A DNA stretch of 64,000 nt, filler included, from Asterionella formosa (taxonomy: Eukaryota), in assembly GCA_002256025.1 (NCBI GenBank). It is 11 parts of 11 records of this genome, joined end to end, with 100 filler letters (N's around TTAATTAATTAA, not from the genome) between each part and the next. Parts side by side here need not be neighbours in the genome. Positions count along the whole stretch, not along the records: positions 29,226 to 34,957 come from NKIB01012944.1; positions 35,058 to 40,788 come from NKIB01012945.1; 9 more parts are not named here. One strand, written 5' to 3'. Position 1 is the stretch's first letter, and each line of letters starts with the position of its first letter. Both the position numbers and the translations under genes were made by a program. The notes below the pieces were generated by a model, which was not told the DNA's origin, did no database searches, and was given only the letters and a program-made list of their open reading frames with translations. This document shows, piece after piece, positions 1-64,000 of this stretch.

Positions 1-351
1 ATACCATTATTATTTCCACCGGTATGGATCATTCACGCACGACGAGGTCGCGAGAGTTTAATGACTTACCGGTAGCTAGACAGTACACCTGGTACATGCA
101 TCATGTACGAAAAGCAACAATGCTTTTTCCTCGGCATTGTTGTCGCCTTTCAGCTGTCCCTCTCATTTTGGCTTCAAATTTCATCCATCCTTCTTGGTGT
201 CCATCGCAGTCTCATTCAAGTTTAAAAGCGTCCCTCTCGACCATTAGAAACTTGCTAAATCTTCACTGTATCTTCTTGCGTACAGACTTGTCAGAGGTTC
301 AAGACTATTTCCACCATTACGTCCCCAAAAACGACCTCCACCACGATTGCC

Positions 352-975
352 ATGTCGAGCATTCCGTTTGAACGCTACGACGATGAATTCCAATCTCTTA
401 CCCAGCAAGTTCAGAAATCTCTTGGAGATCCCGATGATTTAGAATTTACTGCAAATCTATTGTCGCAATCTGATGATCTCTTGAAACAAATGAGCGTCGA
501 AGCAAGGGGCGTGGAAGACGCGTCTGTCAAACGGGACTTGTTGTCCAAAGTCCGAACGTGCAAAGCCCAATTGGCGAATCTTAAGGACGATTATCGACGA
601 ATGGAGCAGCATCGGGACAAGGCAGATTTGATGATGGGCAACGGAACAGGGAAAGCTTCTGCTAATGCCAGCAAGGAACGCTTGTTGTCGGCGCAATCTC
701 AGTTGGAGCAACAAAATCAATCTTTGGATCGGGCGAAGGGCATCATGGCAGAGACTGAGCAGACAGCGTTGGAAATTACTCAAGAGTTAGGGAGAAATCG
801 AGAGACCTTGGAGACGGCACATGGGCGTGTTCGTGAAGTCAGTGGGTTGACAAACCGTGCGCGTCGCCTCTTGCAAAATATGAGTCGACGACAAGTGCAG
901 CAGAAGTTGGCGTTGTATGCCGTTGCTGGTCTCATCATTTTGGTGATTGGTTTTATTCTTTGGAATTTGAGATAG
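352..975 (+). CDS. VTI1: Qb-SNARE vesicle transport protein (VTI1 family)
   Basis: 207-aa ORF. N-terminal helical Habc-like region (FERYDDEFQSL...DLLKQMSVEARG), SNARE heptads (AETEQTALEITQELGRNRETL), C-terminal TM anchor (LALYAVAGLIILVIGFILW). Confidence 0.9.
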   Translation: MSSIPFERYDDEFQSLTQQVQKSLGDPDDLEFTANLLSQSDDLLKQMSVEARGVEDASVKRDLLSKVRTCKAQLANLKDDYRRMEQHRDKADLMMGNGTGKASANASKERLLSAQSQLEQQNQSLDRAKGIMAETEQTALEITQELGRNRETLETAHGRVREVSGLTNRARRLLQNMSRRQVQQKLALYAVAGLIILVIGFILWNLR

Positions 976-2309
976 GCGAGAAAGGGAGTTGCATGGATCC
1001 TCGACTTACTTGAAAATGAAAAAAAGTGAACACCTTTGAAAAGGTTAGTGATTTGACCATCTTTATCTCTAAAATAAATATCTACCTCACACTACCTGAG
1101 TTAATACAGTTAGCCAAGGAGCCAATCTATTACATTGAACGATTCTTGTCTTCAGGATACTACATAATATGACATGATTCTAAATCATATCAGCTAATTA
1201 CATTACTACTAACCATGTCTTCCAGCGAGAGCTGCCTTGGCTTGCTAGTCATTCATATTGGATGGCCATGAATAGATGGGATAAGGGAGATCAAGTGAGT
1301 GTGAGTCTAGTAACTGACCTGACAAACTCTAAAGGAGTTTGTAAGGCGGTTTTGTTAAAAAGTGATTAGAAAAGGTGAAAGTGTTTAAGATAAAGTGGTN
1401 NNNNNNNNNNNNNNNNNNNNNNNNNNNNNNNNNNNNNNNNNNNNNNNNNNNNNNNNNNNNNNNNNNNNNNNNNNNNNNNNNNNNNNNNNNNNNNNNNNNN
1501 NNNNNNNNNNNNNNNNNNNNNNNNNNNNNNNNNNNNNNNNNNNNNNNNNNNNNNNNNNNNNNNNNNNNNNNNNNNNNNNNNNNNNNNNNNNNNNNNNNNN
1601 NNNNNNNNNNNNNNNNNNNNNNNNNNNNNNNNNNNNNNNNNNNNNNNNNNNNNNNNNNNNNNNNNNNNNNNNNNNNNNNNNNNNNNNNNNNNNNNNNNNN
1701 NNNNNNNNNNNNNNNNNNNNNNNNNNNNNNNNNNNNNNNNNNNNNNNNNNNNNNNNNNNNNNNNNNNNNNNNNNNNNNNNNNNNNNNNNNNNNNNNNNNN
1801 NNNNNNNNNNNNNNNNNNNNNNNNNNNNNNNNNNNNNNNNNNNNNNNNNNNNNNNNNNNNNNNNNNNNNNNNNNNNNNNNNNNNNNNNNNNNNNNNNNNN
1901 NNNNNNNNNNNNNNNNNNNNNNNNNNNNNNNNNNNNNNNNNNNNNNNNNNNNNNNNNNNNNNNNNNNNNNNNNNNNNNNNNNNNNNNNNNNNNNNNNNNN
2001 NNNNNNNNNNNNNNNNNNNNNNNNNNNNNNNNNNNNNNNNNNNNNNNNNNNNNNNNNNNNNNNNNNNNNNNNNNNNNNNNNNNNNNNNNNNNNNNNNNNN
2101 NNNNNNNNNNNNNNNNNNNNNNNNNNNNNNNNNNNNNNNNNNNNNNNNNNNNNNNNNNNNNNNNNNNNNNNNNNNNNNNNNNNNNNNNNNNNNNNNNNNN
2201 NNNNNNNNNNNNNNNNNNNNNNNNNNNNNNNNNNNNNNNNNNNNNNNNNNNNNNNNNNNNNNNNNNNNNNNNNNNNNNNNNNNNNNNNNNNNNNNNNNNN
2301 NNNNNNNNN

Positions 2310-4577
2310 CCACAGGGAAGTGGCAAATCAACCCAAATCCCTGCCTACCTTTATGAAAGCGGACTTTTGCGAAGAGGCTCTAACTCACACACAACTTATG
2401 CTAGAGCTATTTGTGTCACACAGCCGCGAAGAGTCGCTGCTGTGACTGTAGCGAAACGAGTGGCGGAAGAACTTGGTTGTAAACCGGGGACAGTTGTTGG
2501 ACACAAAGTCAGATTTGATAATTTGACAGATGGTTCGACTCGTATTTTCTACATGACGGACGGAATGCTTTTAAGAGAGGCAACGTCAGATCCACTCTTG
2601 TCTAGTTACGGAGTAGTGGTGTTGGACGAAGGTGAGCCGAAGCGTCTCGCAGTCTAATTTATTTCTATTGTCTTCCTTTCACTGGCAGCTCCATACTGAC
2701 ATATCCTCGCATTCTACTGATTTCAAGCCCACGAGCGATCATTACAAACGGATGTATTGTTCGGAGTAGTTAAACGAGCGATGCTGGCGAGACAAAGAAA
2801 TGATCCTTTAGATGCCGCTCCAGAGCAGGAATCTCGTGATGCCGGGATTCAACGGAGAATGAGGGTCAGGTCTAAGAAGCTGTTGTTGCCACCTCTCAAA
2901 ATTGTCGTCATGTCGGCGACACTAGATGTGGATACATTCAAGAGATTTTTCACTAGCGCCGAAATGATCACAATACCAGGTCGAACGTACCCAGTACAAA
3001 TTGTGTATACAATGGATGCACAGGAAGATTATATCGACTCAGCCTTGTCAGCATGCCTACAAATTCACAGTGAAGCGCATGATGAAGGTGACATCCTGGT
3101 TTTCCTTCCAGGTCAAGAGGAAATTGAAGATCTTGCGTCGCTTCTAAGGAAACATATCAAAGACGATGAAGAAAATGAACGTGCCATGACGGCGGGCGAT
3201 ATAGTTCAGTCGATCAAAGGCATAGGGACAAATATTCACACTGGCACGTCGTCTTCGATTGTTAATGGCGTTTTGATCTGCGTGCTTTATGCTGCTCTGC
3301 CTTCAGAAGCTCAGCTTCTGGCATTCAAACCAAAACCAGAAGGTTGCACTCGCAAGATTATCCTTGCCACCAACATTGCTGAAACATCCGTAACTCTGGA
3401 TGGAATTCGCTTTGTTGTTGACTGTGGGAAGCACAAGACCAGAGATTTCTCGAATACAACTGGAATGGAGTCATTAGTTGTCAGCGACATTAGCAAAGCC
3501 CAGGCCGCGCAACGAGCAGGAAGAGCTGGGCGAGTCTCCGCTGGGTTGTGCTTTCGCCTTTATACCGAGAACGGGTTCGATGCCATGTCAGAGACAACCG
3601 TTCCTGAAATTTTACGTGTCAACTTGGCTCAAGTGGTGTTACAACTCAAAGGCATGGGAGTTCATGACCCAAGGAACTTTGAATTTCTCACTGTCCCAAA
3701 CTCACAATCGCTTTTGAAAGCCTTTGAGCTGCTTTATGCATTAACTGCAGTTGATACCGAAATGAATCTCACTAGCCATGGAAAGCAACTTGCCAAGATA
3801 CCTCTGGACCCAATATTCGCCCACTTGCTCTTACAGTCGCCGAAGTACGGTTGTACATCAGAAATGTTAACAGCTGTAGCTATGCTTTCCGCTGAGAATG
3901 TCTTTTATCGCCCAGGAGGTGGCGATGCCGACGGCGGCATTTCCGCCCGGGCAGCCGCGGCTCACAAACGATTTACAAGCTACGAAGGCGACCTTCCAAC
4001 GCTACTAAATGTATATCAAAGTTGGAAACGAGAAGCTTTATATTTGCCGTCTCACACCAAAAAAACCCAAAGGCATGAATTGAAGCGCACGCACAATGGT
4101 AACAAAATTATTCATGGGGAATGGTGCACTCGCAACTTTATCAGTGGCCGTTCATTAGTTCGAGCAAACGATGTTCGTAACCAGCTATCTGAAATATGCG
4201 GGAAAATTTCAGAGAGAAATGGTCTTGGGATGGATATTCAGCTATCTTGTGGAACCGACATGGAGCTTTTTCTCAAATGTGCATGTGCTGGGCTTTTTTT
4301 GCAAGTTGCGACCAGGGTGACATCAACTGTTGAAATCAAGAACTATCGTGGTCGATCAGGCACAGTTGGATCTTCACGTGGCCGCTACAAAACAAAGATT
4401 GGTTCAGTAGAGGTATCCATCCATCCAACATCTACCATGTTTGGTCGCAATCCAGCTCCAAAGTGTGTGGTATATACAGAGATGCTTCAAACAAAAAAGA
4501 CTTACATCCAAGGAGTTACACAAGTACGAGAGGACTGGCTTGTCGAGGTTGCTCCACATTTTTTCAAGCCATCATAG
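2310..4577 (+). CDS. DEAH-box RNA helicase (DHX33/DHR2-like), 5' end lost in gap; intron 2632-2727
   Basis: GSGKSTQ, TQPRRVAA, TDGMLLRE. The DEAH motif is rebuilt across a GT..AG intron (VLDE-A-HERSLQTDVL). Also MSAT, FLPGQEEI, ATNIAETSVT, QRAGRAGR, HA2 and OB-like C-terminus (IHPTS). Confidence 0.93.
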
Positions 4578-4672
4578 ACACCCCCTAATTCTACATCTGA
4601 ACACGCAAATGTTGCTTTATGTCGTAAGCTTTACTGGCTACCGGTAGTCCCTTCGTCCCAAACTTCGTTAAT

Positions 4673-5300
4673 CTATAAATTCTCGAACTTTGCCTTGAAC
4701 TCTGAGATACTTATGGCAGCATCATTTTCTTCGTCGTAATCGGCCCAATCTCCTTCCGATAGATCGACATCGTCTTCGAAAACGCTGCCTCCTTCCGATA
4801 CCACTATGAAAAGGTTGTCCAGGGGATGAAATGCGTATGGCTCAATTCCTCGGCATTCCATAGCTAAGATAGGAGCCCATTCTTGGCTATCATCTCCATT
4901 ATAATCTCGTACTTGAACCCCTTTTGATTTCTTCTTCTTCAAGGCAGCTTTTGTGGCTGATTCGTCCAAGACTTCGAGGGTCGACCTCTTCTGAGCGCCG
5001 TCCCACTTGAGCGCAAAATGACAGGGTGGTTCTCTGGAGCCTTCTTCTTGCTCCAGAGTCTCACTCAAATTGAATGCAACCTTTTCTCTCACCTCGTAAT
5101 CACTCAATGGATTACGTACGCTGATGCAAATATTTGCATTTCTCTGGACTTTTAACACGCTGCAGCGAATCGCCAAAGTTGAAACATTATATTTGTGAGT
5201 ACTAAGGCTCATCGTTCTGGATAGCACATCTATCATAGTTGGACACATCTTACCCAACACCTTCCATTTCCGCTTTGATATAGAGAAGGAAGAGTACCAT
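4673..5300 (-). CDS. DUF866 / CZIB (C1orf123)-like protein; intron 5160-5253
   Basis: Exon 1 MVLFLLYIKAEMEGVG joins exon 2 VLKVQRNANIC in frame via GTAAG..CTGCAG. C-terminal family motifs MECRGIEP and DLSEGDWADYDEE..ISI. Confidence 0.8.
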
Positions 5301-6499
5301 GATAAAAGGAGGTAAAACTCTGAAAAAATACCGGTAGAGGGAAATCAGAATGGGGTTAGGGGACGTTTTTCCTTGTCGTGTGTGTGATCATCTGGTCGAT
5401 GATGAGCGGCATAATAATTATGTCAGTACCTGGTACCGGTACCGGTATGCATATATAATATATAGCTAGCAATTTATAACCGGACGGAACGAAAGTCGTC
5501 CCCTCCTACTAACAGATGATAGTATAGGTACCTGGTAGAGTTGAACTGACCAACCCTGACCAATTTTTTGGATTTGACCCTGTAGTACAGCCCCCGTAGA
5601 ACTTCCGTAGGATCTTGTATTATTTTTAGTCCATATTTCTCGTAATTATAAATGATCTCGATTGCTGCTGGCGCGGGCTATCCGAATCCGTCGTAAAAAG
5701 GTGCACAATAGCAGCGCAACAAGTTTTATGTACATCGACAACTCAGATNNNNNNNNNNNNNNNNNNNNNNNNNNNNNNNNNNNNNNNNNNNNTTAATTAA
5801 TTAANNNNNNNNNNNNNNNNNNNNNNNNNNNNNNNNNNNNNNNNNNNNCTAATGAGACATGAAAATTACGAAACCAGAATCACTCTGTTACTATAAATAG
5901 ACGGCACAGTCTAATGCTTCTTTGTGCATATCGCCTGCTATGCTGCGTTTCGATTCTAGATGTATTACGTTCTTGTTAGAGAGACGATGTTACGGAGAAG
6001 TAGATTGTGCTGTTCTATAATGGATGTTGTTTACTAGCTATGATTGAGGTTGTAACACTGACCGATGCTCTGGTGACAAACCGGAAATATTCGTCTTGTG
6101 TGATGAGCCATTTCGTTTTCATCGGATTTCTTTTCAAGCTCTTAACGGATTGCATAGTACGAACATACTGTGCAATGTAGATGATGATTCATCGAAGACA
6201 TATGATGACTTGAACGACAAATGAAGATTTTATCACAAAATCTCGTTCCTCTCGACATGGCTGCTTTGTCGTTGTTGCAAGAATCAGAGTGAGGACTGGA
6301 GTCTCCTACCAAGAAATTTAAAAAAAAGGAACCTAAAAGAAACAATACATATAATAATTAAATTTCCATAGTCAAAAGGGCTACTATTTAAATTACGAGG
6401 GAATTTATCACAATTATTAGATGATATAACAAAAAATTATGATCAGATGATCATAATCCTATGATGCATCATGGAAATATGATGGTTTTTATCATTTGC

Positions 6500-6940
6500 A
6501 GACGATGTTGTTTCAATAGATCGAGTATGTGAATTGATATTGATGGTGAGGTCCAGGAAAGTTGCAGAGAGTTTTCTTGGTTCCACATTCCATTTGAATG
6601 TGCCAAAGTTGTCTATAGAATTAATGAAAAGTTTGTATGAGTTGTTCAATCCTCAGCTAGTAGAACAGTTGATGTGGGTACCCAGATTCGTCTCCGAAGC
6701 AGTCATCAATTTATCTTTGATAGAAGATTACTTGATTAAATTGTGGAATAATTTGTATTTTATGGATTTCAAAGGCAGCTACTAGAGGGCAGCATACTTA
6801 GGAGGTGCAGGGGGGTGTACCCAAGCAGTACCAGATGTTTGGGACCACCCAGTATGTGTCACCGAATATGAAGACATTACGTCGCATTATAATTTCAAGT
6901 TCAGTTATTAGAGCGTCAATATTTGTTTTCATTGAAGCAG
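6500..6940 (-). mobile_element. Degenerate Penelope-like retroelement reverse transcriptase fragment
   Basis: Minus-strand reading across frameshifts and stops: LEIIMRRNVFIFGDTYW / QTSGTA-GTPPAP.YAAL / FYQR*IDDCFG (YIDD with Y replaced by stop) / ATFLDLTI. Confidence 0.7.
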
Positions 6941-7085
6941 ATTTCCGGTCTGTCGATTTCTAGCTACTAGCTAAGAATTTATTTATGACAGATAGGATGT
7001 GTGGTGTCTCAGTGTTAGTGTACCTATAGAGATAGCATCCATTGCTGTGAAGAGGATTTCGGTTGGATCAACCTTCAGAATGGTG

Positions 7086-7352
7086 TGTTGAAATTGCGTC
7101 CCGAAGCACTCTTTGCTTTCTTGTATCCTGTAAGGACACGTCAGGGACCAAATAGGCTGTAGATATGAACAACAATGTCTCCGTGATCGAATGTAATCGT
7201 TCCTAAGAGTTTTAATAGAATTATGGGTTTTTACTGTTGGCGTAGATTGTTTTCGAATTCTCTGGTACCATATTCTTTCTTGATTCATTCGATTCAACAT
7301 GTAGTAGGTAATTTATACCGGGATTTTCTTTCCTAAAATATTTTCTCCAACA
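7086..7352 (-). repeat. 3' LTR of Copia element
   Basis: TGTTG...CAACA termini. Aligns with 48706-48982. Purine-rich AGCAGGAGTG immediately upstream on the minus strand (PPT-like). Confidence 0.88.
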
Positions 7353-10300
7353 CACTCCTGCTGGACACGGATGCTCACTTTGAATTCATAATTTGCTGAC
7401 GAAAATGAATAAATTTCGTTCCAACCAGTGGTTTTGTCATGTAGTCTGCTAACATTGCATCCGTTGGACAGTACTTGATTTGTACTTCCTTTCTTTCAAT
7501 AAGATCAGTAATATAAAAATACTTGATGTTGAAATGTCACGTGCGTTTTCCTGAACTTGCTTTTCCATTTGCTTCTAGCTTCATTGCACTAGTGTTGTCA
7601 CGGTAAATTTCATTCATAGTCACCTTGTGTCCTTGTGCTTCAATAAATAATTTCGTCCACAACACCTTTGATATGATGTCATCGACACCAACCAATTCTG
7701 CTTCAGTCGAGCTTCTAGTGTTCACTTTCTGTTTTGTGGACATAGAACAAATAATTCCGTTTCCAAGTGACAATGTAGCTCCAGTGTGACTTTTAAAATC
7801 TTTGTGTACTGCAAACGCCGCATCAACGTACCATTTAATGCTCTGAGTGTCATCAGCGCTCATAGATGCAACCTCATTCTGAGTTGCTTTCAAGAAATTC
7901 ATGATCTTGACTAATTTCGCCCAATCGCCTTCATTGTTCGGTTCGGTAGTTCGGGTTGCCAGAAATGCAATTCCTGGTTGAATGTCCTGTCTTCCTCACT
8001 TACATAGGAACATTCCTTTCATAACAAAAGTATGAAACATTTTTGCTTTTTCATATTCAAGCTTCTTTGATTTTGTATCAACTGTGAACAATTTATCTGT
8101 CCATGGGAATTTCCCAACACTTTCAAGTTTCACTGGAAAATCATCAATCATTGATTTCACATACTTGGTCATGTCCACCCTCAACACTCCTGGAATAGAG
8201 TAATTTAGTGTCATCACCAAATAATCATGATTCTTTCCACGCATGACCTTGACTTCACCAATTCGTCAGAAGCGTATTTCTGTTTGAGCCATTCCAAAAA
8301 TTGATCATTCACTTTGCTGTCCACGTGACTTGATTTCAAATCGTCTACGTGCCAAGTAACTTTGTGCTGTTTGCCATTAACAATGCGATTTGCAACACAT
8401 GGATCATATGGGTTTACCTTGAATCCAATTGACTCAATATCCTTCCGAAATTTCTAGTAATATAATAATGATGACTGTAACATGCCATATAATGCCTTGA
8501 TCATCCTAACATATAGAACCTTGTTGTTCCCTTCATAAACAACATATTTTTCATAAGTCTCGGGGCTGAGTTCTGTCAACATATTGACAAGTAAACCTCT
8601 AATCTTCATAATGATTCGTTCCCCTTTTTCTTTCTCATTGATATCCACTTGCACAAATGCATTGGGTATATCTGCAGTCATAACATCGCGATTTTGCTTT
8701 GCATCAATTGTTGCTGTTATCATAACAGATTCAGTCATGGTAGTTGGACTAGCTGCTTCATCTCTTTCCATGTATTCACGCTGCGAACTGCCATTGGCAC
8801 ATGCTCTGCCTTTAATGCTCTTGTCTCTCTTTTCAACCAAAAAAGTTAGGCTTTCCATTGCACGTCGCTTTTCGATCTCTGTTAGGTCTTCAATCCTAAT
8901 CGGTTCAAATACAACTCTATCATGTAGTTGTTTCATTTCCTTATAAGCAGCGTCTCTTCCTTTCTGGCCAAATTTCCTGAGGCCTTTCCTTAAGCTGTAT
9001 TACTGAACAAAGTGAAATGCTTCTTTATCGATACACATCTCATTCATATATAACACATTGTCTTTGCGATCACTTTCGCATTATCAGCCGTGTATTCTTC
9101 TCAACAGTATGCTTGGGTGTGCAAATGATTTTGGACCATATTTAGTTTTGATGGTGGTCTTGAGACTCTTCCAGACCTTGTAGTTCTAACATTTAACAAT
9201 GCCTCTTCATTCTCAGTTTCATTTGCTGGCTCTTAATCCTCATCTTTGATTTCATCTGCATTCATTTCAATATTATTCTCATTGTTGCCCTCGTCAGGTT
9301 CAGGGTCATCCTCTTGAGTATTGTTGTTTAATTCAAGCTGTTCTGCTTCATATATCTCATCCGGAGTCATTTCATCATAGTCTTCCTCTCCGAGAATTTC
9401 ATCATTGCTTTCGTCATGACTAGCGTCTTGATCTTCATAATCTTCATCTTGTGCATCTTCAAATGCTTCATTATCATAATCCACTCCTGCAATCCAAGCA
9501 CTATCATAAAAAAGTTGTCCCGTTCGATTTGATATCTTGAGACCATCTGGCATATTTTCCTGCACAGCAGCAAGGGCATGTACTTGATTAATGATTGCTG
9601 GGGTAAGTGGTAGAGGAGTAATTTTTCGTCTAGTGATCAATGAATTTGTAGGTAGGTGTAACAATTCATGACCTCCTTGCACGTTGTCATTGTAGCGTAG
9701 ATAAATGCAATCTAGGCTGCGAGGTGCATTAGTTTTTGAAAACACAGGTTCTTCATGTGCTTGGACATAAGTGCCAAATGTATACTGGCAATGTCGAGCA
9801 TAGTCCAGGTTTCGTTGATGTAAAATCATACGAGGACTGTAGTACGGGGATATCCCATTCTTTGCCGGAAAGAAATTCAGTTTCTTTGCAGATTCTGTCA
9901 CTAGAATCTTAATCATCAGTGGTGGCAAATGTTTGAAAGGTAATCGATGATAAGCTGCGCGCACGCGTTCTTTAAATCACTCGATTATTTCGCTCCGCTT
10001 CGGGAACATGTTCTTGTGGGTTTGCGTAGTTCATAGTGACTTGAAATTCATTGGAAATTTGTTCCATCACAGGTCGAAACTCATTGTCACAGTGGATTGT
10101 TGTTATTTTAAATCCTCCAGTATTATAAACACGGAATACTTGAATCAAAGCATCTCGATAGACTTCAGCTGTCTGATTCTTGACCCATTGCGCTGTCCTA
10201 TACATAATGTTTCGAGAAATTGTTGTGAGAAATGATTGTCCATTGACTTTCATTCCATCCAACATGCAAAGAATCACTTCGCGTTGAGCTTGGATAAGCT

Positions 10301-11360
10301 CCTTAGGAATCTCGTTGTAGTGATTCACGACTGGAAGTGGCTTGCGACGAGTTGTCTTGCCTTTTAGTGTTCCGATGTCAGGTCCAAAAATTTTCTCTGC
10401 AATTTTGATATCACCGGTAGTCACTGGATTATTGTTGATTGTATTCATACGAATAATTGCCTTGAAATCATTAATTGATGGTGTACCCAAGGCATGAAAT
10501 AGATCACGAGCTTGCTTAGCTCTCTGAAGTTGACGTTCAGTGTAAAATGTTTTGTTTTCTTCAAGTGTATTTAAAATTTGAGCATTCTCCGCTTTAAATC
10601 TTGTAGTTGGCTTGAAAACATATAAGTTCATCCCAACTCTTTCAAATCAAACTGTTTTGTCAGGCAAATGAGCAATTAATGCATCTTCTTTCTCGGAGTC
10701 GTAGGTAATTCTGTACCTTTCTGCCATTTCTGCATAACTGAAGATGTTTGTGATTGCCTTTTCATTAAACCATCCTTCTCCCCATTTTGGAAGATCAGCC
10801 TTCATATTTGTGACCATGGATCCACCATTTGTGGCCAGGTGCATGCTTCCGTTGGTTGACATTCGAATGTTTTCAACCATTTTTGGATTGCAAAAGACTG
10901 TGACACTTGATTGATTATCCAATAGTTTCCAGTCACGCATCTCAGATGCTTGGTAAAATTGTAGTTTCATATGAGCTCCTGTCCATCCAAATTGATTGAC
11001 ATTTGCTTGTTGTGAAGCTTGTGATGACGGCGGGTTGTTGGAATTAACAGAGGTAAGTGAACTTGTGTCGGATGTATTAGCCTGTGCCTGTGCATGGCTT
11101 TGTGCCCTGTTGATATCCCATTCCTCTTTGGGTTTATTCTTGTCTTGACACAAAGGAGATTTGTGACCTGCTTTTCTGCAGCAGTAACATTTTCCTTCTA
11201 ACTGTGCAAACGATAAGTTCACGTCTTCGTCTTCCCTGCCTGCATCCTTTTGTTTCCTCTCCTTATCATTATCTCCTGGTTTCTCGTAGTTAGATTTATT
11301 TGTGATGTCAAACCGATGGTTGCTGAGAACATTATTTGATTCGGTGATGCTCTTCGGCAT
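7086..11360 (-). mobile_element. Ty1/Copia LTR retrotransposon (CoDi-like), degenerate, 5'-truncated within gag
   Basis: Copia domain order on the minus strand: zinc knuckle CYCCRKAGHKSPLC, protease LLDNQSS, integrase (HCDNEF, EHVPEAERNNRVI), RT (ADIPNAFVQ, KALYGMLQS, WHVDDLK), RNase H (YVDAAFAVH, RSSTEAE), then 3' LTR. Multiple stops and frameshifts. Confidence 0.93.
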
Positions 11361-11560
11361 CTAAGACGCCGTTTACGGTACTTTTTCGAATTTATGTGTA
11401 AAGTGACGTATTTATGTTACTTTTCTAAAATATTATGTTACTTTTTTGAAATATTATGCTACTTTTCCCCTAATTTATTCGGGTTAAACAAAAATTTATT
11501 TCACTTATCGAATAATTATGTGATCACACCAATAATTATGTGTGTTCGTGACAATATATG
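11361..11560. repeat. Unrelated sequence abutting the truncated Copia gag; three ~21-bp tandem units (TATGTTACTTTT core) and a repeated AATAATTATGTG; possible DNA transposon end
   Basis: Similarity to the second Copia copy stops at 11360. Short subterminal-like repeats follow and the sequence runs into a gap. Confidence 0.4.
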
Positions 11561-11694
11561 TTGACCAACTAGCCATCGCAACAGTTTAAAAGCGNNNNNN
11601 NNNNNNNNNNNNNNNNNNNNNNNNNNNNNNNNNNNNNNTTAATTAATTAANNNNNNNNNNNNNNNNNNNNNNNNNNNNNNNNNNNNNNNNNNNN

Positions 11695-11962
11695 TTATTT
11701 TACAGTGTGTGGCACCTGCTGCCAGTCAGCCAAGAATCTTCGTCACCTATTCTTCATGGGCGGAGTTGGCACTCAATTACAGTCAGCCAAGAAAGCGAAA
11801 TCATTTAATGCATGCTGATGATGGATAATGGTTCAAATGATTCCATGCCACAGCAGAATCAATTTACATTACTATTTGGAGCTTGAGGCTTCTAAAGAGG
11901 ACAACAAGTGGAAAGATGTTGATGAGGCTGTGAATGCCATTATTACATTTAAGTTTTTCAGC
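11695..11962 (+). repeat. Left arm of long inverted repeat (at least 268 bp)
   Basis: Reverse complement of 17172-17439 with two mismatches seen by eye. Both arms run into gaps. Confidence 0.93.
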
Positions 11963-12579
11963 CGTGTGTGGCACCTTCCACCTATCATTGAAGAATTTGG
12001 AATATGAGTGCAATCAGATTGCTGAAGGCGATGAATTCATGTTGGAATGCATTGCTTCTGAAAGTAAAACAGCATCACTATTTATTGCTAATCAATCTTG
12101 AGACCACTTCAGACATGGAGGAGTGAAAATGATTAAGCAGTGTATCATACCTGCATAGTATATGTGGCTGCAGTAGTGTTGCAGCCAGGCTTCATCATCC
12201 TTGAAGCTATAACTCAAGTGTCATCTGCAAAATGATAACCTAATGGCAAGAGGCAGGATTCTCATGACAGCAAAGATCCCCTGTATTTTAGTTGGAGCTT
12301 GCACCATCGACTTTTCAACAGGAAAATGCTTCAGCAGCACTGTTCTGGCTGAAGCCTTTGCCGCTCGATTGGACTGTACCATCTGGAATGTTGCTTGAAA
12401 CAGGATTTAAGTTCATTGAAGCAAACCAAAGAAGTTGCCAGAGTCTGTTGTCATTGTAATAGGTAGATAAGATGTGAGAAATGTTGCACTTGAATTACAA
12501 GCAGACTCAGACTTTGTTCTGTTAGCTATTCTCCTATGATATTAGATAATAGATTTCTTGATCTCAGTTTTTTCACATT

Positions 12580-15500
12580 TCAGGATTTCATGCTCCCAAG
12601 AATCTTGACAAAGCCACCAGCAAAATCCAATGCATTGCGATGTGACTTGTATCTGGTATTCATTTCATGAATCTTCACAAGGTCAGCAGGGTTGTTATTA
12701 AGTATTATTTCTTGAATGGAAACAGCATTTCCTTCTTCATCTTGCACTCTTTGAGCATGAATGATCATATACCCCATGATAAACGAGTGTGCCTTCCTTG
12801 CTGCTGCGGCCCTCATTCTCCCAATAGTCATGGAGTCACGAGAGTGTGATGCTTCCACTGCTATTTCGAACTTCTTCCCTCCTTTGTCACATAGCGGCTT
12901 GGACCTATAGTTACTCTTTGTCATGCCCCAAATGTATTCAATGCCCTCTCCTGCCAGCTCTGGGTGGCACTTTGGAGTTAAGACGACTTTCAACCCAATC
13001 TGGGCACCTACCCACTCAAGCATAATATTTTCTTCCTTGAAATCTCGACAATTTCCTAACAGTTTCCTGAGACTATTAAAATATTTGTACTCTCCTGTTT
13101 CACGATCCTTCAAGGCATTGACATTAAAGGCCCTAAAGTGACCTTTAGTTGATCCTTGTATTTTCCTCTCTCCCATAAAATTTGAGCTATTCCCTTTGCC
13201 TTGCCTGCCCATCCAGGACTCACTCGTTTGAATTGGCGTGTTGTTTCAATGCCACACAACCTGCAGAGCGCCATCAAGAATGCCGGATTCCTATCATTAA
13301 ATCAAGAAGGCAGTAATTTAGAACAAACTTGCTCACGGAGTGCTTCCACTAGCTCATTTTTGTTGAGACGCTATGTCTTCCATTCATCAAGTTCAATATC
13401 AGACATATGCCTTAATTTATCTTCATCAGTTCCATACCACCATGGCCCTATGCTTGCTGAATCTGGGGTTTCCAGGAATTGAAATTGCTGTATATCCCCT
13501 GGTTTTAAATTCTGAGTCTCATTATCGATTTCTCCAATATCACATACAGACAAAATTGAGCAATGCATGATAGGTTGAGTGCCCCCAAATCCCTTGTTCA
13601 AGAAACTTTCATTCAAACCATCAACTCTCTTCTGACAATGTCCTAAGCTGTGATCAAACAACTTTTCAAATTGTGGGAACATAACTCTTGTGCAGTCCAT
13701 CATGTCTTCAGTCTGGATCAACACATGATTCCCTGTCCAATAACCTTCATGATTGACTGCTGGCTTTAAAGCGCTGTTATTTTAAAGCAGTGATGTTATT
13801 CATAAAGTATTTTTAGGCGAGGCAAAACCAATGTCAGAACATACCTGACAAATCCATGGTCCCCCATTCTAAGCTCATCTTTAGTGGCCTTTCCATACAC
13901 CTTGTTGACAGCATCAACAGAAATATAGCTTTCAACGCTTCTACTATTATTAATTTCCACTAGTTGATCAGCTGTTGGCCTTGGATTCCACTCATGAAAC
14001 TGCCAGGATGTAAAACCTGAGAAGCGATAGCTCATTCCAAGATTCTTAGGACACATCACCTTCTGTCCACCTGAACCACCCCAACAGAAAGGGTTAAGTG
14101 ACTTTTCATGGCTTACGGCCTCATCTTGACCAATAATCATGATTGGTTTTCTACCCCCAATTCTCTTACTGAGTAATCCACCAAATTGTGAACCAAATTC
14201 AGTCATTTGTATCATACCTGGGAACATTTCCGAATCGTAAATGTGAGATTCACACATTTCTGTATCATGAGGATCCAAATATTCATTTCCAAAATAGCCT
14301 TTTGTTAACTCAGAGTTTTGATGCATCTATATCGCCATCACGCACCTTAGGGACTTGGATCCAAACTGGGGCCCTAATTTCAATATTGACAAGGTAGTTA
14401 TAGCAAAACCAAGCTCTATATTCTACCACATCCGTACGCTCATGCTCATCAACATAAAAGCCTTTCTGGTGTCTTGAATAACTGGAACAATACAAAAAAT
14501 ATTAGTAAATCACATGGAAGAAAGAGAATGATTATTCTTGTAAGACAAAATGTTGTATTTTGATGATGCAACATAGCAGACATGGCTGGCAATATATACA
14601 TACCTGAATCCAAGATGTCGCAGCCAGTTTGAGGCAGTTGCCAGACAGATAGTTTTTAAGCCGCATTCATCAAGAATAGTTTGATCTACACAAATAGAAT
14701 CATACTCCACTCCTTTAGCAACCAGTGTATTTTGTCCTTTATTTCGTTCATCAACCAGCCTTGGAATAATCTTATCAACAATATATGCCTGGAAGCTACC
14801 ACATGAGAGAGTTGCAAGATTTATATTCCAGTATTCCTTGATTTCATTCTCCAAACCAGGGTTGTTAGTAGCAAAGAATTTAATGCCATCAGACCATGAT
14901 AGGTTGGAAAATGGATTGGAAAATTTACGGTTGGATCGGAAGTCAACAAACCAATCTTGAATTGTTCTTCAACCTCTAGCATCATCCTTTGACACAAGCT
15001 GCTTCCCAGCTGCATTTACCAACTGGATTGCATGCTTACACTATCTACCCCACCTTAATTGCTCAAATTTGCCATTAATTTTCAAGACAAGTGAAAGAGT
15101 GCAAGAGACATACAATCATGCCCGGTCTTGTAGATGGGAAATAAATCGATTGAATGACCCTGATGCATGCATTGAATCCTTGATGCGGTTTCCCCTCCTG
15201 CTACTACCATTTCCTTGATGTTGACTGCTGACATGATGAACCTCGGAATTCTCCAGCAAATCCATCATTGCCCAGCTATTGTTGGCAGCTTTCAACAGAA
15301 TCTTTTGCATTGACACTGCTGCATCAAGTGCAGAGTCCTCTCCATCAATCAGCGGAAAGAGTTTGTCGGCCTCTGTTGAATACTAGCAGTTGATTTCCAT
15401 AAAATGGGCTGCATCGACAAAGCCTCTTGACACTTAAAAAGTCATTACTAGCTGTCTTGCAGCAGACAAGAGGTCGTTCCCATGGAATGATGGCGGAACG

Positions 15501-16627
15501 CTCATAGTAATTTACACAATATATCGGTTTTCCTCCTCAGCAACCTTTTTGCTATCATCATCTGACTGTACCAATCGTGCTGGGAGAGCTGAGCAAGCCG
15601 CCACTACAGCATGATAATTATGATGCTCATCTAAGGATTCCACTTCTTTGATACAGCCGGAGTCATCAACCATATCTCCAAGCCACCCAAGTACAAAACG
15701 TAATTCGGAACCAGAAAAATGAAATATGCGTCGTTGCTCAAGCGAACAAACTTGATTTGCCACACGTAGCCACTCACTCAATCGGAACCAAGTATTTTGA
15801 CAATCAATATTTCTTGCTATCAATTGCAAGAATGTATTTTTCAGTTTACTGAATCGAAGGCACTGCGAATGTCATGAAGTGCTCCAATGGTAGCAGGCCT
15901 ATGGAATGGTTGTAATGCCTGGAATGCCATGGTTCAACAACCTTAACATTGGCGGAGAAATCGAATTAGAGGAATAGCTTTCGCAACCATTTTTTGGTAT
16001 TGTTGACGTTGATGAAAATCTTGGCGTTTACCGTGAAGACACATGCTGTGGGTTGGTGCACACAATGCTGCCCAAATTCTGAAACTTTTGTGATATTGCA
16101 CTTAAGTGGAGGCCTAGAAAGAATGTTGAGCAAGGTTTCTGGCTTGATTTTGTCCCCATCAACTTGTGACTGCAGGGAGTCATTCAGTTTATTCAAAGCT
16201 CCAAGCGAATTAATCAGATTGGTAGCTGTATCAATGGAAATCCACTTTTATGCCAGTTTTCAGGTCCATCGAGTTCCATGATGGGACAAAACTGCTGAAA
16301 TTGAAACTGGTCCGAAAAACTCTGTTTATGTACACCAGGCAAACATTCTTCTTTCATTTCAAAGCAAGGTTTAAGAACTACGGAGGGCTCAAAATGATCA
16401 GACCGGTTGATGATGGCATTGTTGTCATTGTCTTCATTGGCTGTGACTTCCAACTTCTTTGTAGATGTTCCTACTATTCTTTGGTCCATCAATGTTGTTG
16501 TGTTTACTTTCTTCTCTTCACTCTCCCAACAATGCTCATCACTGTCAGCAGTAGCGGAACTGGTGTATTCATGATTGTTCTGTCTAGCTTCCTTAACTGT
16601 TGACGAACTGCTCCTTGTTTGCACCAT
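12580..16627 (-). pseudogene. Degenerate intron-containing DDE transposase (IS630-Tc1-mariner-related, 'DGHER' type)
   Basis: WLRHLGFSYSRHQKGFYVDEHERTDVVEYRAWF rebuilt across intron 14482-14603; IGQDEAV (D1); VNHEGYWTGNHVLIQTED after intron 13774-13844; LFDHSLGH (D2); TPKCHPELAGEGIEYIWG (E). Several stops and frameshifts. The N-terminal extent to 16627 is uncertain. Confidence 0.72.
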
Positions 16628-17171
16628 GATGCAGCATATCTCTTGCTTTCGTTATGGCCATGTAGCGAATTTGTAACAATCTCATGGATGCAGAAAAATC
16701 CAGACTTTTCCTGGCGGAACCTTTTTTCGTCAATTTAAATATCATGTGTTAAGCTTCTTTAATTCACGCAAATTCTGCTTTTCGATATCAATATAGTACT
16801 AAAGCAAACAAGCAATGAAAGACATCATGGAAACAAACAGCATGTAGTACTAGGGCACCATGAAATCATTGCTGGAATGGCCGAAAATAATGTTCGACTG
16901 CACATTTTATCTTTCATTTAAATTTACCTTCTTTGGATGCTATGGTATGACAAGAATTTAATGCAAGGCTTTAGGCTTCTACTGTCACCGAGTCGATTGG
17001 TAGCTATTGTTAAGTAATAAATCATGTTACCTCATCCTCTGTCCAGCCATGAGTTCCTCATTAGCACATTTGCAAAAATACAAATCTCAATTCAAAATTC
17101 TGGTTTCCATGAGGAGTCCATTACCTAGCTAAAATGACAATACTAAAGTTTGTGGTGGGGCTTCAAACAAT

Positions 17172-17439
17172 GCTGAAAAACTTAAATGTAATAATGGCAT
17201 TCACAGCCTCATCAACATCTTTCCACTTGTTGTCCTCTTTAGAAGCCTCAAGCTCCAAATAGTAACGTAAATTGATTCTGCTGTGGCATGGAATCATTTG
17301 AACCATTATCCGTCATCAGCATGCATTAAATGATTTCGCTTTCTTGGCTGACTGTAATTGAGTGCCAACTCCGCCCATGAAGAATAGGTGACGAAGATTC
17401 TTGGCTGACTGGCAGCAGGTGCCACACACTGTAAAATAA
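17172..17439 (-). repeat. Right arm of long inverted repeat (at least 268 bp)
   Basis: Reverse complement of 11695-11962. Confidence 0.93.
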
Positions 17440-18230
17440 NNNNNNNNNNNNNNNNNNNNNNNNNNNNNNNNNNNNNNNNNNNNTTAATTAATTAANNNNN
17501 NNNNNNNNNNNNNNNNNNNNNNNNNNNNNNNNNNNNNNNTCATTTTTGATTTGAAAGTTCTCAACTACAATGGAAGCGAAAATTTGAAGAAAAGCGCAAG
17601 TTTACCGAGAATCATCAATATCTAGTGCCTGATAAGACATGGAAAGGACGATGTGTCAAAGAACGCTGTTAATAGTGGATTTCAATCATGAGCTTTCTGC
17701 CTTGATACACACAGTCTGAGACACAGTGCAGTTATGATCTATGACGGAATCCTTCCCTACATGTATGGTGTCTAAAATGTCGGTCGACTCTGATAACGCA
17801 TTTTCGGATAATTTAGTCTGTATGCTCATATGCTAAGTATCCAATAAAATGGGAAAAATGATTGCGGACAGGAGCGGTCCACATGTTTGCCATCACAAAT
17901 CCGATTCCCTTTCGGGCAATTAAATTTCCTTCTTCCCTACGTCCAATTCATGCTGGCAAAAGAAGATTATACTTTGGCCCAATGCCATGAGTAACTTCAC
18001 AACAAATGAAAATGGGAGGAAAAAGTGCAGTGAAATAGCAAGGCAGTAGTCGGCGTAAGAACGAGCAAATTTCGTTGACCTCATTCAGTTTGATCTCCTC
18101 GGATGTCAATTCTTCAACCCTGATTAGGGACTAGCAGAATTTTTTAGCATTTAACATAATCAGAAAGGTAAAGGGATCATGAAAGTCTCCATATCAACAA
18201 ATATAATCTCTCCAACAACTACTCTCGCTG

Positions 18231-19727
18231 TTACTCGTAAACAACAACCATGCTCGCACCATCGCACCACGGAATCCATGCTGGCCCAAAGGCACTAGTA
18301 TTGGTTAGATGCCAAGGGCACGTCGGATTATCCTTGGGTAGTGGAATCATCGTCGACTTGTAGTGATCCAATTTGGCTTTGAGCCATGAAACGAGTTGTG
18401 GACGCGAAGGAGCAATATCAAAATCTTCGGATGAATCTCTGTCGATGTCGTACAAATGATATTTTGCAGTGATGTTGTGATGTCTATCAGGTGGTCCACG
18501 ATACCCTTCTTCGAGCAACTTCCATTGCTTAAATCTAATCGCGGGGCCACTCCAGATTCCCATCAAATCAACTCCGTACCCAACAAAGAGTTCAGTTCGG
18601 GCTGGTTTACCACGCCCTTGAAGAGTAGACAGTTGATTGACCCCGTCCAACGGTTTACCATTTGGTGTCGCATTGACAATGCCCGCCAAGGTCGGCAACC
18701 AATCTACAACGTGGAACAAACTTTCAAGATTTCCAGGAAACACTCCCAGATTTTTCAAAGCCGGTCCACTCAAGAATCCATCCCCCCTTGTGCCACCTTC
18801 CCAGCACGAACATTTACCTCCTCTTCTGGGGTAGTTGGATGATCCCTGTACCGCGCATGTGTCCGTCGGCCCACCATTGTCGGTCGTAAAGATAATCAGT
18901 GTATCATCCCATAAATTGGAATCCTTCAATGCTTGAGTGACGTTACGTATTCCCTCGTCGGCAGCCGACAACATGCCGGCGTAAGTCTTTCGAAGTGCCG
19001 TCCAATTCTTGTCCAGATAGGGTTCAATGTAGTGTGGTGGCACTTCATCGGGAGCATGGACCGCTTGGTATGCCAAGTATAGAAACAGCGGGCTATCATC
19101 GTTGCTGGTGCTGTGTTGTTGAATGACTCGAATGGCCTCCCGTGTAAATACATGAGTGCTGTAGTTGCCTCGTTCGTCGACGATGTGAGAACAATTGTCT
19201 CCGCAATATTCTACCTTGTCAAACCTCATGTCGTAGCCTCCGTCATCATCAACATGAGACACATAATCTTGGCCTCCCAAATAAAACCCGAAAAAAGATT
19301 CAAACCCTCGGAAGGTGGGTGTTTGATCGTAGGACGAATGGCCCAGATGCCACTTTCCCACTGCGTGGGCAGTATACCCGGCCTTGCGCAGTACTGTCGG
19401 TAGAGTCTCTTCGTCCAATGGCAGCCCAATTGTGCTGTGCGGGGAAATCCAGTTATGAATTCCTGTGTGTATGGGATACCTTCCAGACATTATGGCAGCT
19501 CGTGTGGGCGAACACGAAGGAAGCACGTAGTAGTTCTTCAGGTAAAGACCACGGCTGGCCAAATCGTCAATACCATCCGTGCTGATGCCAGTTCCGTGGA
19601 GGCCAAGGTCGTGTGATCCAAGGTCATCCAAGACTATGATGAGAATATGCGGTTTCTGAGAGAGAGAAAAGGGCAACCATGAAAAAAGGACGATGGAGAT
19701 CTGTTGGAAAAGGCGTAGGAACGCCAT
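18231..19727 (-). CDS. Formylglycine-dependent sulfatase (family S1, arylsulfatase B-like) with signal peptide
   Basis: Hydrophobic N-terminus; PHILIIVLDDLG, CSPTRAAIMSGRY (CxPxR), GKWHLG, YQAVHAP, TTDNGG, GGK..WEGG, HVVDWLPT. Confidence 0.95.
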   Translation of the reverse strand: MAFLRLFQQISIVLFSWLPFSLSQKPHILIIVLDDLGSHDLGLHGTGISTDGIDDLASRGLYLKNYYVLPSCSPTRAAIMSGRYPIHTGIHNWISPHSTIGLPLDEETLPTVLRKAGYTAHAVGKWHLGHSSYDQTPTFRGFESFFGFYLGGQDYVSHVDDDGGYDMRFDKVEYCGDNCSHIVDERGNYSTHVFTREAIRVIQQHSTSNDDSPLFLYLAYQAVHAPDEVPPHYIEPYLDKNWTALRKTYAGMLSAADEGIRNVTQALKDSNLWDDTLIIFTTDNGGPTDTCAVQGSSNYPRRGGKCSCWEGGTRGDGFLSGPALKNLGVFPGNLESLFHVVDWLPTLAGIVNATPNGKPLDGVNQLSTLQGRGKPARTELFVGYGVDLMGIWSGPAIRFKQWKLLEEGYRGPPDRHHNITAKYHLYDIDRDSSEDFDIAPSRPQLVSWLKAKLDHYKSTMIPLPKDNPTCPWHLTNTSAFGPAWIPWCDGASMVVVYE

Positions 19728-21869
19728 GGTTGCCAGCGCGACCTGTTACCTGGGAACCACTTTCACTCGTCACAAGCGAACAACATCCAACTGTCCTTGA
19801 ATACACGCTGTAGCCTGGGATGGAACCGAGAGAGCAACCCATTTTGCACACCCACACACATATACAAATATACCCCGGCAGTTGAAAAGAGTTAGAAAAC
19901 ATTGTTTTCATTTTGCCAAATCTGCTGACGACATCAAAAGCAACCTTACGCACAACAGAAGATTGGTTTGAGCAGTGTTGACTTCGAAAGCAAGCTCAGA
20001 AACCAAAGGAGGGGTAATACTGTGTTAATACTCCAAAAAAGCAAGGAGGTGTCTGATCCATTTATAGTAAACCACATCCATTTGCATCCCATTTGCACCA
20101 CTGCAATTCTCATTGCATTTGACACACTTTTACGTAGAAAGCTACAAGCACTTATTACTAAAATATTTCTATAGATCACCTTCAGAGAAATTTACTCACC
20201 ACAGCATCATACTGCTGGGCATAGTAGTGCTGCAGCACAGTAGTAGTACCAAGAACACTGACAGTGCCCATTACTGCATCAAAACATTTACTCTTGTCAA
20301 GTAGTATGCTGAATAAATATATAAAATCTATCCTTTCACTCTGTGGATGGCCAGTATCTCCAGGTGTAGAAATTCATGACTGCTGACAGACCAACTTTAA
20401 AGCAGTCTCCAACCTTGGTCATGTATTGCTTACCTTCAGCAATTCATAGCCTAGCTAGCTACTATTGTTGCGCCATTATCTTACCTAATGCCCACTCATT
20501 GAGCATAAATGTCATTTTTAGCTTTTGCTATTTCCCATCATGATTCAAAACATGTTTTGTATATTTCCTGTTTTCACATGTAAAGTTTGCAATGGGTCCA
20601 ATATTGCCAATCATTAAAATATAACATTTTGGAAATACAATTTACGCTAATTGACCCTCGCTTGGTTTGGCATTCCTGGGATTGCCAAAAGCCGAAGGGG
20701 GGCCTTCTTAAGGAAACCATTCTATATCTTCTACATTGTCTGATTATAATATTTCTAGTATTCACTTCATTTTTGTTCATCTTCTGGCGGATGATAACAA
20801 CTGCAGCAATTCACCTTTGACCATGCCAACAATCATCCATCATGCCCAGCATTCTGAGGCGAAATGAGTAAATTGATGATGCCAGTAGCGATTCGAGATC
20901 AAACTGATGTGGTTGGTTGGTTGTTGAATCAGCTTCTGATGGTATTCATGTCATCATTGCATCATCTTTATCGAACAATGACACGGCTGCACCTGATGTT
21001 AGCAGCAAGTTTTTGTGCTGCTTATATTTACTCGACAGATATTCTAGACAAGTAGCCTACATACGCACATTGTACTAAAAACAACTATGAATGGTTTAAG
21101 CTAAACTTTAATACTTACTTTGAACACATAAAATATTTATGCTGTAGACTTGGTACTATCTTAACAAGACCAGAATGCTAAAATATGTCCTTCACATATT
21201 ACTAAAAATTATAATTCTCTTTTCTCGATCCTGCCTGCCATTGCTCAATCAGGGCTTCCATTAGGTACCTTTCGATGTTTAATTGATCCCACTGTCTGCT
21301 GCTTGTTATGCTAGTTAGAGCAGATCAGTGAGTATGATAGTACTGAAACACAGAATGTGCCATGTAGATGCTATTTTCCAATTTGCAATTTGATTGCTTC
21401 TATTCTCCATTTTTATCGTTTCTTTCATTTGTATTCGTCATTTCATACTGTTGTTTTGGTTCGATTTCAGTCTCTACTCCTTGAAGATATATTGTTGCTG
21501 GACTCATTTGTTGCTTTGTATAGTCATTGGCAGTGATGTCAATATTCCTGGTAAGACAACCTTTTCTAGTAATAACTCGTTTTGATATCCTTCAACTCAG
21601 AGTTCTTAGCCCAATCTCTGTTTCAATATTAAAAAATGCATGATTCAATAATGAGATAAAGGAACAGTCTTTCGATCATGCACAGAATCGAATGATCAGG
21701 GTTGTTTGGGTTGGGGTGGAAGGTCTGCTACTTGTATTCCATTATCAGGCTGCAGCTATGTGCACAGTTCCAAAGACCAGATCAGCTACTCTATAGTTTG
21801 ATAGAGGTATCAATTGCGTTCAAGTTTTTAAAAGTTATTTTTGTAGAATCATAACCCCTCAAAAATGTT

Positions 21870-22376
21870 GCTCCGGTTCCCTCCCGCCCCGTTTTTTGAC
21901 CCCTTGCTAACCAATAAGCAGTAGATGAAGGATTTAACATCAGAAAAATGTAAATTCATTGTCTATTGCTTGCTTCACAACCTCAAAAGGGATGCTGATG
22001 AGGCTGTCAACATGGATGGCCAGCCGGCCATGCACAAAAATTTTGCTATATTATTCGACATATGTAGAAAGAATTATTTTTTGTCCAGAAATTTAGCTAG
22101 TTCTCTTTGGTACTAATAGCCGATATTATACGTGCTGATAAAGGTCCTCAGGTCACTGGCCAACCAAAATCAAAAGTCCTAAAGGATCCACATGTAACAC
22201 TATTTAGCAAATACTCGCCTAATTATACTAATGTAACCAATGCACCACCTGTCGCCTGCATCGTCTTGCGTAGAAAATGAATATTGCGGCAACTGCGAGT
22301 TTCGCGAAAGCACATCATGGCTGGCTCATGCCGAATTAGTCGCTGTTCTTGTTGCAACTATGCCGGAAAGAGGGAG
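21870..22376 (+). mobile_element. Possible internally deleted relic of the plant-type mariner family
   Basis: KDLTSEKCKFIVYCLLHNLKRDADEAVNMDG resembles the N-terminus RKDLTPEEHQLVLDYSLQNLQKGPDGGDEIDG of the mariner at 29226-30257, with similar upstream DNA. Ends in GAGGGAG|TA at 22370-22378. Confidence 0.4.
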
Positions 22377-23855
22377 TAGACCCGATCCTTTTTATGTACG
22401 AAAATGTTTATTATATATCTGTATCTGAAATGTCATATTATTGCAGAAGCCTGAAAAACCAATGCAGCAGGCCCAATATTATGACATACTAGTACTCCGG
22501 AGTAAGCACTACTCCATATGTGTGTGTAGAGTAGCATGTATGGTCGTAGGTTCTACATCATGCTTTTGTTTATGCATTGTTTGCTATTCTGCCTCTATGC
22601 AATACAATGTTGCTTTAAGGGCCGTTCTTATAGTTTTTCATCGTGTCTCACTAAATTTGAAAATGTATCAGCAACGGTAACTCGATTTGAACTGAATTTC
22701 ATTCATTCCAAACTTGACACTGTGTCACAGTGTATCATGGAGTAACAAGGATTGTTAGTGCTGGTGACAGGCCAGCTTCAAACATCTAAATATATGTGAG
22801 CAGTAATATGCATATGCGTAGCCTTAACAAAATAACCTGAATATAATATCAAATGTATCATGAGACAGAGCCTGTGTATACATGCTACTGGTACCAGTAC
22901 TGAGAGACTCATCAACATGTTGCTTGTTGTCAATGCATTGACCATGATGATAATCAGCCATTTCTCCATCAAATGGCAAACAAGTCGCTGCGCCTTGGAG
23001 ATTTAATATATCATTGTATGAACAATGCTATAGAGAAAGAAACATAGATATATCTTTAAAATTGCGAAAGAAATTTACGAATCTATGATGTAAAAGAATA
23101 CTCATCAATTTATAGGAATGCAAATAGAACTATTGATTTGTTCCAGCAATGACTACCGGTAAAGCTATGACTACTAATATGACTAAAACAATACTTTCTT
23201 GTGAAATTAGGGCTTGAAAAGTGGTGTGAGGCTAGAATTTGAATTTCAGACACCATTAGATCAATCAATTACACCAATGGTGTNNNNNNNNNNNNNNNNN
23301 NNNNNNNNNNNNNNNNNNNNNNNNNNNTTAATTAATTAANNNNNNNNNNNNNNNNNNNNNNNNNNNNNNNNNNNNNNNNNNNNCTGCGGTTGTACAAAAT
23401 TTGGCATAAAATGATCTTACGATTAGTTGTTTATGATCTTAATTCTAGTGTTTGTGTTATCGTGGTGTACAGTAATACATTTTAAAACATGCATTTTTGT
23501 AAATAGGGCCCTACTTCATCTACATCAATCATGTTCACAAGTAAGGACTGCTAGGAGTACGTAGTAGTAACAAGGTACCGGTTGTTATGAACAACTGTTC
23601 ACATCTTGTTGAAGGACATGATATGATGATGTACTACGTATCTGGAGGTATGATATTTCTTCACTTGTGTACATATATATATATATATAGGCACACCTTC
23701 TTTATATCCATAAGTGTGAAAGTAGCTACATGTATGTTATTTGTCCATCGCAACGGTACTTGTAAGAGCATTTATATACAATCTCTCATTTCCCTTTTTT
23801 AGCGACACTTCATTATATGCTTCTTGTCATTTCTCACCACACCTGTTATACAATC

Positions 23856-25790
23856 ATGCCTCCAAAACCTGTGACTACAAAACCAGTGCGAGATGCGGCA
23901 GTTGCAAGGAGAGTGCCGGATTTGCCTCAAAAGCGAGTGATAGCTGATTTTGGAACCTTCCCTACCAGTTATTTTAATAAAAGGCAAAAGCAGTATACTG
24001 TTCATGACGCCTTTGGTGGTGCCACACCTTCCACTCCGTACATTCCAACAAACGTAAATCCTCCTTTTACTACTGATACTACAAAGGCTCGTTTCAATCG
24101 TTCTATTCCCGTAGATTCTGTCTTGAATTCTGCCAGTGAGAATGAAGATGATGATTCACTCAATTCCGGTTCAAGAAAGGTTGCTGCTATTGAGAACACC
24201 CATAATATTCACCCTACTTTTGTTTTTGAAAAGCTTTGCAATCGAAGTAAACAGGTGAAGTATGACAAACTCAAAGATGAGCACACCAGTCTTCAAGAAA
24301 TCCACAATGACCTTGTTCGTTCTTAATATGAAATCTCATCTGACCTGAATCACTACAAAGGGCAACATTCAGTTCAAGTTTCATCCTTTCGTGGTTAAGA
24401 AGATTCATCTGCTTCAGCAGCAAATTCAGCACGACGTTTGTTTTTAGCTAAAATGGATTCCTCTGTTGTCGCAAAAGTGGTTAGTTATATTTCAAAACCA
24501 AGAAATTTTGCTGTGAACAGGTAAGTGATGTATTGCCATACATCAGACTTACTATGGATGTTTTGATAGTGAAAGGATGTCACTTAAACCTATTTTTGCA
24601 TTTCCCAAAAAGGTTATAAAACACCCAGCCATATCTGCAAGTTGCAACTCCGTAGGCATATTGGATGTGAATGCAGATTGGTTTGCTAACCGATGTATCT
24701 CCCGGTTATTTCAACTAAATCCGCAGTTAGGCAAAGAAGCAGAGAGTGATCCTGAACTTTCAAACTATATGTGGAATGGAAGTGATGCACAACTTCAGNN
24801 NNNNNNNNNNNNNNNNNNNNNNNNNNNNNNNNNNNNNNNNNNNNNNNNNNNNNNNNNNNNNNNNNNNNNNNNNNNNNNNNNNNNNNNNNNNNNNNNNNNN
24901 NNNNNNNNNNNNNNNNNNNNNNNNNNNNNNNNNNNNNNNNNNNNNNNNNNNNNNNNNNNNNNNNNNNNNNNNNNNNNNNNNNNNNNNNNNNNNNNNNNNN
25001 NNNNNNNNNNNNNNNNNNNNNNNNNNNNNNNNNNNNNNNNNNNNNNNNNNNNNNNNNNNNNNNNNNNNNNNNNNNNNNNNNNNNNNNNNNNNNNNNNNNN
25101 NNNNNNNNNNNNNNNNNNNNNNNNNNNNNNNNNNNNNNNNNNNNNNNNNNNNNNNNNNNNNNNNNNNNNNNNNNNNNNNNNNNNNNNNNNNNNNNGTTGG
25201 GCATGCAAGTTGTATGCGTTTGCTCAAGCAAGTTTCATTGATAGAGCAAGCAATTCCTATCACCTATGGATTGATGTTCTTGCTCGAGTTCATTTAATAG
25301 GTAGGGTCAGCCGTGGCGATCCCTATCTTATAGGAGAAAAAATTGGGAAAATTAAATTCCTTCTGAGTGATCGAGCTAAATGTGAATTACAATCAAGGTT
25401 TGTTGGTTCGGTAATTAATGCTTCGACAGAACCTGGATGGATTAATTATAATCCTTCCTCTTATTTACCTCAAGACCAATTACCTCGTTTCTGGCAGGAT
25501 GTTGTTGATATCGGTGGAAAACCACTTTTAAAGAAAAGTACGAGAGAGCAAAGTTCAGTGTCAGGAGGTCTCACTGATCAATGGACTGATGTCTTATTGG
25601 AATATTATCAACAATTGTGTGGTGATCTTGCACAGGATAATCGATCTGTAGCTAGTACAAGCAATGAACCGTAGCGGATTGGTCAGTAAAGCACCTCCAA
25701 GTCACTTTCCAAACACATATTTTTCTTTCCCTGAAATCCCAGAAGAGCAAATGAAGAAATATGGTGGAGATGATGCAATTTTTACGGGTA
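23856..25790 (+). pseudogene. Transposon-associated unknown ORF ('ORF-A' copy 1), disrupted; probable intron from 24521
   Basis: Shares LYxFAQ..IDR, F.LS.RA.CELQS.FVG..INASTE, VDIGGKPL.KK, RE.SSVS.G.TD and YFSFP motifs with 39986-40788. Contains stops, a frameshift and an internal gap. Confidence 0.6.
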
Positions 25791-27151
25791 AGGTGAAACA
25801 CTTGATCGAGATGTTCTTGGACTGTGGCTGCTTCTGCTGGATCGCAGATTTGACATTTCCCTTCCTTGAGATCAAATATGTAATGAACAAAATGATTATT
25901 TCCACAAGATGATCTCTTGCAGTACACTATAATCACATAGGTACACTCAATATATAACGGGTGACAATTGCCACTGTAAGTGTCTCCACCACAATCCATT
26001 TGTGGATTGTCATCAACATCCACGATAACATTCACATTGGATGGATGGAGTTCATGAGTTATGAATTGAATGAGATTTTGAATTGTTTGAAAATCCTAAT
26101 ATGCAAGAGATTTAAGCTCCTCAATTTCTTTTTTGAAATGTAACAAGTTATAAGTCTTTGCAGCATAAGTTCAGACTTCTTGGGGAGTTCAAGAATAAAG
26201 TTCTTCCCAACGCTCGATTTGTGGCTTCCTTTTGGGAATGTTCACATACATGAAGGTTCGAATGGGAGACATGAGTTGACATAATTGACATGCATTTTCC
26301 TCTATACATGAACTGCCCTTGGGATTCTCCATGATGGAATTATTGACAGAATCTTTTTCAGCTTCATATGATTCAATAAAAATACCATTTCGATTATCCC
26401 GGTCATTGGGCATAACGAATTGGGAAAGGTCCAACATAGTCTGGCTGATTATGGTATTTTAGTTCTCCAACAACTTGATCTCTTCCACAATATCCTGAAC
26501 AGAAGTTTGATTTTCGAAAACAGGTTGATCTTGAATGGTAGCATGAACAAAGATTCCTTTATTGTCATCTGGATGTTTCTCTTCATTACCAATCCTTGAC
26601 GAATTATTATTGTTTATAATCTTTTCATTACTTGAAATTGTCGGTTTTTCTTGGAAGGACAACAGAATCTATCAGACCAGCACCTAAGTCATCATCATCT
26701 CCATCCATCAGGTAATTGGGGGTAGGGTTGTCGACATTTTCTGTATTAGAATGCTTAGCCTCTAATTGTAGAGATACCCTTGTCTTGTCACAGGACATAT
26801 CATGCATTATCATGAGAGATCGACTGGCTTCTTCTCGATTTGGTGAACAATCAATAAGAATAGCCCGCTGCTTTTCATTTGAAAAAAATTGGGTCAAATG
26901 TTTTGAATTTGCCATATAAGAGGACCTCTCTGATAAATGCATTGGGGCAACTATGGAATTAACATATGAACTCTTTTTTCTGGAGAATTGTAAACCTTCT
27001 CGAAATCATCAGATTTGGAAGGAAACAGACATGTGCTCTCAACCGATTCAATGAGTCGTTTCAATTTCTTCTTCGATGTTAAAGCATCTTCGAGTGTAAA
27101 CCCAAATAGACTATCCTCTTTGTCTTTCCAAATGTTGTTGTTGTTTTCCAT
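25790..27151 (-). pseudogene. Degenerate ORF with the N-terminal half of a Ulp1/C48-like cysteine protease domain
   Basis: Run of co-oriented broken ORFs ending in NNHFVHYIFDLKEGKCQICDP, which resembles the H..D part of the C48 catalytic triad. Truncated where it meets ORF-A. Confidence 0.5.
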
Positions 27152-28675
27152 GATATCAACTTTGATTGGTATTGATATGACGAGTGATGCAGTATGGTTA
27201 TGCAAAATGATAAACAAGAATGCAATGAAGCCAACGGAGTTCGATTACTATCAATGATGTGATGGGAAGGCAACAGCAGCAGCCACAGCAGCAGTATAAT
27301 TGCATTTGCTTGTACGGATGGTACCACGCACGGTACATCTGTACAAGCTATTCTATATTGGTATTTACGGCTATGGCATTACATTCATCAAATTATCTAT
27401 TTTGATGTAATGATAGAGATGATAAAAACATCTTATTATTGTAAAATTATTTAGTAATATATATTAGAAATATTAGCAAGAACATTTTATTACATGTGCA
27501 TTTATTTGATCTTATAAATGTGATCAAACTATCATATGTTTAGTTACGAGTGATTGTGAGTATGTGATAATGAAATATAAGTTAACTGTTGTAATCATAC
27601 GATTATATGATATTGACGGTACCTGGTACGATCTCTTTTTAGTGTACAGAACCCTACTTCACCTTTTTTGTACGAGATTGTATTATAGCATACCCCCCAT
27701 CAAGTATAGGTACCAATCTCACCTTGTTTGTACGAGACGTGTATTGCATACTCAACATCACCTACAGGTACCGGTACCAACGTCACCTTGCTTGTTTGTA
27801 CGAGAAGACCATTTGATTGTTGCGTACCAGGTACCGGTAATCTCAGCCACTCCCTCAACTTAACCCTATCGCTGTGATTGACATGATCTAAATTCAAATC
27901 AATCGTATACTGTACGCACGCTTTCTTACAAAAATATCAGTGCAACATACATACGGCACTGGTACCTGGTACCAGGTAGTAGGTATCCGAACGATGGACA
28001 TGATTTAAATTCAAATCAAATGTCTACGTATGTTTACTTGCAAAAATATCTGTACAACATTTCGGTACCTGCTGTACAACAACAATACCGGTAGATGAAA
28101 CAAACTCACACAATATATACCAGTACCAGTGCTCACACAGAAGGAGTCTCGTACATGAATATCCATACAGCTCTGTATATGGAAATATATGGAAATCTAT
28201 TTTCTACAACAAAAAGGTACGTATATGTACATAAACCCATGTACGACTGTCCTATTGCCACACGAATGATTCAAATTCAGTTGCTGATGGTTTGCAACCA
28301 GTGATGGTAAAAAAAAATACACACATTTATGAAAATACATATAGTTGTAATATTCTCTGAGATGATAAATATTATTCATATTACATAATAAATCGAATTG
28401 ATATGATCATATGATCGCCATTATAAGATGCATCACATGAATTAGATGTTTTCTATTTGCAGACAAGCATGTAAAGCAAAAACAGATACATACATTTGCT
28501 ATGGGGCCCAGGGGTTCAGAAGATATGTTTTTCATCCATATATCCATTCATACATGTATTGTTTCAATTGAATGAGTCTTCCCGCACATGGAGGAGCACT
28601 TGTCATGTGCAGATAGAAGCATTTGCTCTGGCATGACCCTACTTCTTGGAACTTGTAGTAGGAGGATGCAAATTA

Positions 28676-28909
28676 GATTGTGTCCCGACACCTTCTCTTG
28701 CTTTCTTGTATCCATTAAGGATATGCCAGGGACCATCAAACAGGCTGTAGATATAAACAACATTTGATTGTAGAATTATGAGTTTTACTTGTGGTGCAGA
28801 TTGTTTTCAAATTCTGATCTTGATATTCTTTTTGTTTCATTTGATTCAATGCGTATATATGTAAGTAATTTCATACAAGGGAATGTCTCCTAAAATAATT
28901 TCTCCAACA
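28676..28909 (-). repeat. Diverged solo-LTR-like relic of the same Copia family
   Basis: Shares TTGCTTTCTTGTATCC, CAGGGACC, AGGCTGTAGATAT, AGAATTATG and CCTAAAATAATTTCTCCAACA with the LTRs at 7086-7352 and 48706-48982. No adjacent internal Copia sequence seen. Confidence 0.75.
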
Positions 28910-29225
28910 TAAGGAAGGACCTTCACATTGATCCCCTTCACGAGAAATAGAACACTGGGATATCTAGGTCAAAGTAACTGATCATAAGTTGAAGTACCAA
29001 CAGGTGACCCATTTAGTGCTTCCAATGCTCAGAGCCATGCCAACTGCAAATAATATCGAGACAACACATACAGCACAACTGTTACAAGTGACAGGTAACT
29101 CCTCATGTATAATTCGACCATACTTNNNNNNNNNNNNNNNNNNNNNNNNNNNNNNNNNNNNNNNNNNNNTTAATTAATTAANNNNNNNNNNNNNNNNNNN
29201 NNNNNNNNNNNNNNNNNNNNNNNNN

Positions 29226-30257
29226 TACCATCAAACGTACACACTTTTTCGTCGTCAAAACGCGGATGGTGTGTCACAGCAGAAAGGAACATGACCTTTT
29301 CGATATGCTCCTTATGTTTCGTCCGCCTTGTGGGAGCCTCTTCTCCATGAGCCAGATATATTTTCAACTTTCCTTCTGAAACAAAGAACCACTTTTCAAC
29401 TATATGGACCTGGTCTAGAAGCCATCATAGTAACCAAACAGTCCCGAATCAAAATCAATGTCAGGGGAAGGATGTTCTTGATCTGGATGGTTCAATTGTA
29501 AATGATTAACACAATACATAAAACGACTTATCTTACCCTTGTCTGAAAGCATCGGCTTGACTGCACTTGTGTGTGGTCGTATTACATTCTCTCTGCTATC
29601 CTTTGCAATCCCAAAAACTGTTGACTTGGGAAGGGCAAGAGCAGCTGCTATTTTACGATACGTAGTACGCTTGCAATATGGAATACCTCTAATCGCTGCA
29701 ATTATTTCTTCATGTGGGTTTTTGCAAGTATACCCAGTCAATAATTTGCGGGACAGCAATGCAAACACGTAAGTATCATCATTATAATAGGATTCGAGTG
29801 CGTGGCTCAAAATACGTTGTACAGTTCTTTTATCAACTTTGAACTGGCCCGCCAAAAATTTAATGGTTCCATGCACTAAAATGAGCCGACCATCGATTTC
29901 GTCCCCTCCATCAGGTCCTTTTTGGAGGTTCTGTAAACTATAATCCAAAACGAGTTGATGCTCTTCTGGTGTTAGATCCTTTCTCATGTGCTTGTTGAGA
30001 AGAGGTGGTGGCAAGAAAAAGGGGGGCCAGGCATCTGCATTTTGCTCGAATGAGCAAAAGTCGAAGTCGAAAAAGCCGAAAAACGTTTTTTTCAAATGTA
30101 GTTGCCAATTTTAATCTTTCTTTATATTACATATACATGGATCCGTAGCTTAGAGCAAGCTGCACCATAGGGCTTTTGAGCCGGAGAAAGTCGTAGGAGT
30201 CAAAATGGCCCTGGATAAATTTGAATTATTGATGCAACTGTTACTAGACAGAGGGAG
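29226..30257 (-). mobile_element. Plant-type (DD39D/Stowaway-like) mariner, 5' part, inactive
   Basis: TA|CTCCCTCTGT terminus at 30259-30248; ATG at 29987; HTH region; VHIVEKWFF (D1 changed to V) after an in-frame stop; KVMFLSAV..PRFD...FDG; runs into gap. Confidence 0.85.
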
Positions 30258-30389
30258 TACCTTGCAAGTTGCGGCAATTTTGCTGAAACTAAAGATTTAG
30301 CTATTTTTATCCCAGATTAAAATGTTAGTTTAAGCAAAATGACCTCAACTTGCTTGATACAGGTTCTAATGTTTCTTCCTCCTGGTGTC

Positions 30390-30660
30390 AGGTACCAGGG
30401 GTACCAGGGACCAGGGACCCTCTACCACGTCCCCTGGTACCACGGTGGTAGACTTGGTTGCAGGGGTACCTGGTGCTACGACACTCTGCCTGCAATTCTG
30501 GTAGGTGGTACCTGGTACCTTGTACTTGGTACCACCGAGACTCAAAAAATCAACTAAAATGCATATACTCAACAGTACCTGGTCCTGGTACCTTGCACAC
30601 CATTATGACCTACGATATCATCCTTCTATCGAACACCTGTCGTTTTATTGTACCTGGTGC
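30390..30660. promoter_or_regulatory. Cluster of GGTACC/ACCTGGTACC palindromic motifs upstream of a gene start
   Basis: Dense GGTACCAGG/CCTGGTACC motifs within about 330 bp upstream of ATG 30721. Similar clusters precede other genes. Regulatory function is inferred only. Confidence 0.4.
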
Positions 30661-30720
30661 TCAAACAAAAACCTACGTAAAAAACGTCTGTCGCATAAAA
30701 TAAACGCCATTCGTTTCAGT

Positions 30721-33539
30721 ATGGCATGCATGACGGCACTTGATCTCAGTGGGGTTACCGGCATCCCCTCCGCTTCTCTAGTCTTCGGAAGTGCCGCAAT
30801 GAACGGAGATGAATACGTCCGGTGCGCAAAGTGTGGCTTCGGAGGGTGCGATGTCCGAGTTTCTGGTTGTGGATGCACTCTTCATGCGGTCAGTATTTTC
30901 TTCTGTTTTGCGTTTACGTATGGTTTGTACGAAGTGTTGCGTAGACGTCACAAATTGTTTCGTTCGACAATCAGATTCCTGACATCATTCTTTGCGATGA
31001 CTGCTCTTTGGAGCTTGGCGTTTGTAATTTCCATGCCATTTTTCATGCGGAACTCGTTGGACCCAACTGAGATGAGATTATAATGAGTTTGTTTTCAATT
31101 GTTGGAACTCTTCAGCATCCCTACCGGTAGTCACGTGGCGACTTAGTCCTACTTCCGGAGGTTTATTTACTTAGGGTTGGGAGCGATTGTCACGCACGCG
31201 ACAAACGCACTGTGTAATTCTTTCGTCGGGTTTTGCATTTTATGCTTCGCTAACGAACTTGTCGATCATCGTGCTCACTCCGTTTATTCTTTTGTATTGC
31301 TCTCACAGAGATGCATTGCTATCAAACCGGAAGGGTCGCTCTCCTTTTGTCCAGAGTGTGCCCGCGAAACGACTGGTCTTGTTCTCTTTCCGATGTCGTT
31401 TCGTGAGATCGATGAAGCCCGCAAGACGGTTGCTGTGTTGGCGAACACCGGTCGTCGCGGACGTAAGCGGAAGAACTCAGAAAGCGGCACCGAAGAGAAG
31501 TGCGCCTATGTCTCGGAACGCCGTACTGGCCGCTGGACGCCGGAGGAAACGGCCTACTGTGATGTCCTCATTGACAAGTTTGCTGCTGGTCAGCTACCTC
31601 TTGCTGAAGGCATCAAACTCAACGACTTTCTTGGAAGCATGCTGAAGTCCAAGCAGTCGCGCCTCACCAAGAAGATGAAGAATGCGAAACTCAGCTCCAA
31701 GACTTTTGAGCGCGTCTTGGGTCACGTTGGTGATCACAACGATGCTCGAGACTTCTCGGAAGTTGAGGATTCTTTCTTTCATTCGATCCAGTGCCACCAA
31801 GAGCGTGCCGAAATTAAGTTTCACATGCAGAAGGAATGGCGCGAGATGTTTAGCAACTACTGTGCTGCTGTAGGTCAGCCCCTTGATGCGGACGCATGGT
31901 TGAGCAGTGTCGAAGAGATGGATCGCAGGGCTTCTCATGCGAAGGATGCCGCCCGTATGTCTCGACGCAAGATCATGATGGGACATGCCCTTCGTCTGGA
32001 TAGCAAGAACCCTGACTCTGGTGTCTTCATCGAGAAGAGCGAGGCCGAGAAATTGCTCGACCAGAATTCCCCTGACTGCATCGACCACGATTCCCTGGAT
32101 GCTGAGGAGGAGCTGCTCGCTTTCTTTTCGGAAAAGCCCACATTTGACGAGAAGACGAAGTCTATTCCTGGATTTGGAGAATCCAACAGCAAGAACAGTT
32201 TGCTTCATTCTGCTCCCTTCTTGAGCAAGGCTATCTCTTATATGCAGCGCCACAGTGTCCCGTTTGAACATATTGATATTTGGGTGCCCTCCTTTGTTCC
32301 TACTACTGGAGAACACAGTGCTGAGGAAGCAGGAAACACTACTTGCCGTTTGTGCTACGCTGGCAGCGCTACTGTGGACTTGAAGGTTGACCAAGAAGGA
32401 AAGTGCTATGTACCCGTGAGTGAAGAAGAGGCTTTTTACCTGCACGCGTTCGGAGACTACAGCCAAAAATTTTCTTTCGATGTTGGCTGTGGTTTACCAG
32501 GACGTGTATACCAGAGCGGTCTCCCCACCTGGGAACAAAGTGTTCAGAACGCCCCCCACCACCATTTTGAACGCTGTGGAGGCGCCCGCAATTTTGGAAT
32601 TAAGACGGTCGTCGGAATTCCTATTGCTAGTCCCAATGTTGGTCGCATTGTAGTGAATCTATATTCTCGTCATGATCGCAACAAGGACCAGGAACTCGTG
32701 GGACGCTTATCTGAGGAGTTCTCAAGGGTAAGTTGGACATTTGTTATTTTGTTTGATTGTTTAAACCTTTTTACTAATTTCATGCCCACTTTTCACAGCT
32801 TATGCCATCTCCTAAATGGAAGCTTGTTGTCGATATTGGAGATCCCGAGCCAGTAGAAACCCTTATATCTTGTCCTACAACTGCTTCTATCGGTGCTTCT
32901 GCGCATCAACAGTCCATGTTGACCACCAGCTTAACTGCATCTGTTCCCACTTCTACTAACCATCACCACATGCATCAACAAATGCCAGAAACTACAAATA
33001 TGGTCAGCATGCATACCCATGCGCCTCCTGAGTCGTTTCCACTAGCATCTGCTAGCTCAGACAAAGACCACCGCATTGACGAATTGGTGTCATTACTTGG
33101 GGAATATATGCCCTCAGACCCACATTCTCACTTGGGTTCTTACATCCAGGGATTTATGTCCTTGCGATTGATGCTCCTCCGTCCAAATAGGTCCCAAGTG
33201 GAAGAAGACCTTGTCCGAACCATGCTGGGCTCGTTCTCATCCTACACTTCTGGTGGACGCGCCAAAAATGACATTGCGCTGATGCTTGCGCGAGACTTTG
33301 TATTTCTGACTCAATCGCAAGTCCATCAACCTCAGCAACTGTTGCCCCAAGCACATTCTTTTCTTCAAGTCGGACAATCTGTCATGATGCCACCAAGTTC
33401 TGGTTCCAATCATTTTTCATTTTTCGGTATCCCTTCTTCTGCAAATTATTCCGAGAACAGCTACCACAATTCCCCAGCTCTAGCCCCCATTCAATTGTCG
33501 GGAAACGGGACTGATACGTTGTCGATTGTTTCGACTTGA
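30721..33539 (+). CDS. RING-variant (C4HC3) + Myb-like + NLP-type GAF domain protein, putative transcription regulator; introns 30889-31308 and 32728-32798
   Basis: Splicing joins CAKC..CGCTLHA|RC..CPEC in frame. NLS-like RRGRKRK; Myb-like GRWTPEETAY..L...F; GAF-like HIDIWVP...YSQKFSF..GCGLPGRVYQSGLPTW...FERCGGA..FGIKTVVGIPI; low-complexity tail. Start codon (30721, 30730 or 30799) uncertain. Confidence 0.85.
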
Positions 33540-34174
33540 ATGGATGGGGTTACTCTGAATGTTTAGCTGGCTGGTCCGAACATTTTTCTATTTTATCAAG
33601 CACTTTTTTCACATCTGCGTTTTGAAAACGGCACACTTCCATTTTTAATCAATTCCATGGGCAAACCCATCAAACCAATTTTTTCGTAACAGTTTGAGGG
33701 TGCTTCTTTTTAATCACTCTGTTGGATTTTTCCCACTCCACAGCTTACATTTAATGTTAATTTCATTGTGTTTTTCCCAATCCTGCTAAATTGTCTTTAG
33801 ATCTAGTCTCTTTTTTTCTGTTTGGGGTTATCTTGCTCTGCATAGTTTTTCGAAAACATCCAGTTGATACCTTGGCTATTCTTCGAAGAGTGAAGGACAC
33901 GAACAATTCATGGTTCATGAACCGTCGGTATTTAGTAGTAGCTATAGGCGCTGATGGACAACTGTCATTTGCTCGTTTAGGTTGTGTCTAGTGTCGTTGT
34001 GATGGGTTCACAGATTGTATTGGCAATTTATCGGAATCATCAAAAGAAGGTTTCGAGGTAGTTTCTAAGTTTACTCGTTATACAGTAATAACTTAAGGTC
34101 AAACGTAACAACTGCAAGTAAAACATTTTTCCTTGTGCTGGCATGATACTTGCCTTGCCTCTACCACGCCTCAA

Positions 34175-34858
34175 CTAACCCTCCAACTTTGACTGACATC
34201 GCTGGGCAGAAAATGTAGCACACACTCGCCTTGACTTCCACGGATTCTTGGTCACCTCGTCAATTATCCATAGCATGGTTCCATGGTTCATTCTTGGTAT
34301 AGGGCGTTGTCCGAATAGACGCCTTATACCAGTGAAGCTTTCATATCTGCCCCATAGTTGGGCATGCAAATGAAATTGCCCCACTTGCATTATTTCTCCT
34401 CGTTCGTTTTTTTGAGTGCGCCTATAAGAGTCTAACACAACCTTGTCGTAGTATCGATCTGTTGGACAATAAGGATTCCTTTGCACCTTCCATTCCCCTT
34501 TGAGATAGAAACGATTTGTATCCGACGGTGACAAACAAAATGTGCCGTTGGGATAGAGGGATAGTTGGCAATCCATTGATGAGCTTCGCTTCGTATTTGC
34601 TGGATCCTTTTCGTCATATAACTTTCTTGGAGGAAAAATAAGAGTATTGCTATCTCCAAAGCACGTGGAACATGATAGTTTCACTTTCCATTGTCCAATC
34701 GCTTGATTTATGGCGTCGATCGGCTCGCATGATATCGTTGCGAGACCCATTAAAACACATAGTATTGTCAAGAGACTCGGTATTTTAGTGAGAGAACGAT
34801 GCGATGGTAGACAGCAGGTCGGAGTTGCCTTTGTGTGCTTCATACCACCAGATGCCAT
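34175..34858 (-). CDS. Hypothetical protein with N-terminal hydrophobic segment
   Basis: Uninterrupted ~227-aa ORF with hydrophobic stretch LLTILCVLMGLATISC. No family recognised. Confidence 0.65.
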   Translation of the reverse strand: MASGGMKHTKATPTCCLPSHRSLTKIPSLLTILCVLMGLATISCEPIDAINQAIGQWKVKLSCSTCFGDSNTLIFPPRKLYDEKDPANTKRSSSMDCQLSLYPNGTFCLSPSDTNRFYLKGEWKVQRNPYCPTDRYYDKVVLDSYRRTQKNERGEIMQVGQFHLHAQLWGRYESFTGIRRLFGQRPIPRMNHGTMLWIIDEVTKNPWKSRRVCATFSAQRCQSKLEG

Positions 34859-34930
34859 TGTACCGGTAGCCGAAGACAAATCAACACGGTGATAAATGTA
34901 TACATACCGGCTAAAATCTCATTAGTCTAC

Positions 34931-34957
34931 CCGTATACTTCATTGTCCTGGACCCCC
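34931..34957 (+). repeat. Putative DNA transposon terminus (CCGTATACTTCATTGTCCTGGACCCCC)
   Basis: Identical to 46491-46517. Both copies lie at or near a contig end before a gap. Confidence 0.6.
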
Positions 34958-35057
34958 NNNNNNNNNNNNNNNNNNNNNNNNNNNNNNNNNNNNNNNNNNN
35001 NTTAATTAATTAANNNNNNNNNNNNNNNNNNNNNNNNNNNNNNNNNNNNNNNNNNNN

Positions 35058-36371
35058 CAGAAGATGATAGTGGATGGTCATGTGGGCCATTTACAATTGT
35101 GAAAGTATTGGAAACTCTAATGCAACTAGAAAGGAATGGCAAAACCAAATTTCTTGGCAACCGGGCACAATTCTGTTTGGAGACAGAGTCCTGGAAAGCT
35201 TTAAAACGTCAGGTGGTAGCAACAGATCGAACAGACGATTTGTTATCTGTTACATCTGACCCACCAACCAAGTCAACATACTTTCATCTTGGAACAGTTT
35301 GGCCTCAAGTGACAACAACAAACATTCGTGAGGATATGTTTCAGTAGGAAATAACTGTTCTTCAATTTTGTATCGACAATATTTTGAGCTCCTATTTAGA
35401 TTTAAAAATGTTGAACGAAGTTTTTGGACGACTTCCTTGCAATTCATCTTTCAAGAAGGTTGATGTTGTCAACGTGAAATCCATGATCCAACAAAGTAAT
35501 GACAAACTTGCTACCTTCAAATGGTATAATCATGCACCTCTTGGCCAAATTCTGGATGCATCAAAATTGACAAAAAGTTGAAAAATATTTTGTAACTGAT
35601 GATAGCCCTTCTGGAATCAAATTGAAAAAGTTTACAGACTCATATCGAACTGCAGTTGAAAAGTGGAGAAGAAAAATTTCGGACGAAACGAGAAGGACCA
35701 TCTTAGGTTCTTTGGGAGTGAAAAAGAACAAATAATGCATGGACCATTGGGATCATCCAATCTCATCATTCCTTAGGACATTTCAGTTTGTGAAAACCTT
35801 GAACAGACGATTTCTTATCCATTACATCTGACCTACCAAACAAGTCAACATACTTTCATCTTGGAACAGTTTGGCCTCAAGTGACAACGACAAATTCTCA
35901 TGGGGATATGTTTCAGTTGGAAATAACTGTTCTTCAATTTTGTATCGACAATATTTTGAGCTCCTATTTAGATTTAAAAATGTTGAACGAAGTTTTTGGA
36001 CGACTTCCTTGCAACTCTTCTTTCAAGAAGGATGAAGTTGTCTACGTAAAATCCATGATACAACAAAGTAATGACAAACTTGCTCCCTTCAAATGGTATA
36101 ATCATGCACCTATTGGCCAAATTTCTGGATGCATCAAAATTGACAAAAAGCTGAAAGAAAATTTTGTTTCTGATGATAGCCCTTCTGGAATCAACTTGAA
36201 GAAGTTTACAGACTCATATCGAACTGCAGTTGAAAAGTGGAGAAGAAAAATTTCGGACGAAACGAGAAGGACCACTTAGATTTCTTTGGGAGTGAAAAAG
36301 AACAAATAATGCATGGACCATTGGGATCATCCAATCTAATTATTCCTTAGGAATTTTTAGTTTGTGAAAAC
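35058..36371 (+). pseudogene. C-terminal part of a Ulp1/C48-like protease ORF with a 572-bp tandem duplication (35229-35800 / 35801-36371)
   Basis: First codons after the gap read EDDSGWSCGPFTIVKVLE, resembling the catalytic-Cys motif (Q/E-x-D-x-x-x-S/D-C-G-x-F). Two diverged consecutive copies of the downstream segment, with stops. Confidence 0.55.
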
Positions 36372-36443
36372 ATTCTAATAACTTACCTAGTATGTGAAAC
36401 TATAAATATTATCACTATTATTTCTATTATTCTTGTATATTTA

Positions 36444-39400
36444 TCAACGTTGTTCGCTTGCTAGTTTTTGGTCCCACCCAATTGATTTCCATAACTGACG
36501 TGGAGGTATGGCAACATAAAAATTATCATTCTGTATCTGTTCCAAAACTTCTTGCGTTTTCAGAGCTTTCCTTGATTCCAGTGGTTTCAATGCAGGAACA
36601 ACAAATGCTGCCGAAAGTATGTTATGAAATTCATCAACGCTCAATTCAGTTGTATCATTGCATAAGGTGGTGTCTCCTCTTGCAAAAAACATACGTTTAT
36701 GAATTTTCAATTCAGTTTAACTTTTCGAGGAAAGAATACAGGCTAAGAGAATGGTTGTTGTGTTGGAGAAAATAACATTACCCCAAAGAAGTAGTTTTGC
36801 CGGAACTGTGTAGGAACTTGATTCATCTCCTTTCTCTCAGTTCACTTCAACCCAGTCAAACCATTCATGACCAGAGATTCCTGCATTTGAATCATTATTC
36901 CATTTCGGATGGCATCTGAAAACAGTAGTTTGGCCGAGAGAGTTACTTTCAATTTTAACATGATAATAAATCAATCCTTACAATGGAAACAGGCCCAACC
37001 CCATCTTCAAGACTTTTTATTTTTGCTATTTCTATTGCTTAATTCGCAATGCTCTTTACGTAGTTGGCCCCCTTCGGTAAATCAGGATGAACCAATTGCG
37101 ACCACAACAAGGGTGCATCCTTACTCCGTGATATATGCCCAATCTTATTAGGGACACCTGCTATAGCCCATAGACCATTTGATGATGAAGCAGAGAATTG
37201 AACTTTAATAGGAAGGGATGCATGGTGAATGTATCTTGGTAGGCGATATTCCAAATTATCAGGCGACATACTAGGCAACCACATCATTGTATCCTGAATC
37301 ATTCCCTCGAAATCAATTTCTGTCGAAATACCCTCAGTTACATTCATATGTACTACTTTACTCATCTTCTTTTGTTTGTTTTCTGTCTGTAATGTATCAC
37401 TTGCAAAAACAATTTTTCGTACCAAGGAAAACTGCCTTGTTTCACATGACCTTTTTAAAATGTCATGCATTAATCGATGTAATTGTCCATTGACACGCTT
37501 ACTGGGTCGTTTCAATTTGTCTTTCAAAAAGACTCCAAATATCCACCAAAGAAATTAAGAGGGGATCCGAGCGAATTTCCTAATCAGAGGAGGGTAATGT
37601 TTCATTCCATGAAATTTTGCCATTCGTAAGCCAATTTGAGATTTCATTTCCCGTTGGGGACCAATCATAATCTTAGTAACTGACATAAATCTCTTCACCC
37701 TTTCCTCTAAAATGTCAATACATGTTGATGTATACTGCGGTATGAATAAAGTGTCATTGATATATATACATAAACCATAACAGCAATGTGAAATCCTTTT
37801 CTAGGTGCATGTTCTCTGAACCCGCCCATCATTCCACCCATTGAAAAAATAGTTAACAGACATAATCCGGGAATTTCTTGCCCTGACATTTTTGACAAAG
37901 CTGTCATCCCAGATCTGTATGACAATTTTGGAATGTCACGATCGTTTTGCCTTTCCAAATGTCTATTAAAATGCATATCTAGCACTTTGTTCGAAGTATA
38001 GTTCCGAAAATACATTTCTGGTGCTGGTACAAGTGTTGGGTCTTGATTTTTGCCAGTGTAGATATTTTTTGTGACTGGTGCGTGTGTCCTTTTTGGTCTT
38101 AGCCCGTTACTTCTTCTTCGGTTGCTCTTGATCAAAAAAAGCAGTGTCTGTTGTTTCAGTGATAAGTTTATGATCAGAGATGTTCTCTGGAAAATTTGGT
38201 GATTTTCTTTCTTTATAAAATCATGTCCATTCTTCAGGGATAGTCCGGTAGTTGTACAATGATTCCAAAATGTACTTAAATATTCCATGTAGTAATTGAT
38301 GAAGAACCTCAAATGTAGTTGCACTAAATAATCCTTATAGGTCACCACCAAAAAATGCGACGATAGAAATCCTGTAACAGAATGGTATAATTTGAGTCGA
38401 CATAAGGACAAGTCGTCACCAGATAAGCAACTTATTATTCATTTGTTTCTCCAGATCACTGACTTCAATGTCTGGCAAAAGATATACCAATTGCCATCCA
38501 TCAACTTTTTTCCTTCCTTCTAACGTTAAGTTTAACTTTGTCAACAAAAACGGATGCTCTGAATGTTTCATTTTTTATTTTATCAATAGGTGAACCATCA
38601 CTGAAAACTGCTAGGGCAACAAATAAACACCCTGTCTTCAACACTCCATTTTCTGATGCAGGCGAATTGTTGAATGAATTTTCAAACCAAGTCGCAGAAG
38701 TTACTTCGTCATATATGCATGCGTTCTCCACAAATTGTAAGTTTCACTTGTGGGTGACATACAAAATGTTGCATGATATCGGAATCACGTAACAATCCTG
38801 CCATGAGCTGTACTGGTTCGAAATAATGGAGTGTGCGTGGGATGATCATGTTTGAATTGTTATCAATCTGTGTTTGTTTGGTCAACAGTTGACCACCAGC
38901 TAATGATGGTGGAAATGAAATATCCATGCGTATTTTCCAAGTCTGGTAGTATGGAGCTTGATACCTTCCATCAAAATATTTCATTGCTTTTGCCTTGAAC
39001 AGCCATTTCATTAGATGATCAAAGTAAACTGGTGGAAGATAATTCTCGTTGAGGAATAACATGAGTTCTAATTCGATTGGATGCACGCATGTTTAGGGAA
39101 TGTTTACTTGGAAGTTGAAATTGAGGAGGAAGGGGCATTTCCATTGCATTTTCAGGGAGAAAGCCGGTGTGATCTTGGAAATCTGAATATTGCATGGTCT
39201 CTGAATTCAATCCTTGGAGAGTTTTAAGTCTCAATTGTTCGTCTTGTTGTGACTGAATATTTTTATAAACTGAATCTTCGCTGTCGTCATGAAATGGATG
39301 ATTGTGGCCACTTGATTCAAGGAAAGGACACATAATCTCTTTTTGTTGTCTACTCTCCCTGAATGCTGCAGCAGTTACACTGCCATTAACTTCTTTCCTT

Positions 39401-39612
39401 GAATGATTCGATGCACTACCGCAATACACAGTTTCATTATGTATTCCAGGAACTCGATGTTCTTGCAGGCAATGTTGACAGTGACCATATGCATAAAAAA
39501 CACGGTTGCTACAATTTCGGTTGTGAGACTCAGATGGGGATTTGTTCTTCTGAAATGTGTAGTTACACAAATAACACCATTGCAATGTCCACAAAGACAT
39601 TGCAAATTTCAA
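36444..39612 (-). mobile_element. Degenerate Plavaka-like (CMC/EnSpm-related) transposase
   Basis: Cys/His-rich N-terminus; VTSATWF; ALAVFSDGSPIDK; RQNDRDIPKLSYRSGMTALSKMSGQEIPGL; C-terminal RCHPKW...GHEWFDWVEV. Many frameshifts. Family recognised from recalled motifs. Confidence 0.68.
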
Positions 39613-39783
39613 ATGATGACAAAGTCAGGATATGAACAGGATAGAATGAAAATGAATTATTAATAATAAATTTAGCATCACTCCGATCATGCTGTGCTGG
39701 ACAATACAGAGTCGTGAAATTATCACTCCACCATAATAGTAAAAATGGAGGTATACCGCTACATACAGTACAGGCGCCAGTAC

Positions 39784-39955
39784 TAGTAGTATAGATCAAC
39801 ATCAATGTTTTCCTAACATCTATGATATGGTTCGCATTGTAGAAGTCTCACAGTAACTATATTTTTATATAGTAGTATAGAGCAACATCAATGTTTTCCT
39901 AACATCTATGATATGGTTCGCATTGTAGAAGTCTCGCACTAACTATATTTTTATA
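39784..39955. repeat. Two-copy 86-bp tandem repeat
   Basis: TAGTAGTATAGA..AACATCAATGTTTTCCTAACATCTATGATATGGTTCGCATTGTAGAAGTCTC.. starts at 39784 and 39870. Confidence 0.9.
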
Positions 39956-39985
39956 ATGTAGCTACTAAGCATGCATTGGATTCTA

Positions 39986-40788
39986 TTAGATCCATTCAAA
40001 ATCAATGTCGTCATCAATTTTCCGTTGATTAATGCGTTCATTGCAATCAATATTCTTCTCAAGAACATTTGGTTGAAAAGGTTCAACATATTGATGCATA
40101 TCCTCTTCACTTACATTGGGAAATGAGAAGTATGAGTGTGGGTAGATGATATTTCTTCCGAAAGTAGCAATTCCACTAGGATTCCTTCCATATTCAGATC
40201 GATTCTTTTGTGAAAGTCCAGTGTAGATTTCCTTATAATAACCGAGTAAATCATCAGTCAATTTATCAGTGAAACCATTTGAAACTGAACTTTCTTCCCT
40301 CACACTTTTTTGATAAGTGGTTTCCCACCAATGTCGACAAAATCAGTAGAATGACGAATATCGTTCTCTGAGATTTCATGTGTATCTGGATTGAAACCCA
40401 AATATTTTTGTTGCAATCGGAATTTTCCTTTCAGCACCAAGACGCAAAAGGCTTCTGTACTGGCATTGATCAGCAAACCAACAAAACATGATTGCAATTC
40501 ACACTGTGCCCGAAGACTTAGTTGAAATTTGGCTTGGTCACACCAGATTTGTCTACTGTTAAAAATGGTTTTCCACGGCTTGTCCTGCCTATAAAATAAA
40601 CTGGAGCAAGAACGCACATCACGCCAGACTTGGCATCCTTGGCTTCCCCTGTCAATTTCCTTTGACTGCGCAAAACGATAAAGCGTGAACACCACCTAAT
40701 AAAGTCATCAATATCCATAGTCTGGAAGTTATATTTTGTTAAACCAGCTGGTGTGTCGTGAATTATGTTAGCATTTTGAAATTGAAAC
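39986..40788 (-). pseudogene. Transposon-associated unknown ORF ('ORF-A' copy 2), 3' part, frameshifted
   Basis: Homologous to 25195-25790 (see ORF-A copy 1). Immediately upstream of and co-oriented with the Plavaka-like transposase. Confidence 0.6.
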
Positions 40789-40888
40789 NNNNNNNNNNNN
40801 NNNNNNNNNNNNNNNNNNNNNNNNNNNNNNNNTTAATTAATTAANNNNNNNNNNNNNNNNNNNNNNNNNNNNNNNNNNNNNNNNNNNN

Positions 40889-42096
40889 GATACTTGGCGT
40901 ATTGCTATTCCTACATCATTATTGGATCCTATTATTAATTGGTATCATCAGATGTTAGCTCATGTGGGTATGACAAGATTAAATGCTACAATTGCTACAC
41001 ATTTTTATCACCCTATATTAAAAACAAGAGTGGAACATATTGTAAGAGTATGTGAAGCATGTCAACGTACAAAATTACCTGGTACTGGTTTTGGTGAACT
41101 TCCACCCAGGAATGCATTATTATTACCATGGTCAGAAGTCGCAGTAGATCTAATTGGTCCATGGAAGATAACAGTGGCTGCTCAAACGATTGAATTTCGT
41201 GCTCTAACTTGTATTGACACAGTCACCAATTTAGCAGAAATTTCACGTATCATCAATAAAACATCAGAATATATTGCAATGAAATTTGAAAATGATTGGT
41301 TAGCCAGATATCCCCGTCCAGAACGTTGTATACATGACAATGGAGGTGAATTTACTGGTGCTCCTTTCTTACACATGTTAGTATTGAATGGAATCAAAGA
41401 TGTGACTCCCACAGTAAAGAATCCACAAGCAAATGCTATCTGTGCACGTTTCCATCAATCTATCAGCAATAGTCTACGAGTTATGTTAAAGGCTCATCCT
41501 CCAATCAATGAATTTCAAGCCCAAAATATTGTGGATACATGTTTTGCAGCTGCGTCATATGCAGCTCGAGCTACTATTCATAGTATATTACGTATTTCAC
41601 CAGGAGCATGGGTTTTCCAACGTGATATGATATTAAATATTCCTTTGATTACAGATTTACAATTAATACATCAACGTCGACAGGTGATAATTGACGAACG
41701 TTTACGTCGTGCAAATTTCCGTCGTCGATCTTATGATTACAAAGTGGGTGACGAGATTTTAATATTATTGGATAATCCTACTACTTTGGATGATCGTGGA
41801 CGAGGTCCTTATACTATTATTCAAGTACATGCCAATGGTACAGTTACTTTTCAACGCACTATGCATATTACCGAACGAATTAATATTCGTCGTATCAAAC
41901 CTTTTCATAGGTAAAAGGTTTTCCCTCAAGTGTGGGAGAGTGAGCAATCCTGCACATCGATACAGATATATATAGAGTTGGGGTTATGTCAAATATATCG
42001 GAATTCAATAATGAGAGAACTCGACTAACACCCATTCTATACTTTTGATGTCAGTTCAGGAAATGAGTTATACATAAGGATTAATTAATAAGCTCA
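40889..42096 (+). mobile_element. Ty3/Gypsy LTR retrotransposon 3' end: integrase (to 41914), PPT and short 3' LTR (41941-42096)
   Basis: HHCC finger (YHQMLAH...CEACQ), VDLIGPW, HDNGGEF, NPQANAICARFH (catalytic E appears replaced by A), RGPY. GGGAGAG purine tract directly before the TGAGC...GCTCA-bounded LTR. Confidence 0.88.
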
Positions 42097-42607
42097 TATA
42101 TTCAACAAATACTACTACTTCTAGTTAGATACTTCACCAGGTACCTGGTACCTGGCATGGTACCAGTACTTGGTTCCCCGCTGGTACCTGGTACATCATA
42201 CAGTTCCGCCGGTAAATACCGAGTGCTGCAGAGACATATCATATGAAAACTGTTCTATATACCAGTGAACGTACGGTATTTACATTAGATACGGGTAAAT
42301 GTTTATACATATCCCCCTATGCGTAATTTGAATGTCTTACTCTCCGGAGAAACAGGCCATAAAACAGCAAAACAACGAAGATCATCCATACTACATACAA
42401 AAATAAATAATTTGACATGATTCATAAAATTACTACGGGGGAAAACGAAAAGTCGCTCAATAAATCGAGTTCTCATACCGGTATTGTCTCCTTGCAAGTG
42501 CAACATCAATCTCGTCAGACCCACATCCAAACGTACGAGAGTAATTATGCTTTACCTACCCTTATTGCTTCGATCTCGCTGATGCTCACACGCTTTTTGA
42601 TTACAGA

Positions 42608-43424
42608 ATGACATCCGGGGGCGCCATTGTGCGAGCTGCAGAGAAGATAGGCCTCAAGCAACTCTTTGACGATGATTCGTCAACCTACACATATCTACTT
42701 TGGGATACAGCAACCAAGGATGCAATTCTAGTAGACCCGGTGGACATTCAAGTCGACCGTGATTTGCAAGCAGTGGAGGACCTAGGCCTAACTCTCTGCT
42801 ACGGCATTAACACTCATGCTCATGCTGGTATGTATCACTGAGATGTTGGAGATTCTCCGGTTTCCCGCCAAGGTCTTGACTCATCTCATTCCCCCATTTC
42901 TATCGTTAGATCACATAACCGGAACTGGTATTCTCAAACAACGTGTTGCTGGGCTAAATTCTGTCATTGCAAAGGCTTCCGGAGCAAAAGCCGATATTCA
43001 TGTAGAGTCCGGAGATCGAATTGTTTTTGGGAATCGCTTTGTTGAAGTCAGAGCTACTCCTGGTCACACCAATGGTTGTGTGTCCTACGTCGCCGATGAT
43101 ATGTCATTTGTTTTAACCGGTGACGCTTTACTCATACAGGGATGTGGTCGGACCGACTTTCAAGGTGGATCCGCCGAATTGCTGTACAACTCCGTTCATT
43201 CTCAACTATTCAGTTTGCCGGATGACTGCATTATTTACCCAGCTCATGATTACAATGGAAGAGTTTCATCGACGGTTGGAGTTGAAAAGAGCACGAATCC
43301 ACGTTTGAGCAAGTCGCTGCCAGATTTCGTTACCATCATGGCTAATCTAAATCTAAGCTACCCAGGAAAGTTTGATGTGGCAGTTCCAGCCAATATGAGA
43401 TGCGGCTTCCCGGATATAGAGTAG
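42608..43424 (+). CDS. ETHE1: Persulfide dioxygenase (ETHE1-like, metallo-beta-lactamase fold); intron 42828-42909
   Basis: [22 protein letters not shown] rebuilt across the intron, [39 protein letters not shown]. An additional upstream exon (acceptor at 42606) is possible. Confidence 0.93.
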
Positions 43425-44028
43425 ATTTATAAGGATGCGTTCTATTCTCCAAGAGAGAAAGACGATGTGAGGAATGGATTTTTTAATTCAAAAGAAAGCT
43501 TTGCGAAGCACATTTATCTAATCGTCCGGCGATCGAACGACAGTATAGTTTTTCGTATTTCGATTATTTTATTCTCAATGGTTTTCTTTAAGTCGAGAAC
43601 GGAGCACATACTCCTGGCTCCGCCATGTCTCAGGATGACATTAGGTGTTATCGATTGCCACTCTGTGCCGAAGCAAAATCACGTCCAATAGTCGCTACGA
43701 CCGACAGCTTTGTGGGCTAGAGAAGCTGGTTTGCGCTGATCAGGTACAGGGAAGAGAAATTTCAAAGTGTCAACAATGCTGGGCTACTAAATTGCCGGTA
43801 GAGAGGCCTTGCGGCACTCTTCGCCCAGCCCTATACAGGTATGATGAGCCCACAGAAATGGCTCGCAACGCAATTCCACCGTACACACCTTGATAAAGTT
43901 TATCCATGATGAGTGTATTCATGTCAAAGTAGAAATGAAGGTTGGACGTGAATTGAGTGCAGTACTGGCGAACTTGCAGCAACTGGGAGAATAAGGGATC
44001 ACGGGCGAAGATTTCGTGTCGTGTATGT

Positions 44029-45048
44029 CTATCCCCTCCCAAAATGTCTTTCTTCAACGTCGGCATCAGTTTTTCGAATTTTCCCTCCATTTTTTACAAC
44101 AAACCAAACTGTAAGGGCCCATCGTCTATCAATCTCCGAATTTGGCGCGAAACTAGGTGATACATCGTGAACCAGCGAATCTGACCAGAAGAGAAGCAAC
44201 CTATCGCCCCTCGGAGCGAATACTTTCATCTTCCCAATTTCTGGGACATCATATGCGCGAAAGTAGCCGCCTCTTGGGTCAGTTTCTCCATGATCTGCAT
44301 CGTCGGAGTGAGAGCCAGAGGGTTGAAGGTACAGCAAGGCAGTCATCTTTCTCATGTCTCCAATTCCATCGCTCCCGCCTAAATTATCAATATGTTTGTC
44401 GTATTTGGAACCCCCGCCGAGACAAACTGCTAATTTGTTAGTCTGCTGCGTTCCTGACAAATGAAAATCCGAAGGCACTAATGCATTGATTCTTTCAGCC
44501 AAGTTCTGCGTTAACGTGACGACGTATTCCACCAAACGAGGAGTCGCTTGGTATCCCTGGGCACCTCCCTCTATCTGCGTCGAAAGGACCCCATCCTTTT
44601 GATATGAAATTACCGACTGAGTCTCATCGTCCCAACGCGTTGATTGGGAAGGCACCATGGTGGGAATTAGGGATTCGGCTTCCGCTCGAAGAGCGTCAAT
44701 GAAAGGGCCCCCAAGGAAATTATCCACGCAAAAAATGAAGTTTGGGTCCAATTCTCCTCCCTTGTATGTGGTCATGGGGGATAAGTCAATTTTTTGGATG
44801 CGTGAGGAGATGAGTGCCATTCGACCTTCTGCAGTCGAGAGATCTGATATTTCTTTTGGTGGCTTCTTCTTCTTGGAAATAGCTTTTGTTTTGGAAGCAC
44901 CGAATCCAGCGAATGCCATTGTCGAGGAGCCTTTAAAGATTTGTAAAGAGCCTTCAACCAGCAAAATACGACTTGAAACATGGTTGACTATTGCGAGAGA
45001 GAGGATGGAGAGAAGGAATGGTGGACAATAAAACCGCAAACGCGACAT
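44029..45048 (-). CDS. 2OG-Fe(II) dioxygenase, EGLN/PHD prolyl-hydroxylase-like, with N-terminal targeting peptide
   Basis: YDKHIDN (HxD), RKMTALLYL, APRGDRLLLFWSD..VHDV, RWALTVW. Hydrophobic leader followed by a Ser/Lys-rich stretch. Confidence 0.87.
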   Translation of the reverse strand: MSRLRFYCPPFLLSILSLAIVNHVSSRILLVEGSLQIFKGSSTMAFAGFGASKTKAISKKKKPPKEISDLSTAEGRMALISSRIQKIDLSPMTTYKGGELDPNFIFCVDNFLGGPFIDALRAEAESLIPTMVPSQSTRWDDETQSVISYQKDGVLSTQIEGGAQGYQATPRLVEYVVTLTQNLAERINALVPSDFHLSGTQQTNKLAVCLGGGSKYDKHIDNLGGSDGIGDMRKMTALLYLQPSGSHSDDADHGETDPRGGYFRAYDVPEIGKMKVFAPRGDRLLLFWSDSLVHDVSPSFAPNSEIDRRWALTVWFVVKNGGKIRKTDADVEERHFGRG

Positions 45049-45394
45049 GGCGAACTTTTGCTTCAATGATGATGCAGACTGTCGTTTTTATATTCTTGCT
45101 TGTTGTCATGTCATGTGGTCGTGTTTTTTGTTTTTGTTTTTGTTTTATTTTATATTATTTATGTTGAAACATTTTTCTAACAAACTGGAAGGTCCGGTAA
45201 TCAGCGAATTGCGCGCACTATAAACTAAAAATTCCACGTAGCGGTTTCAACCTACCGGTACTTCATTCGAAGTCTGACCGGCTCACCAATTCCGATATGA
45301 TGAAAAATCTAAAAATATTTTCATGTATTTATATTACATGTAACCATTATAAAGTTTCAAATGGAAAAGCGCTGCCACCTTTCACAGCAGAATC

Positions 45395-46000
45395 GCTGAC
45401 TACCAACTTCAACTTGCTGACTGCAGACTTCTTGTTGCTAGTAGCTAACTGCTGACTTGATTTGCTGAAATCATTTTGAAATATTTGCTGACTGCTGACT
45501 TCATTTGCTGACTACTGACATGAAATTGCTAACTGCTAACTTCAACTTGCTGACATTAAGCAACCTACTTCGTACATAGGAAGAGACCAACTACCGGTAC
45601 CGGTGTATGAATCGATCATGTTTACTTTCATATTTTAACAACGATGGAAACACATCTTTTCATTGTTGGGATACTAAAAGTGATGCCTTCTACATTCATA
45701 CTATCGGGAGTAACACAGAGAAAACCTGGTACTCCTTACATTAAAAACCTGTGAAATAGACATTGATGCCTCAAAAAGAACATTGCTATCTGCGTCTTCA
45801 TATTGCTACCACTATGTACTATCGAAAAAATGGTGACTTCAACTTGCTAACTACTGACTGCGGACTTCGTTTTGCAGACTGCTGACTTGATTCACTGAAA
45901 ACTTGAAAAAATCGCTGACTGCTGACTTCTTTTGCTGACTGCTGACATAAAATTGCTGACTGTTGACTTCAACTTGCTTACTGGCTGCTGATTTCAAGTT
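45395..46000. repeat. Two ~150-bp direct-repeat blocks (about 45395-45555 and 45833-46000) built of TGCTGAC(T) units
   Basis: Many TGCTGACT/ACTTCAACTTGCT variants. The two blocks align with each other. Confidence 0.8.
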
Positions 46001-46490
46001 CATTTTGACAATAAAAACCACTAACAGCTTAATGTCTATGTAAACAATTATTTAAAGAATAACGGAGTGGAGCAAAATTTAGGGATTCGACAATTTTTGG
46101 AGGTGTACCCCTGCCTTTTCTCGTATGTAAATCGATGAACAGGAAACGAGCAACCTGCACACTATGTGCGCTGATTACCGGACCTTCCTGCCTTGTGTAT
46201 ACCCCGGTATTACTTGTAAAAATCAACCCAAGTTGTATTTTTCTGAAGGCCTCAAGTATTGTTCTACTGCGGATGGTAAAATACCTTGATGGTATTTTTG
46301 CGTACTTGATCACGAGAAAATAAAGTATTGTACAACAAAGAAAAAAATCAACAACCCGGTTGCATTGACAGTTGATTTTGCACTCCCTTTTTGGTTGAAA
46401 AATCAACTCTGATTAGTCGTAGAAAGGCCGGGATGTGCGTGATGATGCTAAAATATGGTGGTACCAGGTACCAGATACCCAGTACTGGTA

Positions 46491-46580
46491 CCGTATACTT
46501 CATTGTCCTGGACCCCCCAATGTACACTGCCGTGACTGAATTTGACTGATTTTACTTAAGGGGGGCCCAGGACAATGAAG
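46491..46580. repeat. Putative transposon terminus with 21-bp inverted repeat (46498-46518 / 46560-46580)
   Basis: CTTCATTGTCCTGGACCCCCC ... GGGGGGCCCAGGACAATGAAG with one mismatch. First 27 bp identical to 34931-34957. Confidence 0.7.
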
Positions 46581-46715
46581 AGATTTCCCTTATAATGGAC
46601 CTAAGTAAATTTCTTNNNNNNNNNNNNNNNNNNNNNNNNNNNNNNNNNNNNNNNNNNNNTTAATTAATTAANNNNNNNNNNNNNNNNNNNNNNNNNNNNN
46701 NNNNNNNNNNNNNNN

Positions 46716-48982
46716 TTCCAATGTCAGGTCCGAAAATTCTCTTGGCAATCTTGATATCATTGGTTATCACTGGATTGGTTTTGATCGTATCCATGCGAAT
46801 TATTGCCTTGAAACTGTTAATCGGTTGATGGCATGCATGCCCTAGGCATGAAATAGATCACGAGCTCGCTTGGCTCTCTCAACTTGACGTTCAGTGTAGA
46901 ATGTTTTGTTTTCTTCAACTATTTTTAACATTAGAGTATTCTCAGCCTTAACAGCTGTATGAGGCTTGAAAACATATAGATTCATTCCAATTCTTTCGAA
47001 TCAAACTGGTTTGTCAGGCAAATGAACAATAAATGCATCTTCTTTCTCAGACTCGTAGGTAATCATGTACCTATCTGCCATTTTGGCATATCTGAAGATG
47101 TTGGTGATTGCCTTATCATTAAACCATACTTCTACCCATTGTGGAAGATCAGCCTTCATATTATTGACCATGGATCCACCATTTGTGGCCAGGTGCATGC
47201 TTCCATTGGTCAACATTCAAATGTTTTCAACCATTTTTGGATTGCAAAAGACTGGCTGTGACACTTGATTGATTATCCAAAAGTATCCAGTCACGCATCT
47301 CAGATGCTTGATAAAATTGTAGTTTGATATGAGTTCTCGCCCATTCAACTTGATTGACATTTGCTTGTTGTGAAGCTTGTGATGACTGTGGGTTGTTGGA
47401 ATAAACAGAGGTAACCGTATTCATGTCCGATGATGTAGTAGCCTGTGCATGACTTTGTTGGGCCTAGTTGATTGCCCATTCCTCTTTAGGTTTATTCTTC
47501 TCGCGACATGACGGTGATTTATGTCCAGCTCTTCCACAGTAGTAACATTTTCCTTCTAACTGGCTGTGTGAACGATAAGGTCACATCTTCATCTTCCTTA
47601 CCTGCATCCTTTTGTTCCCTGTCTTTATTATATGGTCTCCTGGTTTCTTGTGAATGTTGTGTTTATTTGTCACATCGAACCTATGGTTACTGAGCACATT
47701 ATTTGATTTAGCGAAAATCTGTTGGCATTGATCATTGCCGAGTGACTGTTGAGTGTTCAACCCAGTCATAATTGATCCATATTTGGCTTTATCTGGATTA
47801 TTGAGGTATGAATAGGCCAGAAATTGAATGAAAGTTTGTTCACGAAATTTATCTTGTAGCTTGATGTCTGTCTCGTTGCACCCATCCATGGCTTCAACGA
47901 ACTTGGTGAGGATAATGGGTCCTCCAATGTGTGTCTTGAGCACATCTCTTGCCACATGACATCCTTGGTGTAGTCTTGTAGACTTTCTCCTTCTTTTTGC
48001 TTTGTATTAAAAAGCGTTCTCATTGCATCTAAAATCATCGACATTGAATATCGATTCTCTTGAAAATTTAATGTGTGTTCTTTAATTGCCACAAGCAATG
48101 TTATTGGGTTATTTTTGATCCTATTGTAATCAGATCTCGATTTGATCTTGTTCTTCATGGCCCTGTGGCATCTTTCCCAGAGAAACGCATACTATGGTGT
48201 TAACATTTTCATAGGTCTGTACCCTCTTGCTATACGCATAGTAATCAGCCTTAAACTCGATCTCAAAATACCAATTCTCTGCAGTGCGATCTTCTTCTGT
48301 TGTTGCAGAACTAAGCTGCATTCTTCGCTTCCATGCCAATGTGCTCATTGGTTCTAATAACTTGAACGCAGTTCCTACGTCGTTGCCACAGTCGAACACT
48401 TTCTTGATGTAGTTGGTGAGGCACTCAGTTGTAGCCTCATATTCAGATGCCAGCTTTGCCAATCCAAGGTAGTAGTTATAGTCATTAACTGACTTCTTGA
48501 TGGTGTGAGAAGCATTATTGCATCCTCCCTTGGCTGAGCCTTCTTAGAAAACTTTCCTTTGCCACTCATGATGCGCCTTGTGCGACTACTTCAGACTTTG
48601 GATGGTCTGGTGGTACCCTCAAATCTTGTCTCCGGACTCTCAACAGTCACCTGTTGTTAGATTGTAATATTACGGCTCTTCCTTTCTGGCTAATTCTTTT
48701 AAAACTGTTGAAATTGCGTCCCAAAGCCCTCTATTGCTTTCTTGTATTCTGTAAGGACACGTCAGGGACCAAATAGGCTGTAGATATGATCAACAATATG
48801 ACTGAAATCGACTGAAATCATTCCTAAGAGTTTTAATAGAATTATGGGTTTTACTAGCGATGTAGATTGTTTTCGAACTCTGAGTTTTCTCTGGTACCAT
48901 ATTCTTTTTTGATTCATTCGATTCAATATGTAGTAGGTAATTCATACCGGGATTTTTCTTTCCTAAAATAATCTCTCCAACA
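46716..48982 (-). mobile_element. Second Copia (CoDi-like) copy: 5' LTR 48706-48982, degenerate gag and protease; 3' part lost in gap
   Basis: LTR TGTTG...CAACA homologous to 7086-7352; gag starting MSGKGKFSKK at 48569; QKEGESLQDYTK; LLDNQSS; DNA homologous to ~10370-11360. Confidence 0.92.
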
Positions 48983-48999
48983 GAAGAAGTTGAACATCG

Positions 49000-50315
49000 A
49001 AATGTAGCGATCAACCCCTCATTTCGCTTCAATCGATTGGCTCATCAAAACGAAATTCATTTAGTTAACTAAGAGAAAACACAAAACTAAAATTAGGATT
49101 CTTTGTACAATGACTTCCAATTGCTCATTTTATCAACAATGATTGAAGCACAAAAGGTTGCATGAGATCCTATGCTGGTAATAATTTGTTTTTCGTGACT
49201 TGGATCATGATATGTAGAAAAATCAAGATGAGAGACACTCTCTCCACTTCCGTGTTTATTGGACCAGAATTTCATTAAATGCGTGAAATTTTGCTTTCTG
49301 CATTAGATAAAAAGACGAAAATGATTCTTTGAATGCTTCTGGCAAACCAACAACAAGATCAAGGCCAGCACTGCCTAAGCCTGTAGCGATTCAGCTTGAT
49401 AATTCGCACCACAACAAGCTTAGACTTGCAGCTAGGATTGTTGAAAAATACCTCCTCTCAGGCCAAGGAAAAAAGTTCAGTAATTGAAATCCTGGTCATG
49501 CCTTGGCTTGGGCCAGAAACCGGGACCTGTGGTGAACTCTATTCCTCCTAATGATAGATCGTACGTGAATTGTGCACATCATGACTATTATAAATGGGCA
49601 CATTGATTATTACAACAAAATGACAATTTGCGAAGCCGATCTATAAGCTTCTTTCATTCACTCTAGCTTTGTTTCGCAGCAATTGTCTAAATAAGTCTCA
49701 CATGGCAGGCCAAATGCGTGGGCTGGCAGTTTGAAGAATTGGCGTAGTATGAGAAATTTCTGTGCATCTCCACCGCATCGACCAAATACTAAAGCCAAAC
49801 GCAGTTTAAAATATCAAAACACGTCACTTGGTCAAGAAATTTTTTATCAATAGTCGAAAATTTCATATTTTTTTCCACCGCATCGACCAAATCCTAAAAC
49901 AGTCAAATCTCGCGCCCAAAATTTTAACAAATAGAAATAGAGTTATATTGTCTTTATATGTGTATCGTTGACATAGCGGTACATACTACATAGCTATATA
50001 AACACAAAATGAAACAGTGAGCAATGATACGGACTCATCTGACGATGATTGCCTCTACCATCTCCGCAAGATGCATCTTCAACAAAGAAGTGAGAATAAT
50101 GCAAAAAAATAGGGGAGGAGGAGGTTCCAAGGTTGGCAGGGCTACTAACGTGAATCGCTTTCGTGCAGAGTACAATAAGCTGTTGAAGGACGACTATTTC
50201 GGCGAGAACCCAATTAACTCTCCTGCACATTTCAGGAGGCGCTTCCGGACGATGCGTCGCTCCTTATTTGAAAAGATTTTTGAAGATTTGGTTGAGGCGA
50301 ATCCATACATTAAAG
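49000..50315. mobile_element. PIF/Harbinger relic: transposase N-terminus on + (~50010-50315) and a probable divergent Myb/SANT-like ORF remnant on - (~49090-49600)
   Basis: NRFRAEYNKLLKDDYFGENPINSPAHFRRRFR.MRRSLFEKIFEDL..ANPY matches the recalled Harbinger (Plant_tran) N-terminal pattern DYF..NP......FRRRFRM. The minus-strand remnant is weakly supported. An 18-bp direct repeat CCACCGCATCGACCAAAT lies between them. Confidence 0.7.
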
Positions 50316-51587
50316 GACAAGATTTCCTCCTGCGTTCACTATGCTGATTCAAGTAATTCCACGAAATGTAGACTTGATGGATTTCACTCCCAATGGGTCG
50401 TCATTACACGAGATTCAACTCATACACGAACTAAGAGGGGAGCATCGATTGTATGAGAAATCACAATTTCAAGCTATTTACCGGGTTCAAAATATTGAGC
50501 CCGAAGCACGGCACTTAATTCCTCATTTCACGGTGATAGCAAAAACAATGATATATTTTTTTACAGGATCGATGTAACTTCCTAAATACGTTATGTCAAT
50601 CTACTGTGTGACGACTTAACAATCTTCGTTTCGTATTTCAATTTCGGGCACCGTTTGTTTCACCGGTACATCCTTGAATATCAATTTTCATCATCGTTAA
50701 TGGAATAAAGTACCGGTAGATGGTACAGAATAACCTGAGACGAACGAAACGGATTGTTGCTAAATTGTGCTTTTTCTTTGAATTGTAGGCCTTCAAAGAT
50801 CGCAACTTCTAGGCTAAAGGTAATTCTCAAAGCTAGAAGTCTGGAAACTGATACAAATATTCGCATGTCTAGTTATTTACTTAACTCAACAATGATTATC
50901 ACTTTAGCTACTTTGAATATGATAATTCCAGATCTTTCGAATTTCGGACGTGGCAGTAAGTAGTCATCATTCAATACCAAAGTGATTTTCGTTCGCCTTT
51001 TTCTCAAAAATGGGAAAAAATTGATAAAAAATCACAAACAAAAACTAGTTCTGTTCAAATCCTCTAGTATTCTCCAATTAATCTCTGAATAATGGTTTAT
51101 CAATGACATTCTTCCCCATTTACTCCCACAGTTTCCGGAGCATGAAATGGTAGCCACTATAATTGATTGATTGATTTCCTTTGTCGATCTCAAGTAGATG
51201 GTCTTTTTTTCGTCCTTCGTTGGGTCGTTTGGGGTATTCGTGGTTACTGGTAAGATGTGGGCTCTAAGCAGGGCTCTCATTTCCAGGAGTTCGACAAAGC
51301 TTGTTGCTTTCCTGGTCTCTAATCCCATGTATCTTTCGGTGTTGTGGCAGTGACCAATTGGAGCAGTTCGATGGAACAGATCTCCATCGATGATGAGATA
51401 AATCAGTTTTGAAAAATGATTCTGTAATGGTCAGCTTAACTTTTCATATCACCCGTTAGAAAATGTTCATCGAAAATGCGCATTAACTAAACGCTAGAGT
51501 GCGCAAAATACCTGTGATGGTCTCATCCTACGAAATTTTCCAAAGCTGAAATATACAAGTGTTTTTGTTCAGATTTGTCTTGCGAAT

Positions 51588-51710
51588 TGACGACACCATC
51601 CTTCTCTATGAAAAAATAAGAAACCCAGTGGTTAGAAAATAAGACGGCTGGAACTGATGACACCATCATTCTCCCCAAATAGAATAAGAAACCCAGTGGT
51701 TAGAGAATAA
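51588..51710. repeat. Two-copy ~55-bp direct repeat
   Basis: GACACCATC...AATAAGAAACCCAGTGGTTAGA at ~51592 and ~51659. Confidence 0.8.
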
Positions 51711-52163
51711 TGGATCCTCTGTATCTATCGTAAATTACCATTATTTGAGGCGTCTTTTTCCTCATCTATGTTGGATTCATCAATGTTGACAACACAAGAG
51801 GTATCATTGCTACCTGAATCGACTCGGCTATAATCACTGGCGACACGGCGCGATACTGTGTCCTCAATTAAGTGTACAGGCCCTCCTTCAAGGGCTCAAT
51901 TGAGGTCCATATTGTCAGGAGGAAGCCCAGTGTAAGAGATCCTTCTTGGAAAAAATACCTGCCAATTTGCATTCATCAAATCAAACTGAACCTGTGAAGG
52001 CCCATTTTTCGATTTATGTACCATGATCCTTTCAAAAAGTATGTTGAAATTTTCGGAGTTTTGTTGGGTCAACGCAAAGGCTATTTTGATTGGTGTTCGA
52101 AACAAAATCTATTTTCATTTGTCAAAATAATACGAGCAAAACAATAAAGGTAGTATGTTTCAT

Positions 52164-52318
52164 TATAGCCCATTCGTACTCCCGTATTTCTAGGCAAGTA
52201 TTGCATTGTGCATCCTGCCGACAAGACCTGTGCTTCCCTAGTTTTGTTTGCGTAGTGAGTCGTCCCCCAACCACTTTTCGCAAAAGGTGATCGATCGTTT
52301 TAAGCCGCAGCGTTATGT
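52164..52318 (-). repeat. Segment homologous to the 3' part of the SINE-like element at 58830-59184
   Basis: TATAGCCCATT..TATTTCTAGGCAAGT..GACAAG.CCTGTGCTTCCCTAGTTTT..CCCCAACCAC..GGTGATCG is shared with 58830-58970. Confidence 0.8.
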
Positions 52319-52540
52319 CAAGAGGCACGGAAAGGGACAACTGAGTGAGCTTCGCTCTGATGGACCTGTTGTGCGGAAATTTCCGGTCTCTTGCTTGTCA
52401 CTTTGCGATTTTCAACTTCTTAATCTCTTGGTGAATCTTGNNNNNNNNNNNNNNNNNNNNNNNNNNNNNNNNNNNNNNNNNNNNTTAATTAATTAANNNN
52501 NNNNNNNNNNNNNNNNNNNNNNNNNNNNNNNNNNNNNNNN

Positions 52541-53319
52541 CCAACATGCAAGCCTTCATTTGTTTTTTGATAAGTTGCAACATTGGTGAAATTTGTGCAA
52601 TCTTGTTTGCTACGATAGCTGGATTTCCTGAACCACTTACTGCCATGCATCTGTTGTGGGTCAACCTGGTGACTGACGGCCCACCTGCAACAGCCCTTGG
52701 ATTCAATCCAGCAGCGCCTGATCTTATGTTACAAAAACCTCGTCCCAGTGATGAGCCGATTATGACGCGATGGTTGCTGACACGGTATTGCTTGACAGGA
52801 TTATACGTGGGACTTGCAACTGTTGGAATTTTTGTGGGTCACTATTTAAATCAAGACATTAGCCTTGGACAGTTGGCATCTTGGAGTCAGTGTGGAGGAA
52901 ATTGGTCACCAAAGGGCGGGGCGGAGATGTGCACTGCGCTTTTTGAAGGATCGGGAAGAGCGCTGCCTCAAACACTGTCGTTGACTACTCTCGTTTGCAT
53001 GGAAATGTTCAAGGCATTGTCTGCCGTTTCTGTTGATAACTCGTTGTTTCGAGTCGGACCACTGGAAAACCCTTGGTTGATTCTCGGCGTAAGTGTCCCC
53101 TTTCTGCTTCATCTCGCTGTTTTGTACAGCGCAAAACTTGGTTTTCCTGGGCTTGGTGACGCATTTGGTATGGTGCCTCTATCGATCGATAATTGGTTGT
53201 CGGTGCTTTGTTGGGTATTACCAATTCTCGTGGTAGAGGAAATTTTGAAGGCCGTAGGTCGCTGGGTCAATGCTGAGTCAGCATTGAAAGCCGCGGCCTC
53301 CAAGCAGATTGGTTTATAA
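52541..53319 (+). CDS. P2A-type (SERCA-like) Ca2+-ATPase, C-terminal part; 5' end in gap
   Basis: FLISCNIGEI, LLWVNLVTDGPPATALGFNP, RYCLTGLYVG, TLVCMEMFKALSAVS..NSL, NPWL. Confidence 0.93.
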
Positions 53320-53567
53320 AGTTTTCGAGCTATTTATGAATGCTATTATAGAGTTTCATTGGCATTTCAGGTATATATCTACAAGGGAAAGTGAACTAGT
53401 AGTCCAGGATACTTCTGTTCTGTCATGGTGTGGATGGTGACCCATTTATTCAATATAAACTGTATGTCACTGTCTCTTAGCAGTTGAAAAAAAATGGAAA
53501 AGCTTACTTTATTATATTAAGGAACGACAATTGAAGCCAAATGGCGCTCTTGCTCACAGAAAAGATA

Positions 53568-54296
53568 TTACAAAGTGGCAACCAGTGGAGGGACAACAAT
53601 GACCGCAACCACGCCGGTAATCAGGGTTCCCACGACCACGCCGTGTTTGGCGTTTTGCCACATGTGGAAGCGTTTAACATCTCTTGCTCGCTTCTTGAAA
53701 ACATGAGACACTTGCTCCATTTTTGATGCCTTGTCGCCTAGAGCATCAAGTTTTCCCTCATTGTCCAAAATTAATTGTATATTGTCATGCATTTGGCGTT
53801 TGCAGTTGTCAATCTTCTCGTTGACCATTGCCAGTCGTCCCATGTATGCTACTTCTTCCATTCGTTGAAGTAAGCACGGTGCAAAGGTTTCTTGACAAGC
53901 CAAGACTCCCCCGTGCTGCCATTCAAAGTCCCTCTGTCTATTATTTTCAGTCATCAAGACAATCTTCTCCAAAAACGATTGAGCTTGATCTTTCTTAACG
54001 CTGCGATCGTGTACACAGCAAACCATCCAAATGAACAAAGCACCAGTGGTCGGATCCTTCTCGTACACGTGAAATTTTGCCCCACAAAAATCTGATTTTC
54101 GTGGCTGATGAAACTCGAACCCTGGCGTAGCGCGCTTTTTCATCAAATCCTTGGCAACTCGTGTGACTGCACCATTGTGTGTTGTATCTTCTCCTGCCTC
54201 GGCGAGAATGATGTTGTCTCGGCTTATGCAGCTCCAGAGGATACCTTGTGTGGAGCGATTGCTTCGGGTCAGAATACTTTGGTTCGTCGTTGTCAT
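53568..54296 (-). CDS. Longin R-SNARE (VAMP7-like)
   Basis: Longin-like N-terminus (ISRDNIILAE), synaptobrevin coil (MHDNIQLILDNEGKLDALGDKA..FKKRARDVKR..W), C-terminal TM segment. Confidence 0.88.
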   Translation of the reverse strand: MTTTNQSILTRSNRSTQGILWSCISRDNIILAEAGEDTTHNGAVTRVAKDLMKKRATPGFEFHQPRKSDFCGAKFHVYEKDPTTGALFIWMVCCVHDRSVKKDQAQSFLEKIVLMTENNRQRDFEWQHGGVLACQETFAPCLLQRMEEVAYMGRLAMVNEKIDNCKRQMHDNIQLILDNEGKLDALGDKASKMEQVSHVFKKRARDVKRFHMWQNAKHGVVVGTLITGVVAVIVVPPLVATL

Positions 54297-54354
54297 GGTT
54301 GTTCGATTAATAAAATAAAGAGGGAGTATATTTGAAACGTATTGAGAAAATGAT

Positions 54355-55190
54355 GGTACCTGGTAGTTCGTTTCCGCGAATATTGTGACACGGAAGAAGT
54401 TACCGGTATCATTTATAATGTGTTCGAATCATGTGTGGGCATTAACGTACCTGGTACCAGGTACGTGATGGAACGAGGCAATATACCGGCGTATTCTCTA
54501 TATTCTAGTATACCGGTAGTATAGTTTGACTCATGTAGCAATCATATGCCGGTATATAAAATATTATGCCGGTCTAAAATAAAATAATTGCGTGACCGAC
54601 GAACCTAGATCGTGTTGACTGACAAAACTTCTTAACTCTTATACGGTATGTATACCGGTGTATATATATTTATATAAAGTAGTTTTTTTGCATCCTCACT
54701 CACGATAGCAATATTCATGTGTACATCACCTATAGCGGTCGGTACCAGGTACCTGGTACCCTGGTACCAGGTACCTGGTAGAGTAGACCAACGGGTAAGA
54801 GAGAAAGAAGAACACGAAGCAAAAGCATTCTGTACCTGGTACTCTACCCGGTACCAGATACCGTACAAAACTTGTACCGCTGCACCTCTATGTAGAATAC
54901 CGGTACGAACCCTGGTAAGGATGTATTTTTACTACAAGAAGATTTAATTAAGTCGTGTGGTTGTTTTATGATGTGCTGCAACCGTACAGTATATACCGTA
55001 TTATGGATGGATCTGTAGCTAAGCTCAAGGCACACATTAGGGCTATTACATCGGAGAAAATTGTAGGAGTCAAAATGGCCCCGAAGAAATTTTAAGAATG
55101 ATTGGTGAAGCCATTTTGTTTGCTTTCACCGAGAACGAGTGAGTACCTGCTACCTGGTACCTGATACCTTGTACTCGGAGTACCGGGTAC
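54355..55190. promoter_or_regulatory. Divergent intergenic region rich in GGTACC/TACCGGTA/CCTGG palindromes
   Basis: For example GGTACCAGGTACCTGGTACCCTGGTACCAGGTACCTGGTA at 54741-54780, between the divergent VAMP7-like and CRAL-TRIO genes. Function inferred. Confidence 0.4.
55005..55143 (-). mobile_element. Short mariner/MITE-end relic related to 30137-30257
   Basis: GGATCTGTAGCT...AGGGCT...CGGAGAAA.T.GTAGGAGTCAAAATGGCCC aligns with 30139-30212. Ends in GAGTGAG|TA, like GAGGGAG|TA. Confidence 0.6.
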
Positions 55191-55390
55191 TCCTACCATT
55201 CAGCGTGCGTTGTAGCCCAACATTGAAGTACGACCGGTATGCATAGACAAATGGATTTCTTGTTTCACCCAACATTTTAAGATTCAGCATTCGTTTGTAT
55301 GTATGCCTTTTAAGCCTTTTGTTAGAGTTTTTTTTGTAAATATATCGAACTCCGTCACTGTTTCATGGACCATATCTTGTTGTCTACACC

Positions 55391-56251
55391 ATGTCCAACC
55401 CAAACATAGCCATGACAGAGCCTGACATTTATGGTCAGAGACACCCCATTGAAACAGCAGAAATGATTGAGAAGGGATTGAAGGACATTGAGACTGAATT
55501 TGCAAAGATTCCCACTGAGGACAAGGTGGGATGGGAGCAAGCCAAGCAAAAATGCCCAACCTTGACGGGCGACGATTCCAAACTCATGTTTCTTCGAGCT
55601 GAAGTCTTTAACGCAGATTTGGCAGCTGCCCGACTTTGCTCATACTGGACCAGGCGAATCAGTCTCTTTGGTCCTGACAAGGCCTTTTTGCCATTGACAC
55701 AGCAGGAAGGGCTCAAGGACGAACACATAGTTCTTGGAATGGGGTTCATGCAGCTGCTGCCTGACAAAGACCCCATCGGAAGAAGTGTTTTCTTCGTTGA
55801 TCCCTCTAAGCAAGATAGTACCAAGTATGGCAGAGATCAGATGATAAAAGCTGCTTGGTACCTCTTGCTCGCTGGATTAGAAAACGAGGAAGCACAGAAG
55901 AAAGGAATCGTTTTTATATCTTACCCGAGACACACCAAAGCTTCACAATTTGATAGGGTTGCTGTGCAAGCGATTGTATCCAGCATCCGGAGTATTCTGC
56001 CAGTCCGTGTGGCTGCTTTTCACATTTGCCATCCACCTTTCTTCTTTGCCATGATCTTTCCCATTGTCAAGATTTTCTTGGGAGCACGCCTTCGTAAGAG
56101 AGTGCTAGTTCATTCTGGCGGCGATGCCAAGGTATTGAAGCAAATGGAACATTTTGGCTTGTCAAAGGACCACTTGCCAACTGAGTTGGGCGGGGACATG
56201 AAGCTGGATGTCAATAAATGGCTCACAGACCGTGTGGCCATTGGAAAATGA
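55391..56251 (+). CDS. CRAL-TRIO (SEC14-like) lipid-binding protein
   Basis: LMFLRAEVFN...AAARLCSYW, DPIGRSV, LPVRVAAFHICHPP, RLRKRVLVH, LPTELGG. Confidence 0.9.
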   Translation: MSNPNIAMTEPDIYGQRHPIETAEMIEKGLKDIETEFAKIPTEDKVGWEQAKQKCPTLTGDDSKLMFLRAEVFNADLAAARLCSYWTRRISLFGPDKAFLPLTQQEGLKDEHIVLGMGFMQLLPDKDPIGRSVFFVDPSKQDSTKYGRDQMIKAAWYLLLAGLENEEAQKKGIVFISYPRHTKASQFDRVAVQAIVSSIRSILPVRVAAFHICHPPFFFAMIFPIVKIFLGARLRKRVLVHSGGDAKVLKQMEHFGLSKDHLPTELGGDMKLDVNKWLTDRVAIGK

Positions 56252-57120
56252 AAAAAGTAGGGGATTTCTCATCCACTTAGCTTTCAATGTATCCCAATCA
56301 ATCCATGATTATTGAAAGGAATTTGTGAAATACTGAGTTTGGGCCAATGGTGTTTGTGCCTATTTTGCTTATAATTATATATTAGCCTTCATGTTGAGAG
56401 AACCAGAGTCAAACTCCATTGAATAGAAAATATGCTAGATCCAAAGCAACCAACCCAACAAGTTTGCATCTAAAAAGTTGAATCACAAGGTGGCTGACAC
56501 ACCAAATGATCAACTCAGCACATCTAATAAAATAACCAACAACCAAACCAAGGAATTGAAACCAAGAAATGGACTGCTGACTTGAAAGATTGTTGGTAAC
56601 ACAAGTAACAGAACATCTGTTTATTTCTTTTCTACTTTCCTCATTCATTGACTCAGCTGATTGTAGTTATTGTCCACCGTGTGGACATGATGCATTTCTC
56701 AACACACACAAGTCCTTTTTGTACCATTTTAACACTGCGCATTCTAGAAGATATAGCAATTTGAGCAATCCTAATAAATCATGATGGAAATGAACATGCT
56801 GGAAGCGACAGTCACAATTTATTTTTCGTAAGTAATGAAAAATAAATTACTTTTTGTGGTTTTCGTGGTAGAGTACTGTTTACAACGGAAAATTTCTGAT
56901 GCTACTAGTTGGTAGTACCAGGGTACCTGGTACCAAGTACCGTATTGCGTACATATGGACTTTTTGAGAATCCGAGAGAGGAAAGAAGAAACCGTTGAGC
57001 AAAATGCTTCCTATATAAACAAGAAACACAGGCGTCATGAATTACAGGTATATACGGTACTTTGCATTCAAAAACTTTATCAAGACAATTTAGAAATAGC
57101 TATACAATCGCCGCGGCACT

Positions 57121-58263
57121 ATGCAAATTGAAATACTGAATTGTTCCGAGTCAGACTCGCGTCGAGACTCAAACTGCAGTTCTCTCACCGGCTTTGCTGA
57201 AAATAGTGCACTTGATGATGGACCTGACGATCGTTTGCATGTGACCCAGACTTCGCTCTGCGGCAGATCGAAGGAACTGTCCCTACTGGATGATGCACTG
57301 GATAGGGTCTTTGACTCCAACGCTGACAAGGGATCGTCCGAGGTAGTGCACGTACGTGGGCAAAGCGGGTGTGGGAAAAGTTCCATCGTCGAGAAACTTC
57401 GAGAGTCAGTAGTGGAACGAAATGGATTCTTCGTCAGTGGCAAGTTCGACCATTTCCGCAGCCAAGAACCATTTTCAGCCATTGCCTGTGCTTTTGCTGA
57501 TTTGTGTGACTTGGTTTCTCAAAGCGACGACTTAGTAATAGTCAAGAATGCATTAGAAGAGGCACTTGGATCAGAGATTAAGGTGCTTCTCAACTTGATC
57601 GGCAACCTGTCATCACTAACCGATGAGCTACCAGAAGTTAAACCAAATGCAAATGCCGGCCATGTATTCACTAGATTCAAGTACCTATGCCAAATATTCC
57701 TAAACTGTTTGGCTACAGCAAACCACCCAGTTTGTGTTTTTATCGATGATATTCAATGTAAGTCAACAAGTCTATTTGCTATTTGCAGGGATTCGGTAGA
57801 GATTATCTCAATTAGTTTGCAGGGGCCGATGGGGCAAGTCTTGAGGTCCTTCAAGCTTTGTCTATGCATAGAGAATCGAGCCACGTCCTCCTTATTTTTG
57901 CTTATAGGGACGAAAAGGTGCCTGATTTTCCCTTCTTTCGGTCCACATTAGAAACTGATTGTAAACTGCTCAGAACGGACATTGACCTGGGGAATATCAG
58001 TCTCGAACATGTCAATGAAATTGTCTCGCACCTCTTGGAAATGGAACCCATTGAGACAATGGCCTTGGGTGAGCTTGTACACAGGAAAACAAGTGGTAAT
58101 CCATACCACGTACTTCGGTTCATGGAAATGTTAGAAGCCGAAAAATTCTTAACATATTCTGATAATAATGAACTCTGGACCTGGGATATGAGTATGATTC
58201 AAGCTGGAACAAACGTCTCCGACCAGGTAGGTGAGTTGGTTGCAAGCAAGATACAACGAGTTC
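57121..58263 (+). CDS. AAA_16/STAND-like P-loop ATPase, 3' end in gap; intron 57758-57822
   Basis: LCGRSKEL, Walker A GQSGCGKS, SGKFD, EPFSAI, Walker B VFIDDIQWADGASL rebuilt across the intron, AYRD, KTSGNP. Confidence 0.88.
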
Positions 58264-58829
58264 NNNNNNNNNNNNNNNNNNNNNNNNNNNNNNNNNNNNN
58301 NNNNNNNTTAATTAATTAANNNNNNNNNNNNNNNNNNNNNNNNNNNNNNNNNNNNNNNNNNNNCAATTCAAATCATGGAAATGTGACTGCTTCAATGATA
58401 TATGAGAAGCAACGCACAAATTCATTCAAAATAGTTCAGAAAAGCATTCAAGCATCACTGCACTGCCTTTTATTTAGTCTTTGCTTGGTAAAACATCACC
58501 CACCAGATGTCCAACCCTTGGCAAAGGATAGCTTTGCAAAATAAAAATTCACCGTCACAGCTTTGTTGGGGATAAAAAGAAAAAACTTACCCTGAATTTA
58601 AAAGCAAATCACTGCATTATTTATTCATATTCTATTATTTTATATTCTAGTGCATGTCAAGAAATCATGATTCTCCAATGTTCTACTTGAAGAAAGGCAA
58701 AACAAACAAGACAGTTAGTGGAAAGCGTGGGGATTCCTGTTTTCTGTAGCAAGGATGTAGAGTCTGGCACAATTACAATTAGACTTGACCTTCCTGGTTA
58801 TTATGTAGCCATGAAAGTTTAATATGCTT

Positions 58830-59184
58830 TATAGCCCATTTGTTCTCCCCTATTTCTAGGCAAGTCTTTCATTGTGCTACCTGCTGACAAGGCCTGTGCT
58901 TCCCTAGTTTTTTAATGCAGGTGAGTCCCCAACCACCTTTCACAAATGGTGATCGTCTTAGCCACTATGTTACGGGAAACTCCGACCGCCTACTAGGAAA
59001 GCGGCACAAGCTGCTTGTAGGCAGGGGGGGGGGTCAACCCACTATTTATTGCACACCAGGCAAGACCATGCGGGACGGTAAGGAGTGTGGGAGTTGAAGC
59101 AATTGCTTCTCAAGAAATTGCGGGAATCGAATCACACAAGAACCTCAGATCAAAGGCAACGTGCTAAACCACTAAGCCATTTCC
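58830..59184 (-). mobile_element. Putative tRNA-derived SINE
   Basis: Minus-strand head GGAAATGGCTTAGTGG (A box, 59179-59169) and GATTCGATTCC (B-box-like, 59133-59123), about 35 nt apart. No complete cloverleaf seen. 3' body repeated at 52164-52318. Confidence 0.62.
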
Positions 59185-59608
59185 TATTATGTACAGTAGC
59201 TATGTTCATTCCCTCACTACATGTAAATTGGATTGCTACACACGTTACATTGTAATAGCATTGCATATTTTAAGTCCAATCCATTTACCAGGCTTGTTAC
59301 ACTACATAACTACATATAGACTATGGTAGTATTGGATCTGTTTGTTAGCACTATGTTCACTTTCAACAGAGGTTGTTTAAAAAATGTCATTTGCTACATT
59401 CTGATTTGAAAATGAATTGCATTTCTAACTCACGGCTGTACTCTTTTACCTAAAATTCCTACTTTTTGTATATATGGAATCATTATCATAATGGATCCAC
59501 GATGTCTTGGGGGGGCGGGGGGCCCCCCCCCGGGCTACCCCCCCCCCCCCCCCTCCCTTGTAACTTGGCTCAAAATAATTTCATAAGTGCCTTGTCCAAT
59601 TTCGTCCT

Positions 59609-61071
59609 CTACTTGCCATCATCGTTCTGATCACAGCACAATTTGTGCCGTCCCCAATCCTTTTTTTGACATTCAAAGCCACAATCTAGGAACATGTGAG
59701 ACGCAGTTATTATTATAGGTCAATATTGTCATGTTCATGATCAGGTTGGTGAAAAACTGACTTACATGTTGCATTCTTGCATCTCGAGCACTTCTTCATG
59801 TGTGTATAGGGTGATACCTTTTTGCAGGTATCACATTGCACTCTTTTGACTTTTTGAGTTTTGGGTTCTCGTTGTTCTTTTTGTCGTTTCAAACAAAGTT
59901 CCTTATGATCAGAAGCTGCTGCTTTCCGACACGCCTTGGAACAATAACAGACAGATTCGCATGCCTCACAAGGGATGCTCAAAGGATCCATTTGTTCTCC
60001 ACTGCTCCCACTTTTCTTCCCATGTGCTTTTTTACATGCCATATTCCCACATTTCCGACCATATCGTTCCTTGGTCCCCGTGGTCGCAAATGCTTCTTGC
60101 GCAGTGTCACGATTTTGTTGTTGTGATGGCTGATCTATTGTGGCTTGCATACTTCGTGCCAAGACAATCCGATAATCGTGTTGAAGGGCTTCCCATGCCC
60201 CCGAGTGTTCCCATAGATTGTACAAAGTCCAAGCATCCATTTCATCGTCGACATGTGCATGAGACACTGGTCGAGGGGGAGAATCTTGTAAGAAGCTGGC
60301 CGACCCGGCTTCTTCCAAAATTTCCAATGCACTGAGTGAAAAGCTTAACATGGAGGGCCGTTGACGCTCTGGTCCTGCCGCTTGTTTGACAGTGAGTGTC
60401 ATACCGTCCAGCAAGTCTTGCAAACATTCGACACATGTCAATCGACAAATCGTCCGCGTCCCCAACGTCATTCTGGTTCCCTTGATGACAGTGATTTGAA
60501 TGAGGGGGTAAAACAGCATCCAGAACTCCTCGGCAGTGTCTTCATGCGCGCCTTGTTGTGGAGTCGCCGCAACTGTGCCACATAGCGGACAGAGTAGCAT
60601 GGACTCAACATCTGGCCAATCAAAGCAGCCATTGGGAGGAATGCCCAGCTGCTGAGATTGCTCCTTTGTTCGCATCAGAGTCTTGAAGTCTCTGTAGTTC
60701 TCGTGAGTGAAGTAGCACCTGCCAGCGACAGTCAGTGTGACTGGCATCATCTTGGGGACAGGGGCGGGGCTGCTTCCCTGAGTCTTACCGGCGGAGGGCT
60801 CAAGCTGCATAATGGTACATCCTGGAAAGTTCACATAGAAGCCGCTTGTTTCAGTCGTGGTTTCCTGATTGTAGACCTTCAAGTCTTGATGAACCAGCAA
60901 TCGTTGTTGTGGGAGGGACTTGATTCTTGGCTGAAAGGATCCATCGACGGCAAGCAACAGCGAACATTTGGCTTCTTTCATTCCCGACGTTTCCATTCCG
61001 GACCATCCTGCTTCTACCGATACTTTGGAAGACGACGGCGGTTCTGGTGATGATTCTGTTACGTCTGTCAT
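59609..61071 (-). CDS. Protein with two C-terminal MYND-type zinc fingers; intron 59686-59765
   Basis: CGNMAC...CEACESVCYCSKACRKAAASDHKELC and CDTC...CSRCKNATYCGFECQKKDWGRHKLCC, the second completed by splicing. Extra CPLC and CVEC pairs upstream. Confidence 0.88.
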
Positions 61072-64000
61072 GGGGTTCTTCACTGAGGGGATGAAGGAAG
61101 GCAGCGACGAGGACTAATAGACTCGATACCGGTAGTCCCTTTATCTGATTTTTTGTTCCTTGATTTTATGATGCCGCCGTGTGATGATATATGTAAAATT
61201 TCACACCAAAAAGCACGGTAATGCATATTTAGATGAAATAACTTGTCAAGTGCTGGAAATTCGGGTTTTGCATAGCTGTCGCAACGATCATGTAGTGTGA
61301 ATGAACCACGACAGTAAATAGCTATGACCCAGACAGTATGCACTACCAATATGCCCGTTCTGTGCCGTTTGGGAATTTTGCACAGTACTTGCCGAATAAT
61401 AATCTTCTCGTCATCCGGTACCAGGGTACTACAGCACAGGAACTTTCTTTGTTGTTTTGTGCCATAATTATATGCAAGACATTTTATAATCATAATTTTC
61501 TTTAGGATCAAATTTTTCTTTCTAATAATACAGCAGCGGCATCGATGACAATTGATGTTGTGTGGAATATACACGACCATATCAGTGTACCGGTACCGGT
61601 CCGTGATCTTGAACATACCCCTGTACCTGGTACCATTTCCATAACCTGTTATATGCTTCAACTACAATCATTTGCCTCATAGTACTGGCTCAAGCAACAA
61701 GCATACCGTACTTTTATCGGGTTCTGACTTCGGGGTGTACTGTTTTTTACTGGGTGGCTACATACGACAAAGTCTAAGCACAAGTACGGTACGGTACTGT
61801 ACAGAGAAATGGAATCCCATAACAAGCTTGGATGATGCGATGCTTTATGTCGTAATTGAGCACATCATGAAGCACTTGTCATGACTGATAGGACTCAAAC
61901 ACCATGGCAACACAGATTTTAAAATTAGAAGACTAATGTATGCTAAATCTATATGAATTGCTTTATGTTGACATCAGAAAAGGGAAAATCACCCCTCAGC
62001 AAATAGCCATGTCAAAAAACTCTCTCAATAATGACTTCAACTGCTAAGCCTGCTTCCATATGGTGGTTCTCCATCTCCAGAAATTGGAAGAAGGGTTCCT
62101 ACAAGTCAAAGAAGTCAAAGACAATATTACCAAAAGTTAGTAATTGCCTCCAAAATGACATCATCACCACATGTGGAAAGGGGCAATTCAAAATTTCAAA
62201 GCAATTAAAGAATGATGCAATTTTAGCTTATGACTAATCCAAGTTCTAATATATTTCATTACTAGAAACACACTTCATTCACCATTGCGAAGATGACAAC
62301 TGTGGTCCTGATAACAGCAGTCGATTCAGAGGCATTCATGCTAAATGCTACCACAGCTGCACTGTTCCTCAATGTTTCACTAGTAGTGCTTGAAGCCTCC
62401 TCTATGGCGGCTCTTGACTGAAAGTCGTGATGCCATCTTTGGCAGCGCCATCATCGTTTGTTACTATTGAATGTTAGTTCCCCTAATGTCCTGTTGTTTT
62501 TCTGGAACTTGCAAAAGTAGTACAGTGGATGATACAATGTGACGAAGCAGCATGGGAGGTGACTTGATGAGCATGGAAGTGGCATGAGTGAGAAATGATA
62601 ACGCAGCAATAACTGTTGGTCGATTTCAATGATTAATGAGCCAGCAATATTTTCGGTCGTAGTGGGGGGGGGGGTGCTTGAGAAGAACATTGTTAGATTG
62701 CTTTGGAAGAGAGTTGGTCTGTCCCATACAGTGTTGGCTGGCATCCTGAATAATTCACCGAAATTTCCCACTTTTGAGAAGGGGGAACTCTTATTCATGA
62801 AGTGTAGTAGTTATAGCATCAATAAATGTGGAATTGTTTCTACTGTTGTCTAGCTCATTAGCTGTTTCTTGACCAGTGAAAAAGGCATCTTCATTAGCCA
62901 TCACTCTGGATCAGATTTGAGTTAAACGCAAGAAATTCACATGGTGAATACCATGGTGAGTCGAGCCAGAGGCTCGGCCATCAAAATATGAGGCCTGAAA
63001 GCCAGCTAAATTAGTCGACTATCAGATCAAATCAAATTGGGAACAAACTAAAAAGAATCGCTTCTCTCAACAAGAAAGCTTTCACTGTTTCAAATAGATT
63101 AAAGCCTTATTCCCTATAGGCAGATGAAACATTGTGCCGATTTGTTTGCTTCGTTATTTTCTCAGAATGTTGCTCTTGTGTAAAGAGATTCCCTAAAGAA
63201 TTTCTAATTGTTAGTGAATTCACGAGTGGAATTTGTTTGGGGACTCACTTTTCACATAATAACTGTATTAACATGCCATCATGGTGTTTAGTTGGTGCAT
63301 GTTGATCAATTCAGAGAGTATTCGTGGAAAGCACTAATTTGGCGATAACTTATACTTCTATATGACTAGAAATGTTAAGGGAATTCAATAAGTTATTTCC
63401 AAACCACTCCTTGGAAACACCAAGCAAGGCAAGAAAAAGGTGCTGGTATTCTGACATTAGTATCAAATCAAGGTAAAAAGTAGACAAAGTTTATTCGTAG
63501 TTTAGTAATGGCTGTATCAGTTGTTCTCAAGCTTCCTAAACGTCGGAATTGATCAGAATTGGAGGAAAAATACATTCCATTGAAGGAGAAAGTGCCCAAA
63601 TGCGTGAACAAGAAGTCAAAGCTTATTGACATACGGTCATCAATGGCGCCAACTTCTAGCACCATCCCGCCCCTTTCCATCACCCTCTCTCATTCAGCAA
63701 CTACCTGCTGCTCTTTCTCCCTTAAGTTTGCCATAAATAGTACTTTGTGTGTCTCCCAAGACCCTTCTCTCTTGTTCTCTTTCTATGTCTCTTCATCAGA
63801 CTACATCACTCCTCATGGTATTGGTTATTCCATTTCCAGGATTCTAATTTCATAACAATCCCCCCAAATTGGTTGTACACCTTTCATATTTGTTCTCTAT
63901 TTATTGATTGGCATGCACGCTGCTCTCTTCCCCTCTACTGTTTTACACATGATTCAAAATGCTCAAAGAGCCCCATAATGGGCTCCTTGCCCTTGCTCAA

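Follow-up and report, generated by a model that had tools for sequence, protein, structure and literature searches.

A probable remnant of a Plavaka-type DNA transposon with an orphan gene and a CE-clan protease gene in the genome of Asterionella formosa

The window analysed here, a stretch of 64,000 nucleotides from the genome of the freshwater alga Asterionella formosa, is a string of contigs of about 5.7 kb that are separated by 10 artificial linkers of 100 nt, each of the form N44-TTAATTAATTAA-N44. Remnants of three genes were identified on a single 5.7-kb contig, G000:C12945 (hereafter C12945), which is bordered by artificial linkers at positions 34958-35057, to the left of the contig, and 40789-40888. 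A preliminary description of this DNA had placed an orphan gene (ORF-A), a transposase and a convergent protease gene here; the places and strands stand, but none of the three is an intact open reading frame in this copy, and the description overlooked that the copy is dead. The stretch is very probably a dead internal fragment of a cut-and-paste DNA transposon of about 12 kb from the Plavaka lineage of the CACTA/RAG-related CMCT clade, an assessment that covers both its identity and its anatomy.

On the minus strand, ORF-A, which had been drawn from 40788 to 39986, survives as remnants, of which only the broken last exon (39986-40748) and the 3' end of intron 2 (40749-40788, up to the contig end at 40788) are present. 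An 86-bp tandem duplication without assigned strand (39784-39955; family D10) lies between ORF-A and the transposase. The latter, a Plavaka-type DDE transposase pseudogene, occupies positions 36444-39600 on the minus strand; both the strand and the stop at 36444 agree with the earlier annotation (39612-36444), but the ATG is located at 39600. The family open reading frame encodes 1,167 aa, of which residues D331 (38599), H561 (38301), H786 and H790 (37611 and 37599) and E810 (37535) were recovered in C12945. A 398-bp deletion at 38354/38355 removes amino acids 410-542, including the second catalytic aspartate, D439, and the CxxC motif, and many small indels are also present. The C-terminal part (amino acids ~493-718) of the protease gene, likewise broken, was identified on the plus strand at 35058-35735. 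The frame opening with EDDSGWSCGPF is present as described and starts at 35060, with the cysteine codon at 35081-35083; only about 225 C-terminal residues are located on the contig, with the catalytic His, Asp and Gln beyond its end. A 572-bp tandem duplication of the 3' part of this gene (35229-36374, plus strand; copies 35229-35800 and 35801-36374, second stop at 36307-36309) is private to C12945 among the copies aligned.

In the family, the transposase profile PF18759 matched two sister pieces with 62.5 and 36.1 bits (cut-off 26.3), while the window's own three transposase pieces gave no PF18759 match because the region is broken. The motifs of the CMCT clade (D331, D439, C461xxC464, H786xxxH790 and E810) were found by motif in the family transposase frame, and the D/D/E residues are kept in 22/24, 26/29 and 18/21 of the aligned copies. 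The profile matches, together with the DDE, CxxC and H(3)H motifs, bear out the earlier proposal of a multi-gene Plavaka-type family. The gene order is fixed, with ORF-A followed by the transposase and faced by the protease, and all three genes were found jointly in 19 of the 42 family contigs examined. None of the copies fetched contains a whole transposase frame. For the transposase and protease genes, introns and programmed frameshifts were both rejected, because dropping the recurrent short insertions yields single frames of 1,167 and 718 aa, and the protease frame is open in contig C14015. The genome also holds other, distant Plavaka families (21-27% identity).

The family ends are 23-bp imperfect inverted repeats that start with CGT and end with ACG, with sharp borders and flanks that differ between copies; the inverted-end pattern gave 902 matches in the genome, as compared to 0 for a reversed control. 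Target duplications of 2 bp, read by eye, were exact in 8 of 13 end pairs and one base off in 3, with 2 unreadable or unpaired. With a search pattern that admitted only CG, TG and CA starts, 60 sampled ends began with CG (40), TG (14) or CA (6), and the TG and CA starts are compatible with CpG decay of CG. CpG transitions were observed at 9.5% versus 2.7% elsewhere, an excess as under methylation. The ends match neither CAC..GTG of EnSpm/CACTA nor CATCA..TGATG of PlavakaB. The 2-bp target duplication is shared with the PlavakaA transposons of Agaricomycotina, but the termini of the latter, according to the main text of Kojima (2025, PMC12730594), are TGT..ACA, whereas those of the algal family are mostly CGT..ACG. 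The family is very abundant in the genome. In RNA data, three runs contained small shares (0.07-0.17), and the contigs of one run covered 29 of 30 bins, a coverage that, coming from contigs, cannot show transcription. A search of viral contigs found nothing.

The family ORF-A gene encodes about 570 aa and contains two GT-AG introns, with exons 2-3 open in C14015. It had no Pfam match and an Atlas score under 0.9; homologues were found only at 43% identity or more, and none among longer proteins. The structural model is of low confidence (pLDDT 45) and resembled no known structure, with a best structural Z of 4.1, and these negative results do not show a new fold. Exon 3 has a dN/dS of 0.19 (0.03-0.75). 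The earlier proposal of a conserved accessory gene, here an orphan, is upheld.

The family protease is a free-standing convergent gene of about 718-720 aa whose N-terminal region is charged and which contains a CxxC motif, and the whole gene is open in C14015 (L192:194-2353). Its earlier assignment as a C48-like protease holds for the predicted fold but not for the Pfam family, since PF02902 (Peptidase C48) matched neither any piece nor the whole 720-aa protein; the same profile identified only four other loci in the genome. A search with a protease piece against PDB sequences gave 0 matches at E 10. The structural model, although middling (pLDDT 56), was compared to 48,161 chains with VIA-align, and the top 29 matches were all CE-clan proteins, with the first unrelated chain at Z 4.7. 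The best match was NEDP1 (Z 9.6, rmsd 4.0, 171 residues aligned), alongside NopD (9.5), XopD (9.4) and Ulp1 (8.1). NEDP1 was also the best Foldseek match (E 3.9e-3), with no row reaching E 0.001, and the top Atlas match was a cluster with 38% C48 members, at a score of 0.92 with only 149 of 256 features shared. Residues H396, D413, Q492 and C501, assigned by motif, follow each other in the order His-Asp-Gln-Cys and are kept in 28/28, 23/24, 21/22 and 25/25 copies. The model thus shows a predicted CE-clan (Ulp1/SENP/NEDP1) fold for the third gene, and its dN/dS is 0.28 (0.14-0.58). Two metagenome scans for the context of distant homologues in other organisms found nothing.

Judged from substitution patterns, purifying selection is shown to have acted on both accessory genes as the family spread: comparisons between subfamilies and between sister families gave dN/dS values below 1 (0.28-0.43), and the sister families carry both genes too, at 27-56% identity. 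SUMO proteases are also carried by Zisupton, and the host genome gave 12 SUMO-like matches. The protease may have offset silencing by stripping SUMO from chromatin or from proteins of the element itself, while ORF-A may have served as a DNA-binding helper of the TnpA or VANC type; we place this joint reading just below an even chance. It is also quite conceivable, though appreciably short of even, that the protease has NEDD8 or ubiquitin as its substrate, or processes proteins of the element itself, instead of countering SUMO-based silencing. The fold list is headed by a NEDD8 protease and also contains deubiquitylases and viral processing proteases, the family is too distant for PF02902, and in P0078, a distant relative, the Cys position is occupied by Ser, so that non-catalytic use exists in the wider family. 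However, the SUMO proteases NopD, XopD, SENP3/7 and Ulp1 tie with the best match within about 1.5 Z, and MULE and CACTA elements repeatedly carry Ulp1 domains, once on the anti-silencing gene VANC, in the accounts of these elements in PMC13317346 and PMC8978399.

Family copies are riddled with short insertions, at about 4 per kb. In 256 kb, we counted 1,027 insertions versus 65 deletions of 3-6 bp. Among 460 four-base insertions, 263 read XY-GC-XY, as compared to a null mean of 3.8, and the unambiguous four-base fillers were GC in 72 of 100 cases; three-base fillers were C (54), G (51), T (7) or A (4). In the C12945 copy, 19 insertions of 3-6 bp were listed, of which seven, read by eye, are clean XY-GC-XY scars without assigned strand (37218-40615; at about 37221, 37571, 37824, 37973, 38430, 38722 and 40615). 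At least four of these seven sites were left out in contigs of all four runs, among the matches listed. Assembler errors are unlikely, given the fixed grammar, the CpG-decayed variants and the target-like context in the contig data. Neither flank-templated P-nucleotides nor CG end remnants are supported as the origin of the scars.

Scored with the profile of the scar sites, 59 clan insertion flanks reached z 3.8, which fell to z 2.0 without position -1, and the Plavaka clan is therefore a candidate writer of the scars. The XY-G, XY-C and XY-GC-XY insertions, which have ruined the copies, would then be excision scars, left as the clan hopped into and out of repeats, chiefly its own copies, which we consider somewhat more probable than an even chance. 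At two of eight nested clan insertion sites, other copies carry a G/C scar on the same two bases, a coincidence expected about 2% of the time, with five of the eight sites lacking a scar. Simple end remnants predict a CG filler, whereas the filler seen is GC. A G-then-C filler corresponds to the complement of each terminal base and would fit a flank hairpin cut one base off register; this reading also requires the terminal G to be restored before insertion, by a step that it leaves unexplained.

The scars may instead have come from another source, either an element that has G..C ends and duplicates 2 bp of its target or repeat-directed breakage with a repair that inserts GC, with the Plavaka clan a mere victim sharing easy target sites; we regard this as a strong contender, if rather under an even chance. 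One-nucleotide remnants of G..C ends would yield the constant GC filler, the genome contains the distant Plavaka families mentioned above, and scars are present in an unrelated repeat too, where they account for 12 of 21 four-base insertions. Against this, XY-GC-XY scars are 4.6-fold denser in the Plavaka family (1.03 versus 0.22 per kb in another repeat), the site profile matches the clan flanks, and about 11 of 60 sampled clan ends (12 rows, one of only 29 bp) sit within clan DNA. Also, none of four target-continuous large insertions inside copies had G..C ends with a 2-bp duplication, and one of them is a clan element flanked by TT/TT.

It is very improbable, and already largely refuted, that ORF-A and the protease are passively captured host fragments without a role for the element. 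Transposase-less derivatives and most copies carry both genes broken, and within copies substitutions are almost without codon-position bias, but the dN/dS values and the recurrence in sister families described above speak against it, and the four C48 loci of the host score about zero bits with the protease profile, which leaves no evident host donor. There is next to no chance that a single element extends across the gap from a terminus at 34931, as first proposed: the motif is indeed repeated in the genome (27 of 27 candidates matched), but it lies on a different contig, C12944, behind an artificial linker, and was rejected as an element terminus since it belongs to the inverted end (34929-34957, plus strand) of an unrelated TA-flanked MITE of about 675 bp, of which both ends were seen in locus L048, and is absent from 10 of 10 loci (16-20 kb each) around family copies, while the true element ends differ and are located about 3.5 kb further out.

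Plavaka elements with DNA-modifying cargo have been described in fungi (PMC12730594) and red algae (10.1101/2025.02.11.637652), and a literature search for Plavaka in diatoms, made without most subscription literature and Repbase, gave nothing relevant. Unlike PlavakaA, from Agaricomycotina, the family described here resides in an alga, its cargo comprises a spliced orphan and a CE-clan protease, and its long frames include no TET/JBP gene; the words "Ulp1" and "diatom" are absent from the main text of PMC12730594. It resembles the red-algal giant Plavaka elements with PAG1-3 in being large, high-copy and mostly degenerate, with accessory genes and internal tandem repeats, but those are 17-19 kb long with methylase/SET and ParB/2OG cargo, and the main text (10.1101/2025.02.11.637652) does not contain the word "protease". 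Like KIU/VANC of the VANDAL MULEs, as presented in PMC13317346, it combines a SUMO-protease-like domain with a DNA transposon, with a suspected advantage, and the same holds for the domain in CACTA elements with Peptidase_C48, members of the same wider clade as Plavaka (in the relevant part of PMC8978399). In both, the sources describe a domain that is Pfam-detectable and located within ORF2 or VANC, whereas in the algal family it forms a separate convergent gene that escapes Pfam, with its own charged N-terminal region and CxxC. Such cargo is in itself unsurprising, given the Ulp1 domains of MULE and CACTA elements. Similar to the hairpin footprints of Ac/Ds, as outlined in PMC5873905, the scars are small stereotyped fillers centred on the complement of the border base, but the Ac/Ds filler is templated by the flank, whereas here it is a constant G, C or GC that does not depend on the flank, and the two copies of the target are retained.

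The analysis adds an algal Plavaka family that has CG ends and a CE-clan protease under selection yet invisible to Pfam; the open natural copy of this protease in C14015 can be assayed. More speculatively, and on balance unlikely in its entirety, the clan would have written the constant-GC scars of the genome through off-register flank hairpins that left the terminal bases inverted, and, by frequent hopping through repeats, its own copies included, would have died of its own frameshifts at about 4 scars per kb, with the divergent CE-clan protease and ORF-A jointly countering silencing and keeping it mobile in methylated repeats. A search of the literature on Plavaka excision footprints, again without most subscription sources and Repbase, returned nothing relevant, and if true this would give the first view of the chemistry of Plavaka excision, and an example of an element driven extinct by its own footprints. 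If the scars are those of the clan, about a thousand footprints in 256 kb would record how a relative of RAG and CACTA cuts DNA, and excision scars would be among the chief origins of indels in the genome's repeats.

The gene remnants on contig G000:C12945 (window 35058-40788) belong to a real, high-copy family of Plavaka-type transposons, which carries a selected CE-clan protease gene and the orphan gene ORF-A. DNA searches with the three gene regions, in each of which 40 candidates were scored, yielded 83, 43 and 42 matches with approximately 84-98% identity. Alignment of the long loci revealed sharp left and right borders, with flanks differing between copies. The element terminates in imperfect inverted repeats of 23 bp, CGTCTGCAAATAAAAA(G/C)TATCAT, a pattern with 902 matches in 68.4 Mb, sister families included, and 0 for the reversed control. 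The first two bases of 60 sampled ends were CG (40), TG (14) or CA (6); TG and CA beside CG are expected from the decay of methylated CG, and CpG transitions reached 9.5% versus 2.7% elsewhere. Of 13 end pairs inspected by eye for target duplications, 8 had exact 2-bp copies, 3 were off by one base and 2 could not be read or paired. The window's piece of the element represents positions 3174-8578 of the 12.0-kb working consensus. All three genes are represented by 300 bp or more in 19 of 42 family contigs; 14 contain two genes, 7 one and 2 none. These contigs had been selected through matches to the genes or the ends, and many are truncated by contig borders or by the limits of the retrieved region. 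The same genes are carried by sister families, with 27-59% protein identity.

Blocks of tandem repeats that vary in copy number are located at family positions ~1685-1920 and 11140-11420 (e.g., loci L039 and L080), upstream of ORF-A and close to the right end, and are candidate binding arrays. A sister-family derivative at window 23856-28465 has lost the transposase; an ORF-A homolog (plus strand) adjoins the protease gene's 5' half (minus strand), and a right end of the clan, i.e., the focal family and its sisters, lies at ~28465. Another such end, ~93% to the family end, is found at window 6503 (contig C12940) beside an LTR-type repeat.

The preliminary description had placed three genes in the focal piece; remnants of all three are present at those positions, but every one is broken. 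The transposase of the focal copy lacks aa 410-542, and the copy is dead. Runs containing this stretch are labeled algae, freshwater, lake or river metagenomes. Ten identical 100-nt linkers join the ~5.7-kb contigs across the window, and the motif at 34931, suggested to be a repeated terminus, is located on the neighboring contig C12944. It is indeed repeated (27 of 27 candidates matched), but it is not the end of the focal element, as ruled out by the separate contig, its absence from all ten 16-20-kb loci surrounding family copies, and its MITE structure. TA precedes the motif in each context listed and both ends lie ~675 bp apart in locus L048 (881-1555), so the motif, at window 34929-34957, is the end of a small TA-flanked MITE with CCG ends, which was recovered again at 46489-46615. 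One end of this MITE additionally contains the terminal motif as an inverted repeat in its interior. The contig after C12945 contains an LTR retrotransposon integrase fragment (PF17921; 40889-41914), not related to the focal element, and host-like genes with a bHLH-MYC_N-like domain (31147-33539), a metallo-beta-lactamase fold (42545-43424) and a 2OG-Fe(II) oxygenase (44032-45087) each lie on their own contig.

With recurrent short insertions set aside, the transposase is a single frame of 1,167 aa; no whole frame was found among the family copies retrieved. Its suggested affiliation with Plavaka was borne out by two natural family pieces in searches with PF18759 (62.5 and 36.1 bits, cut-off 26.3), and the remaining transposase pieces in the scan, among them the window's three, fell below the cut-off. 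The catalytic residues D331, D439 and E810 were kept in 22/24, 26/29 and 18/21 aligned copies, and the CxxC and H(3)H motifs lie between D439 and E810; this agrees with the Plavaka definition in PMC12730594. PlavakaA is described there with 2-bp duplications and TGT..ACA ends; the focal family has this duplication as well, yet differs in the first terminal base, and is therefore filed as Plavaka-type rather than PlavakaA. Other Plavaka families (L052-L060, L188-L191), just 21-27% identical to the focal transposase, have long open reading frames (up to 839 aa among the matches listed) and are probably younger. No relevant paper on Plavaka in diatoms or on Plavaka footprints was identified in the openly accessible literature; Repbase, most subscription papers and red-algal supplements may contain similar families.

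ORF-A encodes ~570 aa and has two GT-AG introns, 46 and 111 nt long, the first with identical phase in a sister family, as judged by eye. Its dN/dS was 0.19 in exon 3, and comparison with the sister gave 0.43. All 85 homologs found were at least 43% identical, and structure prediction and comparison gave no fold assignment. Its position and the tandem repeats within the element lead us to guess at a TnpA- or VANC-like role.

The copies are marked by short insertions: among 3-6 bp events, we counted 1,027 insertions versus 65 deletions (42 copies, 256 kb aligned). The pattern XY-GC-XY, in which GC separates two copies of the target bases, fits 263 of 460 four-base insertions at ~152 sites, as compared to a mean of 3.8 and a maximum of 12 for random strings. 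Irrespective of flank, unambiguous four-base fillers were GC in 72 of 100, and three-base fillers were C (54), G (51), T (7) or A (4). In five-base scars, the commonest unambiguous filler was GTC (7 versus 1 for the reverse complement), which equals bases 2-4 of the element end. The window's insertions were missing from the family majority in four other runs. Median best r2 to nearby SNPs was 0.35 for hot-spot scars and 0.60 for SNPs among themselves, as expected if scars recur, in a test weakened by SNP pairs that themselves often show four gametes. The same scars were found in an unrelated, high-copy LTR-type repeat (0.22 per kb, versus 1.03 in the focal family) with 689 candidates and two copies in the window (7092-11360 and 46716-48970); it is Copia-like by eye, and a Pfam search gave no hit. 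Two other insertions were observed in family copies: 41 bp containing (TAACCC)4 within the transposase of L082 (G000:C12189), resembling telomere repeat that was captured during break repair, and 1.2 kb flanked by a TTAA duplication and bounded by GG..CC inverted ends at ~11520-12730 of G000:C13769, which we take to be Kolobok-like.

We lean slightly toward the clan itself as the source of the scars. It makes 2-bp target duplications, and a weight matrix built on 155 scar sites gave z 3.8 for 59 clan insertion flanks, or 2.0 with position -1 omitted. Approximately 11 of 60 clan ends lie inside clan DNA, and 2 of 8 nested insertion sites coincide, to the same two bases, with a G/C scar in other copies (background 2.8% per site). 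The filler speaks against the clan: remnants of its C..G ends would read CG rather than GC, and an unseen element with G..C ends is another possible source. GC matches the complements of the two terminal bases, which points to a hairpin step (compare Ac/Ds, PMC5873905) that would not by itself account for the restoration of the terminal G.

The convergent gene is one frame of 718 aa, naturally open as 720 aa in C14015 (locus L192, G000:C14015:1-3628). This transposase-less piece also has ORF-A exons 2-3 open, and its exact deletion joint was seen nowhere else; it could represent a young helper-type copy or, as a short contig that terminates within the element, a collapsed one. The proposed Peptidase C48 identity found no match in Pfam. 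When a predicted model of a 390-aa piece (pLDDT 56) was compared to 48,161 chains, the top 29 places were all taken by CE-clan proteins, with NEDP1 at Z 9.6 (rmsd 4.0, 171 aligned), NopD at 9.5, XopD at 9.4 and Ulp1 at 8.1; the first non-related chain scored 4.7. Foldseek agreed, yet under its own threshold (best E 3.9e-3), and the Atlas lead was a cluster partly labeled C48 (0.92, 149 features shared). H396, D413, Q492 and C501 are near-invariant across copies. Relative to C14015, the protease part had a dN/dS of 0.28 (0.14-0.58) and the tail one of 0.65 (0.30-1.64); a comparison with a sister family gave 0.30. Distant relatives in metagenomes have 26-35% identity. Two of them, the long proteins P0078 and P0083, contain two protease-like domains, the C-terminal one related to the element protease and the other N-terminal; in P0078, Ser replaces Cys in the related domain. 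CACTA elements likewise carry C48 domains (PMC8978399), so this type of cargo is already known. The host genome has 12 matches to SUMO-like genes, and by analogy with KIU/VANC (PMC13317346), the protease may have removed SUMO to offset silencing.
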